A stretch of 64,000 nt of DNA, taken from NCBI RefSeq assembly GCF_044324785.1, contig NZ_CP172127.1, one strand, 5' to 3'. This document shows positions 1 through 64,000 of this stretch, in pieces. Source of the stretch: Escherichia coli (GTDB taxonomy: Bacteria > Pseudomonadota > Gammaproteobacteria > Enterobacterales > Enterobacteriaceae). Both the position numbers and the translations under genes were made by a program. How positions within the stretch are numbered: the stretch's first letter is position 1; each line of letters starts with the position of its first letter. The notes under the pieces are model-generated. The model worked only from the letters and a program-made list of their open reading frames with translations, searched no databases and was not told the DNA's origin.

Positions 1-405
1 AAATCCACGAATAACACTGGTGCGCATACCCATAGTTTAAGTGGCAGCACGAATGCAGCTGGTAATCACAGCCATAGAGATGGCCGTCGATTTAACCCCA
101 GTGTTTTTAAAGATACTTATCAATATGGTTATACAAGCTCAGGTCAAAATACCTGGGGTGTACAAGGCTCAGTAGGTATGTCTACGGGGTGGTTAGCGAA
201 TACCAGTACAGATGGTAATCATAGCCATTCACTGTCCGGCACAGCAGCATCTGCAGGTGCACACGCGCATACTGTCGGTATTGGTGCTCATACGCACTCC
301 GTTGCGATTGGTTCACATGGACACACCATCACCGTTAACGCTGCTGGTAACGCGGAAAACACCGTCAAAAACATCGCATTTAACTATATTGTGAGGCTTG
401 CATAA
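1..405 (+). CDS. Prophage side tail-fibre protein, C-terminal part (5' end lies outside the window)
   Basis: Frame 1 is open from base 1 to the stop at 403-405. Translation carries repeated G-x-H-x-H-S/T motifs and ends [18 protein letters not shown], typical of lambdoid side tail-fibre C-termini. It is followed directly by a tail-fibre assembly gene. Confidence 0.7.
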
Positions 406-980
406 TGGCATTCAGAATGAGTGAACAACCACGGACCATAAAAATTTATAATCTGCTGGCCGGAACTAATGAATTTATTGGTGAAGGTGACGCATATATT
501 CCGCCTCATACAGGTCTGCCAGCAAACAGTACCGATATTGCACCACCAGATATTCCTGCTGGCTTTGTGGCTGTTTTCAACAGTGATAAGGCATCGTGGC
601 ATCTCGTTGAAGACCATCGGGGTAAAACGGTTTATGACGTAGCGTCAGGGGACGCGTTATTTATTTCTGAACTCGGTCCGTTACCGGAAAATGTTACCTG
701 GTTATCGCCGGAAGGGGAGTTTCAGAAGTGGAACGGCACAGCCTGGGTGAAAGATGCAGAAGCAGAAAAACTGTTCCGGATCCGAGAGGCGGAAGAAACA
801 AAAAACAGCCTGATGCAGGTAGCCAGTGAGCATATTGCGCCACTTCAGGATGCTGTAGATCTGGAAATCGCAACGGAGGAAGAAACCTCATTGCTGGAAG
901 CCTGGAAAAAGTATCGGGTGTTGCTGAACCGTGTTGATACGTCAACTGCACAGGATATTGAATGGCCAGCACTGCCGTAG
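405..980 (+). CDS. tfaQ: Tail-fibre assembly protein (TfaQ/TfaR-like)
   Basis: 191-aa ORF starting [39 protein letters not shown]; its start overlaps the tail-fibre stop, the usual stf-tfa arrangement. Confidence 0.8.
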
Positions 981-1077
981 GGTAAAACATATAAATTCTA
1001 TAATTAGATGTATCTTTCCATTTACGGCAAGGAAGGGGGCTTGGAAGACGTAAAGCATCTCACACCGAGATTATTTT

Positions 1078-1668
1078 TTATATGTCAGGTGTCTGAAGTT
1101 TTGCTTTGGCTCTTAAAATGGTTTGCCGCGAGGTTTTGAATTCCCGGGCAATGGCACTTATACTTACACCTGACTTAATTCGTTCGAATACCACCTGTTT
1201 CTGTTCTTCATTTAACACAGGTGGTCGACCAAAACGTTTCCCTGCGCCGCGGGCTCTTACTATCCCGGAATGAGTGCGTTCAAGTAAAAGGTCTCGTTCA
1301 AATTCAGCGACTGCTGAAATTACGTGCATCATCATTTTTCCTGTTGGACTGGTCAGGTCAATGCCCCCCAATGCTAAGCAATGCACTCTGATACCTGTTT
1401 CGGTCAGTTGTTCCACTGTTTTCCTGATATCCATTGCATTACAACCAAGGCGATCCAGTTTTGTCACAATCAATTGATCACCACATTTCAGGCGAGCAAG
1501 CAACCGGTTAAAACCAGGACGCTCACTGGTTGCTGCTGAGCCGCTAATGTGTTCTTCGATTATTTGCTGAGGTTTGATTTTAAAACCTGCACTTTCGATT
1601 TCCCGGCGTTGATTTTCGATGGTCTGATCCAGCGTTGATATCCGACAGTAAGCAAAAATTCGAGACAT
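1078..1668 (-). CDS. pinQ: Pin-family serine DNA invertase (site-specific recombinase)
   Basis: 196-aa [18 protein letters not shown]...; N-terminal resolvase/invertase catalytic domain plus C-terminal HTH, Hin/Gin/Pin family. Which Pin paralogue it is cannot be decided from sequence alone. Confidence 0.8.
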
Positions 1669-1984
1669 AGTGAGACTCTATACGAAATTGGTGTTCATAT
1701 CATAATGCATCTCAGAAAATAATTTTGATTATTTTTGTGCATATTTGTATGTACACGTTCGAAAATAAACGAATGCGTATGCAACCCCGTAATTTTGGTG
1801 AGACCCAAAATCGATTTTGTGAAAAATGGCTTTAACTCGGTTTGTTTTTCGAGTTCCGGGCGGACTCAAGGAAGAAGAATAGTGTTGCGTGTTATTTTAA
1901 CCAGATTTCAAGTTGTTTGGTCGTGGAAAAGTGGAGCAAAATGTTGTTAAAGTGGAAAAATGATAAAAAAGTAAGTTTATTATA

Positions 1985-2218
1985 TTACATTTTACCATTT
2001 AAATTTTGGTTGTCTTTAAGAACTGATATCGCTGTTTGTAATAATTCTTTGTTATCCAGCCATGATTTTTTCTTTATGTTTCCTTCAATGTAATCAAGCA
2101 ATGTTCTGGTATTGATAGGTCTTCCCTGTTTTGCTACTTCCACTACAGCATCCCCTAGGATAATTCTTACTTCAGGAAGCTGCGCAGGGAACCACTTTAG
2201 GGTGTCTTTTGATTTCAT
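1985..2218 (-). CDS. ydfK: Small prophage protein YdfK/YnaE-like (cold-shock induced)
   Basis: ORF 1985-2251; likely start at the internal Met (MKSKDTLKWFPAQLPEVRIILGDAVVEVAKQG...), about 77 aa. Sits next to the pin gene as in Qin/Rac. Confidence 0.6.
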   Translation of the reverse strand: MKSKDTLKWFPAQLPEVRIILGDAVVEVAKQGRPINTRTLLDYIEGNIKKKSWLDNKELLQTAISVLKDNQNLNGKM

Positions 2219-3003
2219 GAAGATATTCCTTAAAATATTATTGAGTTTCATTGCGATATTGTATGTCTGATTCAGGATATGTTGACTTATACATCGGTTT
2301 TGTCTGGGTTATTGGATATGCCAATCCCTAATTTTATTAGGGCATGACTAAAAATGCTGAATATGATAAGGAGAGAAGTGATTATCAGTATGCTGTTCAT
2401 ATAGCCTCGAATTAGTAATGTGTTATATATGATATAGTTGACAATTTTTATCTTGGGTGTTCTTAAAGTTCGTAGATAAACATTGTCGTTTCAGGTATAC
2501 AGGAATGCTAACAGGTGGCAGCAAAAATCAGGCGGTTTATGGCGCAAGCTGAAGCGGCAACTGCAAACTATCTTATGCAGAGACTCTACACGGATTGGGT
2601 TTAAAAGTATACATAGATAACAGTTTTTATCTGAAAAAGAAAAATATCAAGGTGATATAGCCTATATGCCTTTGATGCGGAGGAATGAATGTGATGGGAG
2701 TGATGTATCTGAATAGTTGAAAAACCGCAGACACGCCTTATGCAAGAACGTGCTGCGGTTGGCTGGTAAATTTTTCGATAGTGTGAGTATTGAATGATTT
2801 CCAGCCGTTCTTGATTTTACGCATAAATCCATGAAAAAACTACTTATCTGTTGGGGAGTTTTTTTGGGGCATATATGGGACAGAAATAGGCCCCAGATAG
2901 ACACTGAGATCGAACTTAGGATGCTTTTTAAAAAATGCAACTATCTGAAAAAACCTAGAAAACGCCAAGGAAACCACAGGATGGGAAAAAACACCTGTGA
3001 ATT

Positions 3004-4287
3004 ATGGATTTCCAGTTATATTCGCTCGGCGCAGCGTTAGTGTTTCATGAAATATTTTTTCCTGAATCATCAACGGCAATGGCGTTAATTCTGGCAATGG
3101 GAACCTACGGTGCAGGTTATGTGGCACGTATTGTCGGAGCATTTATTTTCGGCAAAATGGGCGACAGAATCGGGCGTAAAAAAGTGCTCTTTATTACCAT
3201 CACCATGATGGGGATCTGTACCACCTTAATTGGTGTGCTGCCGACCTATGCACAAATTGGTGTGTTTGCGCCAATTTTGCTGGTGACGCTGCGTATTATT
3301 CAGGGGCTGGGGGCAGGCGCGGAAATTTCCGGTGCCGGCACGATGCTGGCGGAATATGCACCAAAAGGTAAGCGCGGAATTATCTCCTCATTTGTTGCTA
3401 TGGGGACTAACTGCGGAACCTTGAGCGCAACGGCAATCTGGGCCTTTATGTTCTTCATTCTCAGTAAAGAGGAACTGCTGGCGTGGGGATGGCGTATACC
3501 GTTCCTGGCGAGCGTTGTCGTGATGGTCTTTGCTATCTGGTTGCGTATGAATCTGAAAGAAAGCCCGGTCTTTGAGAAGGTTAACGACAGCAACCAACCG
3601 ACAGCAAAACCTGCACCTGCTGGTAGCATGTTCCAGAGCAAATCCTTCTGGCTGGCAACAGGGCTGCGTTTTGGTCAGGCGGGTAACTCAGGTTTAATTC
3701 AGACTTTCCTTGCAGGCTATTTAGTGCAGACGTTATTGTTTAACAAAGCAATTCCAACAGATGCATTGATGATCAGTTCGATTCTCGGCTTTATGACCAT
3801 TCCGTTCCTTGGTTGGTTATCCGATAAAATTGGTCGCCGGATCCCGTATATTATTATGAATACCTCCGCGATTGTGCTGGCATGGCCAATGCTTTCTATC
3901 ATCGTAGATAAAAGCTATGCCCCGAGCACCATTATGGTTGCACTGATTGTGATTCATAACTGTGCGGTGCTGGGATTATTTGCTCTGGAAAACATTACCA
4001 TGGCAGAAATGTTCGGCTGTAAAAACCGCTTTACCCGGATGGCTATTTCTAAAGAAATTGGTGGTCTTATCGCTTCCGGTTTTGGTCCTATCCTGGCGGG
4101 TATTTTCTGCACCATGACGGAATCCTGGTATCCGATCGCCATTATGATCATGGCATATTCAGTGATTGGTTTAATCTCTGCGCTGAAAATGCCAGAGGTG
4201 AAAGACCGTGATTTAAGTGCGCTGGAAGACGCTGCGGAAGATCAACCGCGTGTTGTAAGAGCTGCGCAACCTTCCAGAAGTCTGTAA
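3004..4287 (+). pseudogene. ydfJ: MFS metabolite:H+ symporter YdfJ, apparently 5'-truncated at the prophage junction
   Basis: 427-aa ORF with 12-TM MFS character. It opens directly in a conserved helix (DFQLYSLGAALVFHEIFFP) with an in-frame TGA two codons upstream and no signal or N-terminal segment, consistent with prophage insertion into the 5' end. Confidence 0.55.
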
Positions 4288-4294
4288 ATCCTCC

Positions 4295-4327
4295 ATCCCT
4301 TCTCTTACCGGAGAGGGGATTTTTTAT
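4295..4327 (+). terminator. Rho-independent terminator downstream of ydfJ
   Basis: GC-rich hairpin (cccttctcttaccggagagggga) followed by a T6 run. Confidence 0.6.
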
Positions 4328-4376
4328 TCATATAACAAAACATGCAGCTTGCCATATTTAAATTTAAGGAATTGTT

Positions 4377-5837
4377 ATGGGAAATAATTTGTTATCAGCA
4401 AAAGCGACGCTCCCTGTTTATGATCGTAATAACCTGGCCCCAAGAATTGTTCATTTAGGCTTTGGTGCATTTCACCGTGCGCATCAGGGCGTGTATGCCG
4501 ATATTCTTGCTACGGAACATTTCAGTGACTGGGGATATTATGAGGTCAATTTAATCGGCGGCGAACAGCAAATTGCCGATTTACAACAGCAAGATAATCT
4601 TTATACCGTTGCGGAAATGTCGGCCGATGCGTGGACGGCTCGCGTCGTTGGCGTCGTTAAAAAAGCCTTGCACATACAAATAGATGGCTTAGAAACCGTG
4701 CTGGCCGCGATGTGTGAACCGCAAATCGCGATTGTCTCTCTGACAATCACCGAAAAAGGGTATTTCCACTCTCCGGCGACCGGACAGTTAATGCTCGATC
4801 ACCCGATGGTCGTTGCCGACGTACAAAATCCCCACCAGCCGAAAACTGCAACAGGGGTGATTGTCGAGGCGCTGGCTCGCCGTAAAGCGGCAGGACTTCC
4901 CGCATTTACCGTCATGTCATGTGACAACATGCCAGAAAACGGTCATGTTATGCGTGACGTTGTCACTTCCTACGCGCAAGCTGTTGATGTAAAACTGGCA
5001 CAATGGATCGAAGAAAACGTGACTTTCCCATCAACAATGGTGGACCGTATTGTGCCCGCAGTGACGGAGGATACGCTGGCGAAAATCGAACAACTTACCG
5101 GTGTGCGCGATCCTGCTGGCGTTGCCTGTGAACCTTTCCGCCAGTGGATAATAGAAGATAACTTTGTTGCCGGACGTCCGGAATGGGAAAAAGCGGGAGC
5201 CGAACTGGTTAGTGATGTGCTGCCTTATGAAGAGATGAAGTTGCGCATGCTCAACGGCAGTCATTCATTCCTGGCGTATCTGGGTTATCTTGCCGGATAT
5301 CAGCACATTAATGACTGCATGGAAGATGAACATTATCGTCATGCAGCGTATGCCTTGATGTTGCAAGAACAAGCGCCGACGTTGAAAGTGCAGGGCGTTG
5401 ATTTGCAAGATTACGCTAACCGATTAATTGAACGCTATAGCAACCCGGCGCTACGTCATCGAACCTGGCAGATTGCGATGGATGGCAGCCAGAAATTGCC
5501 ACAGCGGATGTTGGATTCTGTTCGCTGGCATCTGGCGCATGACAGCAAGTTCGATCTGCTGGCTCTGGGCGTCGCAGGTTGGATGCGTTATGTCGGTGGT
5601 GTTGATGAACAGGGAAATCCGATAGAAATCAGTGACCCACTGTTACCTGTTATTCAGAAGGCTGTACAAAGTAGTGCCGAAGGGAAAGCGCGCGTCCAGT
5701 CATTGCTGGCGATTAAGGCGATCTTTGGTGATGATTTGCCAGACAATAGCTTGTTTACTGCAAAAGTGACGGAAGCGTACTTGTCTTTATTAGCGCATGG
5801 TGCGAAAGCGACCGTGGCGAAATATTCCGTGAAGTAA
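4377..5837 (+). CDS. ydfI: Mannitol dehydrogenase-family oxidoreductase (D-mannonate/altronate oxidoreductase-like)
   Basis: 486-aa ORF with an N-terminal Rossmann GFGAFHRAH motif; long-chain mannitol dehydrogenase family. Confidence 0.85.
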
Positions 5838-5844
5838 AAAAAGC

Positions 5845-5866
5845 AATGCCGCCATCGGCGGCATTC
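5845..5866 (-). terminator. Terminator hairpin between convergent ydfI and ydfZ
   Basis: Near-perfect hairpin aatgccgcc-atc-ggcggcatt preceded on the + strand by an A7 run (a T-run for the minus-strand transcript). Confidence 0.5.
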
Positions 5867-5872
5867 ACACGC

Positions 5873-6076
5873 TTAGTTCATGCCGAGACGAATCAGGTCC
5901 AGAGGTGCCAGTTTCTCTTCACAACCTTCAACAACTACGGTTTTTCCGCGGCGGATTTGCTCAGCGGTCAGACCTTCAGTATCAATCGACAGGATCTTGC
6001 CAGTGTGACCGGTGCCGCTAACCATAACACGGCTGCCAGTGGTGATTGCGTTACGGTTACGATCGTAGGTCGTCAT
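5873..6076 (-). CDS. ydfZ: Small conserved protein YdfZ (putative selenium-binding)
   Basis: 67-aa [70 protein letters not shown]. Confidence 0.75.
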
Positions 6077-6252
6077 AGGTGTTTTCTCCTTTCTGATTTA
6101 CAGTCGAAGCCCACGTAACGGGCGCAATATAAATACTCCTGTCGAGTGAAATATTTTTTGTTTTTGATCAAGCTCACATCTTTTTTGATGCATGCATGAG
6201 CCATATGACGGAGGGAAAAACTCTCACCCCGGATGGGATGAGAGGAAATGAA

Positions 6253-6939
6253 TTACTCTTCGCTAAACCAGTCGCTGTTTTCCTGGCGGATCTGGCGCAC
6301 GGATTCGCTGATTTCCTGCAAATGTTGCGTCATTGCACGTTCTACCGCATCGCCATCACGTTTTTGCAGGGCAGAGAAAATCTCAAGATGCTGGCGTAAC
6401 AGCATTTCTGGTGGAGAAACGTGGTCGAAACTCATATAGCGCACGCGATCAACGGTCGCTTTCAGGTTCTCAATGGTATCCCACGCCAGTTGACAGTCGG
6501 CAATCTGGGTCAAGAGTTGATGGAAGTTGTCATCAAGTTCAAAAAAATCATCCAGTTGTTTGCGCTCAATGGCAATGCGTTGCTGATGAAGATTTTGTTC
6601 CAGTTGGTAGCACTGGCTTTCGGTAATCATGCTCGCCGCCCGACGCGCCACCGCGCACTCAATGGCCTGACGGATAAAACTGCCGTTGCGCACCTGGGCC
6701 ATGGAAATTTTGTTGACGTAGCTGCCACGCTGCGGACGAATTTGAATCAGGCCGTTTTCCGCCAGTTTAATAAAGGCTTCACGAACCGGCTGGCGTGACA
6801 CATTGAAACGAACAGAAACTTCTTTTTCCGACAACGGTGTGCCTGGTGCAATCAGGCAATGGACAATGTCGCGACGAAGAATACGATAAATCTGCTGATT
6901 GACAGGCTGTGTGGGATTAAGTTGCGTTTCGACGGTCAT
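6253..6939 (-). CDS. ydfH: GntR/FadR-family transcriptional regulator
   Basis: 228-aa ORF with an N-terminal winged-HTH (GntR) and a FadR-like C-terminal domain. Confidence 0.8.
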
Positions 6940-7027
6940 TCGTTCTTGCTTGTGAGTGAGTTAACTGCATGAGTCTACCACTTTTTTGTGACAAGCAATA
7001 ACCCGGCAGTTACGCCGGGTATAAAAA

Positions 7028-7774
7028 TTACTGACGGTGGACATTCAGTCCGGCATAGCTTTGGGTAACCGGCATCATTTCCAGGGTATTGATATTGACG
7101 TGAGCAGGCAGCGTTGACACCCACCAGACGGCTTCGCTGACATCTTCTGGCGTCAATGCAACGGTATTTTGATAGGTTTTTTCCGCTTTACCGTCATCGC
7201 CTTTAAAGCGGACATTGGAAAACTCGGTGCCACCCACCAGACCCGGCTCGATGTCGGTGACGCGCACCGCCGTACCATGCAGGTCCGTACGCAGATTCAG
7301 GCTAAACTGACGAACAAACGCTTTCGTCGCACCGTAAACGTTACCACCGGCATACGGCCAGCTGCCTGCCGTTGAGCCAATGTTAATAATATGACCATGA
7401 TTACGTTCAACCATACCCGGTAAGACGGCGCGCGTCATATATACCAGGCCTTTGTTGTTGGTATCAATCATCGTTTCCCAGTCTTCAACGCTGGCTTTAT
7501 GCGCAGGCTCCATGCCCAACGCCAGACCGGCATTATTTACCAGGATATCAATATTGCACCACTCGGCAGGAAGCGATGCCAGCATCTCTTCAATAGCGGC
7601 GCGGTTGCGAACGTCCAGTTGGGCGATATAAAGATTATCTCCCAGTTCGTCTTTTAACTCCTGCAACCGCTCCTGGCGACGGCCAGTGGCGATAACTTTA
7701 TGCCCTTGTTGAATAAAACGACGAGTAATGCATTCACCAAAACCTGCCGTTGCTCCAGTTACTAAAACGATCAT
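7028..7774 (-). CDS. ydfG: NADP-dependent 3-hydroxy acid dehydrogenase (SDR family)
   Basis: SDR with a TGATAGFG cofactor motif; likely start at MIVLVTG (248 aa) rather than the ORF-track Met five codons upstream. Confidence 0.85.
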   Translation of the reverse strand: MIVLVTGATAGFGECITRRFIQQGHKVIATGRRQERLQELKDELGDNLYIAQLDVRNRAAIEEMLASLPAEWCNIDILVNNAGLALGMEPAHKASVEDWETMIDTNNKGLVYMTRAVLPGMVERNHGHIINIGSTAGSWPYAGGNVYGATKAFVRQFSLNLRTDLHGTAVRVTDIEPGLVGGTEFSNVRFKGDDGKAEKTYQNTVALTPEDVSEAVWWVSTLPAHVNINTLEMMPVTQSYAGLNVHRQ

Positions 7775-7910
7775 CTCACTGTTCCTCAACGCTTTTGTGT
7801 GTCAATAACATAGCACGTGATGCTTAAGAGCGGGTAATACTGGTTTGCAAGATTGCACTCCGTTATCAGTAAGCCTACGCTATGGAACACCTCGCGTTCA
7901 GGAGAAGAAA

Positions 7911-9956
7911 ATGACAACAATGAATCCTTTCCTTGTGCAAAGCACACTGCCGTATCTGGCTCCCCATTTTGATCAAATTTCCAATCATCACTATCGCCCG
8001 GCATTCGATGAGGGAATGCAGCAAAAGCGGGCAGAAATTGCTGCCATCGCGCTTAATCCGCAAACGCCTGATTTCAACAATACTATTCTGGCACTGGAAC
8101 AAAGCGGAGAATTACTTACCCGCGTTACCAGCGTCTTTTTTGCGATGACTGCGGCGCATACTAATGATGAATTACAGCGTCTTGATGAACAGTTTTCCGC
8201 TGAACTGGCGGAACTGGCTAATGATATCTATCTGAACGGTGAATTATTCGCGCGGGTAGATGCTGTCTGGCAACGCCGTGAATCCCTGGGACTTGATAGT
8301 GAATCCATCCGCCTGGTGGAGGTCATTCATCAACGTTTTGTCCTTGCCGGAGCCAAACTTGCACAAGCTGATAAAGCAAAATTAAAAGTACTGAATACAG
8401 AAGCTGCGACCCTGACCAGCCAGTTTAACCAGCGGTTACTGGCAGCAAATAAATCCGGCGGTCTGGTTGTGAACGATATCGCGCAGCTGGCAGGAATGAG
8501 TGAGCAAGAGATTGCGCTGGCGGCAGAGGCGGCTCGCGAGAAAGGTCTGGATAACAAATGGCTGATTCCGTTGCTGAATACCACCCAGCAACCAGCGCTT
8601 GCTGAACTGCGCGATCGCGCGACGCGTGAAAAACTGTTCACTGCGGGCTGGACGCGAGCGGAAAAAAATGATGCCAATGATACCCGCGCTATCATTCAAC
8701 GTCTGGTGGAGATCCGCGCGCAGCAGGCGAAACTGCTTGGTTTCCCTCATTATGCCGCATGGAAAATCGCCGATCAGATGGCAAAAACGCCAGAAGCAGC
8801 ACTCAACTTTATGCGGGAAATTGTTCCAGCGGCGCGTCAACGTGCGAGCGATGAATTAGCCTCCATACAGGCGGTTATCGATAAGCAGCAGGGCGGGTTT
8901 AGCGCGCAGCCGTGGGACTGGGCATTTTATGCCGAGCAGGTAAGACGTGAGAAATTCGATCTCGATGAAGCGCAGCTCAAGCCTTATTTCGAATTAAACA
9001 CGGTGTTGAATGAAGGCGTATTCTGGACTGCGAATCAGCTCTTCGGTATTAAGTTTGTCGAACGTTTTGATATTCCTGTCTACCATCCTGACGTTCGGGT
9101 GTGGGAAATTTTTGATCATAATGGCGTGGGGCTGGCGTTATTTTACGGTGATTTCTTCGCCCGTGATTCAAAAAGCGGCGGTGCATGGATGGGCAATTTT
9201 GTTGAGCAATCAACGCTGAATGAAACGCATCCGGTAATTTATAACGTCTGCAATTATCAGAAACCCGCTGCCGGTGAGCCTGCGTTGTTACTCTGGGATG
9301 ATGTCATAACCTTATTCCATGAATTTGGTCATACGCTGCACGGCCTTTTTGCCCGCCAGCGTTATGCCACGCTTTCCGGCACCAACACGCCGCGTGATTT
9401 TGTCGAATTTCCGTCGCAAATCAACGAACACTGGGCAACGCATCCGCAGGTATTCGCTCGCTATGCCCGGCATTATCAGAGCGGGGCAGCAATGCCTGAC
9501 GAACTGCAACAGAAAATGCGTAATGCCAGCCTGTTCAACAAAGGGTATGAGATGAGCGAACTGCTTAGCGCCGCACTTCTCGATATGCGCTGGCATTGCC
9601 TGGAAGAAAACGAAGCAATGCAGGATGTCGATGATTTCGAATTGCGGGCGCTGGTGGCGGAAAATATGGATCTTCCTGCTATACCGCCACGCTATCGCAG
9701 CAGTTATTTCGCCCATATTTTTGGTGGCGGATATGCCGCAGGTTATTACGCTTATCTGTGGACGCAAATGTTGGCCGATGATGGTTATCAGTGGTTTGTT
9801 GAGCAGGGCGGATTAACGCGTGAAAATGGGCTGCGTTTTCGCGAGGCGATCCTTTCCAGAGGTAACAGCGAAGATCTGGAACGCCTGTATCGACAATGGC
9901 GCGGTAAGGCACCTCAGATTATGCCGATGCTGCAACATCGTGGCTTGAACGTATAA
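7911..9956 (+). CDS. dcp: Dipeptidyl carboxypeptidase II (M3 zinc metallopeptidase)
   Basis: 681 aa from MTTMNPFLVQSTLPYLAPHF, with an AGGAGA ribosome-binding site at 7900-7905; HEFGH zinc motif present. Confidence 0.9.
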   Translation: MTTMNPFLVQSTLPYLAPHFDQISNHHYRPAFDEGMQQKRAEIAAIALNPQTPDFNNTILALEQSGELLTRVTSVFFAMTAAHTNDELQRLDEQFSAELAELANDIYLNGELFARVDAVWQRRESLGLDSESIRLVEVIHQRFVLAGAKLAQADKAKLKVLNTEAATLTSQFNQRLLAANKSGGLVVNDIAQLAGMSEQEIALAAEAAREKGLDNKWLIPLLNTTQQPALAELRDRATREKLFTAGWTRAEKNDANDTRAIIQRLVEIRAQQAKLLGFPHYAAWKIADQMAKTPEAALNFMREIVPAARQRASDELASIQAVIDKQQGGFSAQPWDWAFYAEQVRREKFDLDEAQLKPYFELNTVLNEGVFWTANQLFGIKFVERFDIPVYHPDVRVWEIFDHNGVGLALFYGDFFARDSKSGGAWMGNFVEQSTLNETHPVIYNVCNYQKPAAGEPALLLWDDVITLFHEFGHTLHGLFARQRYATLSGTNTPRDFVEFPSQINEHWATHPQVFARYARHYQSGAAMPDELQQKMRNASLFNKGYEMSELLSAALLDMRWHCLEENEAMQDVDDFELRALVAENMDLPAIPPRYRSSYFAHIFGGGYAAGYYAYLWTQMLADDGYQWFVEQGGLTRENGLRFREAILSRGNSEDLERLYRQWRGKAPQIMPMLQHRGLNV

Positions 9957-9967
9957 ACACCACCAAT

Positions 9968-9997
9968 GGCTGGCCTGGAGAAATCGCCAGGCCAGCC
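9968..9997. terminator. Perfect hairpin between dcp and the CinA-like remnant (possible bidirectional terminator)
   Basis: ggctggcctgg-agaaatcg-ccaggccagcc inverted repeat; no strong T-run on either side, so strength is uncertain. Confidence 0.4.
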
Positions 9998-10000
9998 TGG

Positions 10001-10099
10001 TTAGAGTAGTAATTGCAGCAGCTGGGCGAGGGCAAACCTCACCGCTAATGCTAATACCGTTTCGCAGTCGCCAGCAAAATTACTTTTTTTGTATACCCT
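10001..10099 (-). pseudogene. ydeJ: CinA-like (competence/damage-inducible C-terminal domain) ORF remnant, possibly a truncated ydeJ
   Basis: Minus-strand frame ending ...SNFAGDCETVLALAVRFALAQLLQLLL*, which resembles CinA-family C-termini. No start codon and no conserved CinA N-terminal motif within the roughly 320 bp available before ydeI. Confidence 0.3.
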
Positions 10100-10320
10100 T
10101 CCGTTATAATAATTTTCAAATTTATAAATCTGATTGTTCTGAAATATGTTTAAGACTCTTTAATCTTCTTCTTACTTTAGTGAGTAAAATTCTCTGAATA
10201 TTTGACAGTTAGTTGCCTGATTTTAAATGCCTTATAACAATTGGCAGTATTCTTATTTGTCAATTATAAAAATAGCAACCAGACTTAATAAGTCAAACCA
10301 AACGCAATTAAGGAGTCAGT

Positions 10321-10713
10321 ATGAAATTTCAGGCCATTGTATTAGCAAGTTTTCTTGTCATGCCTTATGCGTTGGCAGATGACCAGGGCGGATTAAAACA
10401 GGATGCAGCGCCACCGCCGCCTCATGCAATAGAAGATGGCTATCGTGGAACCGATGATGCAAAAAAAATGACCGTTGATTTCGCAAAAACCATGCACGAT
10501 GGCGCTTCGGTTTCACTACGCGGTAATTTGATTTCTCACAAAGGAGAAGACCGTTACGTTTTTCGCGATAAGAGCGGAGAAATTAATGTTGTTATTCCTG
10601 CGGCGGTCTTTGATGGACGAGAAGTTCAGCCGGACCAGATGATCAACATTAGCGGTAGTCTGGATAAGAAAAGCGCGCCGGCCGTCGTTCGGGTCACTCA
10701 TTTGCAGAAATAA
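10321..10713 (+). CDS. ydeI: Periplasmic OB-fold (BOF/YgiW family) stress protein
   Basis: 130-aa ORF with a signal peptide [19 protein letters not shown] and a BOF-family C-terminal region. Confidence 0.8.
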
Positions 10714-10967
10714 AAATAAATTAGCCTGATGGCCTGAACTACTGGGCCATTAGGGTATTGGGTTATGCTATTTGTCATCCTTTTATTTACGATAATGCAG
10801 AGGTAATTTACAGAATTAAACACTTTATTATCCGCTGATTTTGTTTTAAATCACAATGTTATCTCAGAGATGACTCATAACTTCGGATTTCTATGAAAAT
10901 ATTGACGTAATTTTGCTTTTCTCTCGTTAGAATAGCGCGCACAAGGAACTGTGAAAAAGGAGTTGCA

Positions 10968-11858
10968 ATGATCAAGAAGACAACGGAAATTGATGCCATC
11001 TTGTTAAATCTCAATAAGGCTATCGATGCCCACTACCAGTGGCTGGTAAGTATGTTTCACAGCGTAGTCGCGAGAGATGCCAGTAAGCCAGAAATAACGG
11101 ATAACCATTCTTATGGACTGTGCCAGTTTGGTCGGTGGATTGATCATCTGGGGCCACTCGATAACGATGAATTACCTTACGTTCGGCTAATGGATTCTGC
11201 CCATCAACATATGCATAACTGTGGTCGGGAATTAATGTTGGCTATTATTGAAAATCACTGGCAGGACGCGCATTTCGACGCCTTTCAGGAAGGGTTGCTT
11301 TCTTTTACTGCGGCATTAACCGATTACAAAATTTATTTGCTGACGATCCGTAGCAATATGGATGTTTTGACGGGATTGCCGGGTCGTCGGGTTCTTGATG
11401 AATCCTTTGATCATCAGTTACGCAACGCTGAGCCTCTGAATCTTTATTTAATGTTGTTGGATATTGACCGATTTAAATTGGTTAATGATACCTACGGGCA
11501 TTTAATCGGCGATGTAGTATTACGCACCCTGGCAACTTACTTAGCCAGTTGGACGCGCGATTACGAAACGGTTTATCGCTACGGTGGCGAAGAATTTATC
11601 ATTATTGTCAAAGCGGCTAATGATGAAGAAGCATGTCGTGCAGGTATCAGAATTTGCCAGTTAGTCGATAACCATGCCATCACACATTCTGAAGGGCATA
11701 TCAACATTACCGTGACTGCAGGTGTGAGTCGCGCATTTCCTGAAGAGCCTCTGGATGTGGTCATTGGAAGAGCGGACCGGGCAATGTATGAGGGTAAGCA
11801 AACCGGAAGAAATCGCTGTATGTTTATTGACGAACAAAATGTGATTAACCGAGTTTAA
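10968..11858 (+). CDS. dgcZ: Zinc-regulated diguanylate cyclase (CZB + GGDEF)
   Basis: 296-aa ORF MIKKTTEIDAILLNLNKAIDAHYQWL...; CZB zinc-binding domain and a GGEEF active-site motif (YRYGGEEFIIIV). Confidence 0.9.
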   Translation: MIKKTTEIDAILLNLNKAIDAHYQWLVSMFHSVVARDASKPEITDNHSYGLCQFGRWIDHLGPLDNDELPYVRLMDSAHQHMHNCGRELMLAIIENHWQDAHFDAFQEGLLSFTAALTDYKIYLLTIRSNMDVLTGLPGRRVLDESFDHQLRNAEPLNLYLMLLDIDRFKLVNDTYGHLIGDVVLRTLATYLASWTRDYETVYRYGGEEFIIIVKAANDEEACRAGIRICQLVDNHAITHSEGHINITVTAGVSRAFPEEPLDVVIGRADRAMYEGKQTGRNRCMFIDEQNVINRV

Positions 11859-11902
11859 GCTCCGTTTAACATTCATTGAGAAAACTGATGCTACTGTGTC
11901 AA

Positions 11903-12001
11903 CGATCCGTTATCAGTGCAGGAAAATGCCTGTTAGCGTAAAAGCAAAACACAAATCTATCCATGCAAGCATTCACCGCCGGTTTACTGGCGGTTTTTTT
12001 T
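11903..12001 (+). ncRNA. mgrR: Candidate small RNA in the dgcZ-mgtS intergenic region (position expected for MgrR); boundaries approximate
   Basis: Non-coding stretch ending in a strong intrinsic terminator (caccgccgg-ttta-ctggcggt followed by T8 at 11993-12001). Location divergent from mgtS matches the known mgrR locus. The 5' end is not determined. Confidence 0.45.
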
Positions 12002-12007
12002 CGCCGT

Positions 12008-12049
12008 CATAAAAATCAGGCCCCTTGTACACAACTGTAACAAGGGGCC
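12008..12049 (-). terminator. Terminator hairpin for mgtS
   Basis: ggccccttgtacacaactgtaacaaggggcc hairpin with a flanking A-run on the + strand (T-run for the minus transcript). Confidence 0.5.
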
Positions 12050-12076
12050 GGTTAGGTGAGGGATTATCTCCGTTCA

Positions 12077-12172
12077 TTAGTCATCCCATTTGTGGCTGAA
12101 ATACGCGGCCAGAAAACCAGAAAATAAAATTATTCCCAGTACGGCCATAAAAACATTCATATTACCCAGCAT
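12077..12172 (-). CDS. mgtS: Small inner-membrane protein MgtS (YneM), 31 aa
   Basis: Hand translation of the minus strand gives MLGNMNVFMAVLGIILFSGFLAAYFSHKWDD*. It is below the ORF-track size cutoff; single TM helix. Confidence 0.8.
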   Translation of the reverse strand: MLGNMNVFMAVLGIILFSGFLAAYFSHKWDD

Positions 12173-12298
12173 TATTTGCCTCCGTTTATGGTGTGGTGTG
12201 TTTCCTCGCTTACCTTAATTTTCATCTCAATGAGAAAGATATTAGCAGAGGTAACCTAAACGAAGGCTGAATTAAATTTTTATTGTGTTCGACTTAAA

Positions 12299-13486
12299 TC
12301 AACAAAGCGCGGGCTGCCCCCACGGTCTTGCACGAATTCCTTTTAACATCAGCACCCACGCAGCAATGATCACCAACGCTAAGATGATAAACAGCGAGGA
12401 AGGCGGCAGGTTGGTTAGCACTATGCCACTCACTAATGGGTTAATCGCCGCACCAAGCCAGCCTAAAGACTGAGCGGAAAAATAGCTGGCTTTCATTCCT
12501 GGCGGCGCAATATGGTCAATCAACATATACTCGCCCGGCGCATAAATGATTTCACCGACAGTAAATACCGCAGCTGACATACCCCACAATAGCAGGCTGT
12601 TGCCGGAAAAAATAAAACCGACCAGACCGATGACGAAACAGAGGGTGCCTGCTGTCATCAGCGTGCGGATGTTAGCCGGGTTAAGTCGCCGGCCCACGGA
12701 ATATTGCAACGTAACCACCATGGCAGCATTCACCGGAAGAACAACCGCGACCACCTTTTCGGCAAAATCCCCATCAGCAATCACCATCACATATTGTGAA
12801 ATGCATGAAGCAAATGCGCCGCTAACAAAAGAAGCCAGAAAGCCAGAGCAGGTAAACCACAACAGTGCTTTATCTTGTAATAAAACTTTCGGCGACCAGG
12901 CACTGGCTGTTTCCGTGGCGATGATTTTCTCGCTGCGCTTTACCCAAATTTGAATGAAAAGCATGGGAAACGCGGAACAGATAGCTGCCAGCCAAAAGGG
13001 CAGATTGATGCTCTGCATCACCAACAGCGTGCCGAGCGGCGGACCGATGGTCCAGCCAATGTTTAGCATGGTGTAGTTGATTGAGAAGATTTTCGTTTTG
13101 CTGGTGGAGGAAAGATTGTCGGCAAACCAGGCTTTCAACACGGTAGCAAAAACGGAATAGGCGCAGTTAATAAGGGCAAAAAAGAGTACCACCAGCGTCA
13201 CGTTATTCACTAAAGGAATGGCAATAAAACCGCTGGCGAAGGCGGTAATTGCCAGTAACATATAGCGTTTCTTGTCGAACTTATCCGCCAGGATACCAAA
13301 ACCGAGGCTAAAAACGACGCCAATAGTGAGCGCAATTGTCATCGCATAACCGATTAGATCGACACTCAGGCTGTACTGGCGACTCAAGTAAATGGTCATA
13401 AACGGCAGCGTAGCGCCGCGTCCGATGGTTAATAACAACGACGAGGCAAGAAGGGCGCTGGTAGAGCGTCGTAGGGATAAGTTCAT
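12299..13486 (-). CDS. ydeE: MFS efflux transporter
   Basis: 395-aa ORF, 12 predicted TM segments, MFS-type. Confidence 0.8.
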   Translation of the reverse strand: MNLSLRRSTSALLASSLLLTIGRGATLPFMTIYLSRQYSLSVDLIGYAMTIALTIGVVFSLGFGILADKFDKKRYMLLAITAFASGFIAIPLVNNVTLVVLFFALINCAYSVFATVLKAWFADNLSSTSKTKIFSINYTMLNIGWTIGPPLGTLLVMQSINLPFWLAAICSAFPMLFIQIWVKRSEKIIATETASAWSPKVLLQDKALLWFTCSGFLASFVSGAFASCISQYVMVIADGDFAEKVVAVVLPVNAAMVVTLQYSVGRRLNPANIRTLMTAGTLCFVIGLVGFIFSGNSLLLWGMSAAVFTVGEIIYAPGEYMLIDHIAPPGMKASYFSAQSLGWLGAAINPLVSGIVLTNLPPSSLFIILALVIIAAWVLMLKGIRARPWGQPALC

Positions 13487-13680
13487 TTGTCTGTCCGGCA
13501 GTGCGTTTCGTTATGTTTTGTTTTAGAGATGTAAAGAAATAGCATGGCAAAAATCCGAAGTATAGCGACTTATTTGCGCTTTAATGCCGTCGTAATCGGC
13601 GACTAACGAATCAACTGTTAAAGAAAAGTAAATTCAGCTAAGTTGATTGCTTACAAAAGATGAAATTCAGAGGCGGTAGA

Positions 13681-14580
13681 ATGTCGCGAAAAGATGGGGT
13701 GTTGGCGCTACTGGTAGTGGTCGTATGGGGGCTGAATTTTGTGGTCATCAAAGTGGGACTTCATAACATGCCACCGCTGATGCTGGCCGGTTTGCGCTTT
13801 ATGCTGGTCGCTTTTCCGGCCATCTTTTTTGTCGCACGACCGAAAGTACCACTGAATTTGCTGCTGGGGTATGGATTAACCATCAGTTTTGCGCAGTTTG
13901 CCTTTCTGTTTTGCGCCATTAACTTTGGTATGCCTGCTGGACTGGCCTCGCTGGTGTTACAGGCACAGGCGTTTTTTACTATCGTACTTGGCGCATTTAC
14001 TTTCGGTGAGCGGCTGCATGGCAAACAATTGGCGGGGATTGCCTTAGCGATTTTTGGCGTACTGGTGTTAATCGAAGATAGTCTGAATGGTCAGCATGTG
14101 GCGATGCTCGGCTTTATGTTGACCCTGGCGGCAGCATTTAATTGGGCGTGTGGCAACATCTTCAATAAAAAGATCATGTCGCACTCAACGCGTCCGGCGG
14201 TGATGTCGCTGGTAATCTGGAGCGCATTAATCCCAATCATTCCCTTCTTTGTTGCCTCGCTGATTCTCGATGGTTCCGCAACCATGATTCACAGTCTGGT
14301 CACTATCGATATGACCACCATCTTGTCTCTGATGTATCTGGCGTTTGTGGCGACAATTGTTGGTTATGGGATCTGGGGGACGTTACTGGGACGCTATGAA
14401 ACCTGGCGGGTTGCACCGTTATCGTTACTGGTGCCCGTAGTAGGACTGGCAAGTGCGGCACTATTGCTGGATGAACGCTTAACGGGTCTGCAATTTTTCG
14501 GTGCGGTGCTCATTATGACCGGGCTGTATATCAATGTATTTGGCTTGCGGTGGCGTAAAGCGGTAAAGGTGGGAAGTTAA
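13681..14580 (+). CDS. eamA: Cysteine/O-acetylserine exporter (DMT superfamily)
   Basis: 299 aa from MSRKDGVLALLVVVVWGLNFVVIKVGL; two EamA-domain repeats. Confidence 0.85.
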   Translation: MSRKDGVLALLVVVVWGLNFVVIKVGLHNMPPLMLAGLRFMLVAFPAIFFVARPKVPLNLLLGYGLTISFAQFAFLFCAINFGMPAGLASLVLQAQAFFTIVLGAFTFGERLHGKQLAGIALAIFGVLVLIEDSLNGQHVAMLGFMLTLAAAFNWACGNIFNKKIMSHSTRPAVMSLVIWSALIPIIPFFVASLILDGSATMIHSLVTIDMTTILSLMYLAFVATIVGYGIWGTLLGRYETWRVAPLSLLVPVVGLASAALLLDERLTGLQFFGAVLIMTGLYINVFGLRWRKAVKVGS

Positions 14581-14610
14581 TAAGCCCCGAGATGTCGGGG
14601 CCAGAACAAA

Positions 14611-14829
14611 CTACATAGCGTGTTGATTATAATAGGGCACGCCGAGCGCATCCGACTTATCACTGCCAGTACCCATGTGATTTAAATCAAACGGTGGTTG
14701 TTCCTGCGATGGGGGAACAACCACGACATTGGCACAGGAAGTAACAACCGGCTGCGTGGTTTGTTCCGCAATGCCCTGCGTGGAAAAGAGAATAAGCGCA
14801 GCTGCTATTGCGGATAAAAGTGGTTTCAT
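14611..14829 (-). CDS. marB: Periplasmic protein MarB
   Basis: 72-aa ORF MKPLLSAIAAALILFSTQGIAEQTT..., immediately downstream of marA. Confidence 0.85.
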   Translation of the reverse strand: MKPLLSAIAAALILFSTQGIAEQTTQPVVTSCANVVVVPPSQEQPPFDLNHMGTGSDKSDALGVPYYNQHAM

Positions 14830-14860
14830 GATTGCCTCAGTGACGTTGTCACGTTATCAA

Positions 14861-15244
14861 CTAGCTGTTGTAATGATTTAATGGATGTAAAAAGCGCGAT
14901 TCGCCCTGCATATTGGTCATCCGGTATTTATGCGGCGGAACATCAAAGTAATTTTTGAAGGTTCGGGTCAGAGTTTGTTGCGACTCGAAGCCATATCGTT
15001 CTGCCAGATAGAGTATCGGCTCGTTACTTTCCTTCAGCTTTTGCGCGATTTCCGTCATCTTACGGCTGCGGATGTATTGGCCTAATGAATGACCGGTTTC
15101 TTTTTTAAACATCCGTTGCAGGTGCCATTTGGAGTAACCCGAACGCTCTGACACTTTCTCCAGTGACAGTGGCGATTCCAGGTTGTCCTCGATCCAGTCC
15201 AAAATGCTATGAATGGTAATAGCGTCAGTATTGCGTCTGGACAT
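14861..15244 (-). CDS. marA: AraC/XylS-family activator MarA
   Basis: [51 protein letters not shown]...; 127 aa with the double HTH. Confidence 0.9.
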
Positions 15245-15264
15245 CGTCATACCTCTTTTTTTGT

Positions 15265-15699
15265 TTACGGCAGGACTTTCTTAAGCAAATGCTCAAGTGT
15301 TGCCACTTCGTCCGCCGTCAGGTTTTTTGTTAATTCTTGGTGCAGGTCCTGGCCAACTAATTGATGGCATTGTTCACATATTGCCGCGCCGCTGGTGGTA
15401 AGTTTTACCAGTACGCCGCGCTTATCATTCGGGTTCGGCAACCTTTCCACCCAGCCTTTACAGACCAGGCGATCCAGCATACGGGTCAGTGCTCCCAGGT
15501 CGACCGACAATACCTTTTTCAGTTCAACCGGAGTAATACACGCCGCGCAGCGGATAGAGCAGAGCACCTTAAACTGTGCCGCGGTAATATCCAGCGGAGA
15601 CAGATACTCGTTAAGCAGGCGATCTTTCTTCTGATTAACCATATGGATTAAGCGACCCAATGGAATAATTTCATTGAACAGATCGCTGGTACTTTTCAC
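15265..15699 (-). CDS. marR: MarR repressor of the multiple-antibiotic-resistance operon
   Basis: 144-aa winged-helix MarR-family ORF heading the marRAB operon. Confidence 0.9.
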
Positions 15700-15910
15700 A
15701 TTAGTTGCCCTGGCAAGTAATTAGTTGCAGAGGATAATATTGCCCAGGCAAGTATAAGTCAAATGAATGAATTGACCGATGCCACGTTTTGCTAAATCGG
15801 TTCAAGTTTTGGTCAATGCGATGCAAGGTTAGCTAAAGAGTGACACTTTATCCTTGTTTACCCCTTATACTTTTCGCTGATAACCCAGATACACAGGATA
15901 ACAACCACCA
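15700..15910. promoter_or_regulatory. marO: divergent marRAB / marC promoter-operator region
   Basis: 211-bp intergenic region between divergent marR and marC; the known location of MarR operators and the marbox. Individual sites were not mapped here. Confidence 0.6.
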
Positions 15911-16576
15911 ATGTTAGATTTGTTTAAAGCAATTGGCCTGGGGCTGGTGGTGTTACTACCGTTAGCTAACCCATTAACAACTGTCGCGTTATTTCTTGGC
16001 CTGGCAGGCAACATGAACAGTGCCGAACGTAATCGTCAGTCGTTGATGGCCTCGGTGTACGTCTTTGCCATCATGATGGTGGCGTATTACGCCGGGCAAC
16101 TGGTGATGGATACATTTGGCATTTCGATTCCCGGTCTGCGAATTGCAGGCGGCTTAATCGTCGCGTTTATCGGTTTTCGGATGCTCTTTCCGCAACAGAA
16201 AGCAATTGATTCACCGGAAGCGAAAAGCAAGTCGGAAGAGCTGGAAGATGAACCCAGTGCCAATATTGCTTTTGTACCACTGGCAATGCCTAGTACCGCC
16301 GGACCGGGAACCATTGCGATGATTATTAGCTCGGCGTCCACTGTGCGTCAGAGTTCAACCTTCGCTGATTGGGTACTGATGGCTGCGCCGCCGCTGATCT
16401 TTTTCCTGGTGGCGGTTATTTTGTGGGGAAGTCTACGCAGCTCTGGCGCAATTATGCGGCTGGTGGGCAAGGGGGGAATTGAAGCGATCTCCCGCCTGAT
16501 GGGATTCCTGCTGGTATGTATGGGCGTGCAGTTTATTATTAACGGCATCCTGGAAATCATTAAAACGTACCATTAA
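15911..16576 (+). CDS. marC: Inner-membrane protein MarC (UPF0056 family)
   Basis: 221-aa multi-TM ORF divergent from marR. Confidence 0.85.
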
Positions 16577-16598
16577 AAAAGGCCCGAATGGGCCTTTC
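16575..16598. terminator. Bidirectional terminator between marC and ydeA
   Basis: aaaaaaggcccgaatgggcctttc: short GC stem flanked by an A-run and a T-run. Confidence 0.6.
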
Positions 16599-16600
16599 AA

Positions 16601-17791
16601 CTATTGCGTCTGTTCTTCGAGTGTCACTGGCCAGCGGCGAAAAATGATGATTGACCATATTAACGCGGCAAAAGCAGGCACCGCGCCCACATAACCAATC
16701 ATCGACATTGACCAGTGCAGACTGACCTGATTACCTACCAACGCGCCAGCGCCGATTCCAATATTAAATATCCCCGAGAATAGCGCCATCGCGACATCGG
16801 TGGCATCTGGTGCCAGCGCCAGCACTTTAACCTGCATACCAAGCCCGATGATCATCATCGCGATCCCCCAGAAAATACTTAGCACCCCGAGGTGTATTTC
16901 ACTGTTCGCCGCAGGTAGCAGCAGTGCGAGGCACACCAGCAACAGCGCAATCGCCGTACTCACCAACGCAGACGCATACTGATTACCCAGTTTCCCGAAA
17001 ATCACGCTGCCAATAATGCCCGCACCACCGAGTAATAACAGTAATGCCGTGGCAAAGTTGGCGCTGAATCCCGCAATGTTTTGCACAAAAGGCTCGATAT
17101 AGCTGTATGCCGTGTAATGGGCGGTGACAACCACCACAGTTAACAAATAAATGCTCATTAATGCCGGGCGGCGGAACAATAGCGGGAGGCTTTTCAATGA
17201 ACCGGAATGCTCACTGGGCAGCAAGGGAAGTAACTTAATCAGGCACAAAAGGGTAATAAACGCCCCGATACCAATCGCGAAGAAGGTCATTCGCCAGCCA
17301 AAATACTGCCCCACAATGCGCCCGAGAGGTAAACCTAATACCATTGCCAGTGCTGTACCGGTGGCAATTAAACTCAACGCCTGCGCTCGCTTCCCGGCCG
17401 GAGCCATACGGATCGCCAGAGACGCCGTAATCGACCAGAAAATCGCATGTGCAAAAGCCACACCAATGCGACTGATCACCAGAACGGTAAAGCTCCACGA
17501 CAAAAACGACAGTACGTGGCTGGCAATAAACACCACAAACAGGCAGATCAGTAATTTGCGTCGTTCAACCTGGCTGGTCATTAACATAAAAGGCAATGAC
17601 ATTAGCGCCACTACCCATGCATAAATCGTCAACATGATGCCGACCTGAGCGGTTTGCATGTGAAAACTTTGCGCAATGTCAGAGAGCAGGCCAACAGGGA
17701 CAAATTCGGTGGTGTTGAAGATGAAGGCGGCGACTGCCAGCGTAACGACCCGTAGCCACGCCACTTTGCGGGAAACAGTGTTTGTTGTCAT
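16601..17791 (-). CDS. ydeA: MFS sugar efflux transporter (SotB/YdeA)
   Basis: 396-aa MFS ORF. Confidence 0.8.
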
Positions 17792-17940
17792 AACAGATTA
17801 TCGGGTGAGTTGCGAAAAAGTGATGAAATGATCTTAAAACGGTTAATGATGTGAATACAATGCATTTGTGATCTGGATCGCGTTTTCCGTTTCTCTGACG
17901 CTGATTCTGTTCCGCGTCAGAGAGTCGGTAACATCACGGT

Positions 17941-19056
17941 TTAATGACGTTCAGGGAGGTCTGGCGTTTTGGCGGTTGCGGGTATAGGTGATCTGACAGG
18001 GGAGCGAGGCCTGTTTTTCACCAGGTCTTCGTGAGTAACTTTTGGCGGCGTTTCATTTTTTACAAAAAGTTTGAGGGTCCTGCGCGCCATATGTTTGATA
18101 ATTTTATCATCACTTAATGATGCTGGCATCAACACGTCATTCAAATCACTTTCATTGGGATTCATAAATTGGTGATAGTGCAACAACATATTGGCGAAAA
18201 ATAAAAACAAGTCCTGAAAATGTGGAAAATCTTGTTCTGCTAAAAGGGATAAAAAGCAGATACAGACTTCGGGTAGTACATGTTTGTTAGAACCTAATGA
18301 ATCCATCAGACTTTGCAATAAATCCTCTTTTAATTCGCTGTCCTTTATGTCAAGAATGGCGGTGATCAAGTTAGGCTCTTTATTGACGAACCATCTGTGA
18401 ACTTCAGAGTTATTCCATAATCGGGGGAGTATGACAAAATTACCGCGAGAGATAAAATTCAGGACAAGCAAATCAAACTGGCGTAAGTAATCTGCAGCGG
18501 TATGGTGATCCGGAGGCAGGGGTTCAATATGTGGTGTATGCGCTCTTTTGATGGGAACGCCAGGGTTGATCATTGGAAATTGTTCAATAAAATCATTCAG
18601 AAACAGAAAGAGCACACGCTCGACGCCGGTCTGAAATACGCGCCCCATAGTGACAGGCTTTGGGTTGGGAGCGCAAAAAATATTAATTTCTCCATCATGG
18701 CGAAAATTATCTAAATAAATAGGGCTTAAATTTATTACTACCTGAAATTCAATATTTTCTTTGTGTCTTCCATTCTTGACGGGATAAGTGAGTTTAAACT
18801 GAACCTTTTCATTGTATAGCGTGTCGTTACCCCGGAAAGAAGTCCTCTGAATATATGATAAGTTATCAAGGTTATTAAATATCTTTTTTGTGGCTGAGTT
18901 GATGTTTAAAGACGTGCGCCACTCTTCATCACATATTATGGTACTGAGTGCATCAATAAAATCCTTTAAAACTTCTTTTACCTGAGGTGCAATATTACGT
19001 ACGGGAAAATCATCAGGAAGAGATATGTAATTGCTGATGCTTACTGGCGTAACCAT
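17941..19056 (-). CDS. yneK: Uncharacterised protein YneK
   Basis: 371-aa ORF with no recognisable catalytic motif; visibly AT-rich compared with its neighbours. Confidence 0.7.
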   Translation of the reverse strand: MVTPVSISNYISLPDDFPVRNIAPQVKEVLKDFIDALSTIICDEEWRTSLNINSATKKIFNNLDNLSYIQRTSFRGNDTLYNEKVQFKLTYPVKNGRHKENIEFQVVINLSPIYLDNFRHDGEINIFCAPNPKPVTMGRVFQTGVERVLFLFLNDFIEQFPMINPGVPIKRAHTPHIEPLPPDHHTAADYLRQFDLLVLNFISRGNFVILPRLWNNSEVHRWFVNKEPNLITAILDIKDSELKEDLLQSLMDSLGSNKHVLPEVCICFLSLLAEQDFPHFQDLFLFFANMLLHYHQFMNPNESDLNDVLMPASLSDDKIIKHMARRTLKLFVKNETPPKVTHEDLVKNRPRSPVRSPIPATAKTPDLPERH

Positions 19057-19139
19057 ATTTGCCCCATATAGTCATAAGTCATCGGAGCATCACTATATAG
19101 AGCATATTAGCCGCAAGAACTATCAAAAATAGCTCATTG

Positions 19140-20015
19140 CTAACTCTGTTTTGCCGAGTCAGACACATCCAGTAGTTGAATAAATGCCTCAAGCGGACGC
19201 GTTTTCGCACCGCGACGCCAGACCAGCCAGGTTGTTAACCAACGCCATTGCTCAGCTAACGGCCACGCTTCAACCTGGTGATGCCCCGGCATACTTTCCA
19301 GCATAGAGCGTGGAATAAGCGCAATGCCTGCTCCTGCGACCACACAGGCCAACATCCCGTGATACGACTCCATCTCGTGAATAGTTCCCGGAGCGGCACC
19401 GTCAGCATGAAACCAGCTCTCGAAGTGGCGACGATACGAACAATTGGCGCGGAAGGCATAAATGTTACTGCCATTAACCTGACTGGCACGGGTTACTGGC
19501 GCATGTCCTTGTGGCGTGACAATCATCAGCTCCTCGCGGTACACCGGTATCCCGTCAATGGCAGTATGGTTAATGGGCCCATCAATAAACGCCGCATTCA
19601 GTTTTCCCTCCAGCACCCCTTCCAGCATAGTGCCGGAAGGGCCGGTGGAAAGTGAAAACTGAATTTTGGGATAACGACGGTTAAATTCCGCCAGCGTGGC
19701 CGGAATGCGCACTGCAGCGGTGCTTTCCAGCGAACCAAGAGAAAATAAACCTTGCGGCTCATCGCCAGCGACAACGCTCCGCGCTTCATCCACTAACGCG
19801 AGAATTTGTTGGCTATAGCGTAAAAAGTTATGCCCGGCAGGCGAGAGACGTAAACGCTGATTCTCGCGAATAAACAGATCAACCCCCAGTTCTGTTTCCA
19901 GCTGGCGTAGACGGGTAGTGAGATTCGACGGCACGCGATGCACTTTTGCTGCAGCCTGGGTTATGCTGCCAGCTTCGGCAACCGCGTTGAACATCTCCAG
20001 TTGGGTCAGATCCAT
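19140..20015 (-). CDS. yneJ: LysR-family transcriptional regulator
   Basis: 291-aa ORF with an N-terminal LysR HTH ([40 protein letters not shown]); divergent from sad. Confidence 0.8.
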
Positions 20016-20115
20016 AATATTCTCGATTCGTGAATAAGTGGCTTAATATTATTCATTTTAAAGCAAGAGTAAATCTGCGTATCTTCATACAATGACTCAT
20101 AAAGGAGATACCCCG

Positions 20116-21504
20116 ATGACCATTACTCCGGAAACTCATGCAATTTCGATAAATCCTGCCACCGGTGAACAACTTTCTGTGCTGCCGTGGGCTGGCGCTG
20201 ACGATATCGAAAACGCACTACAGCTGGCGGCAGCTGGCTTTCGCGACTGGCGCGAGACAAATATAGATTATCGTGCTGAAAAACTGCGTGATATCGGTAA
20301 GGCTCTGCGTGTCCGTAGCGAAGAAATGGCGCAAATGATCACCCGTGAAATGGGCAAACCAATCAACCAGGCGCGCGCTGAAGTGGCGAAATCGGCGAAT
20401 TTGTGTGACTGGTATGCAGAACATGGTCCGGCAATGCTGAAGGCGGAACCTACGCTGGTGGAAAATCAGCAGGCAGTTATTGAGTATCGACCGTTGGGGA
20501 CAATTCTGGCGATTATGCCGTGGAATTTTCCGTTATGGCAGGTGATGCGTGGCGCGGTTCCCATCATTCTTGCTGGTAACGGCTACTTACTTAAACATGC
20601 GCCGAATGTGATGGGCTGTGCACAGCTCATTGCCCAGGTGTTTAAAGATGCGGGTATCCCACAAGGCGTATATGGCTGGCTGAATGCCGACAACGACGGC
20701 GTCAGTCAGATGATTAAAGACTCGCGCATTGCTGCTGTCACGGTGACCGGAAGTGTTCGTGCGGGAGCGGCTATTGGCGCACAGGCTGGAGCGGCACTGA
20801 AAAAATGCGTACTGGAACTGGGCGGTTCGGATCCATTTATTGTGCTTAACGATGCCGATCTGGAACTGGCGGTTAAAGCGGCGGTAGCCGGACGTTTTCA
20901 GAATACCGGACAGGTTTGTGCAGCGGCAAAACGCTTTATCATCGAAGAGGGAATTGCTTCGGCATTTACCGAACGTTTTGTGGCAGCTGCGGCAGCCTTG
21001 AAAATGGGCGATCCCCGTGACGAAGAGAACACTCTCGGACCAATGGCTCGTTTTGATTTACGTGATGAGCTGCATCATCAGGTGGAGAAAACTCTGGCGC
21101 AGGGTGCGCGTTTGTTACTGGGCGGGGAAAAGATGGCAGGGGCAGGTAACTACTATTCGCCGACGGTTCTGGCGAATGTTACCCCAGAAATGACTGCGTT
21201 TCGGGAAGAAATGTTTGGCCCCGTTGCGGCAATCACCATTGCGAAAGATGCAGAACATGCACTGGAACTGGCTAATAATAGCGAGTTCGGCCTTTCAGCG
21301 ACCATTTTCACCACCGACGAAACACGGGCCAGACAGATGGCGGCACGTCTGGAATGCGGTGGGGTGTTTATCAATGGTTATTGTGCCAGCGACGCGCGAG
21401 TGGCCTTTGGTGGCGTGAAAAAGAGTGGCTTTGGTCGTGAGCTTTCCCATTTCGGCTTACACGAATTCTGTAATATCCAGACGGTGTGGAAAGACCGGAT
21501 CTGA
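20116..21504 (+). CDS. sad: NAD+-dependent succinate-semialdehyde dehydrogenase
   Basis: Aldehyde dehydrogenase family with catalytic Cys and Glu motifs; start taken at [11 protein letters not shown] (462 aa). Confidence 0.85.
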
Positions 21505-21567
21505 CGCGACATATTCAGCTCTGATATACTCGCAGGTCTTTTCAGACCTGCGGTCCAGGAGTAGAAA

Positions 21568-22494
21568 GTGGCAGTCGCCATGGATAATGCAATTTTAGAA
21601 AACATCTTGCGGCAAGTGCGGCCGCTCATTGGTCAGGGTAAAGTCGCGGATTATATTCCGGCGCTGGCTACGGTAGACGGTTCCCGGCTGGGCATTGCTA
21701 TCTGTACCGTTGACGGACAGCTTTTTCAGGCCGGAGACGCACAAGAACGTTTTTCCATTCAGTCTATTTCCAAAGTGCTGAGTCTCGTTGTCGCCATGCG
21801 TCATTACTCCGAAGAGGAAATCTGGCAACGCGTCGGCAAAGATCCGTCTGGATCACCGTTCAATTCTTTAGTGCAACTGGAAATGGAGCAGGGTATTCCG
21901 CGTAATCCGTTTATTAATGCCGGTGCGCTGGTGGTCTGCGATATGTTGCAAGGGCGATTAAGCGCTCCTCGGCAACGTATGCTGGAAGTCGTGCGCGGCT
22001 TAAGCGGTGTGTCTGATATTTCATACGATACGGTGGTAGCGCGTTCCGAATTTGAACATTCCGCGCGAAATGCGGCTATCGCCTGGCTGATGAAGTCGTT
22101 TGGCAATTTCCATCATGATGTGACAACCGTTCTGCAAAACTACTTTCATTACTGCGCTCTGAAAATGAGCTGTATAGAGCTGGCCCGGACGTTTGTCTTT
22201 CTGGCTAATCAGGGGAAAGCTATTCATATTGATGAACCTGTGGTGACGCCAATGCAGGCGCGGCAAATTAACGCGCTGATGGCGACCAGTGGTATGTACC
22301 AGAACGCGGGGGAGTTTGCCTGGCGGGTGGGACTACCAGCGAAATCTGGCGTTGGTGGCGGTATTGTGGCGATTGTTCCGCATGAAATGGCCATCGCAGT
22401 CTGGAGTCCGGAACTGGATGATGCAGGTAACTCGCTCGCGGGTATCGCCGTCCTTGAACAATTGACGAAACAGTTAGGGCGTTCGGTTTATTAA
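21568..22494 (+). CDS. glsB: Glutaminase 2
   Basis: 308-aa glutaminase-family ORF (serine-dependent beta-lactamase-like fold). Confidence 0.85.
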
Positions 22495-22853
22495 TGCAGT
22501 CTCTCGATCCACTCTTCGCGCGTTTATCCCGTTCAAAATTTCGCTCTCGCTTTCGTTTGGGCATGAAAGAGCGTCAGTATTGTCTGGAGAAAGGCGCGCC
22601 AGTCATCGAACAACATGCGGCGGATTTTGTCGCTAAACGTCTTGCTCCGGCATTACCGGCTAATGACGGTAAGCAAACCCCCATGCGCGGGCATCCGGTG
22701 TTTATCGCTCAGCACGCCACCGCGACCTGCTGTCGCGGTTGTCTGGCTAAGTGGCATAACATTCCGCAGGGTGTTTCGTTAAGCGAGCAACAACAACGTT
22801 ATATCGTGGCGGTAATCTATCACTGGCTGGTTATACAGATGAATCAGCCATGA
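22494..22853 (+). CDS. yneG: Conserved protein YneG (DUF4186)
   Basis: 119-aa ORF whose ATG overlaps the glsB stop (TAATG), suggesting translational coupling. Confidence 0.7.
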   Translation: MQSLDPLFARLSRSKFRSRFRLGMKERQYCLEKGAPVIEQHAADFVAKRLAPALPANDGKQTPMRGHPVFIAQHATATCCRGCLAKWHNIPQGVSLSEQQQRYIVAVIYHWLVIQMNQP

Positions 22854-22991
22854 GAATTGCGGAAAACGATAAAATAGCATTCCCAGGGTATCTTTATTTG
22901 CCGCCGCTGTCAGCGAACATGCTATCCTTTATGAGAATTTACTTATTACGTTGAGATAATTGCCACCCGCAATTGTATGGACAGATAATTA

Positions 22992-24410
22992 ATGCATGTA
23001 CACCCCATTTCAACTTTCCGTGTGTTCCAGGAAGGTCATCTGCTACGTAATAGCATCGCTATTTTTGCGCTAACCACGCTGTTCTATTTTATTGGTGCAG
23101 AGTTACGGCTGGTTCACGAACTTTCTCTTTTCTGGCCGCTGAATGGCGTAATGGCGGGGGTGTTTGCGCGCTATGTCTGGCTTAATCGACTGCATTACTA
23201 TGCGATCAGTTATGTGGCGATGCTGGTTTATGATGCCATAACCACCGAATGGGGACTGGTTTCACTGGCTATCAATTTCTCCAATATGATGTTTATTGTT
23301 ACCGTCGCCTTACTGGTCGTGCGGGATAAGCGTCTGGGGAAAAATAAGTATGAGCCAGTAAGTGCCTTACGGCTATTTAATTACTGTCTGATTGCCGCAT
23401 TATTATGCGCTATTGTCGGGGCGATTGGTTCGGTCAGTATTGATAGTCTGGATTTCTGGCCTTTGCTTGCCGACTGGTTCAGTGAGCAATTCTCAACGGG
23501 CGTGTTGATCGTGCCTTGTATGCTGACATTGGCAATTCCTGGAGTGCTGCCGCGCTTTAAAGCAGAACAGATGATGCCCGCTATCGCGCTTATTGTGTCG
23601 GTTATTGCCTCGGTAGTCATTGGCGGAGCGGGGAGTCTGGCGTTCCCGCTGCCTGCATTAATCTGGTGTGCAGTGCGCTATACGCCGCAGGTAACATGTC
23701 TGTTGACCTTTGTTACCGGTGCGGTGGAAATCGTACTGGTGGCAAATTCGGTGATTGATATCTCGGTCGGTTCGCCGTTCTCCATTCCGGAAATGTTCTC
23801 CGCACGTCTCGGTATTGCTACGATGGCGATATGCCCAATTATGGTTTCTTTTAGCGTGGCAGCGATCAATTCGCTAATGAAGCAAGTTGCGCTGCGAGCC
23901 GACTTTGATTTTCTGACTCAGGTTTACTCACGGTCCGGTCTTTATGAGGCGCTGAAAAGTCCATCGCTGAAACAGACACAACATCTGACTGTCATGCTGC
24001 TTGATATCGACTATTTCAAAAGCATTAACGATAACTATGGACATGAATGTGGCGATAAAGTGTTAAGCGTGTTTGCCCAGCATATTCAGAAGATTGTCGG
24101 TGATAAGGGGCTGGTGGCGCGAATGGGCGGCGAAGAATTTGCTGTTGCAGTGCCATCAGTGAATCCTGTCGATGGTCTGCTAATGGCGGAAAAAATCCGT
24201 AAAGGCGTTGAACTGCAACCGTTCACCTGGCAACAAAAAACGCTTTATCTCACGGTAAGTATTGGCGTCGGTAGTGGTTGCGCATCGTACCGAACGCTGA
24301 CCGATGACTTTAATAAATTGATGGTCGAAGCTGATACGTGTCTGTATCGCTCGAAGAAAGATGGGCGCAACCGTACCAGCACTATGCGTTACGGTGAGGA
24401 AGTTGTCTGA
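22992..24410 (+). CDS. dgcF: Membrane-anchored diguanylate cyclase (GGDEF)
   Basis: 472-aa ORF with an N-terminal multi-TM sensor region and a C-terminal GGDEF domain (RMGGEEFAVAV). The true start may be an internal codon. Confidence 0.75.
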   Translation: MHVHPISTFRVFQEGHLLRNSIAIFALTTLFYFIGAELRLVHELSLFWPLNGVMAGVFARYVWLNRLHYYAISYVAMLVYDAITTEWGLVSLAINFSNMMFIVTVALLVVRDKRLGKNKYEPVSALRLFNYCLIAALLCAIVGAIGSVSIDSLDFWPLLADWFSEQFSTGVLIVPCMLTLAIPGVLPRFKAEQMMPAIALIVSVIASVVIGGAGSLAFPLPALIWCAVRYTPQVTCLLTFVTGAVEIVLVANSVIDISVGSPFSIPEMFSARLGIATMAICPIMVSFSVAAINSLMKQVALRADFDFLTQVYSRSGLYEALKSPSLKQTQHLTVMLLDIDYFKSINDNYGHECGDKVLSVFAQHIQKIVGDKGLVARMGGEEFAVAVPSVNPVDGLLMAEKIRKGVELQPFTWQQKTLYLTVSIGVGSGCASYRTLTDDFNKLMVEADTCLYRSKKDGRNRTSTMRYGEEVV

Positions 24411-24636
24411 CATCTTTATTCATTCTGCGCGATTTAAATGCAATGTGTTCTACCACTTTATGATCGAAGAAAAGGCGTATTTCCTCGATTAAACCATGAT
24501 CCGCGCCACACTTTTCTCATAAAACTGCTCATTAATCATCAGGAGTTGATCAAAACAGGGGTTCGGCGTATTAAAGTTTGCTAACCTGTCGTACCAATTC
24601 AAACAGGTTGTATGACTAATCAGAAGGGAACCCATT

Positions 24637-26088
24637 GTGAAAACACTAAAACGTCGCGATTTTCCCGGTGCACAGTATCCAGAACGTATCATTCAGTTTG
24701 GTGAAGGTAACTTCCTGCGCGCCTTTGTTGACTGGCAAATTGATCTCCTGAATGAGCACACCGATCTGAATTCTGGCGTGGTCGTTGTTCGTCCGATTGA
24801 AACTTCATTCCCGCCGTCACTGAGCACGCAGGATGGTCTGTACACCACCATTATCCGTGGTCTGAACGAGAAGGGGGAAGCGGTCAGCGACGCGCGTCTG
24901 ATTCGCTCGGTTAATCGTGAAATCAGCGTCTACAGTGAATACGATGAATTCCTGAAACTGGCGCACAACCCGGAAATGCGCTTTGTTTTCTCTAACACCA
25001 CCGAAGCGGGTATCAGCTACCATGCGGGCGATAAATTCGATGACGCGCCAGCGGTAAGTTATCCGGCAAAACTGACACGTCTGCTTTTCGAGCGTTTTAG
25101 CCATTTCAACGGTGCGCTGGATAAAGGTTGGATCATCATCCCGTGTGAGTTGATCGACTACAATGGCGACGCGTTGCGTGAACTGGTGCTGCGCTATGCG
25201 CAAGAGTGGGCACTGCCAGAAGCATTTATTCAATGGCTGGATCAGGCTAACAGCTTCTGTTCTACGCTGGTGGACCGTATCGTTACCGGTTATCCGCGCG
25301 ATGAAGTGGCTAAACTGGAAGAAGAACTGGGTTATCACGATGGTTTCCTCGACACCGCTGAACACTTTTACCTGTTTGTGATTCAGGGGCCGAAATCCTT
25401 AGCGACTGAACTGCGTCTGGACAAATATCCGCTCAACGTGCTGATTGTTGACGATATTAAACCGTATAAAGAACGCAAAGTGGCAATACTCAACGGTGCG
25501 CACACCGCGCTGGTGCCGGTAGCGTTCCAGGCAGGGCTGGATACCGTAGGTGAAGCGATGAACGATGCTGAAATTTGCGCATTCGTTGAAAAAGCCATCT
25601 ACGAAGAAATTATTCCGGTACTGGATTTGCCACGCGATGAGCTGGAGTCTTTCGCCAGTGCAGTCACCGGACGTTTCCGTAACCCGTACATCAAGCATCA
25701 GCTGCTGTCTATCGCGCTCAACGGTATGACCAAGTTCCGCACCCGTATCCTGCCGCAGCTGCTGGCAGGGCAGAAGGCAAACGGCACACTTCCGGCGCGC
25801 CTTACTTTCGCATTAGCGGCATTGATTGCGTTTTATCGCGGTGAGCGTAACGGAGAAACATATCCGGTACAGGACGATGCACACTGGCTGGAACGTTATC
25901 AGCAACTCTGGAGCCAGCATCGTGACCGTGTTATCGGCACCCAGGAACTGGTAGCGATTGTTTTGGCAGAAAAAGACCACTGGGAGCAGGACCTGACGCA
26001 AGTGCCTGGACTGGTCGAGCAGGTTGCTAAGGACCTGGATGCGATTCTCGAAAAAGGAATGCGCGAAGCTGTACGCCCGTTGTGCTAA
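24637..26088 (+). CDS. uxaB: Altronate oxidoreductase (tagaturonate reductase)
   Basis: 483-aa mannitol-dehydrogenase-family ORF with a GTG start ([30 protein letters not shown]). Confidence 0.85.
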
Positions 26089-26284
26089 TACTCTGAACCC
26101 GGTTTCGACCGGGTTTCTCATTTCACTATATTAGTTACAACATCCTATATGCCTTTATCATTAACAGGTGCCACATGCAGCATCTGTTAATGTTGTAAGC
26201 TTGTAGGTAATTTGTACGTAGCGTCTTGAGAATGTGATCGTAATCACGTTTAATAGGGCGACTTTTCCACGCCTGAAGATAACC

Positions 26285-27199
26285 ATGATTGTTCGTCCAC
26301 AACAACACTGGCTGCGCCGTATTTTTGTCTGGCATGGCTCAGTATTATCCAAGATATCCTCGCGCTTACTACTCAATTTTCTCTTTTCTATCGCTGTTAT
26401 TTTCATGCTGCCCTGGTACACGCATCTGGGCATCAAATTCACCCTCGCACCGTTCAGCATTCTCGGTGTCGCCATCGCCATTTTTCTTGGTTTTCGTAAT
26501 AATGCCGGGTACGCCCGTTACGTTGAAGCGCGAAAACTTTGGGGGCAGTTGATGATTGCCTCACGGTCGTTACTGCGGGAGGTAAAAACGACATTGCCGG
26601 ATTCGGCAAGTGTAAAGGAGTTTGCCCGGCTGCAAATCGCCTTCGCTCACTGTTTACGCATGACATTACGCAAACAGCCACAGGCGGAAGTGCTGGCACA
26701 TTATCTCAAGACTGAAGATCTTCAGCGTGTACTGGCTTCGAACTCTCCAGCTAACCGTATCTTGTTAATAATGGGAGAATGGTTGGCGGTTCAGCGCCGC
26801 AATGGACAGCTTTCAGATATCCTGTTTATTAGCTTCAACGATCGGCTTAACGATATTTCAGCGGTTCTGGCAGGCTGCGAGCGCATTGCCTATACGCCAA
26901 TTCCCTTTGCCTACACCCTGATTTTGCATCGTACCGTTTATCTGTTTTGTATCATGCTGCCGTTCGCGCTGGTCGTGGATCTGCATTACATGACGCCTTT
27001 TATCTCTGTGCTGATTTCCTACACTTTTATTTCGCTGGATTGTCTGGCGGAAGAACTGGAAGATCCCTTCGGTACTGAAAACAATGATTTACCGCTGGAT
27101 GCTATCTGCAACGCTATTGAAATTGACCTGTTACAGATGAACGATGAAGCAGAAATTCCGGCAAAAATTCTTCCCGATCGTCATTACCAGCTGACGTAA
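26285..27199 (+). CDS. yneE: Bestrophin-family (UPF0187) membrane protein
   Basis: 304 aa from the internal Met MIVRPQQHW...; bestrophin-like TM topology. Confidence 0.75.
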   Translation: MIVRPQQHWLRRIFVWHGSVLSKISSRLLLNFLFSIAVIFMLPWYTHLGIKFTLAPFSILGVAIAIFLGFRNNAGYARYVEARKLWGQLMIASRSLLREVKTTLPDSASVKEFARLQIAFAHCLRMTLRKQPQAEVLAHYLKTEDLQRVLASNSPANRILLIMGEWLAVQRRNGQLSDILFISFNDRLNDISAVLAGCERIAYTPIPFAYTLILHRTVYLFCIMLPFALVVDLHYMTPFISVLISYTFISLDCLAEELEDPFGTENNDLPLDAICNAIEIDLLQMNDEAEIPAKILPDRHYQLT

Positions 27200-27202
27200 G
27201 AT

Positions 27203-27961
27203 TTACTCCGTACGCTGGGCAACAATAAACAGACGCGGAAATGCCAGCAGTATCTGTCCGTTCTCTTGCAGTGGATACTGCTCTTCCAGCATCTGATGGT
27301 AGCGCGTAAGAAAATGCTGCTGTTCGCTCTCGGTCAGATCCTGTAACCACGGACGTAATCCAGTGGCGGTCACCCAATCGATAATCGCCTGGTGCGACGG
27401 CATCTGGTGATAGTAGGTGGTTCGCCAGATATCGACCTCACATCCGGCTTCGCTCAAAATATCGTAGTAAGCATGAACGCCAGCCAGCGGCTCACGCCCG
27501 CGATCCGGATAATTTTGTTCCCAGGCGACTTCGCGCATGAGCACATGGGTTGGCTCTAGCCAGTTATCTGGCATCTGTACTGCCAACACACCATGCGAAT
27601 TAAGTAAAGAAACCAGATGAGGGAACAATTCGTAGTGGTCGGGCAGCCATTGCAGTGAGGCATTAGCAAAAATCAGATCGAGTGCCTGTTCCGGTTGCCA
27701 GTTGCGGATGTCTGCTTCCACGAACTGGCAATCTGGCAAAGCACTGCGCGCTTCAGCAATCATCGCCGGAGACGAGTCGATGCCTGTTATCCTGGCCGCA
27801 GGCCAACGTTGATGCAGCAGGGCGGTGCTGTTACCTGGGCCACAGCCAAGATCGGCAACGTATTTGATATTCTCCAGCGGCACTCTGGCAAGCAGCTCCA
27901 CCGCCGGACGCGATCGTTCAGCGGCAAAGTGCAGATATAAAGAGGGGTTCCAGTCAGACAT
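27203..27961 (-). CDS. tam: Trans-aconitate 2-methyltransferase
   Basis: 252-aa ORF with a SAM-binding [10 protein letters not shown] motif. Confidence 0.85.
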
Positions 27962-28017
27962 TTATTTACTCCCGTCAGTGCGTTACCCCAATTGTAGATA
28001 AAACTGATAAATTCGCC

Positions 28018-28308
28018 TCACGGCATCAACCCATTGAACAGACGTTTTTTACGCGGCCCGGTCATTAAAGATTCCAGTTTCGCGACACAGGTTTTGTAGT
28101 GGGGCGTGGTTTTATGGAACGCCACTGCGTCTTCATCTTTATAGGCTTCGTAAATATAAAAGCGCGAATTCACTTCCGGGTCCTGTAAGACATCGAAGCG
28201 CAAATTGCCTGATTCCTGTACCGAGCCCAGGTGGTTCTGGCGAAAAACTTCGATAAACTCGTCAACCTTGTCTTCATGAACGTTAATTTCAACCAGTGTG
28301 ACGTGCAT
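28018..28308 (-). CDS. lsrG: LsrG, (4S)-4-hydroxy-5-phosphonooxypentane-2,3-dione isomerase (phospho-AI-2 processing)
   Basis: 96-aa antibiotic-biosynthesis-monooxygenase-like ORF, last gene of the lsr operon. Confidence 0.85.
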
Positions 28309-28331
28309 AATTCTTCTCCTTAAATCCGCAG

Positions 28332-29207
28332 TTACTGTTTTTCACTCAGATAGAGTTCATATGCCCGATCAGCCGTTTCGTTATGGTGTACCACCGCCTG
28401 TACGGCTTTCATCATCGCCACCGGATGGTCAGACTGGAAAATATTACGCCCCATATCCACACCAGAAGCGCCCTGATCGATAGCCTGCCAGCACATTTCC
28501 AGCGCCTCGCGCTCCGGTAATTTTTTACCGCCAGCAATAACAATGGGTACCGGACATCCGGCAACAATCCGTTCAAAACCTTTATCGACATAATAGGTTT
28601 TGATAATTTGCGCCCCCATTTCAGCGGCGATTCGAGTCGCGAGCGAGAAATAACGCTGATCGCGCACCATATCTTTGCCCACGCCTGTCACGGCCATGGT
28701 CGGCATTCCCACTTTCATTCCGGCATCGACCAGCTGAATAATATTTTTGATCGACTGATGTTCATATTCGCTGCCGATATAAACCTGCGCCGCCACCGCG
28801 CAACTGTTCAGGCGCACGGCGTCATCCATCGATAACGCCACGGCTTCATTACTTAATTCCGCCAGAATAGAGTTCGCACCTGACGCCCGCAGTACCACCG
28901 GCTTATTGGTCGCCGGGGGAACTACGCTGCGCAAAATGCCGCGCGTACACATTAATACATCGGCATGTTCAAACAGCGGGGCGATATTTATATCAATGCG
29001 TTCAAGTCCGGTAGTCGGCCCCTGAAAATAACCATGGTCAAAGGCCAACATCACGGTTTTACCCGTTTTCGGATTAAATATCCGCGATAAGCGTGACTGC
29101 ATTCCCCAATCCAGTGCACCGCAACCTTTCAGGGTAAAAGGGATATTATGTTGCGGTTGATCGATACGAAAATCTTTACCATCTTTAATATCATCTAAAT
29201 CTGCCAT
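28332..29207 (-). CDS. lsrF: LsrF, aldolase-like thiolase (3-hydroxy-5-phosphonooxypentane-2,4-dione thiolase)
   Basis: 291-aa DeoC/FbaB-type aldolase-fold ORF. Confidence 0.85.
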
Positions 29208-29233
29208 AACTTACTCCGGTTAAGTAATGCACA

Positions 29234-30256
29234 TCAGAAATCGTATTTGCCGATATTCTCTTTGTTGAATATCACGCGCTCCGGTAACAGTACGATGCCA
29301 TTACCATCCGCTTCGTAGTCATAGCCCTGAACGCTGTTTGGCGAGACTTCCACCTGACCTACGCCCTGAATATCCAGCTTGTCGCCCGTTTTCATTGATC
29401 CTTTTTTCAATAATGCATCCGCGACATAAACTGATATTTTGCCTTGCTGAACCACATCCCACAGGCCAAATTCTTTCACCGTGCCGCGTTCCACATATGG
29501 ACGCATCACGTTTGGCGTACTGAATCCGACAATCGCAACTTTGTCATTTTTCAGGTTTTCTGCGGCTTGTGCGGCAGCGGGCAGGGCATTGGCATCGGGG
29601 GCGATAATGGCGTCGAGATCGCTATACGCTTTTAATATTCCTTCTGCGGTTTGTAATGATTTAGTGGCATCGTTATAGCCAAACTGCGTAGTGACAATTT
29701 CCCAGCCAGGATGCTCTTTGGCGATTTTCGCTTTCGCTTCTTTCACCCACTGGTTTTGGTCCGTAACGGTGGGGCTTGAGTAGAAAAACGCGACTTTGGC
29801 TTTGTCTTTATTCACCTGACGCGCCGCCATATCCACCAACATACCTCCCAACTGGGCGGGCGTTCCCTGATTAATGTAGTAAGAGCGGCACTCCGGTTTA
29901 GTATCAGAGTCCCAGGTCAGCACTCTCACACCACGTTGCATGGCGCGTTTCAGTGCCGGACACAAGCCATCAGGCGAAACCGCAGAAACGATAATGGCGT
30001 TATAACCCTGATTGACGAAGTTATTAATCAACTGTACCTGACCAGAAACACTGGGTTCTGTCGGCCCGTCGTAGGTCACATCAACGCCCAGCTCTTTACC
30101 CGCTTGTTGTGCGCCGTTGCCACCGCTGGTAAAAAATCCCACGCCAACCAGTTTGGGAATAAATGCAATACGCTCTGCGGCCTGCACATTCATAGAGATT
30201 GCGGCAATGCCAAACGCGCTAAGTAAGGCGATTTTCTTAAAGCGATGAAGTGTCAT
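29234..30256 (-). CDS. lsrB: LsrB, periplasmic AI-2 binding protein
   Basis: 340-aa ORF with a signal peptide; periplasmic sugar-binding family. Confidence 0.85.
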
Positions 30257-30267
30257 GAAGATATCCT

Positions 30268-31260
30268 TTATGGCAATGGGTTATTGGCCCGACGCGCCAG
30301 CCACTCTCTAATTTGCTGGCGATGCAGGCTAACGGAACGACCTACGACAACGACGATAAGTAGCGCACCGGAAAGGGCGCTGGACACCTGATTTGGCACT
30401 CCTGCCATTTGCAAACCTTGTTGCAAATATCCCACTAATAAAACCGCAATGGCGGTGCCGATAATGGAACCAGAACCACCATAAATATTGGCGCCGCCGA
30501 GGACTACGGCGGTGATGGCGGGCATCAGAAACGACGCACCGAGATCGGAACGTGCTGAACCAAAATACGATACCAGCAGCACAGCGGCGACCGCAGACGC
30601 CAGCCCCGTCATGGCATAGAGCGCACACAAGGTGCGGTTAACTGGAATCGCGCTATAAACCGCCACGCGCGGGCTTTGCCCAATCAAAAACACATTACGT
30701 CCGGCATGGGTTTTATGCAGCCAGAGCCAGAAAACGAGGAGACATATCAGGAAGATAATCAGCGGAACGGGGAGTCCCAGCACATCCAGGTTAGCGAAAT
30801 CTGTAAACGCCATCGGGAATCCACCAATACCTTCGTACCCCGTCGCTCCGGCCATACCGGAAAGCAGCAGAGCGCTTCCGGCAAACAGATACAGCGTGCC
30901 AAGCGTAATCACCAGCGGGTTAACTTTGGTATAGATAATTAATCCGGCGTTGATCAGCCCGCACAATGCGCCGAGCAGTAAGGTCAGGAGTATCGCCAGC
31001 GGCATCGGCACACCACTTTGAAACAGTACGCCCAATGCAATGGCGCAGAGGCCGATGGTCGAACCAAACGAAATATCGATCCCGCCACTGACAATCACCA
31101 TCGTCAGCGGTAGGGCGACAATGCCAATGCAGATAAAGTCACTGGTGCTGAACAGCAACATATTGAGATCTAACATCCGCGGGTTAATTGCACCAAATGC
31201 AACAATCTCAATAACGAGCAGTGCGGCAAGAGCCAGTTCCCAACCGTAGCGAATACGCAT
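30268..31260 (-). CDS. lsrD: LsrD, AI-2 ABC transporter permease
   Basis: 330-aa ribose-type ABC permease. Confidence 0.85.
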
Positions 31261-32289
31261 TACGCGGCCTCCCGTTTTTTACCTGACGAAGCGGGTTTAA
31301 CGGATGGCGGTGGCATCATAAAGCGGGCATATTTTTGCCGCCGCAGATTACGTTCCAGCGCACAACGCAGGCGTCCATCAAACACCAGCACCGCCAGCAG
31401 AACCATGCCCGCGATAAAATCATTCCACCATGCCGGAATGCGCAACAGCACCAGTACACTATCGATCTGCGTCAGGAACCATGCGCCGAGTACCGCACCG
31501 ATGATCGCGCCGGAACCGCCGAGCAAACTAATGCCGCCCAGCACGCAGGCTGCAATTGCTTTCATCTCCAGCCCGGTACCGGTCTGGTTGGGGATAAAAC
31601 CAATCTGCGAAGCAAACACAATTCCCGCCAGTGCCGCCATGCAGCCGTTCAACGAAAATGCCACAATGCGAATGGCTTCCGTACGAACGCCCAGTTGACG
31701 AGCGCCCTGTAAATTATCGCCCGTGGCATAAAAACTGCGTCCAAACGCCGTCTTCGCCAGCAGCCAGGCCATAAATGCCACCAGAATTATCGTCAACCAA
31801 CCAATTGCTGAAACGCCAAACAGTAGCGGGGCGGAGAGTTGTTTCAGTTCGGCAGGTAAGCCCTCAATCCATTTACCGCCAGTCCACAGCAACATGATGC
31901 CCCTGTACAATCCTAATGTACCGAGCGTGGCAACAATGGCAGGGATCTTTAGCCACGCGACCAGGACACCGTTGAAAAATCCCGCGAGCAAACCAAGCAG
32001 TAAAGTCGCGACACAAGCAACAGGTAGTGAATACCCCGCGTTCAGTAACATCCCCAACAGCACCGCGCACATTCCGGTAATCGAACCCCACTGAAACATC
32101 AATATTGCGCGTAAGCATTACCAGCGTCGCGCCCATTGCCAGCAGGATCAGGATTTGCGCGCTGCTATAAACCATGGTCAGCGTTTGCACACTTAAATAC
32201 TGACGGTCGAGAAAACCGGGTAATACAAACAGCAGTACCACCGCCAGCAGTGCCGTGATTTCACGGTTGTTCTGGATAAACTTCAGCAT
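31260..32289 (-). pseudogene. lsrC: LsrC, AI-2 ABC transporter permease, apparently disrupted by a +1 frameshift
   Basis: Two overlapping minus-strand ORFs (31873-32289 and 31260-32102). The upstream one reads as a permease N-terminus for about 68 codons (...NIDVSVG) then turns into Cys/His/Arg-rich nonsense; the downstream one resumes permease sequence ([17 protein letters not shown]...) in another frame. The junction is at a G4 run (C4 on +, 32086-32089). Confidence 0.65.
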
Positions 32290-33818
32290 GATGCCTCCTG
32301 ACGCTGACTATCGCCGAAGGCAACGCGCATAATGGTCTCGACATTAATATCGCGCCCGGTCAGTGCAGAGTGGGCAATTTCGCCCTGATGCATCACATAT
32401 ACGCGATCTGCCATCAGTTCGATCTCTTCCAGGTCGGAGGAGATAAGCAGCACAGCCACATTTTGTGCGGCGATGCCGCGCAACAGCTGGTAGATATCAT
32501 TACGGGCCGAGACATCCACGCCGCGCGTCGGCTCATCGACAATCAATACTTGCGGCGAAGCTTCCAGGCATTTGGCAATCAGGATTTTTTGCTGGTTGCC
32601 ACCGGATAATGTCCGTGCAGCTTGTTCCGGTTGGTTAAATTTAATATTCAGCGCCCGACGATAACGTTCCAGGGTGGCATTATCTTTCGCGGTTTTCGCC
32701 CAGAATCCACGAAGGTTATGAGTAAGGGCGCAGACGTTCCAGGCCAGCGAAGCATCAAGATTCAGTCCGGATGACTGGCGATCTTCCGGCAGATAAACCA
32801 GACCGCGCAGTAAACGTTCTCCGGTGGATAATCTATTGATCTCTTTACCATTCAGCATAATGCGTCCGCCACGCAAAGTACGCAGACCATAGAGCGTCTC
32901 GGCCAGTTCTGTGCGTCCGGCTCCCACCAGCCCAGCCAGGCCCAGAATTTCTCCGGCATTGAGCGTCAGGCTGACATTCCTGAAACCTTCGCCGGTCAGA
33001 TTTTCCAGTGTCAGCACCGGCGTTCCCGCGGCATGTTGTGGGCGGTTGCCAGGTAATTCCAGCCATAATTTTTGGCTGGCAGAGCGCGATTTTTCCCGTA
33101 GCGCTGGCGTAATGGCCTGAATAATGTCGTCGGTAGACAGTTCGCTGGTTTTGCCGCTTAAGGCGATGGTTCCGTCGCGCATCACGCTAATTCGGTCGGC
33201 AATCTGGCGAATTTCCGGCAGCTTATGCGAGATAAAAACAATACCCACGCCAGTGGCAAGCAGCTCTTGCAAGCGACTAAACAAGCGTTCGGTTTCCGCA
33301 GGGGTAAGCGAGGCGGTAGGTTCATCGAGGATCAGAATCCGCGAGTCGCGCATCAGCCCGCGGAGGATTTCCACCATTTGGCGATCGGCGACATCCAGCG
33401 TTCCTGCCAGACTATGCAGATCAAACTGGCAGCCCAGCGCCGCCAGCAAGTTCTTCAGTTTCTGCATGGAGAGCTGTTTTTTTGCCAGCCCAAACAGAAT
33501 GTTTTCTTTTATCGACAGGCTTGGGAAAAGCAGCGGTTCCTGGGGAACGAGATAAATACCCAACTGATGAGCATGAACTGGCGTTAATCTGGTGTAGTTG
33601 TTGCCCCCAATCTCCAGCGTACCGCTATCAGCAGGGGTAATACCGGCAATAATCTTCATTAACGTCGATTTACCGGCACCATTGCCGCCGAGCAGGGCGT
33701 GGACCTCCCCCTGGTGCAACGTAAAATCGATGCCTTTCAGGACATTAACCCCTGAATACTGTTTATAAACCGAGCGGGCGCAAAGTAGCGGTAACGCGCG
33801 GGTATCACTCGTTTGCAT
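32283..33818 (-). CDS. lsrA: LsrA, AI-2 ABC transporter ATP-binding protein (duplicated ATPase domains)
   Basis: 511-aa ORF with two Walker A/B and signature motifs. Confidence 0.9.
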
Positions 33819-34066
33819 ATTTCCCCCGTTCAGTTTTGCAGGTGAGTTTTGAACAAATGTATTTCTGTTTTTAATTTGTTCATAACCTTAGGTGGACATT
33901 GCACATATTTCCGACGAATAGATCACAATTTATGCTATTTTGATTTTCATGGTTGCGTTTGTTCATACTCGTAGAGTCAAACTGTGGTTGCCATCACAGA
34001 TATAAATGCGCAAGAACTGAACAATTGCATTAAAGATTTAAGTATGTTCAAAGTGAAGAATGAATT
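33819..34066. promoter_or_regulatory. Divergent lsrA / lsrR promoter region
   Basis: 248-bp AT-rich intergenic region between divergent lsrA and lsrR; the known LsrR operator and CRP site location. Sites were not individually mapped. Confidence 0.55.
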
Positions 34067-35020
34067 ATGACAATCAACGATTCGGTAATTTCAGAACAGG
34101 GAATGTGTGAAGAAGAACAGGTCGCGCGGATTGCGTGGTTTTACTACCACGACGGGCTGACCCAGAGTGAGATCAGCGATCGTCTCGGCCTGACCCGTTT
34201 GAAAGTGTCGCGATTACTGGAGAAAGGGCATCAGTCCGGCATTATTCGCGTACAGATTAATTCTCGCTTTGAAGGCTGTCTGGAACATGAAACACAATTA
34301 CGTCGTCAGTTTTCGCTGCAACATGTCCGGGTGATCCCTGGGCTTGCGGATGCTGATGTCGGCGGGCGACTAGGGATAGGCGCGGCGCATATGTTGATGA
34401 GTTTACTTCAACCACAACAGATGCTGGCGATTGGTTTTGGCGAGGCAACCATGAATACGCTGCAACGCTTAAGTGGTTTTATTTCGTCGCAGCAAATTCG
34501 CCTGGTCACGCTCTCCGGTGGCGTCGGTTCTTATATGACGGGTATCGGGCAGCTTAACGCGGCGTGTAGTGTGAATATTATTCCGGCTCCGCTGCGGGCA
34601 TCCTCCGCTGATATTGCCCGTACGCTAAAAAATGAAAATTGCGTCAAAGATGTTCTGTTAGCCGCGCAAGCAGCGGATGTGGCGATTGTCGGCATTGGGG
34701 CCGTGAGTCAACAAGACGACGCGACGATCATTCGCTCCGGTTATATCAGCCAGGGCGAACAGTTAATGATTGGCCGAAAAGGGGCAGTTGGCGACATTTT
34801 AGGCTACTTTTTTGATGCAAAAGGTGACGTTGTCACGGATATCAAAATACATAACGAACTGATTGGCTTACCTTTAAGCGCGCTGAAGACCATTCCCGTC
34901 CGGGTTGGCGTGGCAGGGGGAGAAAATAAAGCCGAAGCCATTGCCGCTGCAATGAAAGGCGGCTATATCAACGCACTGGTTACCGATCAGGACACAGCAG
35001 CGGCGATTTTACGTAGTTAA
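34067..35020 (+). CDS. lsrR: LsrR, SorC-family repressor of the lsr operon
   Basis: 317-aa ORF with an N-terminal HTH and a SorC-type sugar-phosphate binding domain. Confidence 0.9.
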
Positions 35021-35098
35021 ATTTGCATGACCTTATTACCGGGAATGATGGAGAACGTATAGAGGAACAGACAGAACGCATAAGCCGAGGATAATCTA

Positions 35099-36691
35099 AT
35101 GGCTCGACTCTTTACCCCTTCAGAATCAAAGTACTACCTGATGGCTCTGGATGCAGGCACCGGAAGTATTCGGGCTGTGATATTCGACCTGGAAGGCAAT
35201 CAAATAGCAGTGGGACAGGCGGAGTGGCGGCATCTGGCAGTACCGGACGTTCCTGGTTCTATGGAATTTGATCTCAACAAAAACTGGCAACTGGCGTGTG
35301 AGTGTATGCGCCAGGCGCTGCACAACGCCGGCATAGCCCCGGAGTATATCGCTGCCGTTTCGGCATGTTCGATGCGCGAAGGCATTGTTTTATATAACAA
35401 TGAAGGAACACCGATCTGGGCCTGCGCCAATGTGGATGCCAGAGCGGCGCGCGAAGTTAGCGAACTTAAAGAACTGCACAACAATATCTTTGAAAACGAA
35501 GTTTATCGCGCCACCGGACAAACGCTGGCTTTAAGCGCTATTCCCAGATTACTTTGGCTGGCGCACCATCGTTCTGATATCTACCGACAGGCGTCGACCA
35601 TCACCATGATCAGCGACTGGCTGGCCTATATGCTCAGCGGCGAACTGGCGGTGGATCCCTCTAACGCTGGCACCACGGGACTTCTTGACCTAACCACCCG
35701 TGACTGGAAACCTGCATTGCTGGATATGGCCGGACTACGGGCCGATATTCTTTCTCCTGTCAAAGAAACCGGCACATTGCTGGGCGTGGTAAGTTCACAA
35801 GCGGCGGAACTCTGCGGTCTGAAGGCGGGCACTCCGGTGGTCGTTGGAGGAGGCGACGTGCAGCTTGGTTGCCTGGGGTTAGGCGTTGTCCGTCCGGCAC
35901 AAACCGCTGTTCTTGGCGGTACATTCTGGCAGCAAGTTGTAAACTTAGCCGCGCCGGTGACAGACCCAGAAATGAACGTGCGCGTTAATCCTCATGTTAT
36001 TCCTGGCATGGTACAAGCTGAATCTATAAGCTTTTTTACCGGACTCACCATGCGCTGGTTCCGCGATGCTTTCTGTGCCGAAGAAAAACTGATTGCCGAA
36101 CGTTTAGGCATCGACACCTATACGCTGCTTGAAGAGATGGCAAGTCGGGTGCCGCCTGGGTCGTGGGGGGTAATGCCGATATTCTCCGACAGAATGCGCT
36201 TTAAAACCTGGTATCACGCTGCGCCTTCCTTTATTAATTTGTCTATTGATCCGGATAAATGTAACAAAGCGACATTGTTCCGTGCGCTGGAAGAAAATGC
36301 GGCGATTGTATCAGCGTGTAATTTGCAACAAATCGCTGATTTCTCGAATATTCATCCTTCATCGTTAGTCTTTGCAGGCGGAGGTTCAAAAGGGAAATTA
36401 TGGAGTCAAATTCTCGCTGATGTCTCGGGATTACCCGTCAATATTCCGGTAGTCAAAGAAGCCACCGCATTAGGATGTGCCATTGCAGCTGGCGTCGGTG
36501 CCGGAATTTTTTCATCAATGGCAGAAACCGGAGAACGCCTGGTTCGCTGGGAACGAACGCACTCACCAGACCCGGAAAAGCATGAACTTTATCAGGATTC
36601 ACGCGATAAGTGGCAGGCAGTTTATCAGGATCAGCTGGGGCTGGTTGATCATGGACTGACGACGTCGTTATGGAAAGCGCCTGGGTTATAG
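35099..36691 (+). CDS. lsrK: LsrK, autoinducer-2 kinase (FGGY carbohydrate kinase family)
   Basis: 530-aa FGGY kinase ORF downstream of lsrR. Confidence 0.9.
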
Positions 36692-37221
36692 TTTCATTGA
36701 CAGCCACATCATGATGACCGTGGCTGTTAGTTTTTGAGTATTGGTATTCTCATTTCCCATCTTTTAGAGCTGGCTTGTTAAATGCCAGCTTGCAAATTCA
36801 TCGTTCCATCACCAGTACTATATTCAAGTGAAAATTGCTATTTTTCTTAAAGCATTAAGCATAAGCCTTATTTTATAGCGAATATTCCTAAAGGCATTAA
36901 TGGATGAAAAAGGGGTTTAATAAACTTCTTTTTTTAGCAATTAGTGCTATTCTTTGTTAAATATGATGATGATAATCTTCTTATTGAAAGAAACAGTCTT
37001 CTTATTAAGCAACAATAACTCATGGTTCATTTTTAAATAAAATAAGAACTATGCAATTTTTAATCTATCGATTCGAAAGTATTAGCAAATTAGCCAAATT
37101 GACACCTTCCCACCTCCAACCAACACTCAATACAGACCTCTGACAACTTAATAAGTTTCATTTTTAACGTCTGATGACTCATCTCTTTCGTGGCTGTATT
37201 GTTTGTATATGGAGCGTTTAT

Positions 37222-40200
37222 ATGAATAGAATCTATCGCGTGATATGGAATTGCACCCTACAGGTATTTCAGGCCTGCTCGGAATTAACTCGCAGGGTAG
37301 GTAAAACATCGACGGTTAATTTGCATAAATCCTCTGGACTGACAACGAAATTCAGTAGATTGACGCTGGGTGTTTTGCTGGCACTAAGCGGTTCAGTGTC
37401 TGGTGCGAGTCTGGAAGTTGATAATGATCAGATTACCAATATTGATACTGATGTTGCTTATGATGCCTACCTGGTTGGGTGGTATGGCACTGGAGTGCTT
37501 AATATTTTGGCTGGCGGTAATGCCTCCTTAACCACTATTACTACCAGCGTCATTGGTGGTAATGAGAACTCGAAGGGCACCGTTAATGTTTTGGGTGGCA
37601 CCTGGCGATTGTATGATAGCGGAAATAATGCAAGGCCTTTAAATGTGGGTCAATCCGGAACGGGGACGCTGAATATTAAACAGAAGGGTCACGTTGACGG
37701 AGGATATTTAAGGATAGGTTCTTCGACAGGAGGCGTCGGGACGGTCAATGTTGAGGGAGAGGACTCGGTTCTGACGACCGAATTATTCGAAATAGGGAGT
37801 TACGGTACAGGCTCATTAAATATTACGGATAAGGGTTACGTCACGAGTTCAATCGTCGCCATTGTAGGATATCAGGCGAACAGTAATGGTAAGGTTGTCG
37901 TTGAAAAGGGTAGCGAGTGGCTAATAAAAAATAATGATTCCTCAATTGAATTTCAAATTGGTAATCAAGGGACGGGGGAAGCGACTATTCGCGATGGGGG
38001 GCTAATTACGGCTGAAAATACGATTACCGGTGGCAATGCCACCGGTATCGGAACCCTGAATGTGCAGGATCAAGACTCTGTCATCACGGTACGCAGACTC
38101 TATAATGGATATTTCGGTAATGGCACAGTCAATATTTCCAATAATGGACTGATTAATAATAAAGAATATTCATTGGTGGGCGTTCAGGACGGGTCCCACG
38201 GTGTCGTCAACGTGACCGATAAAGGGCATTGGAATTTCCTCGGAACGGGCGAAGCTTTCCGCTATATCTATGTTGGTGATGCTGGCGACGGTGAACTTAA
38301 TGTCTCGAGTGAAGGCAAAGTAGATTCGGGAATTATCACTGCGGGGATGAAAGAAACAGGCACAGGCAACATTACTGTTAAGGATAAGAACTCCGTTATC
38401 ACTAATCTCGGAACTAATCTTGGTTATGACGGCCACGGCGAAATGAATATCAGTAATGAGGGGCTTGTTGTCAGCAACGGAGGAAGCTCACTCGGTTATG
38501 GAGAAACCGGCGTCGGGAAGGTTAGCATCACCACGGGGGGGATGTGGGAGGTCAATAAGAATGTCTATACCACTATTGGTGTTGCGGGCGTCGGAAACCT
38601 CAATATCAGCGATGGCGGTAAGTTCGTATCGCAAAATATTACTTTTTTGGGCGATAAAGCAAGCGGTATCGGCACACTGAACCTGATGGATGCGACATCA
38701 TCGTTCGATACTGTGGGTATTAATGTCGGTAATTTTGGTAGCGGTATCGTAAATGTCAGTAATGGTGCCACCCTTAATTCAACGGGCTATGGATTTATCG
38801 GAGGAAATGCCTCCGGTAAGGGGATAGTTAATATTTCAACGGATAGTCTCTGGAATTTAAAGACATCATCTACTAACGCACAATTGCTACAGGTCGGTGT
38901 ATTAGGCGCGGGTGAACTGAATATTACCACCGGAGGTATAGTTAAAGCGCGTGATACACAAATAGCTCTCAATGACAAAAGTAAGGGCGACGTGCGGGTG
39001 GATGGGCAGAACTCTCTTCTTGAAACATTCAATATGAACGTAGGGACGACAGGCACGGGTACGTTAACCCTGACGAATAACGGCACGTTGAATGTCGAAG
39101 GTGGAGAAGTTTACTTAGGTGTTTTTGAACCTGCTGTAGGAACGCTAAACATTGGTGCTGCTCACGGTGAGGCGGCGGCAGATGCCGGGTTTATCACCAA
39201 TGCGACGAAAGTGGAGTTTGGTCTTGGCGAAGGCGTTTTTGTCTTTAATCATACCAATAACAGTGATGCCGGCTACCAGGTCGATATGCTGATTACGGGT
39301 GACGATAAAGACGGAAAAGTGATGCATGATGCAGGCCATACGGTGTTCAATGCAGGGAATACTTATAGCGGTAAAACGCTGGTCAATGACGGCCTCCTGA
39401 CTATTGCGTCACATACGGCAGATGGGGTAACGGGCATGGGATCGAGTGAAGTCACCATTGCAAACCCCGGTACGCTCGACATTCTCGCATCAACGAACAG
39501 TGCAGGAGATTACACGCTGACCAATGCGCTCAAAGGCGATGGCTTGATGCGAGTGCAGCTGTCATCCTCCGACAAAATGTTTGGCTTTACCCATGCAATA
39601 GGAACTGAATTCGCCGGTGTTGCCCAACTGAAAGACAGTACCTTCACACTGGAACGCGACAACACCGCTGCGCTTACTCACGCGATGCTGCAGTCTGACA
39701 GTGAAAATACCACATCGGTAAAAGTGGGAGAGCAATCCATTGGTGGACTAGCCATGAATGGCGGTACGCTCACTTTCGATACGGATATACCTGCTGCGAC
39801 GCTTGCGGAGGGATATATCAGCGTCGATACGCTGGTTGTCGGCACGGGTGACTACACCTGGAAAGGCCGTAACTATCAGGTAAACGGGATGGGCGACGTG
39901 CTTATCGACGTGCCTAAACCGTGGAATGATCCCATGGCGAATAACCCTCTGACGACGCTCAATTTGCTGGAACACGATGATAGTCATGTCGGCGTTCAAC
40001 TGGTGAAGGCGCAAATGGTTATTGGGTCGGGTGGCTCATTAACGTTACGTGATTTACAGGGCGACGAGGTGGAAGCGGACAAAACGTTACATATTGCACA
40101 AAACGGGACAGTGGTCGCCGAGGGTGATTATGGATTCCGCCTCACGACCGCACCTGGTGATGGTTTGTATGTTAACTATGGGCTGAAAGCGCTGAACATC

Positions 40201-42642
40201 CATGGTGGGCAAAAGCTGACGTTAGCCGAACATGGCGGAGCCTATGGCGCAACGGCCGATATGTCGGCAAAAATCGGTGGTGAAGGGGATCTGGCAATCA
40301 ATACGGTGCGACAGGTTTCGCTTTCCAACGGTCAGAACGACTATCAGGGGGCAACCTACGTTCAGATGGGGACATTACGTACCGATGCGGATGGCGCGCT
40401 GGGCAATACTCGGGAACTAAACATCAGCAACGCGGCCATCGTCGATCTTAATGGATCGGCCCAGACGGTAGAGACATTCACCGGGCTGATGGGTTCGACT
40501 GTTTTGTTTAAAGAGGGGTCGCTGACGGTGAATAAAGGTGGGATCAGTCAGGGCGAACTGACAGGTGGCGGAAACCTGAATGTTACAGGGGGAACGCTGG
40601 CTATCGAGGGGCTTAATGCACGCTACAATGCCTTAACCAGCATTAGCTCAAATGCGGAAGTCAGCCTCGATAATACGCAGGGGTTAGGCAGAGGAAATAT
40701 TGCCAATGACGGTCTGTTAACGCTAAAAAACGTGACCGGCGAACTGCGTAATAGCATAAGCGGGAAGGGTATCGTGAGCGCAACCGCCAGGACAGACGTA
40801 GAGCTGGATGGCGATAATAGCCGCTTTGTGGGGCAATTCAACATTGATACAGGCAGCGCGCTCAGCGTCAACGAGCAGAAAAACCTGGGTGATGCTTCCG
40901 TTATCAATAATGGCCTGCTCACCATCTCCACTGAGCGTAGCTGGGCGATGACGCACAGTATCAGCGGTAGCGGTGATGTGACAAAACTGGGTACCGGGAG
41001 CCTGACTCTTAACAACGATTCCGCGGCGTATCAGGGTACGACGGATATCGTGGGTGGTGAAATTGCTTTCGGTTCCGACTCTGCCATTAATATGGCAAGT
41101 CAGCACATTAATATCCATAACAGCGGTGTGATGTCGGGAAATGTCACCACTGCAGGTGATGTGAACGTTATGCTAGGGGGGACACTGCGTGTCGCCAAAA
41201 CCACTATCGGCGGCAATCTGGAGAATGGTGGCACGGTTCAAATGAATAGCGAAGGGGGGAAACCGGGGAATGTGCTGACCGTTAACGGCAACTATACCGG
41301 AAACAATGGCCTGATGACGTTCAACGCGACGCTGGGCGGAGATAATTCACCCACGGATAAAATGAACGTGAAAGGCGATACCCAAGGGAACACTCGCGTT
41401 CGGGTTGATAACATTGGCGGCGTCGGTGCACAAACGGTCAACGGTATTGAACTCATTGAGGTCGGCGGTAATTCTGCAGGTAACTTCGCGCTGACCACCG
41501 GAACTGTCGAAGCTGGGGCTTACGTCTACACGCTGGCTAAAGGGAAGGGGAATGACGAGAAAAACTGGTATCTGACCAGTAAATGGGACGGCGTAACGCC
41601 AGCGGATACACCCGATCCCATCAATAATCCCCCTGTTGTGGATCCGGAAGGCCCATCAGTTTATCGCCCGGAGGCCGGAAGCTATATCAGCAACATTGCC
41701 GCAGCCAACTCGCTGTTTAGCCATCGCTTACACGACCGTCTGGGTGAGCCGCAGTATACAGATTCACTGCGAGTTCAGGGTTCGGCAAGCAGTATGTGGA
41801 TGCGTCATGTCGGGGGGCACGAACGTTTCAGGACCGGTGACGGCCAGCTAAATACTCAGGCTAACCGCTATGTATTGCAGCTAGGAGGCGATTTGGCGCA
41901 GTGGAGTAGCAACGCGCAGGATCGCTGGCATCTTGGCGTGATGGCAGGCTACGCCAATCAGCACAGTAATACTCAGAGTAATCGTGTGGGTTATAAATCG
42001 GATGGGCGCATCAGCGGTTACAGCGCAGGACTGTACGCGACCTGGTATCAGAACGATGCGAATAAGACCGGCGCTTATGTTGACAGCTGGGCGCTGTATA
42101 ACTGGTTTGATAACAGCGTCAGTTCCGATAACCGCTCGGCTGACGACTATGATTCTCGCGGTGTGACGGCCTCTGTTGAGGGTGGGTATACCTTTGAAGC
42201 GGGAACATTTAGCGGCAGCGAAGGGGCGCTGAATACCTGGTACGTCCAGCCACAGGTACAAATCACCTGGATGGGTGTGAAAGATTCTGACCATACCCGG
42301 AAAGACGGAACACGCATTGAAACAGAAGGCGACGGAAACGTGCAAACGCGGCTTGGGGTGAAAACCTACCTGAACAGTCATCACCAGCGTGACAATGGTA
42401 AACAGCGTGAGTTCCAGCCTTACATTGAAGCGAACTGGATCAACAACAGCAAAGTCTACGCCGTGAAGATGAATGGTCAAACCGTAAGCCGTGATGGTGC
42501 GCGTAATCTCGGTGAAGTACGTACCGGGGTTGAGGCGAAAGTAAATCACAACCTTAGCCTGTGGGGGAATGTCGGTGTGCAACTAGGTGATAAAGGCTAT
42601 AGCGATACTCAGGGCATGCTGGGTGTGAAATATAGCTGGTAA
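37222..42642 (+). CDS. yneO: Large AIDA-I-type autotransporter adhesin (type Va secretion)
   Basis: Start taken at MNRIYRVIWNCTLQVF, an extended autotransporter signal peptide, with GGAG at 37211-37214. Long beta-helical passenger with repeated GxGTLNI/GxGxLNV motifs; C-terminal beta-barrel ending ...GMLGVKYSW. One continuous ORF of about 1,806 aa from this start. Confidence 0.85.
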   Translation: MNRIYRVIWNCTLQVFQACSELTRRVGKTSTVNLHKSSGLTTKFSRLTLGVLLALSGSVSGASLEVDNDQITNIDTDVAYDAYLVGWYGTGVLNILAGGNASLTTITTSVIGGNENSKGTVNVLGGTWRLYDSGNNARPLNVGQSGTGTLNIKQKGHVDGGYLRIGSSTGGVGTVNVEGEDSVLTTELFEIGSYGTGSLNITDKGYVTSSIVAIVGYQANSNGKVVVEKGSEWLIKNNDSSIEFQIGNQGTGEATIRDGGLITAENTITGGNATGIGTLNVQDQDSVITVRRLYNGYFGNGTVNISNNGLINNKEYSLVGVQDGSHGVVNVTDKGHWNFLGTGEAFRYIYVGDAGDGELNVSSEGKVDSGIITAGMKETGTGNITVKDKNSVITNLGTNLGYDGHGEMNISNEGLVVSNGGSSLGYGETGVGKVSITTGGMWEVNKNVYTTIGVAGVGNLNISDGGKFVSQNITFLGDKASGIGTLNLMDATSSFDTVGINVGNFGSGIVNVSNGATLNSTGYGFIGGNASGKGIVNISTDSLWNLKTSSTNAQLLQVGVLGAGELNITTGGIVKARDTQIALNDKSKGDVRVDGQNSLLETFNMNVGTTGTGTLTLTNNGTLNVEGGEVYLGVFEPAVGTLNIGAAHGEAAADAGFITNATKVEFGLGEGVFVFNHTNNSDAGYQVDMLITGDDKDGKVMHDAGHTVFNAGNTYSGKTLVNDGLLTIASHTADGVTGMGSSEVTIANPGTLDILASTNSAGDYTLTNALKGDGLMRVQLSSSDKMFGFTHAIGTEFAGVAQLKDSTFTLERDNTAALTHAMLQSDSENTTSVKVGEQSIGGLAMNGGTLTFDTDIPAATLAEGYISVDTLVVGTGDYTWKGRNYQVNGMGDVLIDVPKPWNDPMANNPLTTLNLLEHDDSHVGVQLVKAQMVIGSGGSLTLRDLQGDEVEADKTLHIAQNGTVVAEGDYGFRLTTAPGDGLYVNYGLKALNIHGGQKLTLAEHGGAYGATADMSAKIGGEGDLAINTVRQVSLSNGQNDYQGATYVQMGTLRTDADGALGNTRELNISNAAIVDLNGSAQTVETFTGLMGSTVLFKEGSLTVNKGGISQGELTGGGNLNVTGGTLAIEGLNARYNALTSISSNAEVSLDNTQGLGRGNIANDGLLTLKNVTGELRNSISGKGIVSATARTDVELDGDNSRFVGQFNIDTGSALSVNEQKNLGDASVINNGLLTISTERSWAMTHSISGSGDVTKLGTGSLTLNNDSAAYQGTTDIVGGEIAFGSDSAINMASQHINIHNSGVMSGNVTTAGDVNVMLGGTLRVAKTTIGGNLENGGTVQMNSEGGKPGNVLTVNGNYTGNNGLMTFNATLGGDNSPTDKMNVKGDTQGNTRVRVDNIGGVGAQTVNGIELIEVGGNSAGNFALTTGTVEAGAYVYTLAKGKGNDEKNWYLTSKWDGVTPADTPDPINNPPVVDPEGPSVYRPEAGSYISNIAAANSLFSHRLHDRLGEPQYTDSLRVQGSASSMWMRHVGGHERFRTGDGQLNTQANRYVLQLGGDLAQWSSNAQDRWHLGVMAGYANQHSNTQSNRVGYKSDGRISGYSAGLYATWYQNDANKTGAYVDSWALYNWFDNSVSSDNRSADDYDSRGVTASVEGGYTFEAGTFSGSEGALNTWYVQPQVQITWMGVKDSDHTRKDGTRIETEGDGNVQTRLGVKTYLNSHHQRDNGKQREFQPYIEANWINNSKVYAVKMNGQTVSRDGARNLGEVRTGVEAKVNHNLSLWGNVGVQLGDKGYSDTQGMLGVKYSW

Positions 42643-42717
42643 ACCGTATAAGCCGCATGTCGAAGATGCATGCGGCTTAATATTGCCGACTTCAAACGAC
42701 TTTTAAATCCTCCTTTT

Positions 42718-42831
42718 TATCCGCGATCGCGGATATCACAGTGTTTATCCCGTAGAGCGGATAAGATGTGTTTCCTGATTGACTTTATCCCCACTAAAGG
42801 ATAAAACTGATAATATCCCCTTGAGCGGATA
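42718..42831 (+). promoter_or_regulatory. hipBA promoter with four HipB operator palindromes (TATCC-N8-GGATA)
   Basis: Exact TATCC-N8-GGATA palindromes at 42718-42735, 42746-42763, 42786-42803 and 42814-42831, immediately upstream of hipB. Confidence 0.85.
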
Positions 42832-42852
42832 AATATGCTGTGGACGTATGAC

Positions 42853-43119
42853 ATGATGAGCTTTCAGAAGATCTATAGCCCAACGCAATTAGCGAATGCA
42901 ATGAAACTGGTTCGCCAGCAAAATGGCTGGACGCAGAGCGAGCTGGCGAAAAAAATTGGCATTAAGCAGGCGACAATTTCCAATTTCGAAAACAACCCTG
43001 ACAATACCACGCTGACGACCTTTTTTAAGATTTTACAGTCGCTTGAACTCTCAATGACACTATGCGACACGAAAAATGCCTCGCCAGAATCAACAGAACA
43101 GCAAGATCTGGAGTGGTAA
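42853..43119 (+). CDS. hipB: HipB antitoxin (Xre/Cro-type HTH)
   Basis: 88 aa, MMSFQKIYSPTQLANAMKLVRQQNGWTQSELAKKIGIKQATISNFE...; its stop overlaps the hipA start by 1 bp. Confidence 0.9.
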   Translation: MMSFQKIYSPTQLANAMKLVRQQNGWTQSELAKKIGIKQATISNFENNPDNTTLTTFFKILQSLELSMTLCDTKNASPESTEQQDLEW

Positions 43120-44441
43120 TGCCCAAACTTGTCACTTGGATGAACAACCAGCGGGTAGGCGAGTTAACGAAGTTAGCCAACGGCGCGCACACCTTTAAGT
43201 ATGCACCGGAGTGGTTAGCCAGCCGTTATGCCAGACCGTTGTCACTTTCGCTGCCATTGCAGAGGGGGAATATCACCTCTGATGCCGTATTTAACTTCTT
43301 CGATAACCTGTTACCCGATAGCCCGATTGTACGTGACCGGATCGTTAAACGCTATCATGCCAAATCCAGACAACCGTTTGATTTATTGTCAGAAATAGGG
43401 CGAGACAGCGTTGGTGCCGTGACGTTAATACCCGAAGACGAAACCGTAACGCATCCGATAATGGCATGGGAAAAGCTTACTGAAGCCAGACTTGAAGAAG
43501 TATTAACGGCTTATAAAGCAGATATCCCGCTAGGCATGATTAGAGAAGAAAATGACTTTCGCATCTCGGTTGCTGGCGCACAGGAGAAGACAGCACTGCT
43601 CAGAATAGGCAATGACTGGTGCATTCCGAAAGGAATAACGCCGACGACGCACATCATTAAATTACCGATTGGCCAAATCAGGCAGCCCAATGCGACGCTC
43701 GATCTCAGCCAAAGCGTTGATAATGAGTATTACTGTCTGCTGCTGGCGAAAGAACTTGGGTTGAATGTTCCGGACGCAGAAATCATTAAAGCGGGAAGGG
43801 TGCGCGCGTTAGCGGTCGAACGTTTTGACAGGCGTTGGAATGCTGAGCGAACGGTTTTACTTCGCTTGCCACAGGAGGATATGTGTCAGACATTCGGTTT
43901 ACCTTCATCGGTGAAATATGAATCAGATGGAGGCCCAGGCATCGCGCGGATCATGGCTTTTTTGATGGGGTCCAGCGAGGCGCTGAAAGATCGCTATGAT
44001 TTTATGAAGTTTCAGGTGTTCCAGTGGTTGATTGGCGCAACGGATGGCCATGCAAAAAACTTCTCCGTATTTATTCAGGCTGGCGGCAGTTATCGACTCA
44101 CGCCATTTTACGACATCATTTCAGCATTTCCGGTATTGGGTGGCGCAGGAATACACATCAGCGATCTCAAACTGGCAATGGGGCTTAACGCATCCAAAGG
44201 CAAAAAAACGGCAATCGATAAAATTTATCCGCGACATTTTCTGGCGACAGCAAAGTTGCTGAAATTTCCGGAAGTGCAGATGCATGAAATCCTGAGTGAC
44301 TTTGCCAGAATGATTCCGGCAGCACTGGATAACGTGAAGACTTCATTACCGACAGATTTTCCGGAGAACGTGGTGACGGCAGTTGAAACCAATGTGTTGA
44401 GGTTGCACCGTCGGTTAAGCCGAGAATACGGTATTAAGTAA
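43119..44441 (+). CDS. hipA: HipA serine/threonine kinase toxin
   Basis: 440 aa from MPKLVTWMNNQRVGELTKLANGAHTFKYAPEWLA; HipA N- and C-terminal kinase domains. Confidence 0.9.
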   Translation: MPKLVTWMNNQRVGELTKLANGAHTFKYAPEWLASRYARPLSLSLPLQRGNITSDAVFNFFDNLLPDSPIVRDRIVKRYHAKSRQPFDLLSEIGRDSVGAVTLIPEDETVTHPIMAWEKLTEARLEEVLTAYKADIPLGMIREENDFRISVAGAQEKTALLRIGNDWCIPKGITPTTHIIKLPIGQIRQPNATLDLSQSVDNEYYCLLLAKELGLNVPDAEIIKAGRVRALAVERFDRRWNAERTVLLRLPQEDMCQTFGLPSSVKYESDGGPGIARIMAFLMGSSEALKDRYDFMKFQVFQWLIGATDGHAKNFSVFIQAGGSYRLTPFYDIISAFPVLGGAGIHISDLKLAMGLNASKGKKTAIDKIYPRHFLATAKLLKFPEVQMHEILSDFARMIPAALDNVKTSLPTDFPENVVTAVETNVLRLHRRLSREYGIK

Positions 44442-44721
44442 GATATGGGGTTTGGTCGTTGTTAATGAGCACGACAATCATGACCGCCAACGACTGGATT
44501 CTTCCTTGGTTTATGTTGGTGCGCATAATGTATATTATGTTAAATGGAGTTTGAGTGATGCGGAGTGATTTTCCGGTCGTCGTTATTACTTCAGGGTTCC
44601 AGAACATAAAGCCTCTCCTCTTTCATAATTGGCCTGTGCATACCGGATATAGCCTGGCTGATATGCAGGTTTGCCGTTTGCCGCATCTTCTCAGCGTTGA
44701 AGAGTCAGGCTGGCAAACCGC

Positions 44722-44976
44722 GTGCAAATGAACCCCCCCTCTTTCCATCAACACTTCAGACAGCTTGCGGGAATGAGTCCACTCCGGTATCAGAAATGGC
44801 TACGCCTCAATGAAGCCAGGCGACTGATGCTGAATGAACATTACGATGTCACCACTGCAGCCTATGCTGTCGGTTACGAAAGCTTATCCCATTTCAGTCG
44901 GGAATATTCGCGGATGTTTGGAGAGTCACCTAAGAGAGATATTACCAGGTTAAGAAAGTCTGTCGGTCAGCTTTAA
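44722..44976 (+). pseudogene. yneL: AraC-family regulator fragment (C-terminal HTH only)
   Basis: 84-aa ORF containing only the second AraC HTH (..AAYAVGYESLSHFSREYSRMFGESP..); no ligand-binding or dimerisation domain upstream. Confidence 0.55.
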
Positions 44977-45409
44977 TAAACCCTGCACTTATCTGTTTAG
45001 AGCAATTCCGTGTTAGTTACACCAGGCAAACATTAACTATAGCTAATGATTTATAGCCATATAAACCATTAGTCGCTCTTGACCTTTCCTGACACTTCCC
45101 TTGTTCGCAATAATATTCTGTTTAGTCGCTGTTTATAAATATCATGCATAATGAAATCGTCATGTTATTTAGCGACATAAAATGTTTTTGCAAATACTCT
45201 CTACAACAAGTGCTGCAATAAACTTGTTGTGATTAGGTGTCCTTGTAATTTAAAGATATTATCGTTCTTCGTGAAATGTAATAACCCTGGAAACTATATT
45301 CTCAGGGCAACAACCAATTAAGAATGATTCTTGTTTTATAAGCAATAACAGAATGACTTAATTGTTAACTCTCTTTATTCAGCTACTTAAATATAAATTT
45401 TGGAGAATT

Positions 45410-45973
45410 ATGAAACTCAAACATGTCGGTATGATTGTCGTTTCTGTGTTGGCGATGTCGTCTGCTGCGGTAAGCGCAGCCGAGGGTGATGAATCAGTAA
45501 CGACCACTGTTAATGGCGGTGTTATTCATTTTAAAGGTGAAGTGGTAAATGCCGCTTGTGCGATTGATTCAGAATCAATGAACCAAACGGTTGAGCTGGG
45601 TCAGGTCCGTTCTTCTCGTCTGGCTAAAGCGGGTGACCTCAGCTCCGCCGTTGGCTTCAATATCAAGCTGAATGATTGTGATACCAATGTTTCCAGTAAT
45701 GCAGCTGTTGCATTCCTGGGTACTACTGTCACCAGTAATGACGACACATTAGCGCTGCAGAGTTCAGCGGCAGGCTCTGCCCAAAATGTCGGTATTCAAA
45801 TTTTGGACCGTACGGGCGAGGTATTAATACTTGATGGTGCCACTTTCAGCGCTAAAACTGACTTGATTGATGGCACGAATATACTGCCGTTCCAGGCTCG
45901 TTATATTGCTCTCGGGCAGTCAGTAGCTGGTACTGCAAACGCTGATGCGACCTTCAAAGTTCAATATCTATAA
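45410..45973 (+). CDS. Fimbrial major subunit (FimA-like pilin) of an F9/Yde-type chaperone-usher operon
   Basis: [23 protein letters not shown] signal peptide, GGAG ribosome-binding site at 45402-45405, conserved pilin Cys pair, C-terminal ...FKVQYL. Confidence 0.8.
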
Positions 45974-46326
45974 TTCAATCTTAAGGTGGCTATACGTCAT
46001 CTGAAATTGAAACAGGGTGTGTGTGGCATGGCTACGCACACCCGAGAAATTCACCAATGTTCATCTCATTATTAATGAGGAATAGTTTGTGTTTTGGAGC
46101 GGTATGAAAAAATCACATAATATCTAAACGTTCAATAAACAACAGTAGTTAAACTTACTGTTATTTAGAGTATTTACTTTATAGCAAGGTTTTCCTATTA
46201 AAAGAGAACCAACATTTATTTCAAACGCATTAAGTCTGGAAACCCGGCGACTCGCCAATGTATTAGCAACATTTACCGATTGTCTGATGTAACGGTTTCC
46301 CCGCTTATCCTCTTAACACATGGAGA

Positions 46327-47046
46327 ATGCATCAGATGCAAACTACGCGTACCCCCTACTCTGTTTCCTTTATGGCGACAGTGTTACTTTTATTGGTCTT
46401 TGCTTGCCATAGCACCATTGCCAACGCAGCTGTCGCACTGGGTGCGACGCGGGTAATTTATCCGGCAAACCAGAAACAGGTTTTATTGCCTGTCACGAAT
46501 AATGATCCTGCCAGTGTCTATCTCATTCAGTCATGGATAGAAAATGCAGGTGACCAAAAAGACACCCAGTTTGTCATTACCCCACCGCTTTTTTCCATGC
46601 AAGGTAAAAAAGAGAATACGCTGCGGATAATCAACGCCACTAATCATCAGTTACCAGGCGACCGTGAAAGCCTGTTCTGGGTTAATGTTAAAGCTATTCC
46701 TGCTATGGAAAAAGACCAGAAGAATGAGAATACATTACAGCTGGCAATTATTAGCCGCATAAAAATGTTTTATCGCCCCACGAACCTGGCAATGGCACCT
46801 GAAGAAGCGCCTGCAATGCTTCGGTTTCGTCGCAGCGGCAGCAAACTCACTCTTATTAATCCAACGCCCTACTTCATTACCGTAACAAATATGAAAGCAG
46901 GAAATAGCAATCTCCCAAACACCATGGTGCCGCCAAAAGGTGAAGTATCGGTGGATATCCCGCATGCTGCAACCGGGGATATCAGTTTTCAGACGATCAA
47001 TGATTACGGTGCATTAACTCCGCGTATTAAGGCAACCATGCAGTAA
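46327..47046 (+). CDS. Periplasmic fimbrial chaperone (PapD/FimC-like)
   Basis: 239-aa ORF with a signal peptide and PapD-like fold signatures; the true start may be an internal Met. Confidence 0.8.
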   Translation: MHQMQTTRTPYSVSFMATVLLLLVFACHSTIANAAVALGATRVIYPANQKQVLLPVTNNDPASVYLIQSWIENAGDQKDTQFVITPPLFSMQGKKENTLRIINATNHQLPGDRESLFWVNVKAIPAMEKDQKNENTLQLAIISRIKMFYRPTNLAMAPEEAPAMLRFRRSGSKLTLINPTPYFITVTNMKAGNSNLPNTMVPPKGEVSVDIPHAATGDISFQTINDYGALTPRIKATMQ

Positions 47047-47087
47047 GCCAGTGACCTAATTAATAATAAACTCAATCGGAATCAATA

Positions 47088-49739
47088 ATGACATCCTTTC
47101 GTGCCGCATTTAAGGCATATCGTATGCATCAGGTGTTACTACTGCCTCGCTTTGCACGGCTTACCATTGCCCTTGGCTTAGCAACTGCGGTTTTTCCCGT
47201 TGACGCAGAGTATTATTTTAATCCACGGTTTTTAAGCAATGATCTTGCTGAATCTGTCGATTTATCCGCCTTTACTAAGGGACGCGAGGCACCACCTGGT
47301 ACATATCGGGTCGACATTTATTTGAACGACGAATTTATGACTAGTCGGGATATTACTTTTATTGCAGATGATAATAACGCAGATCTCATCCCATGCCTGA
47401 GTACAGATCTTCTTGTCAGTCTTGGCATAAAAAAATCAGCGTTATTAGACAATAAAGAACATTCGGCAGAAAAACATGTGCCGGACAACAGCGCATGCAC
47501 ACCACTTCAGGATCGTTTGGCCGACGCATCAACTGAGTTTGATGTTGGTCAGCAACATCTGTCACTCTCCGTTCCGCAAATTTATGTTGGCAGAATGGCT
47601 CGCGGCTATGTTTCTCCTGATCTGTGGGAAGAAGGAATAAATGCTGGGCTGCTAAACTATAGTTTTAATGGTAATTCTATTAATAATCGTAGTAACCATA
47701 ATGCAGGAAAATCCAACTATGCATATTTGAATTTACAGAGTGGCATCAACATTGGTAGTTGGCGACTGCGCGATAACTCAACGTGGAGTTATAACAGTGG
47801 GAGTAGCAATTCATCTGACAGCAATAAATGGCAGCATATCAATACGTCGGCTGAACGTGACATTATTCCCTTACGCTCACGCTTAACGGTAGGTGATAGT
47901 TATACCGATGGCGATATTTTTGATAGTGTGAACTTTCGTGGCCTCAAAATAAATTCAACAGAAGCGATGTTGCCCGATAGCCAACATGGTTTCGCTCCGG
48001 TGATTCATGGTATTGCCCGCGGCACCGCACAAGTGAGTGTAAAACAGAATGGATACGATGTTTATCAGACTACTGTCCCACCCGGCCCTTTTACTATTGA
48101 TGATATCAACTCTGCGGCCAATGGTGGTGATCTGCAAGTAACCATAAAAGAGGCAGACGGCAGTATTCAGACATTATATGTTCCTTATTCGTCTGTTCCG
48201 GTTCTCCAACGTGCTGGATATACGCGTTATGCGCTTGCCATGGGGGAATATCGTAGTGGAAATAACCTGCAAAGCTCCCCCAAGTTCATACAAGGTAGCT
48301 TGATGCATGGACTGGAAGGAAACTGGACACCTTATGGCGGAATGCAAATTGCAGAAGATTATCAGGCCTTCAACCTTGGTATTGGTAAAGATTTAGGACT
48401 TTTTGGTGCCTTTTCTTTCGATATCACGCAGGCCAATACGACACTTGCAGATGGCACCCGTCACAGCGGGCAATCGATTAAATCCGTCTACAGCAAATCC
48501 TTCTACCAGACGGGAACCAATATCCAGGTCGCAGGATATCGCTATTCTACGCAAGGTTTTTATAACTTATCCGACAGTGCCTACAGTCGAATGAGTGGTT
48601 ACACCGTCAAGCCTCCTACCGGAGACAGCAACGAGCAGACACAATTTATTGATTATTTTAATCTGTTCTACAGTAAGCGTGGTCAGGAACAAATAAGCAT
48701 CTCTCAGCAGCTTGGAAATTACGGTACGACATTTTTCAGTGCCAGTCGCCAAAGTTACTGGAACACGTCACGCAGCGACCAGCAAATATCATTTGGATTA
48801 AATGTGCCGTTTGGTGATATTACGACTTCGCTGAATTACAGCTTTTCCAATAATATATGGCAAAACGATCGGGATCATTTACTTGCTTTTACGCTTAATG
48901 TTCCCTTCAGTCATTGGATGCGTACAGACAGTCAGTCGGCATTTCGTAATTCAAACGCCAGTTACAGTATGTCAAACGATTTGAAAGGCGGCATGACCAA
49001 TCTATCAGGGGTTTATGGCACTCTGCTGCCGGATAATAACCTGAATTATAGCGTTCAGGTAGGTAACACCCACGGAGGTAATACATCGTCTGCCACCAGT
49101 GGTTACAGTTCTCTTAATTATCGTGGAGCTTACGGTAATACGAATGTCGGTTACAGTCGGAGTGGGGACAGCAGCCAGATTTATTACGGAATGAGTGGTG
49201 GGATTATTGCTCATGCTGATGGCATCACCTTTGGTCAGCCGCTGGGCGACACAATGGTTCTGGTTAAGGCTCCTGGCGCTGATAATGTCAAAATAGAGAA
49301 CCAGACCGGTATTCATACCGACTGGCGTGGCTATGCCATATTACCATTTGCGACAGAATATAGAGAAAATCGTGTCGCTCTTAACGCGAATTCCCTTGCA
49401 GATAATGTTGAACTGGATGAAACAGTAGTCACTGTCATCCCAACTCACGGTGCTATTGCCAGAGCAACATTTAATGCACAAATCGGCGGGAAAGTATTAA
49501 TGACGTTGAAGTACGGTAATAAGAGCGTTCCATTCGGTGCAATTGTCACACACGGAGAGAATAAAAATGGCAGCATTGTCGCGGAAAACGGTCAGGTTTA
49601 TCTGACTGGACTTCCACAGTCAGGGAAATTACAGGTTTCATGGGGCAAAGATAAAAACTCAAACTGTATTGTCGAGTACAAGCTTCCTGAAGTTTCTCCT
49701 GGTACCTTACTGAACCAGCAGACAGCAATCTGTCGCTAA
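47088..49739 (+). CDS. ydeT: Outer-membrane fimbrial usher (FimD/PapC-like), full length
   Basis: 883-aa ORF with usher N-terminal, barrel, plug and C-terminal domains. Confidence 0.85.
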   Translation: MTSFRAAFKAYRMHQVLLLPRFARLTIALGLATAVFPVDAEYYFNPRFLSNDLAESVDLSAFTKGREAPPGTYRVDIYLNDEFMTSRDITFIADDNNADLIPCLSTDLLVSLGIKKSALLDNKEHSAEKHVPDNSACTPLQDRLADASTEFDVGQQHLSLSVPQIYVGRMARGYVSPDLWEEGINAGLLNYSFNGNSINNRSNHNAGKSNYAYLNLQSGINIGSWRLRDNSTWSYNSGSSNSSDSNKWQHINTSAERDIIPLRSRLTVGDSYTDGDIFDSVNFRGLKINSTEAMLPDSQHGFAPVIHGIARGTAQVSVKQNGYDVYQTTVPPGPFTIDDINSAANGGDLQVTIKEADGSIQTLYVPYSSVPVLQRAGYTRYALAMGEYRSGNNLQSSPKFIQGSLMHGLEGNWTPYGGMQIAEDYQAFNLGIGKDLGLFGAFSFDITQANTTLADGTRHSGQSIKSVYSKSFYQTGTNIQVAGYRYSTQGFYNLSDSAYSRMSGYTVKPPTGDSNEQTQFIDYFNLFYSKRGQEQISISQQLGNYGTTFFSASRQSYWNTSRSDQQISFGLNVPFGDITTSLNYSFSNNIWQNDRDHLLAFTLNVPFSHWMRTDSQSAFRNSNASYSMSNDLKGGMTNLSGVYGTLLPDNNLNYSVQVGNTHGGNTSSATSGYSSLNYRGAYGNTNVGYSRSGDSSQIYYGMSGGIIAHADGITFGQPLGDTMVLVKAPGADNVKIENQTGIHTDWRGYAILPFATEYRENRVALNANSLADNVELDETVVTVIPTHGAIARATFNAQIGGKVLMTLKYGNKSVPFGAIVTHGENKNGSIVAENGQVYLTGLPQSGKLQVSWGKDKNSNCIVEYKLPEVSPGTLLNQQTAICR

Positions 49740-49752
49740 GGAACAAGAGATT

Positions 49753-50283
49753 ATGAAATACAATAACATTATTTTCCTCGGTTTATGTCTGGGGTTAACC
49801 ACCTATTCTGCTTTATCCGCAGATAGCGTTATTAAAATTAGCGGGCGCGTCCTCGATTATGGCTGCACAGTCTCATCGGATTCGCTTAATTTTACCGTAG
49901 ATCTCCAAAAAAACAGTGCCAGACAATTTCCAACGACCGGTAGCACAAGTCCAGCCGTCCCTTTTCAGATTACGTTAAGTGAATGCAGTAAAGGGACTAC
50001 GGGGGTTCGGGTTGCATTTAACGGTATTGAGGATGCAGAAAATAATACTCTGTTGAAACTGGATGAAGGAAGCAATACGGCCTCCGGTTTGGGTATAGAA
50101 ATACTGGACGGAAATATGCGTCCGGTGAAATTGAATGACCTTCATGCCGGGATGCAGTGGATCCCACTGGTACCAGAACAGAACAATATTTTGCCTTACT
50201 CCGCTCGTCTGAAGTCAACTCAGAAGTCCGTCAATCCGGGACTGGTGAGGGCTTCGGCAACCTTTACCCTTGAATTTCAATAA
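49753..50283 (+). CDS. ydeS: Fimbrial minor subunit (FimF-like)
   Basis: 176-aa pilin-like ORF with a signal peptide. Confidence 0.8.
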   Translation: MKYNNIIFLGLCLGLTTYSALSADSVIKISGRVLDYGCTVSSDSLNFTVDLQKNSARQFPTTGSTSPAVPFQITLSECSKGTTGVRVAFNGIEDAENNTLLKLDEGSNTASGLGIEILDGNMRPVKLNDLHAGMQWIPLVPEQNNILPYSARLKSTQKSVNPGLVRASATFTLEFQ

Positions 50284-50295
50284 TCAGAGTCAGAT

Positions 50296-50799
50296 ATGAA
50301 AAGACTTCACAAGAGGTTCCTGTTAGCTACGTTTTGCGCGTTATTCACAGCAACTCTCCAGGCCGCCGATGTCACTATCACTGTTAATGGTCGGGTAGTC
50401 GCTAAACCCTGCACTATTCAAACCAAAGAAGCTAACGTTAATCTCGGGGATCTTTATACGCGCAATCTGCAACAACCTGGTTCTGCATCAGGGTGGCACA
50501 ATATTACTTTGTCATTAACCGATTGTCCGGTTGAAACAAGTGCAGTGACGGCAATCGTGACAGGTTCAACTGACAATACGGGTTATTACAAAAATGAAGG
50601 TACTGCCGAAAATATTCAGATAGAGCTAAGGGATGACCAGGATGCGACGTTAAAAAATGGCGATAGCAAAACGGTTATTGTTGATGAGATCACTCGTAAT
50701 GCACAGTTTCCACTTAAGGCAAGAGCTATCACGGTGAATGGAAACGCAAGCCAGGGAACGATCGAGGCGCTAATCAATGTGATCTACACCTGGCAATAA
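50296..50799 (+). CDS. ydeR: Fimbrial minor subunit (FimG-like)
   Basis: 167-aa pilin-like ORF with a signal peptide. Confidence 0.8.
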   Translation: MKRLHKRFLLATFCALFTATLQAADVTITVNGRVVAKPCTIQTKEANVNLGDLYTRNLQQPGSASGWHNITLSLTDCPVETSAVTAIVTGSTDNTGYYKNEGTAENIQIELRDDQDATLKNGDSKTVIVDEITRNAQFPLKARAITVNGNASQGTIEALINVIYTWQ

Positions 50800-50858
50800 C
50801 GTCGATTCGATTTTCTTAGCCTCCTTTTTAAATCAATTTTTTAACCTTAGGATATATC

Positions 50859-51773
50859 ATGGGTAAAACAATAAGTATGAAGCTTCTGTTCGGTATTTAT
50901 CTTCTATTAATGGCAGGCAAAGTTTTTGCCTTCAGTTGTAATGTCGATGGCGGGTCAAGTATTGGAGCAGGTACAACCTCTGTTTATGTTAATCTCGACC
51001 CTGTAATACAACCGGGCCAGAATCTGGTTGTAGACTTGTCTCAACATATCAGTTGCTGGAATGATTACGGCGGCTGGTACGACACTGATCATATAAACCT
51101 GGTACAAGGCTCAGCTTTCGCAGGCTCTCTACAGTCATATAAAGGATCGCTGTACTGGAATAATGTGACCTACCCCTTCCCGTTGACGACAAATACTAAT
51201 GTATTAGATATTGGTGATAAGACACCGATGCCATTACCGTTAAAACTCTATATTACCCCAGTCGGGGCGGCCGGTGGAGTTGTCATAAAAGCCGGGGAAG
51301 TTATTGCCCGTATTCATATGTATAAAATTGCCACGTTAGGAAGCGGAAATCCGCGTAATTTTACGTGGAATATTATTTCAAATAACAGTGTTGTTATGCC
51401 AACAGGCGGCTGCACTGTTGATAGTCGTAATGTCACCGTGAATCTCCCGGACTTTCCTGGAAGCGCAGAAATACCCCTTGGCGTATATTGCTCAAGCGAA
51501 CAAAAGCTCTCATTTTATCTTTCGGGTGCCACCACTGACAGTGCCCGACAAGTGTTTGCTAACACAGCACCAGATGCAACAAAAGCATCGGGAGTGGGTG
51601 TCTCTCTGATGCGTAATGGAAAAATACTGGCTACGGGAGAAAACGTCTCCCTGGGGACAGTAAATAAAAGCAAAGTACCTCTGGGTTTAAGCGCAACCTA
51701 TGGACAAACAGGAAACAAGGTTGCAGCCGGAACAGTTCAGTCAGTCATTGGTGTCACTTTTATCTATGAATAA
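50859..51773 (+). CDS. ydeQ: Fimbrial tip adhesin (FimH-like two-domain adhesin)
   Basis: 304-aa ORF; N-terminal lectin-like domain ([14 protein letters not shown]...[20 protein letters not shown]) plus a pilin domain. Confidence 0.8.
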
Positions 51774-51846
51774 TTGTGATTTTGACATTAGTCTATGCGT
51801 TCCATTCACGAAAATTGTGCGGATAATTATTTTGTGAAGGCTATTA

Positions 51847-51863
51847 TCCTACACTTGTAAGAA
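51847..51863 (+). promoter_or_regulatory. EvgA-box-like inverted repeat upstream of ydeP
   Basis: TCCTACA-CT-TGTAAGAA, matching the EvgA consensus (TTCYTACA...TGTARGAA), about 250 bp upstream of ydeP. Confidence 0.6.
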
Positions 51864-52111
51864 AATCCGCGCACAATTGAAGCCAGAGTCTTATTTTTTA
51901 TATTGAAAAACATGTTAATTTAAACACTATGAGAGATGATGCTTAACTTATCGTATTTATACCATTCTATTATTTAACGATAATAGATTAAAAATAGAAA
52001 GAGAGTAGTCCCCTACTCTTATATATCCAGGTTGATGATAAACCTATTATATATACTGTGCATCATCGCTATTACAAATCCTAATAATTCATTTCCACAC
52101 AGGATAAGCAG

Positions 52112-54391
52112 ATGAAGAAAAAAATTGAATCCTACCAGGGAGCTGCCGGTGGTTGGGGTGCTGTTAAATCCGTAGCAAATGCAGTACGTAAGCAGATGGA
52201 TATACGCCAGGATGTTATTGCCATGTTTGACATGAATAAGCCAGAGGGCTTTGACTGTCCGGGATGTGCATGGCCAGATCCTAAGCACAGTGCGTCATTC
52301 GACATTTGTGAAAACGGCGCAAAAGCAATCGCCTGGGAAGTCACGGATAAGCAGGTAAATGCCTCTTTCTTTGCTGAGAATACGGTTCAATCATTACTTA
52401 CCTGGGGAGATCACGAGCTTGAGGCTGCGGGGCGTCTCACTCAGCCTTTGAAATATGATGCCGTCAGCGACTGTTACAAGCCATTAAGCTGGCAACAAGC
52501 TTTCGACGAAATAGGCGCACGCCTTCAAAGCTATAGTGATCCCAATCAGGTTGAATTCTATACTTCGGGCCGCACTTCCAATGAAGCAGCCTTTCTTTAT
52601 CAGCTTTTTGCCCGTGAATACGGGAGCAATAACTTTCCCGACTGTTCCAACATGTGCCATGAACCGACCAGCGTGGGATTGGCAGCGAGTATCGGTGTAG
52701 GTAAAGGGACCGTGTTGCTGGAAGACTTTGAGAAATGCGATTTAGTCATTTGCATTGGGCATAACCCTGGTACAAACCACCCTCGCATGTTGACTTCGTT
52801 GCGCGCTTTAGTGAAACGGGGAGCGAAAATGATCGCCATCAATCCTCTACAGGAACGTGGCCTGGAGCGATTTACCGCACCGCAAAACCCGTTTGAAATG
52901 CTGACGAACTCTGAGACTCAGTTGGCCAGTGCCTACTACAACGTGCGCATTGGTGGTGATATGGCGTTGCTCAAGGGGATGATGCGCCTGTTAATTGAGC
53001 GCGATGATGCTGCAAGCGCCGCAGGTCGGCCCTCATTGCTTGATGACGAATTTATTCAAACGCATACCGTCGGCTTTGACGAGCTACGCCGTGACGTTCT
53101 CAATTCCGAGTGGAAAGATATCGAACGTATTTCTGGACTAAGTCAGACACAAATCGCCGAACTGGCTGATGCATATGCCGCTGCCGAACGCACCATTATC
53201 TGTTACGGAATGGGGATCACTCAGCACGAACATGGTACCCAGAATGTACAGCAACTGGTCAATCTGCTGTTGATGAAAGGTAACATTGGCAAGCCTGGTG
53301 CGGGTATCTGCCCACTACGAGGTCACTCTAATGTACAGGGCGACCGAACCGTCGGTATCACCGAGAAACCGTCTGCAGAGTTTCTGGCTCGCCTGGGTGA
53401 GCGCTATGGTTTCACCCCACCTCATGCACCTGGACATGCTGCAATTGCCAGCATGCAAGCAATATGTACGGGGCAGGCTCGAGCATTGATCTGCATGGGG
53501 GGCAACTTTGCACTGGCAATGCCAGATCGGGAAGCGAGCGCTGTACCGTTAACGCAATTAGATTTGGCGGTACACGTAGCCACTAAGCTTAACCGCTCTC
53601 ATCTGCTGACCGCACAGCATAGCTATATTCTGCCGGTTCTTGGGCGTAGCGAGATTGACATGCAAAAAAGCGGTGCGCAGGCGGTAACCGTTGAGGATTC
53701 AATGTCGATGATTCATGCCTCGCGTGGCGTGTTAAAACCCGCCGGTGTAATGCTGAAATCAGAGTGTGCAGTGGTCGCGGGAATCGCGCAGGCAGCACTA
53801 CCCCAGAGCGTGGTAGCCTGGGAGTATCTGGTGGAAGATTATGATCGCATTCGCAATGACATTGAAGCTGTGCTGCCAGAGTTCGCCGACTATAACCAGC
53901 GCATCCGACATCCTGGAGGTTTTCACCTGATAAACGCAGCTGCTGAAAGGCGCTGGAGGACGTCGTCAGGTAAGGCTAATTTCATTACCAGTAAAGGGCT
54001 GTTAGAAGATCCCTCTTCAGCGTTTAACAGTAAGCTAGTCATGGCGACAGTACGCAGTCACGATCAGTACAACACGACGATTTATGGTATGGATGATCGC
54101 TATCGAGGGGTATTCGGTCAACGAGATGTGGTCTTTATGAGTGCTAAACAAGCTAAAATTTGCCGTGTAAAAAACGGCGAAAGAGTTAATCTTATTGCGC
54201 TTACGCCAGACGGTAAGCGAAGCTCACGCCGCATGGATAGATTAAAAGTGGTCATTTACCCTATGGCTGACCGCTCACTGGTGACCTATTTTCCAGAATC
54301 GAATCACATGCTAACACTTGATAACCACGATCCATTAAGTGGCATTCCTGGCTATAAAAGTATTCCGGTTGAATTAGAACCATCAAATTAA
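52112..54391 (+). CDS. ydeP: Molybdopterin-dependent oxidoreductase (formate dehydrogenase-like), acid-resistance protein
   Basis: 759-aa ORF with an N-terminal Cys cluster (CPGCAW) and molybdopterin oxidoreductase domains. Confidence 0.85.
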
Positions 54392-54512
54392 TTCGCCTCC
54401 TCATTTCTTCTGCTGTCATCCGCACAGCAGAAGAATTCCTCATTGACCATTGTCGCGCAATTTACTCACATGTGCTAAATTTAAACTGCTCGTTATAAGA
54501 TATATACCTCCT

Positions 54513-54529
54513 CCTACAGCTGTAAGAAA
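54513..54529 (+). promoter_or_regulatory. EvgA-box-like inverted repeat upstream of safA-ydeO
   Basis: TCCTACA-GC-TGTAAGAA, about 110 bp upstream of safA; lies within a roughly 45-bp stretch similar to the ydeP upstream element. Confidence 0.6.
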
Positions 54530-54639
54530 CTCCGCTCAGTACTGAAGCGCCAGTCCTATTTCCTCTACTCTCCAGCCTGTTATATTAAGCATACTGATTA
54601 ACGATGCTTAACGTCATTCGTTTAATAAACACATTTGAA

Positions 54640-54831
54640 ATGCATGCGACCATAGTGAAAAATAAAATCACGCAAAGAGACAACTATAAAGGGATCATGT
54701 CTGTAATTGTGGTTGTCTTATTACTGACCCTTACGGTGATAGCCATTTTTTCGGCAATTGATCAGCTGGGTATTTCAGAAATGGGTCGCATTGCAAGGGA
54801 TCTTACACATTTCATTATCAATAGTTTGTAA
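54640..54831 (+). CDS. safA: SafA small membrane connector protein (EvgS/EvgA to PhoQ/PhoP)
   Basis: MHATIVKNKITQRDNYKGIMSVIVVVLLLTLTVIAIFSAI...; single TM helix; start taken at the internal Met of ORF 54604-54831. Confidence 0.75.
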   Translation: MHATIVKNKITQRDNYKGIMSVIVVVLLLTLTVIAIFSAIDQLGISEMGRIARDLTHFIINSL

Positions 54832-54911
54832 GACTGAAAATAAACAGCAAATTATAAATATGAAATGTTAAAAAAGTATCGATAAAAACTTTATTGTTTT
54901 AAGGAGATAAA

Positions 54912-55673
54912 ATGTCGCTCGTTTGTTCTGTTATATTTATTCATCATGCCTTCAACGCTAACATTTTAGATAAAGATTACGCCTTCTCAGACGGCGAGAT
55001 CCTGATGGTAGATAACGCTGTTCGTACGCATTTTGAACCTTATGAGCGGCATTTCAAAGAAATCGGATTTAATGAAAATACCATTAAAAAATATCTACAA
55101 TGCACTAACATCCAGACAGTGACGGTGCCTGTTCCTGCGAAGTTTTTACGTGCTTCAAATGTACCGACTGGATTGCTTAATGAAATGATTGCTTATCTCA
55201 ACTCGGAAGAACGCAATCATCATAATTTTTCAGAACTTTTGCTTTTTTCTTGCCTGTCTATTTTTGCCGCATGCAAAGGTTTCATTACACTATTAACTAA
55301 CGGTGTGCTATCCGTTTCCGGGAAAGTGAGAAATATTGTCAACATGAAGCTGGCGTACCCATGGAAGCTGAAAGATATTTGTGACTGCCTGTACATTAGT
55401 GAAAGCCTGTTGAAGAAAAAACTTAAGCAAGAGCAAACGACATTCTCACAGATTCTTTTAGATGCCAGAATGCAGCACGCAAAAAATTTGATACGCGTAG
55501 AAGGTTCAGTCAATAAAATTGCCGAACAATGTGGTTATGCCAGTACATCTTATTTTATTTATGCGTTCCGCAAACATTTCGGCAACAGTCCGAAGAGAGT
55601 TTCTAAGGAGTACCGTTGTCAAAGGCACACCGGTATGAACACGGACAACACGATGAGTGCTTTAGCTATTTGA
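54912..55673 (+). CDS. ydeO: AraC-family acid-resistance regulator YdeO
   Basis: 253-aa ORF with a C-terminal AraC double HTH, downstream of safA. Confidence 0.85.
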   Translation: MSLVCSVIFIHHAFNANILDKDYAFSDGEILMVDNAVRTHFEPYERHFKEIGFNENTIKKYLQCTNIQTVTVPVPAKFLRASNVPTGLLNEMIAYLNSEERNHHNFSELLLFSCLSIFAACKGFITLLTNGVLSVSGKVRNIVNMKLAYPWKLKDICDCLYISESLLKKKLKQEQTTFSQILLDARMQHAKNLIRVEGSVNKIAEQCGYASTSYFIYAFRKHFGNSPKRVSKEYRCQRHTGMNTDNTMSALAI

Positions 55674-56074
55674 TTATTTGCTAACGAGTAGTCAACCACA
55701 CACGCTACGTAAGAATTAAATGGGGCAGCCATTTCCTGCCCCGCGTTGTTTTTAGGCGATATATTTATTGAAATAAATAAGTGACACTCATCACATATTT
55801 ATGCATTTGCATAACCTGTTGCATAATTATTTATGATCTTAATTCGGAATTTTGTCAGTAAAATACAATAATTTATTAAATATCAATAGATTAGTTGTTT
55901 ATCTGCGAGAAATTACTTAGTAGAATAGAAAGTAATGTCAACAGTTTATGGACTGTTATTTCTCTTTTTTTAGCTAAATCTGCTATCTCTTTATGTGACT
56001 AACTTCACTTACATCCACTTATTTCTCTTCGTAAAATTACTTTGGAATTAAGTACAATAAGAAGAGGAACATTT

Positions 56075-57757
56075 ATGAAGTCTGCATTAAAGAAAAGTGT
56101 CGTAAGTACCTCGATATCTTTGATACTGGCATCTGGTATGGCTGCATTTGCTGCTCATGCGGCAGATGATGTAAAGCTGAAAGCAACCAAAACAAACGTC
56201 GCTTTCTCAGACTTTACGCCGACTGAATACAGTACCAAAGGAAAGCCAAATATTATCGTACTGACCATGGATGATCTTGGTTATGGACAACTTCCTTTTG
56301 ATAAGGGATCTTTTGACCCAAAAACAATGGAAAATCGTGAAGTTGTCGATACCTACAAAATAGGGATAGATAAAGCCATTGAAGCTGCGCAAAAATCAAC
56401 GCCGACGCTCCTTTCATTAATGGATGAAGGCGTACGTTTTACTAACGGCTATGTGGCGCACGGTGTTTCCGGCCCCTCCCGCGCCGCAATAATGACCGGT
56501 CGAGCGCCCGCCCGCTTTGGTGTCTATTCCAATACCGATGCTCAGGATGGTATTCCGCTAACAGAAACTTTCCTGCCTGAATTATTCCAGAATCATGGTT
56601 ATTACACTGCAGCAGTAGGTAAATGGCACTTGTCAAAAATCAGTAATGTGCCGGTACCGGAAGATAAACAAACGCGTGACTATCATGACAACTTCACCAC
56701 ATTTTCTGCGGAAGAATGGCAACCGCAAAACCGTGGCTTTGATTACTTTATGGGATTCCACGCTGCAGGAACGGCATATTACAACTCCCCTTCACTGTTC
56801 AAAAATCGTGAACGCGTCCCCGCAAAAGGTTATATCAGCGATCAGTTAACCGATGAGGCAATTGGCGTTGTTGATCGTGCCAAAACACTTGACCAGCCTT
56901 TTATGCTTTACCTGGCTTATAATGCTCCGCACCTGCCAAATGATAATCCTGCACCGGAGCAATATCAGAAGCAATTTAATACTGGTAGTCAAACAGCAGA
57001 TAACTACTACGCTTCCGTTTATTCTGTTGATCAGGGTGTAAAACGCATTCTCGAACAACTGAAGAAAAACGGACAGTATGACAATACTATTATTCTCTTT
57101 ACCTCCGATAATGGTGCGGTTATCGATGGTCCTCTGCCGCTGAACGGGGCGCAAAAAGGCTATAAGAGTCAGACCTATCCTGGCGGTACTCACACCCCAA
57201 TGTTTATGTGGTGGAAAGGAAAACTTCAACCCGGTAATTATGACAAGCTGATATCCGCAATGGATTTCTACCCGACAGCTCTTGATGCAGCCGATATCAG
57301 CATTCCAAAAGACCTTAAGCTGGATGGCGTTTCCTTGCTGCCCTGGTTGCAAGATAAGAAACAAGGTGAGCCACATAAAAATCTGACCTGGATAACCTCT
57401 TATTCTCACTGGTTTGATGAGGAAAATATTCCCTTCTGGGATAATTACCACAAATTTGTCCGCCATCAGTCAGACGATTACCCGCATAACCCCAACACCG
57501 AAGATTTAAGCCAATTCTCTTATACGGTGAGAAATAACGATTATTCGCTAGTCTATACAGTAGAAAACAATCAGTTAGGTCTATACAAACTGACGGATCT
57601 ACAGCAAAAAGATAACCTTGCCGCCGCCAATCCGCAGGTCGTTAAAGAGATGCAAGGCGTGGTAAGAGAGTTTATCGACAGCAGCCAACCACCGCTTAGC
57701 GAGGTAAATCAGGAGAAGTTTAACAATATCAAGAAAGCACTAAGCGAAGCGAAATAA
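56075..57757 (+). CDS. ydeN: Periplasmic sulfatase (arylsulfatase family)
   Basis: Start taken at MKSALKKSVVSTSISLILASGMAAFA (signal peptide); sulfatase domain. The formylglycine-motif position carries serine (SGPSR), i.e. a Ser-type sulfatase. Confidence 0.8.
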   Translation: MKSALKKSVVSTSISLILASGMAAFAAHAADDVKLKATKTNVAFSDFTPTEYSTKGKPNIIVLTMDDLGYGQLPFDKGSFDPKTMENREVVDTYKIGIDKAIEAAQKSTPTLLSLMDEGVRFTNGYVAHGVSGPSRAAIMTGRAPARFGVYSNTDAQDGIPLTETFLPELFQNHGYYTAAVGKWHLSKISNVPVPEDKQTRDYHDNFTTFSAEEWQPQNRGFDYFMGFHAAGTAYYNSPSLFKNRERVPAKGYISDQLTDEAIGVVDRAKTLDQPFMLYLAYNAPHLPNDNPAPEQYQKQFNTGSQTADNYYASVYSVDQGVKRILEQLKKNGQYDNTIILFTSDNGAVIDGPLPLNGAQKGYKSQTYPGGTHTPMFMWWKGKLQPGNYDKLISAMDFYPTALDAADISIPKDLKLDGVSLLPWLQDKKQGEPHKNLTWITSYSHWFDEENIPFWDNYHKFVRHQSDDYPHNPNTEDLSQFSYTVRNNDYSLVYTVENNQLGLYKLTDLQQKDNLAAANPQVVKEMQGVVREFIDSSQPPLSEVNQEKFNNIKKALSEAK

Positions 57758-57808
57758 CTAAACCTTCATGCGGCGGATTTTTCCGCCGCCTTATTGAGCG
57801 AGATAGCG

Positions 57809-64000: not shown

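Follow-up and report, generated by a model that had tools for sequence, protein, structure and literature searches.

The first 3 kb of the window, a 64,000-nucleotide stretch of Escherichia coli DNA, raise the question of what a small serine recombinase gene is doing at the end of a prophage, beside a tail-fiber tip and its chaperone. The initial annotation read this layout as a tail-fiber inversion switch that had perhaps become frozen. The locus as a whole is best explained, with high confidence, in a different way: as the attR end of a Qin-family prophage, carrying an exchangeable cassette and no inversion switch, in which PinQ is an orphan resolvase-like recombinase.

Positions 1–3012 are the attR end of a Qin-type lambdoid prophage that splits ydfJ, an arrangement already known from textbook E. 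coli annotation and nothing new by itself. Alignment of 1–3090 to E. coli IAI1 gives 0 mismatches, and 209–3100 is 98.3% identical to K-12 Qin (blastn); the gene set of this right end is annotated alike in both strains. The K-12 prophage has the same integration site and att core as the one in the window, and the same right-end order (stfQ, tfaQ, pinQ, ydfK, ynfT, ydfJ'). However, it is heavily deleted: what is left of stfQ spans 963 bp and is fused next to nohA. The end of stf in the window (1–219) instead agrees at every base with IAI1, whose more complete prophage has the full 2961-bp gene. The G + C content is 0.32–0.40 between approximately 1650 and 3000, against 0.44–0.53 in the flanks.

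The window opens in the 3′ end of the IAI1-type stf gene (1–405, plus strand; 134 codons and a stop, with 0 mismatches to IAI1 throughout), whose frame 1 is open over 1–402 and closes with TAA at 403–405. The encoded segment matches Pfam PF03335 (Phage_fiber), and its translation contains six G-x-H-x-H motifs (GAHTH, GNHSH, GNHSH, GAHAH, GAHTH, and GSHGH). It is followed by tfaQ (405–980, plus strand), annotated as such and encoding a 191-residue tail-fiber assembly chaperone (Pfam Caudo_TAP, E = 3e-44). As in the lambda stf-tfa module, the pair comes after J and lom and combines His-x-His repeats in the fiber tip with a Caudo_TAP chaperone immediately downstream. Lambda, however, is not known to carry a recombinase gene, ydfK, or ynfT beyond tfa. 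Here, tfaQ faces pinQ (1078–1668, minus strand), the convergent orientation that had been described. Next comes ydfK (1985–2218, minus strand; 77 residues, RefSeq “cold shock protein YdfK”), a paralog of ynaE in Rac, with an open reading frame extending to 2251. The tail fiber, tfa, Pin, ydfK, and the clipped ydfJ were thus all placed correctly in the initial annotation, but its statement that 2252–3003 holds no confident gene is wrong. This segment contains ynfT (2287–2400, minus strand), which encodes a hydrophobic small protein of 37 residues (Pfam PF23676 YnaM, E = 6.5e-28; NCBIfam NF041477 YnaM/YnfT) that scores above both family cut-offs (96.2 bits against 27 in Pfam, 63.9 against 35 in NCBIfam). 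The gene is annotated in K-12 and IAI1, and a protein of exactly this sequence has been detected through epitope tagging (PMC6001520).

The junction can be fixed to the base. An 11-bp att core, TTATGGATTTC, lies at 3002–3012 and is common to attL, attR, and attB. It was delimited by comparing K-12 attL and attR with a reconstructed attB; the attL end and the integrase were examined in K-12, those of this prophage lying outside the window. The same core is found at K-12 attL, the other prophage end, and the boundary of Qin in K-12 falls on window position 3012. The estimate of 2995–3005 in the initial annotation lies within about 10 bp of the true core. The reconstructed attB is matched in one piece and at 100%, together with an uninterrupted ydfJ (1368 bp, 455 residues), in 2007 of 5426 complete E. 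coli genomes. This uninterrupted gene, and the annotation of the same boundary in K-12 and RefSeq, support the reading of a prophage whose right end meets a truncated ydfJ. Given the uninterrupted gene, the refuting case of orthologs that naturally start at the methionine used here does not overturn that reading.

The clipped gene (ydfJ', 3004–4287, plus strand; RefSeq note “missing N-terminus”) encodes 427 of the 455 residues of an MHS-family MFS transporter, its first 28 codons being gone. Its ATG (3004–3006) falls inside the att core and corresponds to Met29 of the intact protein, and an in-frame TGA (2998–3000) lies two codons upstream. The Pfam MFS_1 match begins at profile position 2 in intact YdfJ versus 33 in the clipped frame, so that positions 2–32 are lost; the clipped frame does not encode a full-length YdfJ including the first transmembrane segment. 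Divergence from IAI1 steps up at the att site, from 0 mismatches over 1–3090 to approximately 20 per kb. The alignment indicates that the two sides of the junction have different histories, and the step is an independent confirmation of the junction.

Immediately inside the core, an attP-derived arm (2763–3001) is confined to ydfJ-integrating phages and has no counterpart in Rac or phage Turner. It contains candidate integrase arm-type repeats (2851–2858 and 2865–2871) with the motif TGGGGCA, of which the K-12 attL arm also has two copies; repeats of this type are putative integrase arm sites. A lambda-type tyrosine integrase would recombine phage attP with the 11-bp core in ydfJ codons 27–31. 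Integration would leave the first 29 codons at the far prophage end (ynfP in K-12) and, at this end, a 427-codon ydfJ' that would start at the internal methionine and miss part of the first transmembrane segment.

Between this arm and the upstream part of stf lies a 2.5-kb exchangeable cassette (220–2762) comprising the tip of stf, the genes tfa, pin, ydfK, and ynfT, and an upstream hairpin. In blastn comparisons with K-12 Qin, Rac, and Turner, the cassette is 98–99% identical among Qin-type prophages, the right end of Rac (stfR-tfaR-pinR-ynaE-ynaM), and Turner, and the sequences on both sides differ; the alignment of Turner to the window diverges past approximately 2763. PinR of Rac differs from PinQ at two residues. 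In contrast, Rac and Turner differ in integrase and att site (Rac uses ttcA), and they are unrelated in the upstream portion of stf and in the last 190–250 bp before the junction. The terminator-like hairpin (2718–2760, minus strand), followed by UUUUU, lies where the shared cassette ends on its right side. Its predicted folding energy is −20.7 kcal/mol (z = −4.26; 0 of 200 shuffles equally stable), and a weak Rfam match to CssrB was traced to it. The last 3 kb of the phage DNA hold the receptor-binding side-fiber tip, the chaperone Tfa, the accessory genes pinQ, ydfK, and ynfT, and the terminator-like hairpin. Different lambdoid phages swap the 2.5-kb cassette as one unit, with a 250-bp attP arm coming after it.

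A DNA-inversion switch, whether present now or in the past, is not supported at this locus. The system to compare is the P-inversion of e14, catalyzed by PinE (Din family, with Gin, Cin, and Hin), where a small serine recombinase gene likewise lies beside tail-fiber and tfa genes. However, in e14 two stf/tfa cassettes face opposite ways between inverted sites that have an AAACC-NN-GGTTT core and lie 1797 bp from each other, and the window has neither such sites nor a second cassette. A 26-mer scan of the stf-tfa-pin region, the search that the initial annotation had suggested, found no pix/gix-type crossover site, the best score of 15/26 being at chance level; both e14 sites, used as a positive control, were recovered with scores of 26 and 21. 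Searches of the IAI1 prophage and of the complete Turner genome found no convincing inverted-repeat pair involving the pin neighborhood. No second stf/tfa cassette in the opposite orientation follows, as had been noted: a single stf tip and a single tfa precede pinQ, ydfK, and ynfT. Members of the Din family are approximately 60–70% identical to one another. PinQ is 38% identical to PinE of e14 and 36–39% identical to Cin and to Mu-like or P2-like phage invertases. The stf-tfa-pin-ydfK-ynfT layout recurs in Turner, in Rac, and in a sister lineage at 84% identity. PinQ proteins at least 98% identical are encoded by eleven isolated temperate phages; in the one whose layout was inspected, Turner, the order is the same stf-tfa-pin. 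These recurrences point to a stable lineage arrangement, and not to a switch that decayed in this strain. Published BLAST surveys found inversions in e14 only, and not in Qin or Rac (PMC12529663).

The relatives of PinQ lie elsewhere. The 196-residue protein has both domains that define the small serine recombinase class here (PF00239, Resolvase, E = 2.5e-36; PF02796, HTH_7, E = 3.8e-11). Its nearest relatives are plasmid recombinases, 77–85% identical and found on 1671 plasmids. Among solved structures, the best match of PinQ is Gin (106 bits), which scores slightly higher than gamma-delta resolvase does (84 bits); the description “resolvase-like” therefore derives from the res architecture of the plasmid relatives rather than from the protein by itself. 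When PinQ is aligned with Gin, gamma-delta resolvase, and PinE, it keeps Y7, R9, the catalytic Ser11, E39, and R73. The full catalytic set (Y6, R8, S10, D36, R68, and R71 in Tn3 numbering) is nevertheless incomplete, as Cys76 aligns with the catalytically essential Arg71 of Tn3/gamma-delta resolvase (KLDRLGCN vs. KLDRLGRS/D). The codon is TGT in pinQ versus CGT in the plasmid relatives, and Arg occupies the position in 112 of the 117 closest cluster representatives. In Tn3 resolvase, R71A and R71K give no resolution in vivo and approximately 1000-fold lower cleavage (PMC2794168).

The pinQ gene evolves under relaxed constraint: dN/dS is 0.39 for pin, compared with 0.08 for its neighbor tfa and 0.026 when plasmid copies are set against each other, and 19 amino-acid changes fall on the PinQ branch against 4 on the plasmid branch. 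A dN/dS below 1, together with conservation of the catalytic residues other than that at position 76 across the sister lineage, implies that some function is still selected.

The DNA upstream of pinQ tells a similar story of decay. In the plasmid relatives, TGTCCGAAA-type half-sites make up two dimer sites, of 26 and 32 bp, and a further, third half-site, at most 115 bp upstream of the gene, in positions that match sites I–III of gamma-delta res; they probably act as res. Alignment to these upstream regions and half-site scans delineate a vestigial res-like/promoter region in the window (1679–1764, minus strand) with three degenerate half-sites (1756–1764, 1710–1718, and 1679–1687), each matching TGTCCGAAA at 7/9 positions. 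An insertion of 20 bp interrupts the equivalent of site I. Just ahead of pinQ, the scans found only half-sites and not three dimer-binding subsites, and a scan of the 64-kb window found no dimer-type site, the residual half-sites having no partner arms. PinQ resembles the Tn3/gamma-delta resolvase-res system in its catalytic-domain motifs and in the three-site res of its plasmid relatives, but differs in its degenerate sites, split site I, and Cys in place of Arg71, and in that the window has no transposase or second res. PinQ looks like a worn-down orphan small serine recombinase of a plasmid resolvase-like clade. It has no substrate in cis, and whatever activity it has must be non-catalytic or directed at other loci in trans, for which the e14 P segment is a reported case.

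For activity in trans, a 2025 paper (PMC12529663) reports that over-produced PinQ raises inversion of the e14 P segment from approximately 30% to 88%, and that deletion of pinQ lowers survival of T2 infection, from which it follows that PinQ may be catalytically active despite Cys76. Kirigo et al. (2025) regard it as a fully active invertase acting in trans on the e14 pix sites and as an anti-phage regulator. T2 survivors carry the inversion, and the effect requires stfP/stfE and e14 (PMC12529663). However, native PinQ and PinR produce no inversion without PinE, and Cys76 occupies the Arg71 position. The half-site TGTCCGAAA of the plasmid relatives is unlike pix (TTCTCCCAAACC), PinQ aligns poorly with PinE over the C-terminal DNA-binding region, and the presence of e14 in this genome is not visible from the window. 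Full invertase activity of PinQ in trans is possible but doubtful.

Somewhat less probable still is that PinQ has lost recombination and now serves as a DNA-binding regulator, repressing itself, for instance, or acting on ydfK/ynfT. What remains of the half-sites overlaps a promoter-like sequence ahead of pinQ (TGTACA-16-AATAAT, 1755–1728). The upstream 164 bp show approximately four differences between two Cys76 lineages, the reading frame being far less conserved (synonymous dS 0.22), although the upstream conservation could reflect recent recombination. PinQ and its plasmid relatives have a conserved HTH recognition region in common, and dN/dS remains below 1; against this, the half-sites match at 7/9 only and their partner arms are missing.

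A frozen host-range switch would be a Mu/P1/e14-type module from which the second cassette and one of the crossover sites have disappeared, leaving an idle invertase. This reading draws on the adjacency of a serine recombinase gene to a fiber tip and chaperone, on the working 1.8-kb inversion that the same adjacency accompanies in e14, and on the match to Gin. It is very improbable given that not one pix/gix-like site is left in the stf-tfa-pin region, that pinQ converges on tfa whereas e14 pinE lies outside its segment and points away, that PinQ is only 38% identical to PinE, that its closest kin are recombinases of plasmids whose res is of the resolvase type, and that the layout recurs in the isolated phage Turner, in a sister lineage that has diverged, and in Rac.

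For PinQ as an orphan resolvase-like recombinase, a more specific proposal can be put forward tentatively. PinQ and PinR could be catalytically crippled descendants of plasmid resolvases, kept beside lambdoid tail-fiber genes for a non-catalytic role, a reading suggested by the Cys at the Arg71 position, the vestigial res with its split site I, and the relaxed selection. The effect on the e14 P segment would then be indirect, via PinE, and not strand exchange catalyzed by PinQ; mixed tetramers or site occupancy may, for instance, provide the route.

Potentially useful are the base-precise att core with the divergence step that confirms the junction, and the finding that a single 2.5-kb cassette carries fiber tip, chaperone, pinQ, ydfK, and ynfT from one lambdoid phage to another. 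Cys76 and the vestigial res are a modest new lead. PinQ/PinR have recently been promoted as the first recombinase-based anti-phage system, and if the resolvase-like clade, the missing catalytic arginine, and the decayed res hold experimentally, the proposed defense mechanism would need revising.

The window opens within the side tail-fiber gene, the last 134 codons of which (1-405, + strand) encode six G-x-H-x-H motifs and match the Phage_fiber repeat of Pfam. This is followed by tfaQ (405-980, +; Caudo_TAP, E=3e-44) and, in convergent orientation, by pinQ (1078-1668, -; Resolvase and HTH_7). Beyond these lie ydfK (1985-2218, -) and ynfT (2287-2400, -; YnaM family, E=6.5e-28), and a stretch of ~600 bp without an annotated gene separates ynfT from the ydfJ ORF, which starts at 3004 and is preceded by an in-frame TGA at 2998-3000. 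ORFs, translation and Pfam/NCBIfam searches show the initial annotation of these genes to be accurate except on one point, as ynfT falls in a segment it had called gene-free. The annotations of both K-12 and IAI1 include this gene, and chromosomal epitope tagging has detected a protein of the exact YnfT sequence (PMC6001520). The G+C content of ~1650-3000 is 0.32-0.40. An NCBIfam scan of PinQ, YdfK, and TfaQ assigned none of them to an equivalog-level family; Rfam gave no matches above threshold over 1650-3050, and a cspA-type thermosensor was not found upstream of ydfK or ynfT. Published work based on information theory (PMC2189734) has predicted a Fur-site cluster of 17 bits, centered at +8 relative to the start codon of ydfK/ynaE, which corresponds to ~2210-2250 of the window. 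Rfam also reports a full-length match to the IS009 "sRNA" family at 748-946 (+; 226.7 bits, cut-off 117). This match lies wholly within the tfaQ coding sequence, and the family may perhaps just have captured conserved tfa coding DNA.

The junction between prophage and chromosome, correctly recognized in the initial annotation, can now be placed at 3002-3012. The core was defined by placing K-12 attL (on the ynfP side; ...CTTGAATTTATGGATTTC|AAGAGT) and attR (...CTGTGAATTATGGATTTC|CAGTTA) in the window orientation. The two share exactly TTATGGATTTC, corresponding to window 3002-3012, and the annotated K-12 Qin boundary maps to 3012. A synthetic attB made by joining the chromosomal flanks is present in one piece, at 100% identity, in 2007 of 5426 genomes, in which ydfJ is uninterrupted (1368 bp, 455 amino acids). 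Given this intact length, the start codon of the clipped ORF is the internal Met29, within the att core. The first YdfJ transmembrane segment was not resolved by Kyte-Doolittle hydropathy and a search for a solved YdfJ homolog found none, and Pfam profile coordinates were used in their place. The MFS_1 alignment of intact YdfJ begins at residue 21 (profile position 2), whereas that of the clipped ORF begins only at profile position 33; the cut therefore falls within the first MFS transmembrane segment, as had been proposed. On the attL side, K-12 ynfP (24729-24839 of the K-12 locus) consists of the first 28-29 ydfJ codons and seven prophage-derived codons. The small protein YnfP, which has been detected experimentally, is a by-product of prophage integration.

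A prophage end in ydfJ is known biology. Window 1-4500 matches E. coli chromosomes, with at least 80% in one place in 1912 of 5426 complete genomes, and the K-12 counterpart is annotated "cryptic prophage Qin". In the IAI1 RefSeq annotation, a lambdoid prophage that is almost complete runs from terminase through J and lom to a 2961-bp stf and on to tfaQ, pinQ, ydfK, and ynfT, and is followed by a ydfJ flagged "missing N-terminus". The window has no mismatches to IAI1 over 1-3090 and ~20 per kb (~2%) over 3091-17778. This step in mismatch rate confirms the junction independently: the sequences flanking the att core have different histories. The top identity of the chromosomal part (3013-9000) among the 5426 complete E. 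coli genomes is 99.4%, so that set does not include the source strain.

Within the prophage end, blastn delineates a cassette (220-2762) common to Rac, K-12 Qin, and phage Turner at 98-99% identity, with differing flanks. Its left edge falls within stf, between His-x-His repeats, and exactly at its right edge stands a hairpin with a UUUUU tail (2718-2760, -; -20.7 kcal/mol, z ~-4.3), which was detected by direct folding after a simple terminator scan had missed it owing to a bulge. A sub-threshold Rfam match to CssrB (25 bits, cut-off 76 bits) is explained by this single hairpin. By eye, the edges at 220 and 2762 bear no likeness to one another or to known recombinase sites, and are treated as ordinary mosaic joints. 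The remaining 2763-3001 is confined to ydfJ-integrating phages and for this reason is most simply the attP arm. It contains the motif TGGGGCA at 2851 (as TTGGGGA) and 2865; the K-12 attL arm has two copies as well, at distances of 59 and 70 nt from the core. We infer that these repeats, present in both att arms, are candidate arm-type sites of the Qin-type integrase.

The suggestion that stf, tfa, and pin form a frozen host-range switch is not supported. Searches of both the window and the IAI1 locus for the AAACCNNGGTTT core pattern gave no match in the stf-tfa-pin region and only chance-level matches elsewhere. As a positive control we used the P segment of the K-12 e14 element, in which inverted AAACCTTGGTTTGGGAGAAGG-type sites lie 1797 bp apart. 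A 26-mer scan with the pix site of e14 recovered both e14 sites (scores 26 and 21), and its best score in the stf-tfa-pin region was 15/26, at or below the level of shuffled sequence. No credible pair of inverted or direct repeats was found near pin, either from IAI1 stf to attR or in the whole 48-kb Turner genome; the best local pair, between window 109-126 and 1000-1017 (18 nt, 78%), was attributed to chance. PinQ is 38% identical to PinE, the e14 invertase. The stf-tfa-pin arrangement is a stable property of the lineage and not the result of decay in this strain, as it recurs in phage Turner (the one inspected; order stf-tfa-pin-ydfK-ynfT) and in a sister lineage of 84% identity, where pin is likewise convergent with tfa and stf, and as 11 isolated temperate phages encode PinQ at ≥98% identity. 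A more distant homolog (60% identity) in Erwinia phage LS-2018a retains Arg at position 76 and has no invertible segment in its context.

A protein search with PinQ identified a large family at 76-85% identity, and tblastn with one member located it on 1671 plasmids, mostly of Klebsiella and E. coli and including IncF and IncI types. Alignment of the regions upstream of two plasmid copies with that of pinQ showed homology over ~130 bp. In these copies (pRM9088-2 and pRM10386-2, each at 4886-4957 of the locus) five half-sites match TGTCCGAAA with at most one mismatch, forming a 26-bp dimer site at -115 to -90 and a 32-bp dimer site at -75 to -44, with a further half-site at -21. The upstream region of a gamma-delta-like tnpR from a plasmid, scanned in the same way, has res sites I, II, and III at -119..-92, -69..-36, and -30..-6, with half-sites including TGTCCGATA and CGTACGAAA; the architecture is essentially the same. 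The putative gamma-delta-like res of the plasmid relatives, with three subsites and the TGTCCGAAA half-site, is apparently previously undescribed. It suggests that these recombinases, annotated only as "recombinase family protein", constitute a widespread plasmid multimer-resolution system. The region upstream of pinQ retains just three half-sites (1756-1764, 1710-1718, and 1679-1687), each matching at 7/9 positions and lacking its partner arm, and a 20-bp insertion interrupts the counterpart of site I. Searches of the entire 64-kb window, and of the IAI1 locus (44 kb), the Turner genome, and the e14 end, found no dimer-type site. On these grounds PinQ looks like a resolvase-res unit with a decayed res, and not a Din invertase.

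In alignments with Gin, the gamma-delta and Tn3 resolvases, and PinE, PinQ has Cys76 (KLDRLGCN) where these proteins have the arginine of KLDRLGR (Arg71 of Tn3/gamma-delta); codon 76 (window 1441-1443, -) is TGT vs CGT. Substitution of this residue in Tn3 resolvase, as R71A or R71K, abolishes resolution in vivo and reduces the cleavage rate ~1000-fold (PMC2794168). Among the 120 closest cluster representatives, position 76 is Arg in 112 and Cys in five (112/117 Arg), the latter being the clusters of PinQ/PinR and of the sister lineage at 84% identity. Relative to two outgroups, 19 amino-acid changes fall on the PinQ branch vs four on the plasmid branch. Between the two Cys76 lineages, pin has a dN/dS of 0.39, compared with 0.08 for the adjacent tfa (at similar dS) and 0.026 between the plasmid copies. 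These data indicate that PinQ, a recombinase without a cis substrate, is under relaxed, though not absent, constraint. A prophage remnant in E. coli GCA_910593615.1 (locus 4840-5591), in which tfa is split by an IS66 element, carries pin with Arg76 in a ynaE-pin-tfa context. The allele is of plasmid type in the ORF and the proximal 70 bp but of phage type farther upstream, which points to gene conversion from a plasmid copy.

Over-produced PinQ has been reported to raise e14 P-segment inversion from ~30% to 88% and to protect against phage T2 (Kirigo et al., NAR 2025, PMC12529663). BLAST surveys in the same work found inversions only in e14 and none in Qin or Rac, in agreement with the absence of a local switch here. 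A passage in that paper indicates that native PinQ and PinR (the Rac counterpart) do not invert without PinE, which is hard to reconcile with PinQ and PinR as the dominant invertases. Taken with Cys76 and with the half-site of resolvase type in the PinQ relatives, it makes an indirect effect of PinQ on the e14 P segment conceivable, if rather unlikely. Discussion of Cys76 was not found in PMC12529663 or in papers searched for mention of pinR, pinQ, pinE, or invertase. The prophage feature as first reported is known already and of low interest; Cys76 and the vestigial res offer a new, if modest, lead, relevant to a mechanism that was published only recently.

Follow-up and report, generated by a model that had tools for sequence, protein, structure and literature searches.

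The minus-strand coding fragment that lies between dcp and ydeI in the window (the whole 64,000-nucleotide stretch of DNA analysed here) is almost certainly what is left of ydeJ, a defunct 3′ piece of this single-domain CinA/PncC-family paralogue, produced by a clean 475-bp deletion that took most of the gene together with its start codon. The short form is a common, lineage-marking gene-decay allele that is already known and flagged in public annotation. The fragment was correctly spotted in the first-pass annotation of this DNA, but it is an ordinary pseudogene remnant and in itself matters little. Here, we describe the remnant, the deletion that produced it, its distribution among complete E. 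coli genomes, and the alternatives to simple gene loss.

Genomic setting

The window covers chromosomal DNA of the Escherichia coli type. Up to ydeI it carries the last part of the Qin prophage, ydfJ, ydfI, ydfZ, rspR, ydfG, dcp, the ydeJ remnant, and ydeI, followed on the 3′ side by dgcZ, mgtT/mgtS, ydeE, eamA, marBAR, and marC, and onward by the lsr, hipBA, and ydeQRS fimbrial genes. The order dcp–ydeJ–ydeI, which the first-pass annotation had given with some hesitation, is the one annotated at intact E. coli loci, including that of K-12. Coordinates of the features around the remnant are collected in Table 1.

Table 1. Features of the ydfG–dgcZ region, in window coordinates.
Feature	Position	Strand	Basis
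ydfG	7028-7789	minus	
dcp (peptidyl-dipeptidase Dcp)	7911-9956	plus	ORF list and RefSeq annotation of collinear genomes
Strong hairpin separating the dcp and ydeJ stops (convergent genes)	9962-10001		RNA fold
ydeJ pseudogene remnant: last 25 sense codons and stop, preceded by a junction codon	10001-10081	minus	
Deletion junction (10079/10080)	10079-10081		alignment, exact left-match extension, megablast match ends
AT-rich ydeJ–ydeI divergent spacer, native by alignment, carrying the ydeI upstream region	10082-10320		composition and collinear alignment
ydeI (YdeI-family periplasmic OB-fold stress protein), 130 aa, intact	10321-10713	plus	
dgcZ	10968-11858	plus	

The dcp gene is intact and convergent with the ydeJ remnant; its start was mapped from position 7900 of a collinear genome (L005). 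The product of ydeI matches Pfam BOF (PF04076, E=5e-41) and NF007471 (E=6e-78), the latter over its full length (1-130/130). The hairpin between the two convergent stops has a core stem of 11 bp, in which 9968-9978 pairs with 9987-9997, and a folding energy of -28.8 kcal/mol (z = -4.75), which none of 200 shuffled sequences equalled. Alignment places it in both the intact and the deleted forms of ydeJ. A simple scan did not call an intrinsic terminator at this hairpin because it is not followed by a T-run.

The closest complete E. coli genome is that of strain 19KM1831, which is collinear with the first 24 kb of the window in one piece at 98.8% identity. Across 24 kb, 98.8% is the highest identity to the window that any complete RefSeq E. 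coli genome reaches, so the source lineage seems to be poorly represented among complete genomes. Relative to 19KM1831, the window is without a block of about 7.8 kb beside hipA (at about 44539-44546 of the window; L006 14134-21911 in 19KM1831), which encodes a LysR regulator, aldo/keto reductases, and a quinol monooxygenase, among other genes. The window also holds two full-length Rfam matches: RF01407 (STnc560, an Hfq-binding sRNA) at 11870-12083 on the plus strand (282 bits), downstream of dgcZ and opposite in strand to the mgtT/mgtS region that it overlaps, and RF02111 (IS009) at 748-946 on the plus strand (227 bits), inside the tail-fibre-assembly/pinQ region of the Qin prophage.

Anatomy of the ydeJ remnant

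The minus-strand frame that closes at complement(10001-10003), its stop codon, has the translation ...SNFAGDCETVLALAVRFALAQLLQLLL, also given as ...YKKSNFAGDCETVLALAVRFALAQLLQLLL, ahead of the stop, and the intact 172-aa YdeJ of a reference genome ends in ...VMHFAGDCETVLALAVRFALAQLLQLLL. When the frame ends YKKSNFAGDCETVLALAVRFALAQLLQLLL and VMHFAGDCETVLALAVRFALAQLLQLLL are compared, the final 25 residues of the remnant and of intact YdeJ are the same. For the resemblance to a CinA/PncC-family C-terminus noticed on first reading, a protein search with the remnant translation returned a match to NCBIfam NF002972 at positions 138-172 only; it is significant by its E-value (E=2.8e-9), but its score of 36.9 bits lies far below the 201-bit cutoff, as expected for a fragment. 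The translation has no match to Pfam PF02464 at E<=1. Intact YdeJ matches Pfam CinA PF02464 (E=9.2e-48, 162 bits, cutoff 23.5), the NCBIfam equivalog NF002972 (E=3.2e-99, 330 bits, cutoff 201), and PncC_domain TIGR00199 (E=1.5e-60). Of a complete CinA domain of about 155 residues, only the last 25 are left in the remnant.

Two further observations of the first-pass annotation, the missing start codon and the missing N-terminal CinA motif, also hold. No ORF of at least 20 aa with an ATG, GTG, or TTG start ends at the remnant stop (10001), and 5′ of the N/H codon the frame enters the AT-rich spacer, where it meets several in-frame stops. The segment that encodes the N-terminal ...LTTAESCTGG... 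falls within the deleted 475 bp. The remnant is thus not a translatable gene, and since it has no start codon, no promoter-proximal region, and no catalytic-domain core, it cannot make a CinA-domain protein; it is presumably neither transcribed nor translated. The remnant proper, as listed in Table 1, takes up a part of the 9957-10320 originally described, and 9957-10000 is the spacer between the stops of dcp and ydeJ.

The 475-bp deletion and its junction

Alignment of window positions 9940-10340 with the intact-ydeJ genome RM14721 (L003), in which ydeJ occupies 1801-2319, gives one clean 475-bp gap with collinear sequence on either side. Together with the family matches, this gap bears out the suggestion that a ydeJ-like CinA-family gene had suffered a 5′ deletion, although the missing length is 475 bp and not the 200-300 bp or so that had been anticipated. 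The deleted block corresponds to L003 1880-2354 or 1881-2355, with 1 nt of microhomology (the T at 10080). The left-hand match is exact through window position 10080, and megablast matches of intact genomes stop at query base 31, which is the same position. The loss covers 440 of the 519 coding bp, with the GTG start, and 35 bp on the upstream side; the 3′ end survives as 79 bp. Alignments with K-12, O157:H7, and RM14721 place the remnant in the orthologous position, between convergent dcp and divergent ydeI with collinear DNA on both sides, and ydeJ is present at this position in reference genomes. No evidence in this analysis contradicts a deletion.

A microhomology-poor illegitimate deletion is the mechanism that we infer. 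A single ancient illegitimate-recombination event with so little microhomology would have removed ydeJ codons 1 to about 147, the start codon, the ribosome-binding region, and the 35-bp upstream spacer, and would have joined the last 79 bp of ydeJ directly to the ydeJ–ydeI spacer. The AT-rich spacer left over still acts as the upstream region of intact ydeI. The deletion allele would then have been passed on vertically through a large part of E. coli, and in one sub-lineage a second, nested deletion would later have removed the 5′ part of ydeI as well. A single origin of the 475-bp deletion is likely because the junction is identical in its carriers and is completely linked with the spacer haplotype.

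Allele classes in complete E. coli genomes

Population counts were made over 5,426 complete E. coli genomes. The 3′ end of dcp was matched in 5,417, the 475-bp segment in 3,618, and the contiguous 61-bp junction in 1,799 (33%) when searched with 11-base words at E<=1e-8, strict enough to shut out 30-base half-matches. Together the last two counts make 5,417, with no remainder. The 5′ region of ydeI is found in 4,371 genomes, and taken together these four counts define three alleles: an intact form (about 3,618 genomes, 67%), a form like that of the window, with ydeJ deleted but ydeI complete (about 753 genomes, 14%), and a doubly deleted form lacking parts of both ydeJ and ydeI (about 1,046 genomes, 19%). 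Three nested alleles in these proportions at one locus make a clean lineage marker. An independent 120-bp spacer probe gave the same split, with 4,364 full-length matches, 3,610 of them at 80-90% identity, and about 1,047 genomes that match only the first 42 bp of the probe. With megablast, 151 genomes were 100% identical over the full length of the 61-bp junction probe, a number that is an artefactual undercount produced by the 28-base seed and by low-complexity masking around the T-run. An exact 22-mer spanning the junction had zero matches in species-representative genomes, a weak scan in which an exact match is required.

The doubly deleted allele is carried by UTI89, ATCC 25922/Seattle 1946, Nissle 1917 (EcN), and ST131 strains, which belong to phylogroup B2. 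The second deletion is about 504 bp long, is equivalent to window positions of about 10123-10621 (the corresponding region in L004 and L009), and has 5 nt of microhomology; it removes the promoter and 5′ coding part of ydeI, of which a 90-bp remnant stays. Because of this nesting, the ydeJ deletion would have come first and the ydeI deletion second.

Direction of change

Intact ydeJ is, on the evidence of outgroup synteny, the ancestral state at this position, because outgroups with conserved gene order retain the full gene. The arrangement ydfG–dcp–ydeJ(172 aa)–ydeI–dgcZ is kept both in L012 (GCA_020783085.1), which is 88.4% identical to the window, and in L015, which has about 74% DNA identity to the window across ydfG–dcp. 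The YdeJ of L015, 66% identical in protein, falls in a cluster named E. fergusonii; this locus is much more divergent than would be expected for E. fergusonii against E. coli. Orthologues under the name YdeJ also occur in Salmonella, Citrobacter, Klebsiella, Enterobacter, and elsewhere. The reverse course, in which the short form would be ancestral and ydeJ would have been inserted in other E. coli lineages, has next to no chance of being correct. Nothing specific speaks for it beyond the fact that the deletion form is common, and an insertion cannot leave an in-frame 3′ end of 25 identical codons without a start codon; full genes in the same synteny at both outgroup distances and orthologues across the four genera named above weigh against it as well, so that the anatomy of the remnant and the outgroup synteny already refute a gain. 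A 3′ gene fragment without a start leaves loss as the only route.

An independent, larger deletion is present in Escherichia sp. MOD1-EC7003 (L010, NZ_PTRE01000081.1, about 10376-10601; 94% identical), where all that is left of ydeJ is about 44 bp at its 3′ end and ydeI, most of dgcZ, mgtS, and ydeE are gone. This separate event suggests that the dcp–ydeJ–ydeI region is prone to deletions. It also made MOD1-EC7003 unusable as an outgroup for the spacer. A degenerate Dcp C-terminus pattern found one locus only in the species-representative genomes, that of MOD1-EC7003; the Dcp C-terminal pattern, which is present in the window, had no E. coli match in that collection.

The AT-rich spacer

The tract upstream of the remnant is as AT-rich as first described, with 27% GC over 10082-10320 against 47% for the whole window, and the homopolymer at 10084-10090 is a T7 run. 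The idea that it represents a replaced promoter region finds no support, however, since the tract is collinear from end to end with the spacer of intact E. coli (with 1-2-nt indels) and with that of the outgroup L012. Judged by this alignment, it is the normal ydeJ–ydeI spacer and neither foreign nor replaced DNA. The spacer measures 275-277 bp in intact genomes and is 35 bp shorter here, on the ydeJ side, and the window retains ydeI with 239 bp of its upstream region.

That foreign or rearranged AT-rich DNA stands in place of the 5′ part and promoter of ydeJ is very improbable, even though one stretch of the spacer is unusually divergent. Over the 80 bp to the right of the junction (10080-10159), the deletion and intact forms differ by 11 fixed differences, a divergence of 15% as against about 5% in the flanks; in the same comparison of four deletion-form with three intact-form sequences, the values are 1.5% for dcp, 5% for the remnant, 5% for the distal spacer, and 1.9% for ydeI. 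The proximal-spacer haplotypes are also almost perfectly bimodal, with 1,797 genomes at >=95% identity, 3,610 at 80-90%, and 6 between, and they are fully linked to ydeJ deletion status. Both observations speak for a replacement, but the tract aligns base-for-base with the intact and L012 spacers, with no more than 1-2-nt indels in the intact ones, which already largely refutes it. Moreover, polarisation with L012 assigns about 7 changes to the deletion lineage and about 4 to the intact lineage and leaves 1 ambiguous, and L012 has itself changed at several positions within these 80 bp. Because the changes fall on both lineages, a locally fast-evolving spacer suffices, and on this polarisation the 80-bp stretch is best described as fast-evolving orthologous spacer, not as imported DNA or a replaced promoter. 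It probably comprises the ydeJ promoter and leader, which would no longer be constrained once the gene was gone; the slight excess of 7 over 4 on the deletion lineage, which is not significant, fits relaxed constraint on a useless ydeJ promoter. Mutagenic repair at the breakpoint was considered as a source of the divergence and rejected, since the changes polarise onto both lineages.

Consequences of the deletion

Whether the junction created a new functional element, either an ORF or an altered regulatory input to ydeI, can be weighed against several searches, and such an outcome appears highly unlikely. A junction-spanning ORF of 49 aa with an ATG start (10048-10197, plus strand) does exist mechanically, but it shows no sign of coding and no visible Shine-Dalgarno sequence, lies just past the dcp hairpin, and in about 1,046 genomes is interrupted by the second deletion. 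On the regulatory side, RcdA binds the ydeI–ydeJ spacer of K-12 and affects ydeI expression there in one medium (PMC3535384), and the sole RcdA-box-like 9-mer of the intact spacer, with one mismatch, sits in the deleted 35 bp. A one-mismatch match to a box with seven specified bases is nevertheless expected by chance, and the search for the box (TTGTnnACA) returned one-mismatch matches only and is uninformative. Promoter-like matches numbered 2 against 1.5 expected from shuffles, a promoter/terminator consensus scan of the region found nothing above the shuffled expectation, and Rfam gave no match in 9900-10400 even at E<=1.

A broader proposal is that dcp–ydeJ–ydeI–dgcZ is an Escherichia deletion hotspot and that loss of YdeJ might alter supercoiling homeostasis or ydeI regulation, as opposed to neutral decay. 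We regard it as unlikely. Three deletions are seen at the locus, namely the 475-bp deletion, the nested 504-bp deletion, and the independent larger one in MOD1-EC7003, and the loss of YdeJ is fixed in a third of E. coli, including major extraintestinal pathogenic lineages. Loss of YdeJ appears to be tolerated: a third of the species does without the gene in nature, which is relevant to the proposed supercoiling role of YdeJ/RdsA and to ydeI stress phenotypes.

Comparison with known ydeJ loci

YdeJ of E. coli K-12, a CinA-only paralogue, reportedly lacks NMN deamidase activity and carries substitutions in active-site blocks (PMC3855486). In Salmonella, ydeJ has its own supercoiling-sensitive promoter, and its deletion leads to more negative supercoiling; the gene was renamed rdsA (PMC7387798). 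RefSeq names YdeJ orthologues (L003 1801-2319; L007 1152-1670) '2-oxo-tetronate isomerase', a name that comes from NCBIfam NF002972. The corresponding activity, EC 5.3.1.35, is assigned in E. coli to b2739/YgbM (PMC12506659, PMC12821715), and our literature search found no link of YdeJ to EC 5.3.1.35; the product name may be misapplied to this CinA/PncC-domain protein.

The K-12 gene (b1537; UniProt P31131) and the remnant share an orthologous locus, flanked in both cases by a convergent dcp and a divergent ydeI. The final 25 codons encode the same residues, and over the 79 bp that were kept the DNA identity is about 95%. The window differs from K-12 in being without 440 of the 519 coding bp, the start codon, and the 35 upstream bp, and hence without a CinA domain. 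In every deletion-form genome inspected (L001, L002, L004, L005, and L009), RefSeq/PGAP has a pseudogene feature at the remnant, described as 'incomplete; partial in the middle of a contig; missing N-terminus'. These 81-bp pseudogenes (such as ABS748_RS14275, M5S63_RS11985, AACG44_RS03195) are the same feature with the same junction and flanks, and nothing of substance sets the window apart from them, although over 24 kb it is about 1.2% off the nearest complete genome. The allele of UTI89, ATCC 25922, Nissle 1917, and ST131 has the same ydeJ junction as the window, followed by the same 42 bp of spacer; in those strains ydeI is truncated, whereas the window is without the second deletion and its ydeI is intact.

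Follow-up and report, generated by a model that had tools for sequence, protein, structure and literature searches.

The mgrR-mgtT-mgtS low-Mg2+ locus of Escherichia coli as two convergent transcription units

What lies between dgcZ and ydeE in an Escherichia coli genome (RefSeq assembly GCF_044324785.1, contig NZ_CP172127.1), and how are its small genes arranged? The question was raised for a stretch of 64,000 nt of this contig (hereafter the window), of which a preliminary description had named 2 small elements as the small RNA MgrR and the membrane protein MgtS. That naming is correct, as confirmed by mapping to K-12, by Rfam, NCBIfam, and Pfam scores far above their cut-offs, and by published PhoQ/PhoP induction (PMC11429745, 10.1101/2021.06.30.450655, PMC6239178), and no contradiction to it was found. 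The region 11859-12273 is the known E. coli low-Mg2+ locus mgrR-mgtT-mgtS, so its identification adds nothing new. Regarding its organization, we are highly confident that the best explanation is 2 convergent, separately promoted, PhoP-activated units of the E. coli low-Mg2+ response. The genes and reading frames of the region are listed below (minus-strand features are written from the higher to the lower coordinate).

ydeI, plus strand, upstream of dgcZ
10968-11858, plus strand, dgcZ
Gap of 218 nt between dgcZ and the 31-codon ORF (12172..12077, minus strand)
11904-12001, plus strand, mgrR, 98-nt Hfq-dependent sRNA (K-12 b4698 mapping, Rfam RF01407)
12077..11973, minus strand, mgtT, 34 codons, MNGDNPSPNRPLVTVVYKGPDFYDGEKKPPVNRR (ORF, RefSeq and K-12 annotation, Pfam PF23498)
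12172..12077, minus strand, mgtS (YneM), 31 aa, single hydrophobic helix (ORF, K-12 b4599, HMMs, codon pattern)
12225..12172, minus strand, upstream ORF of 17 codons, MKIKVSEETHHTINGGK (read from sequence)
13486..12299, minus strand, ydeE
eamA, plus strand, beyond ydeE

K-12 features were placed on the window by the mapping w = 1634818 − k, where the order is the same: mgtS (b4599), mgtT (b4775), and the ncRNA mgrR (b4698) are annotated between dgcZ and ydeE. Both mgtS and mgtT are identical to their K-12 counterparts, and mgrR is one base off. The identity, anatomy, promoter motifs, terminators, and conservation pattern of the locus were established in this analysis. The 3′ ends of mgrR and mgtS are 76 nt apart, with their promoters ~350 nt apart on the outer sides. 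The interval 11800-12320 was matched in 5416 of 5426 complete E. coli genomes, mostly with at least 99% identity, and 276 nt of the locus are 100% identical in many E. coli strains. Visual inspection can recover a 98-nt sRNA and genes as short as 31 and 34 codons, yet the orientation had been mis-stated and an overlapping gene overlooked. These errors concern anatomy, not identity.

Several smaller observations were made while comparing genomes. Position 11820 is T in the window and C in both K-12 and E2863, which is a synonymous change of a Cys codon in dgcZ. E2863 is the aligned best match and differs from the window at this position only over the 521 nt compared; each of the 10 best E. coli matches listed is one base away from the window. 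In E. coli NZ_CP031215.1 the locus is matched in 2 places, the better of which covers only query positions 97-276, and this alignment suggests an insertion or rearrangement inside mgrR. PGAP-annotated RefSeq E. coli genomes list mgtS and mgtT with the mgrR ncRNA absent, and among the records examined only the curated K-12 has mgrR. Elsewhere in the window, Rfam IS009 (RF02111) matches at 748-946 on the plus strand (226.7 bits, gathering score 117).

As for the 31-codon ORF (MLGNMNVFMAVLGIILFSGFLAAYFSHKWDD), it is present on the minus strand as described, with a Shine-Dalgarno sequence GGAGG at 12183..12179, 6 nt ahead of the start codon. By itself a 31-codon ORF is not above chance, as 54 ORFs reaching 20 aa or more were counted in 3.3 kb. 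The reading frame is considered real because of its family scores, its orthologous loci, and the concentration of variation at third codon positions. The MgtS equivalog model of NCBIfam (NF033842) scores 80.6 bits against a cut-off of 35, and the MgtS-like family of Pfam (PF22865) scores 88.2 bits against 27, both over residues 1-31 of 31. Orthologous loci were collected by searching genome contigs with a degenerate DNA pattern for the MgtS core, which gave 68 stretches; 62 were accepted, and 6 that were due to chance or could not be used were dropped. A lack of conservation in related genomes had been named beforehand as refuting; the identification passes this check, as MgtS is kept at 30-31 aa in the 62 loci, which belong to at least 13 named enterobacterial genera. 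Codon-position entropy in 51 distinct orthologous sequences is 0.25, 0.13, and 0.94 for positions 1, 2, and 3, respectively. Judged by this substitution pattern, MgtS is under purifying selection across genera.

In comparison with MgtS of K-12 (b4599; Wang et al. 2017), the 31-aa sequence is identical, the terminator, the Shine-Dalgarno sequence, and the promoter with its PhoP box agree as well, and no difference was found. Membrane localization of MgtS is tabulated in PMC11429745, and its stabilization of MgtA is described in 10.1101/2021.06.30.450655. The mgtS frame overlaps a neighbor at either end: the TAA of the 17-codon upstream ORF overlaps the mgtS ATG (TAATG), and the mgtS stop and the mgtT ATG have one base in common (TAATG, 12079..12075). 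Thus, 3 ORFs are chained in E. coli. The ATG of the upstream ORF is ~7 nt from the predicted mgtS 5′ end and is missing in E. albertii and in other genera. PIRT-seq weakly detected an AUG-initiated CDS upstream of mgtST, designated CDS58 (PMC12350097), which is probably this 17-codon frame.

Describing the locus as a pair was incomplete, since the annotated 34-codon mgtT, which occupies most of the gap, had been overlooked. Its Pfam family (PF23498, MgtT) scores 96.3 bits against a gathering score of 27, and the sequence is an exact match to "protein MgtT". The 34-aa sequence and the one-base stop/start overlap are the same as in K-12 (b4775; Weaver et al. 2019), again with no difference. The gene was discovered by ribosome profiling (10.1101/511675), its translation has been shown in K-12, where the product is detectable with an epitope tag (10.1101/511675; PMC12350097), and the mgtS-mgtT operon is PhoQP-dependent (PMC11429745). 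One may therefore ask whether MgtT is a conserved functional protein of 34 aa, i.e., a third effector of the Mg2+ response on par with MgtS. Translation, induction, and the existence of its own Pfam family speak for this, as does the recurrence of the ATG and the first ~8 codons (MNGDNPxP) in 57 of the 62 loci. Comparison across genera, however, makes it unlikely. The length of the frame varies from 7 to 80 codons: 7 loci have the stop ahead of the hairpin discussed below, 22 have it within the hairpin, and 27 have it past the terminator. The 34-aa sequence is common to Escherichia only. Codon-position entropy for codons 2-9 equals 0.75, 0.93, and 1.13, in contrast to the third-position pattern of mgtS given above. 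A divergent E. coli allele has 0 changes in 96 positions of mgtS but 8 in the 75 positions belonging to mgtT only, and these 8 amount to 6 amino-acid replacements with none synonymous (3 Escherichia alleles were compared). Moreover, the residues that recur, RPL, KGP, and KK, are dictated by the sequence of the hairpin arms and of the stretch complementary to the MgrR U tail, and the ATG itself arises from tandem in-frame stops (TAA-TGA or TGA-TGA). Neither deletion nor overexpression of mgtT was found to give a phenotype (PMC11429745).

In this small sample the 34-aa MgtT appears to be a lineage-specific, possibly incidental or young product. The objects conserved at mgtT seem instead to be RNA features, namely, the tandem stops, a C-rich spacer, and a terminator hairpin at a fixed distance. 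It is a modest new point that, outside Escherichia, the mgtT frame lacks conservation at the protein level while the RNA features it overlaps are strongly conserved, and work on mgtT would need to separate coding effects from structural ones. The spacer comprises 27 nt (AUGAACnnnGAUAAUCCCCCACC, 12076-12050, minus strand) between the mgtS stop and the hairpin and is conserved across genera with a substitution pattern that is not coding-like. The idea that it is conserved mainly as the code for the MgtT N-terminus was rejected on account of the codon-position pattern. No convincing pairing of the spacer, either with the mgtS 5′ UTR or with MgrR, was seen on visual inspection. The hairpin that follows it belongs to the mgtS terminator:

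12049..12009, minus strand, mgtS intrinsic terminator: hairpin 12049..12019 (−21.2 kcal/mol), then UGAUUUUUAU at 12018..12009

A consensus terminator scan overlooked this hairpin because its stem is bulged. It lies 13-29 nt (mostly 22-27) past the mgtS stop in every locus that retains the overlapping ATG, and compensatory changes are found in 7 of its 9 pairs, with none broken. The hairpin coincides with mgtT codons 10-20, and codons 24-34 lie beyond the U tract; therefore, full-length MgtT needs read-through of the mgtS terminator. The last 29 nt of mgtT are the complement of the MgrR terminator, while properly terminated mgtS and mgrR transcripts end ~8 nt apart without overlap.

These features admit a reading in which the 2 PhoP-induced convergent units are coupled through mgtT, the functional unit being the RNA arrangement and not the MgtT protein. 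Read-through mgtS RNA would then be antisense to the last 29 nt of MgrR, i.e., to its Hfq-binding terminator. Ribosomes on the proline-rich mini-ORF (MNGDNPPP...), which starts at the mgtS stop, would in nearly all genera come as far as the 5′ arm of the hairpin, and could in this way set the rate of read-through and of interference with, or pairing to, MgrR. Alternatively, the conserved C-rich spacer and hairpin could act as a 3′-UTR-derived regulatory RNA, and in this case too the RNA arrangement would be what functions. We regard the whole reading, in either version, as a long shot.

Leaving these proposals aside and returning to 2 separately promoted convergent units, the way in which they end varies among genera. 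In 4 Kluyvera-type loci (L012, L026, L040, and L070) the mgtS stop (TAA-CGG) abuts the MgrR terminator, and both the separate hairpin and the overlapping ATG are missing; a single hairpin appears to terminate transcription there in both directions. The overlapping ATG is also absent in K. georgiana (L036), where the hairpin lies at a larger distance.

Regarding the plus strand, the parts of mgrR are as follows.

11908-11938, plus strand, 5′ stem-loop (fold)
A-rich single-stranded center between the 5′ stem-loop and the terminator, plus strand (fold)
11958-11971, plus strand, pairing region UAUCCAUGCAAGCA (as published, PMC6239178)
11975-11994, plus strand, terminator stem of 8 pairs (6 G-C), followed by T8 (the U tail) to 12001

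The terminator is the strong one that had been noticed on the strand opposite the ORF. Rfam RF01407 (STnc560, which is the Salmonella name for MgrR) matches 11870-12083 on the plus strand with 281.9 bits against a gathering score of 55 (E = 1.8e-64), its model being 214 nt and hence longer than the 98-nt RNA. The suggested comparison of 11900-12001 with MgrR was borne out both by this score and by the identity of 97 of 98 nt to K-12 mgrR. The RNA folds at −25.9 kcal/mol (z = −2.89), and none of 200 shuffled sequences is as stable. Its only difference from K-12 is at base 11908, where the window has C and K-12 has T: a U-G pair becomes C-G, which makes the stem pair stronger, and C is the allele common to many other E. 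coli strains. Position, strand, length, 5′ stem-loop, A-rich center, pairing region, U8 terminator, and PhoP-box promoter are otherwise the same as for MgrR of K-12 (b4698; Moon & Gottesman 2009). The fold obtained here agrees with the probed structure, which has 5′ and 3′ stem-loops, an open A-rich center, and a pairing region U55-A68 (PMC6239178).

The pairing region (nt 55-68) is unpaired in the minimum-free-energy fold except for a weak 3-bp helix. In 48 aligned sequences (the window and 47 orthologs) its CCATGCA core (CCAUGCA in the RNA) is invariant and its flanks are at least 90% conserved. The MgrR terminator has compensatory changes in 3 of its 8 pairs. The 5′ stem-loop could not be aligned into a consensus across all genera, RNAalifold retaining the terminator only. 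The MgrR center pairs with positions −10 to +9 of the K-12 eptB start region at −18.7 kcal/mol; since 77 of 1000 shuffled seeds reach the same energy, this is consistent with the published target but not discriminating. When MgrR was paired at full length with the eptB leader in RNAduplex, the end-to-end duplex obtained was meaningless and did not surpass shuffled sequences, and the run was repeated with the MgrR center alone.

Because mgrR immediately follows dgcZ on the plus strand, and its U8 terminator would also end dgcZ transcripts, 11859-12001 might be taken for merely the dgcZ 3′ UTR and terminator with no independent sRNA gene. This is highly improbable. A conserved module of PhoP box and extended −10 element stands at the spacing expected for the annotated 5′ end, the invariant pairing region is that of the experimentally studied MgrR, and K-12 annotates an ncRNA. 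In addition, both the RNA and the promoter are kept in genera that lack dgcZ as a neighbor: only Escherichia and some Citrobacter have dgcZ next to mgrR, and in Salmonella the gene beside mgrR is ydeI. Thus, mgrR is a unit of its own and not a dgcZ 3′ UTR.

In class I PhoP-activated promoters, such as those of mgtA, mgrB, and phoP, a box (T/G)GTTTA-N5-(T/G)GTTTA takes the place of the −35 element. Both mgrR and mgtS are preceded by modules that resemble these.

11852-11879, plus strand, predicted mgrR PhoP-box region, 3 hexamers at 11-bp phase (motif and conservation)
11852-11857 AGTTTA, 11863-11868 CGTTTA, and 11874-11879 CATTGA, plus strand, the mgrR hexamers
11889-11897, plus strand, extended −10 element TGcTACTGT of mgrR with the hexamer TACTGT at 11892-11897, 6 nt before the annotated 5′ end at 11904
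12273..12239, minus strand, mgtS promoter (PhoP-box-like repeat and −10 element)

A PhoP-box-like repeat upstream of ~11900 had been anticipated, and the 3 hexamers are found there. The first of them, AGTTTA, overlaps the dgcZ stop codon and is an extra in-phase hexamer found in Escherichia. With it, 11852-11868 has 2 mismatches to KGTTTA-N5-KGTTTA and an intact GTTTA-N6-GTTTA core, which is one of 3 such cores in the 64-kb window. The canonically placed pair, CGTTTA-N5-CATTGA (11863-11879), has 4 mismatches among the 12 specified consensus positions. It is this pair that is conserved across genera; it occupies −41 to −25 and ends 12 nt before the mgrR −10 element, which in turn aligns with a conserved TG-n-TAnnnT in orthologous promoters. 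The MgrR 5′ end, 11904 here, was reportedly found by Moon and Gottesman in 2009 to be triphosphorylated and dependent on PhoP.

On the minus strand, the mgtS promoter consists of AATTCA-N5-CGTTTA (12273..12257), 12 nt, and a −10 element TAATAT (12244..12239), which predicts a transcription start near 12232. The box of mgtS had been sought in 12173-12250, but that interval contains the −10 element, and the box-like repeat lies outside it. The repeat has 4 mismatches to the consensus; together with the −10 element, it is kept in almost all the genera aligned, Klebsiella and Cedecea among them, and is degenerate in Kluyvera. In both promoters, a direct repeat with (C/T)GTTTA, conserved across genera, is followed after 12 nt by a TAnnnT −10 element. 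Like class I promoters, they have hexamer repeats at 11-bp phase, 12 nt before the −10 element, without a recognizable −35. They depart from the class I consensus in that one half of each box is close to it (CGTTTA) and the other is degenerate (CATTGA in mgrR and AATTCA in mgtS). With 27 matches of at most 2 mismatches in the window against 19.5 expected, boxes picked by score alone are not above chance; the function of the 2 boxes is predicted on account of conservation, position, and published PhoQP dependence, not of consensus score.

The divergent geometry of the preliminary description, with both genes read outward from one intergenic promoter region under PhoP control, has practically no chance of being right: nothing in the sequence supports it, there are 2 separate modules of PhoP box and −10 element (11852-11897 and 12273..12239) on the outer sides, and mgrR (11904 to 12001, plus strand) and mgtS (12172 to 12077, minus strand) face each other with their 3′ ends, in agreement with K-12 annotation and with the report that the 2 genes are "transcribed convergently" and are PhoPQ-dependent (10.1101/2021.06.30.450655).

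Two further PhoP-box matches in the window lie near a fimbrial gene. A perfect consensus (TGTTTAGTCGCTGTTTA) is located at 45119-45135 on the plus strand, with CATAAT 10 nt further on. It is ~275 nt upstream of the gene for a fimbrial major subunit (ATG at 45411), in a ydeQRST/F9-type region that is partly deleted in K-12. A quick literature search returned no paper linking PhoP to F9 fimbriae. A second box, with 1 mismatch, is found at 46141-46125 on the minus strand, just downstream of the same gene.

For the 2 convergent PhoP-activated units, the course of events in low Mg2+ may be outlined as follows. Activated PhoQ/PhoP would let PhoP-P bind both predicted boxes and turn on both units. 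On the plus strand, the promoter overlapping the end of dgcZ would drive the 98-nt MgrR, which would stop at its own U8 terminator. With Hfq, MgrR would pair through its invariant center and repress eptB, ygdQ, pitA, and other mRNAs. The second PhoP-box promoter, on the minus strand, would drive the mgtS-mgtT mRNA. In the inner membrane MgtS would raise intracellular Mg2+, stabilizing the importer MgtA and, going by the title of Yin et al. 2019, reportedly modulating PitA. In E. coli mgtT is translated, beginning at the stop/start overlap, and only transcripts extending beyond the hairpin of the mgtS terminator can yield the whole protein. All sequence elements needed by the published mechanism are present, intact, and conserved. 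Its steps, i.e., PhoQ/PhoP control, the MgrR targets, and MgtS action, are taken from the literature (PMC11429745, 10.1101/2021.06.30.450655, PMC6239178), and the same holds for PhoQP dependence, Hfq dependence, and the activity of MgtS toward MgtA and PitA.

According to a profile of the 98-nt RNA, MgrR is present in 50 of the 62 enterobacterial MgtS loci, normally convergent and adjoining, and the mgrR-mgtS pair stays linked where the neighboring gene differs. A search at the Rfam gathering score recovered STnc560 from no more than 3 of 16 other loci, since the flanks covered by the 214-nt model are not homologous. In Klebsiella michiganensis, MgrR (L032:3615-3685) is ~6 kb from mgtS (~L032:9569-9664). 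The other loci of the K. oxytoca/Raoultella group and those of the Cedecea neteri/davisae group have mgtS without MgrR in the flanking DNA examined. Enterobacteriaceae bacterium RIT691 carries 2 MgrR copies ~1.6 kb apart on the same strand (L009:1408-1501 and L009:3002-3094). A contig of a "Caldithrix sp." MAG (L010) contains a mgtS-mgrR locus identical to that of E. coli, and one labeled "Chryseobacterium sp. 18061" (L056) has a Citrobacter-like locus; these 2 labels most likely reflect contamination or mislabeled public records.

Follow-up and report, generated by a model that had tools for sequence, protein, structure and literature searches.

The yneK gene of Escherichia coli: an uncharacterised orphan on an AT-rich, probably ancient insert between ptrR and ydeA

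An AT-rich open reading frame of 371 codons, in a stretch of 64,000 nucleotides of E. coli DNA (the window), is the already known but uncharacterised E. coli gene yneK, an ordinary orphan gene. The best overall explanation, which we regard as probable, is that yneK lies on an ancient foreign insert, is held under weak selection and is decaying. Some 1.26 kb of AT-rich foreign DNA, with yneK as its sole gene, would have been inserted at the 3' end of ptrR in a common ancestor of E. coli and E. albertii, duplicating a short target sequence, rewriting the last few ptrR codons and bringing along a conserved hairpin at its own 3' edge. YneK would since have been retained by weak purifying selection yet have been dispensable. 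Several Escherichia species would have lost the gene altogether, and in roughly half of E. coli genomes it is either broken or deleted. The features concerned are listed below.

17941..19056, minus strand: yneK coding sequence, 371 aa, intact in the window (open reading frame list, NCBIfam equivalog, dN/dS 0.16)
17890..19147, no strand: AT-rich insert, 1,258 bp, GC 0.399, with flanks at 0.505 and 0.543 (empty sites, junction alignments)
19148..19156, minus strand: 5' copy of the direct repeat, CGGCAAAAC, within the last ptrR codons (E. albertii repeat, single copy in empty sites)
17882..17889, minus strand: 3' copy of the direct repeat, CGGAAAAC, where homology to the empty sites restarts (junction alignments)
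19140..20015, minus strand: ptrR (yneJ), a LysR regulator whose 3' end is the putative insertion target and whose C-terminus appears remodelled (C-terminus comparison)
17792..17881, minus strand: conserved ydeA upstream region, directly downstream of the insert (aligns from Escherichia to Salmonella, Citrobacter and Trabulsiella)
17892..17923, minus strand: conserved hairpin with arms 17914-17923 and 17892-17901, at the 3' boundary of the insert (folding, conservation)
19057..19139, minus strand: ptrR-yneK spacer and yneK 5' region (GGGG Shine-Dalgarno sequence 7-10 nt before the ATG)
18675..18680, minus strand: T6 homopolymer, gene nucleotides 377-382, codons 126-128 (T6 to T5 in other E. coli genomes)

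Identity, composition and expression signals

The window protein matches the NCBIfam equivalog 'YneK' (NF033404) with residues 1-371 on profile positions 1-371 (813.1 bits, E 2.5e-245), well above the curated cut-off of 40 bits at full length. The open reading frame starts at an ATG and has the same extent as E. coli yneK (UniProt P76150, K-12 b1527), with which it shares its strand and its neighbours, ptrR (yneJ) upstream and ydeA (sotB) downstream; RefSeq labels the corresponding DNA yneK and likewise places it between ydeA and ptrR. The window copy diverges from its relatives, with only 97% identity between its protein and the main E. coli cluster and a best DNA identity of 98.4% among complete E. 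coli genomes. The gene has been described as uncharacterised and confined to E. coli/Shigella (PMC12757027), and the literature on yneK or b1527 yielded nothing functional. Evolved or engineered strains are reported to lose it without harm, its association with bovine adherence has an adjusted P of 1, and as a CAST host factor it failed validation. Several papers on 'yneK' were set aside because their subject is an unrelated B. subtilis gene of the same name.

The first-pass annotation had described the gene as markedly more AT-rich than its flanking genes, and so it is: GC is 39.6% in yneK vs 51.6% in ydeA and 54.1% in ptrR (GC3 0.395, 0.597 and 0.531, respectively). All 11 neighbour genes lie at GC 0.46-0.54, and GC falls sharply at both ends of yneK. 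The contrast is local and not unique within the window, where 6.8% of 1116-bp windows along the 64 kb are equally or more AT-rich (z = -1.7). A comparison of codon use with other genes points the same way: the Fop of yneK (0.408) is the lowest among the 39 window open reading frames of at least 200 aa (mean 0.512, sd 0.049).

The first-pass annotation had also called such a composition typical of H-NS-silenced genes, and there are sequence proxies for H-NS binding. The insert is 60% AT across 1.26 kb. Seven sites within two mismatches of the H-NS motif TCGATAAATT fall in yneK (1.1 kb), against a window average of 1.9 per kb; there are no such near-matches in 16117-18094, which covers most of ydeA, and none in ptrR. 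Its AT-richness makes yneK a somewhat likely H-NS target, whose expression in the laboratory is therefore probably low. AT-rich, old and evolving faster at non-synonymous sites than its neighbours, it resembles the ancient H-NS-bound AT-rich genes such as ybdO, and its faster non-synonymous evolution matches the general finding for H-NS-bound genes (Higashi et al., 2016; PMC4720273). Unlike the H-NS-bound core genes of that study, yneK is not core and has been lost in many strains.

The spacer probably holds yneK's own promoter. In K-12, SELEX peaks of RNAP holoenzyme have been mapped to this yneJ-yneK spacer and to a point a little way into yneK itself (PMC5493296; PMC8743547). A terminator scan called none between ptrR and yneK, the six promoter-like sites inside yneK are not significantly more than the 3.3 +/- 1.6 expected, and no known RNA families were found within 17600-19300. 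A candidate hairpin in the 5'-UTR that would cover the ribosome-binding site of yneK (19057-19107) was dropped, its pairing not being conserved in the aligned E. albertii sequence.

The inserted segment and its age

[quoted passage not shown] The junction is a variable one, in which different cargo is present in other genera. Within the 1,258-bp segment yneK is the only real open reading frame. In E. albertii, CGACAAAACG flanks both sides of the insert (10/10 nt), and the empty sites hold a single copy of the flanking repeat, GCGGCAAAATGAGA. The repeat in E. coli is 8-9 nt long, degenerate and interrupted by one indel. In E. albertii only 0-3 of 1000 shuffles reach the junction alignment score. 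The score is significant there and in the window, whereas two further E. coli genomes show no significance. PtrR ends in DVSDSAKQS in E. coli vs DTSLEQYVAAK in Escherichia species lacking yneK. The first-pass annotation had read the composition of yneK as that of a horizontally acquired gene. Genome comparison and composition support a foreign origin of the segment, since it is missing from the same junction in relatives, is flanked by the repeat and encodes an orphan protein with no relatives outside Escherichia.

The flanking repeat, present once in empty sites, resembles the target-site duplications of insertion sequences and transposon cargo. Unlike these, the insert is single-copy per genome and has neither a transposase nor terminal inverted repeats; for want of the latter two, a transposon origin was dropped. 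Its single real open reading frame, with no Pfam match, leaves it without a mobility gene (integrase or transposase), and no tRNA lies in 10000-28000. An integrative element was considered, with ~45-75 nt from the end of ptrR repeated at the 3' end of yneK, but such a duplication is not claimed: the signal is marginal in E. coli (p 0.007-0.07), the same test gives p 0.41 in E. albertii, and comparison with empty-site sequences gives no support.

The hairpin at the insert's 3' boundary had been noticed at 17890-17925 and called weak. It is present (17892-17923) and strong, with a perfect 10-bp stem, a folding energy of -26.5 kcal/mol in an 86-nt context and a z of -4.0; none of 200 shuffles folds equally well. 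Six sequences from E. coli and E. albertii share the 9-bp core of the hairpin unchanged while the loop varies, and it is retained even where yneK is deleted. As a GC-rich stem-loop it has one hallmark of a Rho-independent terminator; the stem is followed by AACGGAAAACGCGAUCC, with no U-tract, and no terminator-like site was called. By its sequence, then, the hairpin is not a canonical terminator.

The acquisition does not appear to be recent, which is where the early reading of horizontal transfer needs qualification. The syntenic orthologue in E. albertii has 68% amino acid identity and a dS of 1.21, which matches or slightly exceeds the highest values among eight flanking genes in the same species comparison (0.53-1.14); for this reason insertion before the E. 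coli/E. albertii split is very probable. In that comparison dN is 0.196 for yneK vs 0.008-0.051 in its neighbours. The dN/dS of yneK, 0.16 against E. albertii and likewise against a deep E. coli allele, indicates that the gene is truly coding. The ratio is below 1 in every segment, at 0.06-0.28 in structured segments and 0.24-0.68 in the tail, with a low point of 0.08-0.10 at codons 136-225. In the local tree of flanking genes, E. albertii falls outside a group of E. coli and the yneK-less species. With yneK present in E. coli and E. albertii but missing from four phylogenetically intermediate species, one must assume either that it was cleanly lost at least twice or that it moved laterally long ago.

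The YneK protein and its decay in E. coli

The first-pass annotation had recognised no motif in YneK, and none emerged from profile searches: no Pfam family matched at E<=10, a PDB profile search gave a single match at E=3, the best PHROGs match had an E of 0.033, and PADLOC gave no match for E. coli YneK and a 14.5-bit noise match for E. albertii YneK (E 0.0046). A word-index search of 5.8 billion proteins returned Escherichia/Shigella YneK only. An exhaustive HMM search of 1.84 billion representatives gave 48 matches; 17 of these, among them every one of the weakest, were inspected and proved to be fragments or frameshifted copies of YneK, and the remaining 31 lie between 1e-62 and 1e-8. With tblastn there was no match in phages, and among 'plasmids' only mislabelled chromosomes or 34-aa remnants. 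By exhaustive search, YneK thus appears as a taxonomically restricted orphan with no homologue outside Escherichia.

YneK is a 43-kDa protein of pI 6.3 with no TM segment (maximum KD19 1.18) and no signal peptide. Its N-terminus is rich in V/P/I/S, and its tail is 22% Pro with SP/TP motifs. The central stretch is strongly conserved and His-rich: ERVLFLFLNDFIEQFPMI...PIKRAHTPHIEPL..HH.AADYLRQFD. Residues H173, H176, E178, H184 and H185 form an invariant cluster. Two independent AF2 runs gave the same secondary-structure order at low confidence, and the predicted layout consists of an N-terminal alpha/beta part, a His-rich centre, a C-terminal domain made up of helices only and a disordered tail rich in Pro/Arg. 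Fold searches with the N-terminal part gave weak, non-significant UEV/RWD-like hints (probability 0.57-0.60, E 0.25-0.35). Any specific biochemical role would be improbable as a proposal; most likely, YneK would not be a housekeeping protein but a non-enzymatic one for binding or as an adaptor, specific to a niche.

About half of E. coli genomes have yneK deleted, frameshifted or disrupted by an IS, as counted in an even sample of 60 complete genomes. The gene is deleted in 13 of the 60 (~22%), interrupted by IS1 in one, and has a frame-shifting length of 1114-1115 bp in 16 (~27%); all six of these 16 that were checked are flagged by RefSeq as frameshifted pseudogenes. The commonest inactivating frameshift is the T6 to T5 change (five of six frameshifted genomes sampled), which leads to a stop at codon 153. 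In a set of 5,417 genomes, 21% retain less than 80% of yneK. Other lesions include ISVsa5 together with a frameshift (L003), deletions (L001, L002), a stop at codon 86 in the E. albertii type strain and the truncated YneK common in Shigella sonnei. The deep second E. coli allele is 85.7% identical in nucleotides over yneK and 96.3% over the adjacent ydeA, and its divergent block stops abruptly at the 3' edge of the insert; the common deletion remnant could be assigned to neither E. coli allele. The pseudogene or deleted state of yneK in roughly half of E. coli genomes had escaped the first-pass annotation.

Alternative origins and roles

The deep allele bears on a different history, in which yneK entered either E. 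coli or E. albertii and later reached the other by homologous recombination through the ptrR and ydeA flanks, with no need for a single gain followed by repeated loss. A divergent block that ends at the insert edge does show recombination at work at this locus. The dS of yneK, however, equals or exceeds that of the flanking genes, which would make such a transfer about as old as the species split, and the frequency of deletion within E. coli makes repeated loss easy; we consider inter-lineage transfer unlikely. An origin of yneK de novo from non-coding DNA at this site, or its dismissal as a spurious, untranslated frame, would suit the absence of homologues outside the genus and the low AF2 confidence. 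Both are effectively refuted: outgroup sites of 108-321 bp offer no 1.1-kb template, a dN/dS of 0.16 at a dS of 1.2 and a codon-position pattern of GC1 0.48 > GC3 0.40 > GC2 0.31 are those of a coding gene, and the calculated chance of a 371-codon open frame in 40%-GC DNA is ~3e-11.

[quoted passage not shown] ETT2 has a GC of 36.9%, was gained before E. coli and E. albertii diverged and has decayed in most E. coli (PMC4700944; PMC11068852). The profile of yneK is similar in taxonomic range, GC (36-40%), pre-split acquisition and widespread erosion by mutation within E. coli. Of the 15 non-LEE effector loci of E. albertii, 7 are found neither in a prophage nor in an integrative element (PMC4700944). 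The lack of a Sec signal, the V/P/I/S-rich N-terminus, the Pro-rich tail with its SP/TP motifs and the UEV/RWD-like hints would also be compatible with secretion. Yet neither a chaperone nor a T3SS gene adjoins yneK, YneK is unlike any known effector family in Pfam, PDB and fold searches, the literature searched gave no secretion data for it, and K-12-type laboratory strains, which are not known to have a working T3SS, carry yneK intact. ETT2, moreover, is a 29.9-kb island at tRNA-glyU with T3SS genes, whereas the insert at ptrR measures 1.26 kb, has yneK as its single gene and encodes no recognisable domain; there is no physical link between the two. That YneK is a T3SS substrate is very unlikely, and we give as little credence to the wider proposal that it is a remnant of the ancient AT-rich influx that brought ETT2, a present or former secreted host-interaction protein with a fold unseen elsewhere; were an ETT2-era origin true, the decay of yneK in E. 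coli would mirror that of ETT2. Equally hard to credit is a single-gene anti-phage defence or toxin-type islet, although isolated AT-rich accessory genes are commonly of this kind. Isolated, low in GC and accessory, in a variable junction and with frequent presence/absence polymorphism, yneK has the setting of one, but it has no partner gene, PADLOC offers nothing beyond noise and PHROGs nothing below E 0.03, and defence genes are usually wide and patchy in distribution, whereas YneK is found in one genus at one locus.

On the preferred reading of an ancient, decaying foreign insert, yneK would be a real, selected protein gene of foreign origin that has sat for tens of millions of years at one exact site in one genus and is now being lost. 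Strain differences in yneK (the deletion, T6 to T5, the deep second allele) are better taken as lineage markers than as likely causes of phenotype, and decay explains the between-strain variation of yneK in pangenome association studies. Status as a new protein family or host-interaction factor would need an experimental role. yneK is one of the 'y-ome' (function-unknown) genes of the best-studied bacterium, and the possibilities for it are narrowed here. As a clean natural case, it may illustrate the whole life cycle of such orphans, from insertion through retention without amelioration of GC and fast evolution to multiple independent inactivations.

Identity and composition of yneK

The feature is the previously annotated gene yneK, whose ORF the first-pass annotation had placed exactly:

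17941..19056, minus strand: yneK ORF, ATG start, 371 aa

The NCBIfam equivalog model NF033404 covers its product end to end (813 bits). The DNA is matched in 5,418 of 5,426 complete E. coli genomes, and RefSeq names the matching DNA 'putative protein YneK', flanked by ydeA, for an L-arabinose MFS exporter, and ptrR (formerly yneJ), for a LysR-type regulator of putrescine utilisation. The gene order of this well-known stretch is eamA-marBAR-marC-ydeA-yneK-ptrR-sad-glsB-yneG-dgcF.

As first described, yneK is more AT-rich than its flanks: its GC content is 0.396 (GC1 0.48, GC2 0.31, GC3 0.395), against 0.516 for ydeA and 0.541 for ptrR. Eleven neighbours all lie at 0.46-0.54, and in a sliding profile the dip to 0.37-0.41 is confined to the yneK interior. 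Codon use is lower as well; the optimal-codon score, based on a standard E. coli list of optimal codons, is 0.408, the lowest among the 39 window ORFs of at least 200 aa (mean 0.512), and the share of rare codons is about twice the mean. Because GC, sliding profile and codon use all deviate, the contrast is real. It is not unique within the 64 kb, as 6.8% of equal-sized windows are as AT-rich or more so. Further AT-rich patches lie at window ~900-2300, ~9800-10250, ~36050-36900 and ~44250-45000, with GC of 0.35-0.42 in 1.1-kb windows, equal to or below that of yneK.

The product was said to lack a recognisable motif, and Pfam indeed gives zero matches even at E<=10. An indexed search of 5.8 billion proteins found 22 entries; each is YneK from Escherichia or Shigella, or a fusion or fragment of it, and the most distant is an E. 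albertii protein of 68% identity. Searching 1.84 billion cluster representatives exhaustively with a profile gave 48 matches; every one of the 17 inspected, all the weakest included, was a YneK piece, many with frameshift-type garbling. By tblastn, YneK had no match among 50,697 phage records, and among 72,556 plasmid records only 34-aa remnants or megabase chromosomes filed as plasmids. PLSDB entries NZ_CP134663.1, NZ_CP141089.1 and NZ_OL790696.1 (4.8-4.9 Mb) are such chromosomes, with chromosomal yneK. A PDB sequence-profile search, PHROGs, PADLOC and Rfam returned nothing significant for YneK or its locus. A BLAST survey across GTDB genomes came to the same conclusion, with no YneK relatives elsewhere (PMC12757027). 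Judged by these remote-homology searches, which found only Escherichia and Shigella YneK, the gene is a genus-restricted orphan.

The insert at the ptrR-ydeA junction

Loci of other genomes were retrieved with PtrR as query, one genome per species, and Sad, PtrR, YneK, YdeA and MarC were placed in them by tblastn. Among these species loci, yneK occurs only in E. coli (L008) and E. albertii (L013). The former is SMXE01000224.1, mislabelled 'MAG: Caldithrix sp. CR04bin15'; its sad-ptrR-yneK-ydeA-marC proteins are 97-100% identical to those of E. coli, and the Caldithrix MAG is therefore contaminated with E. coli. The ptrR-to-ydeA gap is 115-169 bp in four yneK-less Escherichia species representatives (Escherichia sp. 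MOD1-EC7003, Escherichia sp. E1V33, E. whittamii and 'E. coli' SCPM-O-B-8794) and 108-321 bp in Salmonella enterica subsp. arizonae and diarizonae, many Citrobacter and Trabulsiella. Among Enterobacter, Klebsiella, Kluyvera, Raoultella, Kosakonia and others (L014-L087), 1-5 kb of unrelated, GC-rich genes occupy this interval. Inspection by eye, with no family search, picked out one or two ORFs resembling PhzF isomerases, one resembling a GNAT acetyltransferase and one resembling a lactate/malate dehydrogenase. The junction is a recurrent gene-turnover hotspot.

Alignment of filled and empty sites, that is, junctions with and without yneK, delimits the insert. On the ydeA side homology resumes directly after a hairpin (window ...GTCAGAGAAACGGAAAACGCGATCCAGATCACAAA vs empty ...GAAACGGCAAAATGAGAC..GATCACAAA). 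On the ptrR side the insert begins at the ptrR stop-codon region, which is why PtrR ends in ...DVSDSAKQS* in E. coli and in ...DTSLEQYVAAK* in yneK-less species. The edges are marked by:

19148-19156: direct repeat at the ptrR end, CGGCAAAAC
17892-17923: hairpin with a 10-bp perfect stem, at the 3' edge of the yneK insert
17882-17889: direct repeat after the hairpin, CGGAAAAC

Both repeat copies read CGACAAAACG in E. albertii, and empty sites hold a single copy. Only 0-4 of 1000 shuffles align as well locally as the junctions of the window and E. albertii; in two other E. coli genomes the junction alignment is not significant against shuffles. The repeat is probably a target duplication, now eroded, on either side of a segment of 1,258 bp with GC 0.399. 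The insert showed neither a transposase nor an integrase gene, no adjacent tRNA and no terminal inverted repeats, and a longer ptrR 3'-end duplication, as an integrative element would leave, is only marginally supported. The composition and the empty sites in related taxa agree with the foreign origin proposed in the first-pass annotation.

The hairpin, initially described as weak, is present and is not weak: its folding energy is -26.5 kcal/mol, where shuffles average -14.6 +/- 3.0 (z -4.0). All six sequences compared, which include two E. coli alleles, one yneK-deleted genome and E. albertii, share the 9-bp core unchanged, and the loop and flanks vary. It is a constrained element at the insert edge. 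A canonical intrinsic terminator was considered and rejected, as no U-run follows on either strand and a terminator scan was empty.

The yneK-less MOD1-EC7003, a close E. coli relative, has ~66 nt of unique filler at the junction (L009:6859-6933), with its own palindrome CTGTGT...ACACAG and no match among the other sequences compared. The ~90 bp upstream of ydeA (window 17792-17881) form a conserved block across Escherichia, Salmonella, Citrobacter and Trabulsiella, with the motifs GATCACAAA..CATTGT..TTAACCGTTTTAAGATC..TTTTCGCAAC, and look like a candidate regulator-binding promoter region.

Age, selection and decay

E. albertii has yneK at the identical site, between ptrR and ydeA. Its synonymous divergence from the window is 1.21 for yneK and 0.53-1.14 for eight flanking genes, and a neighbour-joining tree of sad, ptrR, ydeA and marC places E. 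albertii outside E. coli and the four yneK-less species. The GC of yneK has not ameliorated: E. albertii has 0.36, and E. coli copies have 0.38-0.40. In the simplest history, yneK would have been gained once, before the E. coli/E. albertii split, and then lost at least twice. An equally old lateral transfer of yneK via the conserved flanks seems unlikely to us. The horizontal acquisition first proposed thus stands as to foreignness, and with a synonymous divergence of 1.21 it is ancient, not recent.

yneK has a dN/dS of 0.16 when E. coli is compared with E. albertii, and the same value between two E. coli alleles; its neighbours have 0.007-0.062, and its dN is 4-24 times theirs. The ratio is below 1 in every segment, lowest in codons 136-225 (0.08-0.10), which contain an invariant His-rich motif, and highest in the tail, 336-371 (0.24-0.68). 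These rates argue for a real, selected, fast-evolving gene. Faster non-synonymous evolution is a general pattern of anciently acquired H-NS-bound genes (PMC4720273). A deep minority allele is found in ~93 of 5,410 E. coli genomes (>=95% identity to the allele). Its protein is only 84% identical, and its divergence is maximal in the 3' half of yneK (77-85% nucleotide identity); identity climbs back abruptly to 96.5% where the insert ends on its 3' side. Window 13960-14760 (marB and the eamA 3' end) is another hypervariable patch when two E. coli genomes are compared, with 88-91.5% identity in 200-bp windows vs 96-100% around it. In a published adherence pangenome scan, marB and yneK were the top two hits, both non-significant.

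About 21% of complete E. coli genomes keep <80% of yneK, and three retrieved loci illustrate its loss:

L001: 1-kb deletion inside yneK, 102 bp left
L002: yneK deletion extending into the ydeA 5' end
L003: ISVsa5 insertion and frameshift in yneK

Among 60 genomes sampled at even steps down the match ranking, 13 have only an 85-bp remnant and one has IS1; 16 of the 46 full-coverage matches are 1114 or 1115 bp, not 1116. RefSeq calls yneK 'frameshifted' in all six short-length genomes fetched. A T6->T5 slip at codons 126-128 is common to five of them and brings a stop at codon 153; other lesions among the six are slips in T5 and A6 runs and, in one genome, a nonsense codon. Given the deletions, IS1 and length changes, full-length YneK can be made by roughly half of E. 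coli genomes at most. In the E. albertii type strain NBRC 107761 (L013:6961-8076) yneK is cut short by a stop in codon 86; YneK is intact on further E. albertii contigs (L004-L006), and in Shigella sonnei a truncated form predominates. Co-deletion of yneK, ydeA and marC has been harmless in laboratory evolution and engineering.

Expression and possible roles

A spacer of 83 bp separates ptrR from yneK, which follows it on the same strand, and no terminator was found in between. In vitro genomic SELEX for K-12 located RNA polymerase holoenzyme peaks both within the yneJ-yneK spacer and a short way into yneK (PMC5493296; PMC8743547). These peaks are compatible with yneK having its own promoter, and also with the promiscuous binding of polymerase that AT-rich DNA typically shows. 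Near-matches to the H-NS motif TCGATAAATT number seven in yneK, zero in ptrR and zero in 16117-18094 (most of ydeA), which makes H-NS silencing of yneK, as first suggested, plausible.

YneK (42.9 kDa, pI 6.3) lacks a signal peptide and any hydrophobic stretch of membrane-helix length (maximum 19-residue Kyte-Doolittle 1.18); its last 36 residues are basic and 22% proline. Two AlphaFold2 runs, one from E. coli and one from E. albertii sequence, are of low confidence (pLDDT 42.7 and 50.1) and agree in element order. Predicted are N-terminal helices (~24-61), a beta-meander (~66-127) and a long helix, an unmodelled, highly conserved stretch (~160-181), and a C-terminal helical bundle (~216-332, pLDDT 56-75) followed by a disordered tail. 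The gene caller begins E. albertii YneK nine codons upstream (L004:6001-6027, MTFALHGAK...); this extension is probably an annotation artefact, since in E. coli that ATG is not in frame with the gene.

No test here supports membership of yneK in effector, defence, transposon or terminator families. We would guess, weakly, at a non-enzymatic binding protein; for the alternative, a metal-binding or catalytic role, the invariant H173/H176/E178/H184/H185 cluster is the best lead. The resemblance of yneK to ETT2, the type III secretion island of E. coli and E. albertii, in age, composition, host range and decay suggests a possible, though very improbable, connection with type III secretion. The yneK insert is an old single-gene AT-rich islet, its gene an orphan now being lost.

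Follow-up and report, generated by a model that had tools for sequence, protein, structure and literature searches.

Described counterparts of the autotransporter considered here include AIDA-I, Ag43, and TibA. AIDA-I is plasmid-borne, whereas the gene described here is chromosomal and core-like. The AIDA-I repeat is 19 aa long, and the structure of the AIDA-I transport unit has been solved (4MEE). Ag43 and TibA (4KH3, 7KOH, 7KO9, 4Q1Q) are self-associating adhesins whose passengers form a three-stranded right-handed β-helix. Many bacteria also encode very large autotransporters with TIGR04393 and PATR repeats, often 2000–7700 aa in length. Other described autotransporters are MisL and ShdA of Salmonella and YfaL/EhaC of E. 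coli.

In E. coli K-12, the equivalent of the present gene is the annotated pseudogene yneO (b4696; formerly ydeK and ydeU), whose product is named 'AIDA-I family autotransporter YneO' in a table of PMC10782963. Literature searches on yneO brought up nothing beyond tables of regulator binding, an entry in a Keio screen, and IS2 insertions observed during experimental evolution. Here, we compare these systems with an autotransporter gene in a 64,000-nt stretch of E. coli DNA (contig NZ_CP172127.1), referred to below as the window.

A probable intact yneO allele between lsrK and hipBA

The autotransporter CDS comprised 5421 nt from the ATG at 37222 and encoded 1806 aa, and its sole stop codon was the terminal one, in agreement with the intact ORF of about 1,806 aa claimed in the preliminary description. 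The longest ORF (37174–42642, 1822 aa) extended 5′ of this ATG. Nevertheless, the ATG at 37222 is the start used by RefSeq for homologues, position 1 of the Pfam ESPR model was aligned with residue 1 of the ORF started there, and a GGAG was present upstream at 37211–37214. The gene and its 3′ flank contained the following features:

37222..42642 (+): autotransporter CDS of the ECSE_1600/YneO family, 1806 aa plus stop (NF011422, public identical protein, dN/dS)
37222..37407 (+): extended signal peptide, ESPR at aa 1–47 plus hydrophobic core (PF13018; inferred cleavage after VSGA(62))
37462..39102 (+): N-terminal passenger, ~20 degenerate turns of ~25 aa, aa 81–627 (PSSM, periodicity, TIGR04393, AlphaFold2)
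39103..41214 (+): second passenger module, aa 628–1331 (relatives search, PATR, AlphaFold2)
41215..41535 (+): autochaperone/pertactin-like junction, aa 1332–1438 (PF18883, PF03212, IcsA structures)
41794..42573 (+): outer-membrane β-barrel translocator, aa 1525–1784 (PF03797, TIGR01414, 4MEE)
42649..42679 (+): stable 12-bp hairpin, 7 nt past the stop codon, without a U-tract (RNA fold)

With the NCBIfam model NF011422 ("ECSE_1600 family autotransporter"), the protein scored 4115.9 bits against a cutoff of 2335, and aa 1–1806 corresponded to profile positions 1–1806. The gene was flanked by lsrK (35099–36691) upstream and hipBA (from about 42835) downstream, and this order was common to the window, strain 1190, K-12, ETEC H10407, and three GenBank assemblies. 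The spacers on both sides, toward lsrK and hipB, had no ORF of at least 80 aa. The identical protein was already public (UPI000BE1C54E, 205 contigs) and sits at the matching locus in independent assemblies. Because of the full-length NF011422 match, the position of K-12 yneO, and the exact public protein, the gene was assigned to the YneO family. With a probability of roughly 0.8, it represents an intact copy of yneO, a chromosomal autotransporter gene of E. coli, and encodes a classical type Va secretion protein. The YneO autotransporter itself is already known and is an ordinary catalogued surface protein of E. coli; with a curated NCBI model, many identical deposits, and a long-annotated K-12 pseudogene, its finding by a genome scan adds little.

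Another K-12 autotransporter pseudogene, ydbA, which carries IS2 and IS30, was ruled out as the locus by the lsrK and hipBA neighbours, and a tblastn comparison of the window protein with the ydbA locus produced no match at E ≤ 1e-5. When the entire window was scanned with Rfam, neither the autotransporter locus nor its vicinity matched an RNA family. The hairpin behind the stop codon folded with a dG of −23 kcal/mol (z −4.1), a stability that none of 200 shuffles attained. A terminator scan of the flanks returned no sites and did not call this hairpin, which is possibly the 3′ end or a stabiliser of the transcript.

Signal peptide, autochaperone, and β-barrel

The N-terminus showed a Sec signal of the extended ESPR type, as had been proposed from the sequence: PF13018 spanned aa 1–47 with an E value of 7.7e-14 (Pfam), followed by the hydrophobic core and a VSGA|S site. 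According to the −3/−1 rule applied to ...LALSGSVSGA|SLEV, the signal would be cleaved after VSGA(62). Cysteines occurred only at positions 11 and 19, both within the ESPR, and none was located beyond the hydrophobic core. The older database names that class such proteins as lipoproteins ('autotransporter barrel domain-containing lipoprotein', 'lipoprotein YdeK') were rejected, as there was no lipobox Cys.

The predicted β-helical passenger was followed at its C-terminal end by an autochaperone. This region (aa 1332–1438) matched PF18883 AC_1 with an E value of 3e-26 and PF03212 Pertactin with an E value of 1.6e-10, and by sequence it also matched two solved structures of the IcsA autochaperone, 3ML3 and 5KE1. 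The C-terminal β-barrel of the preliminary description was recovered as a 12-stranded barrel by PF03797 (aa 1525–1784, E 6e-42), TIGR01414 (aa 1346–1806, E 1.4e-122), and sequence homology to the AIDA-I transport unit 4MEE over aa 1345–1806 (E 2.9e-87). Going by the type Va class, the precursor would cross the inner membrane via Sec, the barrel would be inserted by BAM, and the passenger would be threaded outward with its C-terminus first; folding upon the autochaperone would then give a surface-exposed rod. There, the passenger would most likely serve in adhesion, aggregation, or biofilm formation.

Thus, the label AIDA-like was appropriate for the autochaperone and barrel, which make up the C-terminal ~500 aa and are homologous to the corresponding region of AIDA-I, but not for the first ~1300 aa. 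With the AIDA-I profile NF033176, the protein scored 356.2 bits, under the cutoff of 1200, and profile positions 801–1286 aligned with aa 1298–1805 only, so that it was not accepted as AIDA-I proper. A Pfam scan of aa 1–1100, which hold the repeats, found no AIDA-repeat domain. The repeat unit was ~25 aa in length, in contrast to the 19 aa of AIDA-I and to the ~19-aa Pfam AIDA-type repeats by which self-associating autotransporters are recognised. No heptosyltransferase gene of the aah/tibC type, associated with the AIDA-I/TibA subtype, adjoined the gene, whose neighbours are lsrK and hipB. The translocators of MisL, ShdA, and YfaL/EhaC were also homologous to that of YneO; with their profiles, the protein remained far under the family cutoffs, and the matches were limited to aa ~1300–1806.

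Organisation of the passenger

The passenger, of ~1270 aa, appears to consist of ~20 degenerate 25-aa β-helix turns followed by a second conserved β-rich module. The turns in aa 81–627 had the consensus xVGxxGxGxLNIxxxGxV. An iterated PSSM located 18 copies of the ~25-aa unit in this region, and the loose motif G.G.[LVIM].[LVIM] had 21 matches in the protein, 16 of them within aa 89–617. The preliminary description had counted dozens of repeats; the repeats were real, but there were about 20 and not dozens. Self-similarity of the protein peaked at a lag of 104–105 aa (z 5.8), giving a super-period of ~105 aa, and the NCBIfam model TIGR04393 (T5SS/PEP-CTERM-associated repeat) matched in nine stretches.

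The N-terminal passenger (aa 81–627) is predicted to be a right-handed β-helix. The AlphaFold2 model of aa 63–700 had short strands throughout, with a pLDDT of 90.1 and a pTM of 0.90. In a Foldseek search of the PDB, the best matches of this model were the passengers of Ag43 and TibA (probability 1.0, 11–15% identity, query-normalised TM 0.23–0.33), a likeness at the level of the fold only. The turn length differed from that of these two proteins, and the YneO passenger was about twice as long, with the extra conserved module. A PDB sequence search gave nothing for the first ~1190 aa.

The second module (aa 628–1331) was conserved at 30–48% identity among many very large autotransporters. A search of representatives gave 3396 relatives at E ≤ 1e-3, of which 353 reached E ≤ 1e-30; the best-matching stretches lay mostly at aa ~700–1262. 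The library of representatives has no names or annotation, and the relatives are therefore not tied to characterised proteins. Both passenger modules were shared, at 30–48% identity, with the very large TIGR04393/PATR autotransporters, which have many more repeat blocks than YneO. The PATR repeats of the second module (PF12951, E 9.5e-5) were best at aa 1253–1281, and a segment with longer strands was found at aa ~842–1054. The AlphaFold2 model of aa 620–1345 was all-β, with a pLDDT of 81.7 and a pTM of 0.77, and Foldseek returned only weak generic β-helix autotransporter matches for this model.

The upstream spacer and its putative regulation

The AT-rich region of 530 bp that had been noted upstream was found at 36692–37221, with a GC content of 32.3% versus 50.2% in the CDS and 24% in the lowest 200-nt window. 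The K-12 spacer is likewise 530 nt long, and the two aligned without gaps, with 504 of 530 positions identical and 26 mismatches. The following features were placed in it:

36692..37221 (no strand): AT-rich lsrK–yneO intergenic spacer, putative regulatory region (GC content, K-12 alignment)
36933..36947 (−): marbox (MarA site) GCACTAATTGCTAAA, centre 282 nt upstream of the ATG (exact match to the ETEC site)
37140..37168 (+): counterpart of the K-12 SELEX-predicted sigma-70 promoter, CTGACA-17-TTTAAC (alignment; predicted, unmapped)

Genomic SELEX in vitro marked the K-12 yneO spacer as an H-NS site and also revealed binding of the RpoD holoenzyme (PMC3946193). Given this in vitro binding to the K-12 counterpart, silencing of the autotransporter gene by H-NS is plausible; our literature search found no report of yneO derepression in an hns mutant. 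For the K-12 gene, Table 2 of PMC3946193 predicts the promoter CTGACA-17-TTTAAT, and alignment showed that the last base of the −10 hexamer was changed from T to C in both the window and strain 1190. A simple consensus scan of the spacer detected no sigma-70 promoter. Behind such an AT-rich spacer, with its H-NS-binding K-12 counterpart, the gene probably has low expression under laboratory conditions.

The marbox GCACTAATTGCTAAA had its sole match in the window at 36933–36947, with 0 mismatches, where 0.01 matches were expected by chance. The ChIP-seq site of MarA assigned to ETEC1580/yneO in ETEC H10407 has exactly this sequence (Table 1 of PMC5684230) and was also bound by purified MarA at 0.3 µM; in the main text of that paper, yneO appears in Table 1 only. 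In H10407, the centre of the site preceded the homologous gene by 283 nt, compared with 282 nt in the window, and the site was kept in K-12 and strain 1190. Through the exact 15-nt identity with the H10407 site, the window gene has a marbox of the kind that MarA binds and is a candidate member of the mar/sox/rob regulon. A high-affinity MarA site in a spacer of 32% GC, the K-12 counterpart of which binds H-NS in vitro, could possibly allow stress-induced anti-silencing.

Gene loss and selection

K-12 yneO shared 97.1% DNA identity with the window allele over the whole gene. The K-12 locus had been described as a disrupted pseudogene, which was correct, and the disruption was a +1 G frameshift in a poly-G run and not an insertion. 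One extra G (G8 at CDS position ~3955) led to a stop at codon 1326 in K-12, whereas the window allele had G6 at this site and was in frame. Alignment of alleles located four poly-G hotspots of the family:

37996–38001 (+): poly-G hotspot, G6 in the window
38535..38541 (+): G7 run (Gly-Gly, GGG-GGG), the longest in the allele
41052–41059 (+): poly-G hotspot position, GGGTGGTG, no run in the window allele
41176–41181 (+): poly-G hotspot, G6 in the window, K-12 frameshift site

A match to the gene was present in 4363 of 5426 complete genomes, and about 20% had none. We sampled 30 complete E. coli genomes at even steps along the hit ranking, among which the gene was intact in 9, frameshifted in 11, interrupted by an IS in 4, partial in 5, and absent in 1. 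Nine of the 11 frameshifted alleles had gained or lost one G in one of four G7/G8 runs. In genome L016, the run at 38535–38541 was G8, resulting in a stop at codon 446. These data suggest that ±1 slippage in poly-G runs and IS insertion account for frequent loss of the gene, K-12 being one case, and that poly-G runs and IS insertions, rather than the repeats, are its true weak points; loss occurred mostly at the four poly-G runs. Such frequent pseudogenisation indicates that many lineages can do without the gene. Among 10 intact alleles, dN/dS was 0.15 and uniform over three gene regions, with dS up to 0.10, which points to purifying selection within E. coli where the gene is retained.

Alternative explanations

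The preliminary description had expected the repeats to cause recombination and assembly artefacts. This idea was rejected because the DNA repeat searches gave nothing above chance: TRF found no tandem repeat in the CDS, a seed-based search of the CDS found no direct repeats beyond expectation, and the longest exact direct repeat was 11 nt, compared with 11–15 nt in codon shuffles. All 10 intact aligned alleles were exactly 5421 nt, the 22 aligned alleles showed no change in repeat number, and the window had 0 mismatches over 7200 nt with two independent GenBank assemblies. YneO thus seems repetitive at the protein level only, with no attendant risk of DNA instability, and apart from this protein-level repetitiveness nothing favours the view that the long ORF or the repeat count arose from collapsed or expanded repeats in assembly, whose probability is negligible. 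The poly-G runs raise a different question, namely whether yneO is a phase-variable contingency locus with runs selected as on/off slippage tracts. The ±1 G changes in nine of the 11 frameshifted alleles would fit this, as would the shortening of a single run on two distinct allele backgrounds (L022 versus L019–L021). However, G runs of at least 6 were not significantly enriched in the CDS (5 observed versus 2.4 ± 1.35 in Gly-codon shuffles, P = 0.07), the runs being accounted for by a glycine content of 14.9%, and those of the window allele were short or interrupted (G6, G7, none, G6). Runs of 7–8 G are also short beside classical contingency tracts. Moreover, some single-base G7/G8 differences could be homopolymer sequencing errors. 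We consider selected phase variation quite improbable.

It is unlikely, though slightly less so than phase variation, that the gene is a decaying relic without current function whose ORF is intact by chance, the disrupting mutation yet to come. The intact copy in only 9 of the 30 sampled genomes, the lack of a match in about 20% of complete genomes, and the negative consensus promoter scan agree with such decay, but the dN/dS of 0.15 in each gene region and the identical protein on 205 contigs do not; a 5.4-kb ORF that is still open at a dS of 0.10 indicates selection, as it would otherwise have closed. A passenger acting as a secreted enzyme or toxin (protease, lipase, or cytotoxin) could be sought in the middle module, where the strands at aa ~842–1054 are longer than helix turns and no solved structure matches convincingly. 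Yet Pfam and NCBIfam found no catalytic domain, SPATE proteases matched weakly and through the β-helix stalk, and the nearest structural neighbours of the N-terminal module were the self-associating adhesins Ag43 and TibA, making this reading very unlikely. Roles of YneO in adhesion and aggregation, like its display at the surface, are inferred from class membership, since the searchable literature yielded no experiment on YneO and no functional study of yneO, ydeK, ydeU, or ECSE_1600.

Implications for E. coli

The gene was intact in only about one third of the sampled carriers, and presence calls based on BLAST coverage would therefore overestimate the number of strains able to produce the protein. 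Strains with an intact copy, unlike K-12, are the right material for work on YneO function. A MarA site and in vitro H-NS binding in one spacer provide a concrete and cheaply testable regulatory hypothesis. In its widest form, the YneO family would be a stress-responsive surface factor that is silenced by H-NS, induced by MarA, and toggled by ±1 slippage in G7/G8 runs between lineages or within populations. We regard this combined picture as a speculative one with little chance of being correct, but if true, it would connect adhesion or biofilm formation with the mar regulon of antibiotic stress in those E. coli strains whose gene is intact.

Family assignment and genomic distribution

The autotransporter gene lies downstream of lsrR and lsrK and upstream of hipB and hipA. 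K-12 MG1655 carries the pseudogene yneO (b4696, formerly ydeK plus ydeU) at this position, between lsrK and hipB. The NCBIfam model NF011422, "ECSE_1600 family autotransporter", matched all 1806 positions and scored 4115.9 bits, where the curated cutoff is 2335. The exact protein is already public as UniRef UPI000BE1C54E ("ECSE_1600 family autotransporter [Escherichia coli]"), which is found on 205 contigs and belongs to a 90%-identity cluster of 18,868 sequences. The gene is thus a member of a known, catalogued family, and the finding is an ordinary one. The same protein was present at the same locus in three GenBank assemblies; over 7200 nt (36222-43421), two were identical to the window and one had a single-base difference. 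In the RefSeq complete-genome set, the gene was matched in 4363 of 5426 genomes, with at least 80% of it covered in 3952. The top identity to the gene in these E. coli genomes was 98.3% (none at 99%) and that of the lsr flank did not exceed 99.3%, so the lineage of the source strain seems to be absent from the set.

Elsewhere in the window (overall GC 47.0%), several more AT-rich islands were observed, for example at ~1751-2500, 45001, 51751 and 54501-56250. Only two Rfam matches reached the gathering threshold:
748-946 (+), IS009, 226.7 bits
11870-12083 (+), STnc560 Hfq-binding sRNA, 281.9 bits

Reading frame and domain organization

On the plus strand, a single long ORF spanned 37174-42642. 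Translation from the ATG at 37222 gave 5421 nt and 1806 codons, with the only stop at the end. This start is supported by a GGAG at 37211-37214, by the annotated start of RefSeq homologues at the equivalent base, and by alignment of position 1 of the Pfam ESPR model with residue 1. The GC content was 50.2% in the CDS versus 32.3% in the 530-nt lsrK-yneO spacer (36692-37221), where it fell to 24% over 200 nt. These measurements indicate that the continuous frame of about 1,806 aa and the AT-rich upstream region reported in the preliminary description are real. Antisense to the barrel-coding region, there was a 233-aa ORF with a TTG start (41881-42582, -), probably a shadow ORF of the long coding frame, together with several shorter antisense ORFs.

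Domain organization of the protein
aa 1-47: ESPR extended signal region (PF13018, E 7.7e-14)
up to aa 62: hydrophobic core and likely signal peptidase I site, VSGA(62)/SLEV, inferred from sequence
aa 81-627: degenerate ~25-aa unit xVGxxGxGxLNIxxxGxV, 18 clear copies and a few weaker ones (PSSM)
aa 628-1331: second module of the passenger, containing PATR repeats (strongest match at aa 1253-1281, E 9.5e-5)
aa 1332-1438: autochaperone (PF18883, E 3e-26; Pertactin PF03212; match to IcsA autochaperone structures)
aa 1525-1784: beta-barrel translocator (PF03797, E 6e-42; TIGR01414; 4MEE, E 2.9e-87)

The domain searches thus recovered both the extended signal peptide and the C-terminal translocator that had been proposed. 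No catalytic domain was detected across the whole protein in Pfam and NCBIfam profile searches.

Some older database names include "lipoprotein", which we rejected for aa 1-62 (37222-37407). Cysteine occurs only at residues 11 and 19, which lie within the ESPR and not past the signal-peptide core, so the name stands without a lipobox cysteine and looks like an annotation carry-over.

Passenger and relation to AIDA-I

The description of the protein as AIDA-like holds for the translocation unit but not for the passenger. The AIDA-I profile scored 356 against a cutoff of 1200, and the matches of the AIDA-I, MisL, ShdA and YfaL/EhaC profiles were confined to the final ~500 aa, all far below their cutoffs. 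AIDA-I has a 19-aa AIDA-type repeat domain, whereas a Pfam scan of aa 1-1100 of this protein, which hold its repeats, found no such domain, and no glycosyltransferase gene adjoins the gene. The K-12 product is listed as "AIDA-I family autotransporter YneO" (PMC10782963), which is a family-level label.

The repeat region (aa 81-627) had a ~105-aa super-period (z 5.8) and matched TIGR04393 in nine stretches. An AlphaFold2 model of aa 63-700, with an input alignment of 17 distant repeat stretches, had a pLDDT of 90.1, a pTM of 0.90 and short strands throughout. In a Foldseek search of the PDB, the Ag43 and TibA passengers were its best matches (prob 1.0, identity 11-15%, TM score normalised to the query 0.23-0.33).

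The second module was the stretch best conserved among relatives, and its model was all-beta as well (pLDDT 81.7). Of 1.84 billion representatives searched, 3396 were relatives with E<=1e-3, and 353 remained at the stricter E<=1e-30; many relatives were autotransporters of 2000-7700 aa with 30-48% identity. At aa ~842-1054 (39745-40383), the predicted strands were of 12-15 residues rather than short helix turns, and a fold search with the module model found no convincing counterpart of this segment among solved structures. The segment is common to hundreds of giant autotransporters and contains the near-invariant motif RLTTAPGDGLYVNYGL (aa ~973-988).

From established type Va secretion biology, the precursor would be exported via Sec, slowed by the ESPR, and the barrel inserted with BAM assistance. 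The passenger would then be translocated from C to N, nucleated by the autochaperone, and the resulting surface rod would most likely mediate adhesion or aggregation.

Stability of the repeats

The repeats had been expected to make the gene prone to recombination and assembly artefacts, but the repetition was visible only at the protein level. TRF found no tandem repeats in the CDS; direct-repeat families were 15-36 nt long with 60-93% identity, and the longest exact direct repeat was 11 nt, versus 11-15 nt in codon-shuffled versions. No repeat-unit differences occurred among 22 aligned alleles. Thus, neither homologous recombination between repeats nor collapse during assembly would be expected, as the identical independent assemblies confirm.

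Recurrent loss of the gene

The K-12 locus was confirmed to be a disrupted pseudogene, the lesion being a frameshift. K-12 yneO (5422 nt, 97.1% identity) is longer by a single base, located in a G run that is G8 there and G6 in the window (41176-41181), and this leads to a stop at codon 1326. We took 30 records at even steps down the search ranking and inspected all 20 contiguous full-length matches among them.

State of the gene in the 30 records
Intact copies, each of exactly 5421 nt: 9
Annotated with a frameshift: 11
Disrupted by an insertion sequence (IS2, IS5, ISEc1 or an IS3-family element): 4
Partial: 5
Absent: 1

Across E. coli complete genomes, the gene is therefore broken more often than intact. 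The copy in ETEC H10407 is frameshifted too, and three IS2 insertions in yneO were recorded in a K-12 evolution experiment. In the joint alignment, 9 of the 11 frameshifted alleles had gained or lost one G in one of four GGG-GGG (Gly-Gly) runs, the K-12 lesion being among such frameshifts; the other two had a common 8-bp duplication.

Poly-G runs, with the homologous window positions
Run 1: 37996-38001 (CDS ~774-780)
Run 2: 38535-38541 (CDS 1314-1320)
Run 3: 41052-41059 (CDS 3831-3838)
Run 4: 41176-41181 (CDS ~3955), the K-12 frameshift site

For some of these differences, sequencing error in homopolymers is a possible alternative source. Shortening of the run at CDS 3831 was seen on two different allele backgrounds, which indicates at least two events. 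G runs were not significantly enriched relative to a shuffle of Gly codons (5 observed versus 2.4 +/- 1.35, P = 0.07), which leads us to attribute them to the protein's glycine content of 14.9% and not to the evolution of switches.

Among 10 intact alleles (dS up to 0.10), dN/dS was 0.15 and about equal across the N-terminal repeats, middle module and translocator. Purifying selection thus acts on the whole protein, and lineages that still have the gene maintain it, although it has been given up in many others.

Flanking putative regulatory sequences

Past the stop codon, we found the following elements:
42649-42679, stable GC-rich 12-bp hairpin (dG -23 kcal/mol, z -4.1), 7 nt past the stop codon
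42718-42735, 42746-42763, 42786-42803 and 42814-42831, four TATCC-N8-GGATA palindromes upstream of hipB

No U-tract follows the hairpin, and a terminator scan gave no call there. The palindromes look like classical HipB operators, which we take them to be; hipBA control would thus be separate from that of the autotransporter.

The AT-rich spacer had been taken to suggest H-NS silencing. Genomic SELEX marked an H-NS site in the K-12 yneO-lsrK spacer, as well as an RpoD-holoenzyme site with a predicted promoter, CTGACA-17-TTTAAT (PMC3946193). The window and K-12 spacers aligned without gaps (504 of 530 bases identical), so the idea has in vitro support from the homologous spacer, and H-NS may silence the gene. 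The counterpart of the predicted promoter is at 37140-37168, and its -10 hexamer is TTTAAC (37163-37168), as in strain 1190; the conserved final T is thus lost. A simple consensus scan of the spacer found no sigma-70 site. A perfect TTGACA is present at 37099-37104, without a good -10 hexamer at the proper spacing.

In ETEC H10407, a MarA ChIP-seq peak with the site GCACTAATTGCTAAA was assigned to yneO, and purified MarA bound this site at 0.3 uM (PMC5684230). The window has a single exact copy of this 15-mer, at 36933-36947 (-), with its centre 282 nt upstream of the ATG (283 nt in H10407). Judged by identity with the published site, the AT-rich spacer also contains a documented site for an activator, MarA, which may act on this gene. 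The only mildly useful additions for this catalogued family are that the gene is lost repeatedly at poly-G runs and that sites for H-NS and MarA occur together upstream of it.

Follow-up and report, generated by a model that had tools for sequence, protein, structure and literature searches.

The region at positions 45410-51773 of the window (the whole 64,000-nt stretch of Escherichia coli DNA analysed here) raises the question of which chaperone-usher fimbriae it encodes, and whether it is the intact form of a locus that is broken in K-12. The reference set for comparison consisted of CFT073, an O157:H7 genome (F6667) and two other strains. The F9 operon of CFT073 (c1931-c1936) has been cloned and experimentally characterised (PMC3966885). 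The data showed six co-oriented, uninterrupted genes on the plus strand, which encode a major pilin, a chaperone, an usher, two minor subunits and a two-domain tip adhesin:

45410-45973, + strand: F9 major pilin gene (fmlA; automatic RefSeq label 'fimA'), 187 aa, FimA-type model matched over the full length
46336-47046, + strand: F9 periplasmic chaperone gene, 236 aa, PapD_N and PapD_C domains
47088-49739, + strand: F9 outer-membrane usher gene, full length, 883 aa, PapC_N 43-195, Usher 213-795, PapC_C 804-868
49753-50283, + strand: ydeS, FimF-like adaptor subunit, 176 aa, 239 bits on the FimF model
50296-50799, + strand: ydeR, FimG-like adaptor subunit, 167 aa, 256.6 bits on the FimG model
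50859-51773, + strand: ydeQ, FmlH tip adhesin, 304 aa, lectin domain 25-184, pilin domain 185-304

The list of open reading frames and the base-level comparison both gave zero internal stops in the six frames, and the check for frameshifts and stops at base and protein level against CFT073, O157:H7 and the two other strains found none. The gene order is that published for F9 (PMC3966885), and the lengths of all six proteins equal those of the CFT073 and O157:H7 counterparts, with amino-acid identities of 97.8-100%. The usher differs from that of CFT073 by 19 amino acids and each of the other proteins by 2-6. The complete six-gene operon and the full-length 883-aa usher proposed in an earlier note on this DNA are thus both borne out, the usher having all three of its domains and the same length as in CFT073. 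The tight spacing described there holds for the gaps of 12-59 nt, but not for the pilin and chaperone genes, which are 362 nt apart. No sequence evidence against F9 identity was seen; as the earlier note had proposed, the closest homologues belong to F9 and not to another fimbrial family. The region shares with CFT073 F9 its gene order, gene lengths, chromosomal position, promoter and lectin domain, and differs from it in allelic substitutions only (2-19 per protein), in one promoter-spacer base and in having the other 5′ flank. Judged from its sequence, 45410-51773 (+) is almost certainly an intact allele of the E. coli F9 (Fml/Yde) chaperone-usher fimbrial operon. This adhesive-pilus operon is already known and well studied, and the feature found here is an ordinary one.

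The major pilin has the same sequence as its F6667 and Z0117 counterparts (100% identity), while its identity to that of CFT073 is 98.4%. The identity to the references is 98.9-100% for YdeS (100% to O157:H7 F6667) and 98.8-99.4% for YdeR, while against the CFT073, O157 and Z0117 proteins it is 97.9-98.7% for the chaperone and 97.8-99.5% for the usher, which also aligns with FimD over residues 18-883. The pilin subunits have a signal peptide (judged by eye, without a prediction tool), an N-terminal extension and the conserved disulphide cysteines, while the two-domain adhesin is without the extension; an alignment showed that the cysteines and the C-terminal strand are shared by the three pilins and the pilin domain of the adhesin. 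The chaperone gene could also start at ATG 46327, which would give a 239-aa protein. Its most likely start is ATG 46336, because this is the RefSeq start in other strains, and because GGAG is located 10 nt upstream of it, as compared to 1 nt before ATG 46327. The best solved relative of the chaperone is FimC (299 bits), and the alignment of the two showed that the sequences 'GATRVIYP' and 'NVKAIP' are conserved. These motifs presumably hold the residues corresponding to R8 and K112 of FimC, the arginine and lysine that anchor the subunit. The GC content of the coding part is 0.43-0.47.

The adhesin, which contains the Pfam domains FimH_man-bind and Fimbrial, is identical over residues 25-184 (100%) to the lectin domain in PDB entries 6AOW ('F9 pilus adhesin FmlH') and 5LNE. 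The match to FimH is clearly a more remote one, with 277 bits over a longer alignment as compared to 362 bits. The residues of the galactoside pocket, F1, Y46, D53, K132, N140 and R142, which are listed as ligand contacts of FmlH (PMC5866590), are all present. FmlH has been shown to bind the TF and Tn antigens and to play a role in chronic urinary tract infection (PMC5866590), F9 of CFT073 binds Gal(b1-3)GlcNAc (PMC3966885), and F9 of O157 binds xyloglucan. What the region adds to annotation is that this strain has the intact F9 form, and that its adhesin carries exactly the FmlH lectin domain used in drug and vaccine work. Its value as a discovery is small, as F9/Fml fimbriae have already been cloned and imaged, their promoter and their control by H-NS and temperature mapped, their occurrence in E. 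coli surveyed, and crystal structures with ligands and inhibitors obtained.

Upstream of the pilin gene the following elements were assigned:

45123-45159, + strand: f9 promoter, with -35 TAGTCG at 45123-45128, an 18-nt spacer, -10 CATAAT at 45147-45152 and start G 45159
45160-45409, + strand: long, AT-rich 5′ leader; the DNA around it corresponds to the published H-NS-bound region in CFT073

According to 5′-RACE mapping in CFT073 (Wurpel et al. 2014, PMC3966885), transcription starts at a G that lies 251 nt 5′ of the ATG, and the CATAAT and TAGTCG elements before this G are separated by an 18-bp spacer. The spacing is the same in the window, where 45159 plus 251 gives 45410, the pilin ATG, and the promoter differs from that of CFT073 by a single substitution, which is in the spacer. 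A GGAG sequence precedes the pilin ATG, and both the promoter and this ribosome-binding site are conserved across the aligned strains. The GC content of 45000-45499 is 0.348. In CFT073, H-NS was demonstrated to bind an f9 promoter fragment, and F9 is repressed by H-NS, being undetectable at 37°C in the wild type and expressed at 20°C (PMC3966885). A scan of 44400-52200 for promoter consensus sequences gave 16 matches as compared to 18.6 in shuffled sequences, and one for terminator consensus sequences gave 6 as compared to 6.6; the mapped f9 promoter was missed by this generic promoter scan. No convincing terminator was found 3′ of ydeQ (z = -1.0). An Rfam scan of the whole window gave no match in the F9 locus; its sole matches were STnc560 (11870-12083) and IS009 (748-946), both located outside this locus.

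The operon is surrounded by the following features:

42853-43119, + strand: hipB antitoxin gene, 88 aa, collinear with the annotated hipB in W3110 and VCSW5
43119-44441, + strand: hipA toxin kinase gene, 440 aa, annotated in W3110 and VCSW5
44722-44976, + strand: AraC-family HTH remnant, 84 aa, counterpart of the K-12 pseudogene adjoining ydeT
52112-54391: ydeP, in the 3′ flank of the F9 locus

Counting the stop symbol, HipA is identical to the K-12 protein at 433 of 441 positions and to the VCSW5 protein at 436 of 441. The HTH remnant matches only positions ~200-280, the C-terminal HTH, of the models for RhaS, AraC and similar proteins, with scores far below the cut-offs, and RefSeq annotates its counterpart in W3110, O157, Z0117 and VCSW5 as a pseudogene for a 'helix-turn-helix domain-containing protein' that is 'incomplete, missing N-terminus'. 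Hence, the operon does lie directly downstream of an AraC-family remnant and hipBA, as the earlier note had it. The location of the F9 locus between hipBA with the AraC-type remnant on the 5′ side and ydeP on the 3′ side is the published context, which comprises hipBA with a variable regulator remnant 5′ and ydeP 3′ (PMC3966885). The 5′ flank in the window is the version with hipBA and the HTH remnant, while that of CFT073 carries an SDR/LysR/esterase insert.

The same locus in K-12 is represented by ydeT′-ydeS-ydeR-ydeQ. K-12 lacks the sequence corresponding to window positions 45232-48512, as a single 3,281-bp deletion with collinear flanks, which takes away the last part of the leader and the genes for the pilin and the chaperone, along with the 5′ half (1,425 nt) of the usher gene. 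In W3110, a truncated ydeT is accordingly followed by ydeS, ydeR and ydeQ, which agrees with the degeneracy that the earlier note described for K-12 (usher truncated, pilin and chaperone absent). The K-12 remnant retains the f9 promoter and the last 408 usher codons; identity to the window is 97.7-99.4% for these codons and for ydeS, ydeR and ydeQ. Such a clean deletion is consistent with the view that the intact operon is the ancestral form, which was also inferred in the literature. An intact operon could, on the other hand, be a secondary state, brought back or exchanged through homologous recombination with DNA of another lineage. When the locus is compared with any given reference in 500-bp windows, the identity ranges from 95-96% to 99.8-100%, which is a pattern typical of recombining regions, and the 5′ flank varies among strains. 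However, the K-12 state is explained by the one deletion with its collinear flanks, and the intact form predominates and is found in phylogroups B1, B2, D and E, which makes such a replacement unlikely. Even with allelic recombination inside an intact operon, the deleted form would still have to be regarded as younger than the intact one.

The distribution of the F9 locus was analysed across complete E. coli genomes. Of 5,426 such genomes, 3,569 (about two thirds) contained 80% or more of it, in agreement with a survey from 2014, in which F9 was intact in 60% (PMC3966885). The exact usher protein was present in 152 blocks of public assemblies. Four loci were fetched and compared with the window at the DNA level, and three of them were 99.97-99.99% identical and the fourth 99.73%. 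Over 21-25 kb, no identity above ~98.8% was found among the 5,426 complete RefSeq genomes. According to these data, most E. coli carry the intact form; the earlier reading is supported, but everything in it was already in the literature.

We infer expression, assembly and binding in this strain from the literature on characterised F9 fimbriae. Transcription would begin at G 45159, driven by a promoter of the sigma-70 type. The AT-rich region around this promoter would be bound and repressed by H-NS at 37°C, and the fimbriae would be made at about 20°C, as in CFT073. The six products would be exported to the periplasm, where the PapD-type chaperone would cap the pilin subunits by donor-strand complementation. 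The usher would then polymerise them by donor-strand exchange, first FmlH at the tip, then the FimG-like and FimF-like adaptors, and finally the rod of the major pilin. The lectin domain of FmlH is expected to bind terminal beta-galactosides, including Gal(b1-3)GalNAc, Gal(b1-3)GlcNAc, GalNAc and the galactosylated side chains of plant xyloglucan.

Alternatively, the operon could be cryptic or non-functional in this strain, through permanent silencing or a disabling substitution, and be heading to a decay like that in K-12. This would fit with the repression by H-NS, which leaves F9 undetectable at 37°C in wild-type CFT073, with the 19 positions at which the usher differs from that of CFT073, and with the loss of part of the locus in about a third of E. 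coli genomes, which means that selection for F9 is not universal. However, this usher protein recurs without any change in many independent assemblies, both the promoter and the ribosome-binding site show conservation, and nonsense and frameshift mutations are absent from the 6.4 kb. Moreover, O157:H7 F6667 has exactly this pilin and this YdeS (100% identity), and purified O157 F9 fimbriae bind glycans. A cryptic or non-functional operon is considered unlikely.

That the region is, or was copied from, the type 1 (fim) fimbrial operon, as suggested by the automatic labels 'FimA', 'FimF' and 'FimG' in several RefSeq genomes, by the passing of the corresponding NCBIfam cut-offs by the pilin, YdeS and YdeR, and by FimC, FimD and FimH being the nearest solved paralogues, is virtually out of the question, because the chaperone is below the FimC cut-off (257.8 as compared to 327) and the usher below the FimD cut-off (850.4 as compared to 975), the adhesin is identical to FmlH in its lectin domain and clearly diverged from FimH, its pocket is of the galactoside type (Y46, K132, R142), the spacer that separates the pilin gene from the chaperone gene contains only ORFs of up to 58 aa and no fimI-like pilin gene, the upstream side has hipBA and the HTH remnant in place of a fimB/fimE-like recombinase gene, and the chromosomal position is hipBA-ydeP and not the fim locus. 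The three labels on the pilin, ydeS and ydeR genes are misleading. The F9 operon belongs to the same chaperone-usher class as fimAICDFGH and has the same subunit logic, with FimC, FimD, FimF, FimG and FimH as nearest paralogues and an adhesin that aligns with FimH end to end. It differs in being without a fimI-like gene, adjacent fimB/fimE-like genes and a recombinase-associated invertible promoter element like fimS, in having a pocket for galactosides, where that of FimH is for mannose, and in its regulation by H-NS and temperature (in CFT073), where type 1 fimbriae are controlled by a phase switch. A repeat search for a fimS-like invertible element returned only short imperfect inverted repeats, such as 45192-45208 and 46159-46175 (82% over 17 nt), which were set aside, since AT-rich DNA is expected to contain repeats of this quality by chance and recombinase genes are absent from the vicinity.

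The 362-nt spacer between the pilin and chaperone genes (45974-46335) has a folding z of -4.1 as a whole, and it contains the following structure:

46015-46043, + strand: hairpin with a 13-bp stem and a 3-nt loop, 42 nt 3′ of the pilin stop codon

The hairpin has a folding energy of -24.1 kcal/mol (z = -4.6 versus shuffled sequences) and is present in a single copy in the window; it is followed by no U-tract and has no Rfam match. No fimI-like remnant was found in the spacer, which contains only mechanical ORFs of up to 58 aa. The hairpin is invariant in eight of nine strains, and in the ninth, EC1515, a G-to-A change turns a U·G pair into U-A, so that the stem shows one structure-preserving change and zero true compensatory pairs. 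The spacer is less conserved than coding DNA, with 90-95% identity in most genomes as compared to 95-99% for the whole locus, and the hairpin is not the only invariant stretch of its length. Conservation alone thus fails to single out the hairpin, and spacer conservation was rejected as evidence of function. A description of the hairpin was not found in the main paper on F9 regulation. Possibly, although this is doubtful, the spacer with its hairpin is an undescribed post-transcriptional control element of F9, a candidate 3′ stabiliser or partial terminator. In that case, the hairpin would give an abundant pilin-only transcript, which would set the ratio of pilin to assembly machinery. A pilin-only transcript that sets the subunit ratio is known for some other chaperone-usher operons.

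The + strand of the window carries at 45410-51773 six head-to-tail open reading frames, in none of which an internal stop was found. The features of the locus and its flanks are as follows.

Features of the F9 locus and its flanks
42853-43119: hipB, upstream of the F9 genes
43119-44441: hipA, upstream of the F9 genes
44722-44976: AraC-family remnant, an 84-aa ORF whose match to AraC-family regulators is confined to their C-terminal HTH part
45123-45128, + strand: -35 element TAGTCG, same string as in CFT073
45147-45152, + strand: -10 element CATAAT, 18 nt from the -35, same string as in CFT073
45159, + strand: transcription start G (45159 + 251 = 45410, the pilin gene start)
45410-45973, + strand: pilin, 187 aa, FimA-type model (NCBIfam)
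46015-46043: hairpin, 13-bp stem and 3-nt loop, -24.1 kcal/mol, z = -4.6, 42 nt past the pilin stop
46336-47046, + strand: chaperone, 236 aa, frame open from 46327, PapD_N and PapD_C (Pfam)
47088-49739, + strand: usher, 883 aa, PapC_N, Usher and PapC_C (Pfam)
49753-50283, + strand: small pilin 1, FimF-type model (NCBIfam)
50296-50799, + strand: small pilin 2, FimG-type model (NCBIfam)
50859-51773, + strand: two-domain adhesin, 304 aa, FimH-type lectin domain and Fimbrial domain (Pfam)
52112-54391: ydeP, downstream of the F9 genes

The tight spacing described in the earlier note applies to the gaps of 41, 13, 12 and 59 nt, but the pilin and chaperone genes stand 362 nt apart. The chaperone start was taken as 46336, because GGAG lies 10 nt 5′ of this ATG versus only 1 nt 5′ of the ATG at 46327, and because it is the 236-aa form that RefSeq gives for other strains.

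The genes were compared with four reference F9 loci, which were those of CFT073 (c1931-c1936, the cloned and characterized F9 operon), O157:H7 F6667, the dog isolate Z0117EC0056, and the K-12 W3110 remnant. Every gene equaled its reference counterpart in length, and the proteins were 97.8-98.9% identical to those of CFT073, 98.3-100% to O157, and 97.9-100% to Z0117. Frameshifts and stops were sought in this comparison and none were found, which confirms the operon as complete, as first proposed. Residues 25-184 of the adhesin are 100% identical to the lectin domain of FmlH, the adhesin of the F9 pilus, as crystallized (PDB 6AOW plus ten other entries), while FimH of type 1 fimbriae was a more distant full-length match. 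The FmlH ligand contacts F1, D53, K132 and N140, plus Y46 and R142 (PMC5866590), were all found in the window adhesin. Hence, the closest homologs are those of F9, and the data support the reading of the locus as an F9 fimbrial operon, a system already known in detail.

NCBIfam placed the three pilins in FimA-, FimF- and FimG-type models, and these F9 paralogs pass the “equivalog” cut-offs (45410-45973, FimA, 174 > 140 bits; 49753-50283, FimF, 239 > 200; 50296-50799, FimG, 257 > 220). Therefore, RefSeq labels F9 genes fimA, fimF and fimG in many genomes, and this misnaming could lead surveys of type 1 fimbriae astray.

By its identity with characterized F9, the operon is predicted to encode a chaperone-usher pilus; gene content and sequence identity were observed directly, while expression, assembly and binding by this allele are predicted from what is known of characterized F9. 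The chaperone would cap subunits in the periplasm, and the usher would build the pilus from FmlH, the two adaptors (FimG-like and FimF-like) and a rod of major pilin. The ligands of FmlH are terminal galactosides, and the TF and Tn antigens (PMC5866590), Gal(b1-3)GlcNAc (PMC3966885) and galactosylated xyloglucan have each been described as ligands. F9 expression is repressed by H-NS at 37 C and is on at about 20 C (PMC3966885), and F9 pili of UPEC are up-regulated in bladder inflammation (PMC5866590).

The promoter and leader lie outside 45410-51773, the extent first assigned to the operon. In CFT073, 5′-RACE placed the f9 start site at a G 251 nt 5′ of the major-subunit ATG, preceded by the -35 TAGTCG, an 18-bp spacer and the -10 CATAAT, and H-NS binding to this region was demonstrated (Wurpel et al. 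2014, PMC3966885). The CFT073 promoter differs from that of the window by one spacer base, while O157 and K-12 have TAGTCA as the -35. The promoter region is AT-rich (GC 0.348 at 45000-45499). A generic consensus scan missed the mapped promoter, which reflects on the scan and not on the promoter.

Upstream of the operon, hipBA (42853-44441) and the regulator remnant (44722-44976) were seen where the earlier note had placed them, and in other strains the counterparts of the 84-aa ORF are incomplete pseudogenes according to RefSeq. These flanks and ydeP correspond to the published F9 context (PMC3966885); 3′ of ydeP follow safA, ydeO, ydeN, ydeM, yddA and yddB. The segment 44001-44657, covering the hipA 3′ end and the DNA just past it, is only ~93% identical to K-12 and O157, far below neighboring DNA, and no match in K-12 exists for the next ~109 nt (44658-44766), which fits the published variable immediate 5′ flank of f9.

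The degeneracy of the K-12 locus, also part of the original claim and correctly described there, is accounted for by a single 3,281-bp deletion. The W3110 alignment to the window runs up to 45231 and resumes at 48513, with the junction reading ...AACTTGTTGTG|GAACCAATATCC..., so that K-12 has lost the leader end together with the genes for pilin and chaperone and 1,425 nt from the 5′ end of the usher gene. The f9 promoter is retained in K-12: 45123-45231, matching 3609-3717 of the W3110 locus (L001), covers the mapped promoter plus the initial ~70 nt of the leader, joined directly to the truncated usher gene. Therefore, this promoter may still drive transcription of ydeT'-ydeS-ydeR-ydeQ.

Among 5,426 complete E. 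coli genomes searched with 44500-52100, 5,408 gave some match and 3,569 (66%) contained at least 80% of the query in one place. The pilin-chaperone spacer, which K-12-type loci lack, was present in 3,638. The 66% agrees with a published survey, in which 60% of 42 genomes were intact and phylogroup A strains were all disrupted (PMC3966885). The intact form is the majority state in E. coli. Nor is the allele rare, since 152 blocks of the public assembly collection contain the exact 883-aa usher, and three of four fetched loci matched the window at 99.97-99.99% identity across 7.1-8.7 kb (the fourth at 99.73%). Taken per 500 bp along the locus, identity to a given reference strain ranges from 95% to 100%, a mosaic pattern that is usual where E. 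coli DNA recombines. Over 21-25 kb (1-25000 and 42700-64000 tested), the best identity among the 5,426 complete RefSeq genomes did not exceed about 98.8%, and the window lineage seems to be absent from that set; the F9 locus is 99.98% identical in GenBank drafts, e.g., GCA_037485505.1.

The pilin-chaperone spacer (45974-46335) folds more stably than its shuffles (z = -4.1), and its strongest element is the hairpin at 46015-46043, which occurs once in the window and is followed by no U-tract. Its 29 nt are invariant in eight of nine strains, and in EC1515 a G to A change replaces a U.G pair with U-A, which keeps the stem paired. That the hairpin is under selection is only weakly supported, because the spacer is less conserved than coding DNA and the hairpin is not the only invariant run of about this length. 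From the example of other pilus operons, it is plausible that the hairpin works as an mRNA 3′ stabilizer or attenuator fixing the excess of pilin. No element of this kind is mentioned in the main paper on F9 regulation. The Rfam scan gave no match for the hairpin; its only two matches in the window, the Hfq-binding sRNA STnc560 (11870-12083, 282 bits) and the candidate RNA IS009 (748-946, 227 bits), are unrelated to the F9 finding.

Two further genes of the flanks were noted. A very large ECSE_1600-family autotransporter gene at 37174-42642 is intact (1,822-aa ORF, 1,806 aa from the RefSeq start), and its counterparts in K-12 W3110 and O157:H7 F6667 are frameshifted pseudogenes according to RefSeq. 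In yddB (60980-63352), encoding a TonB-dependent receptor, an in-frame TAG at 61943-61945, versus TGG (Trp322) in VCSW5, breaks the 790-aa YddB into two ORFs (321 aa and 467 aa), and this strain's copy of the gene is probably a pseudogene.
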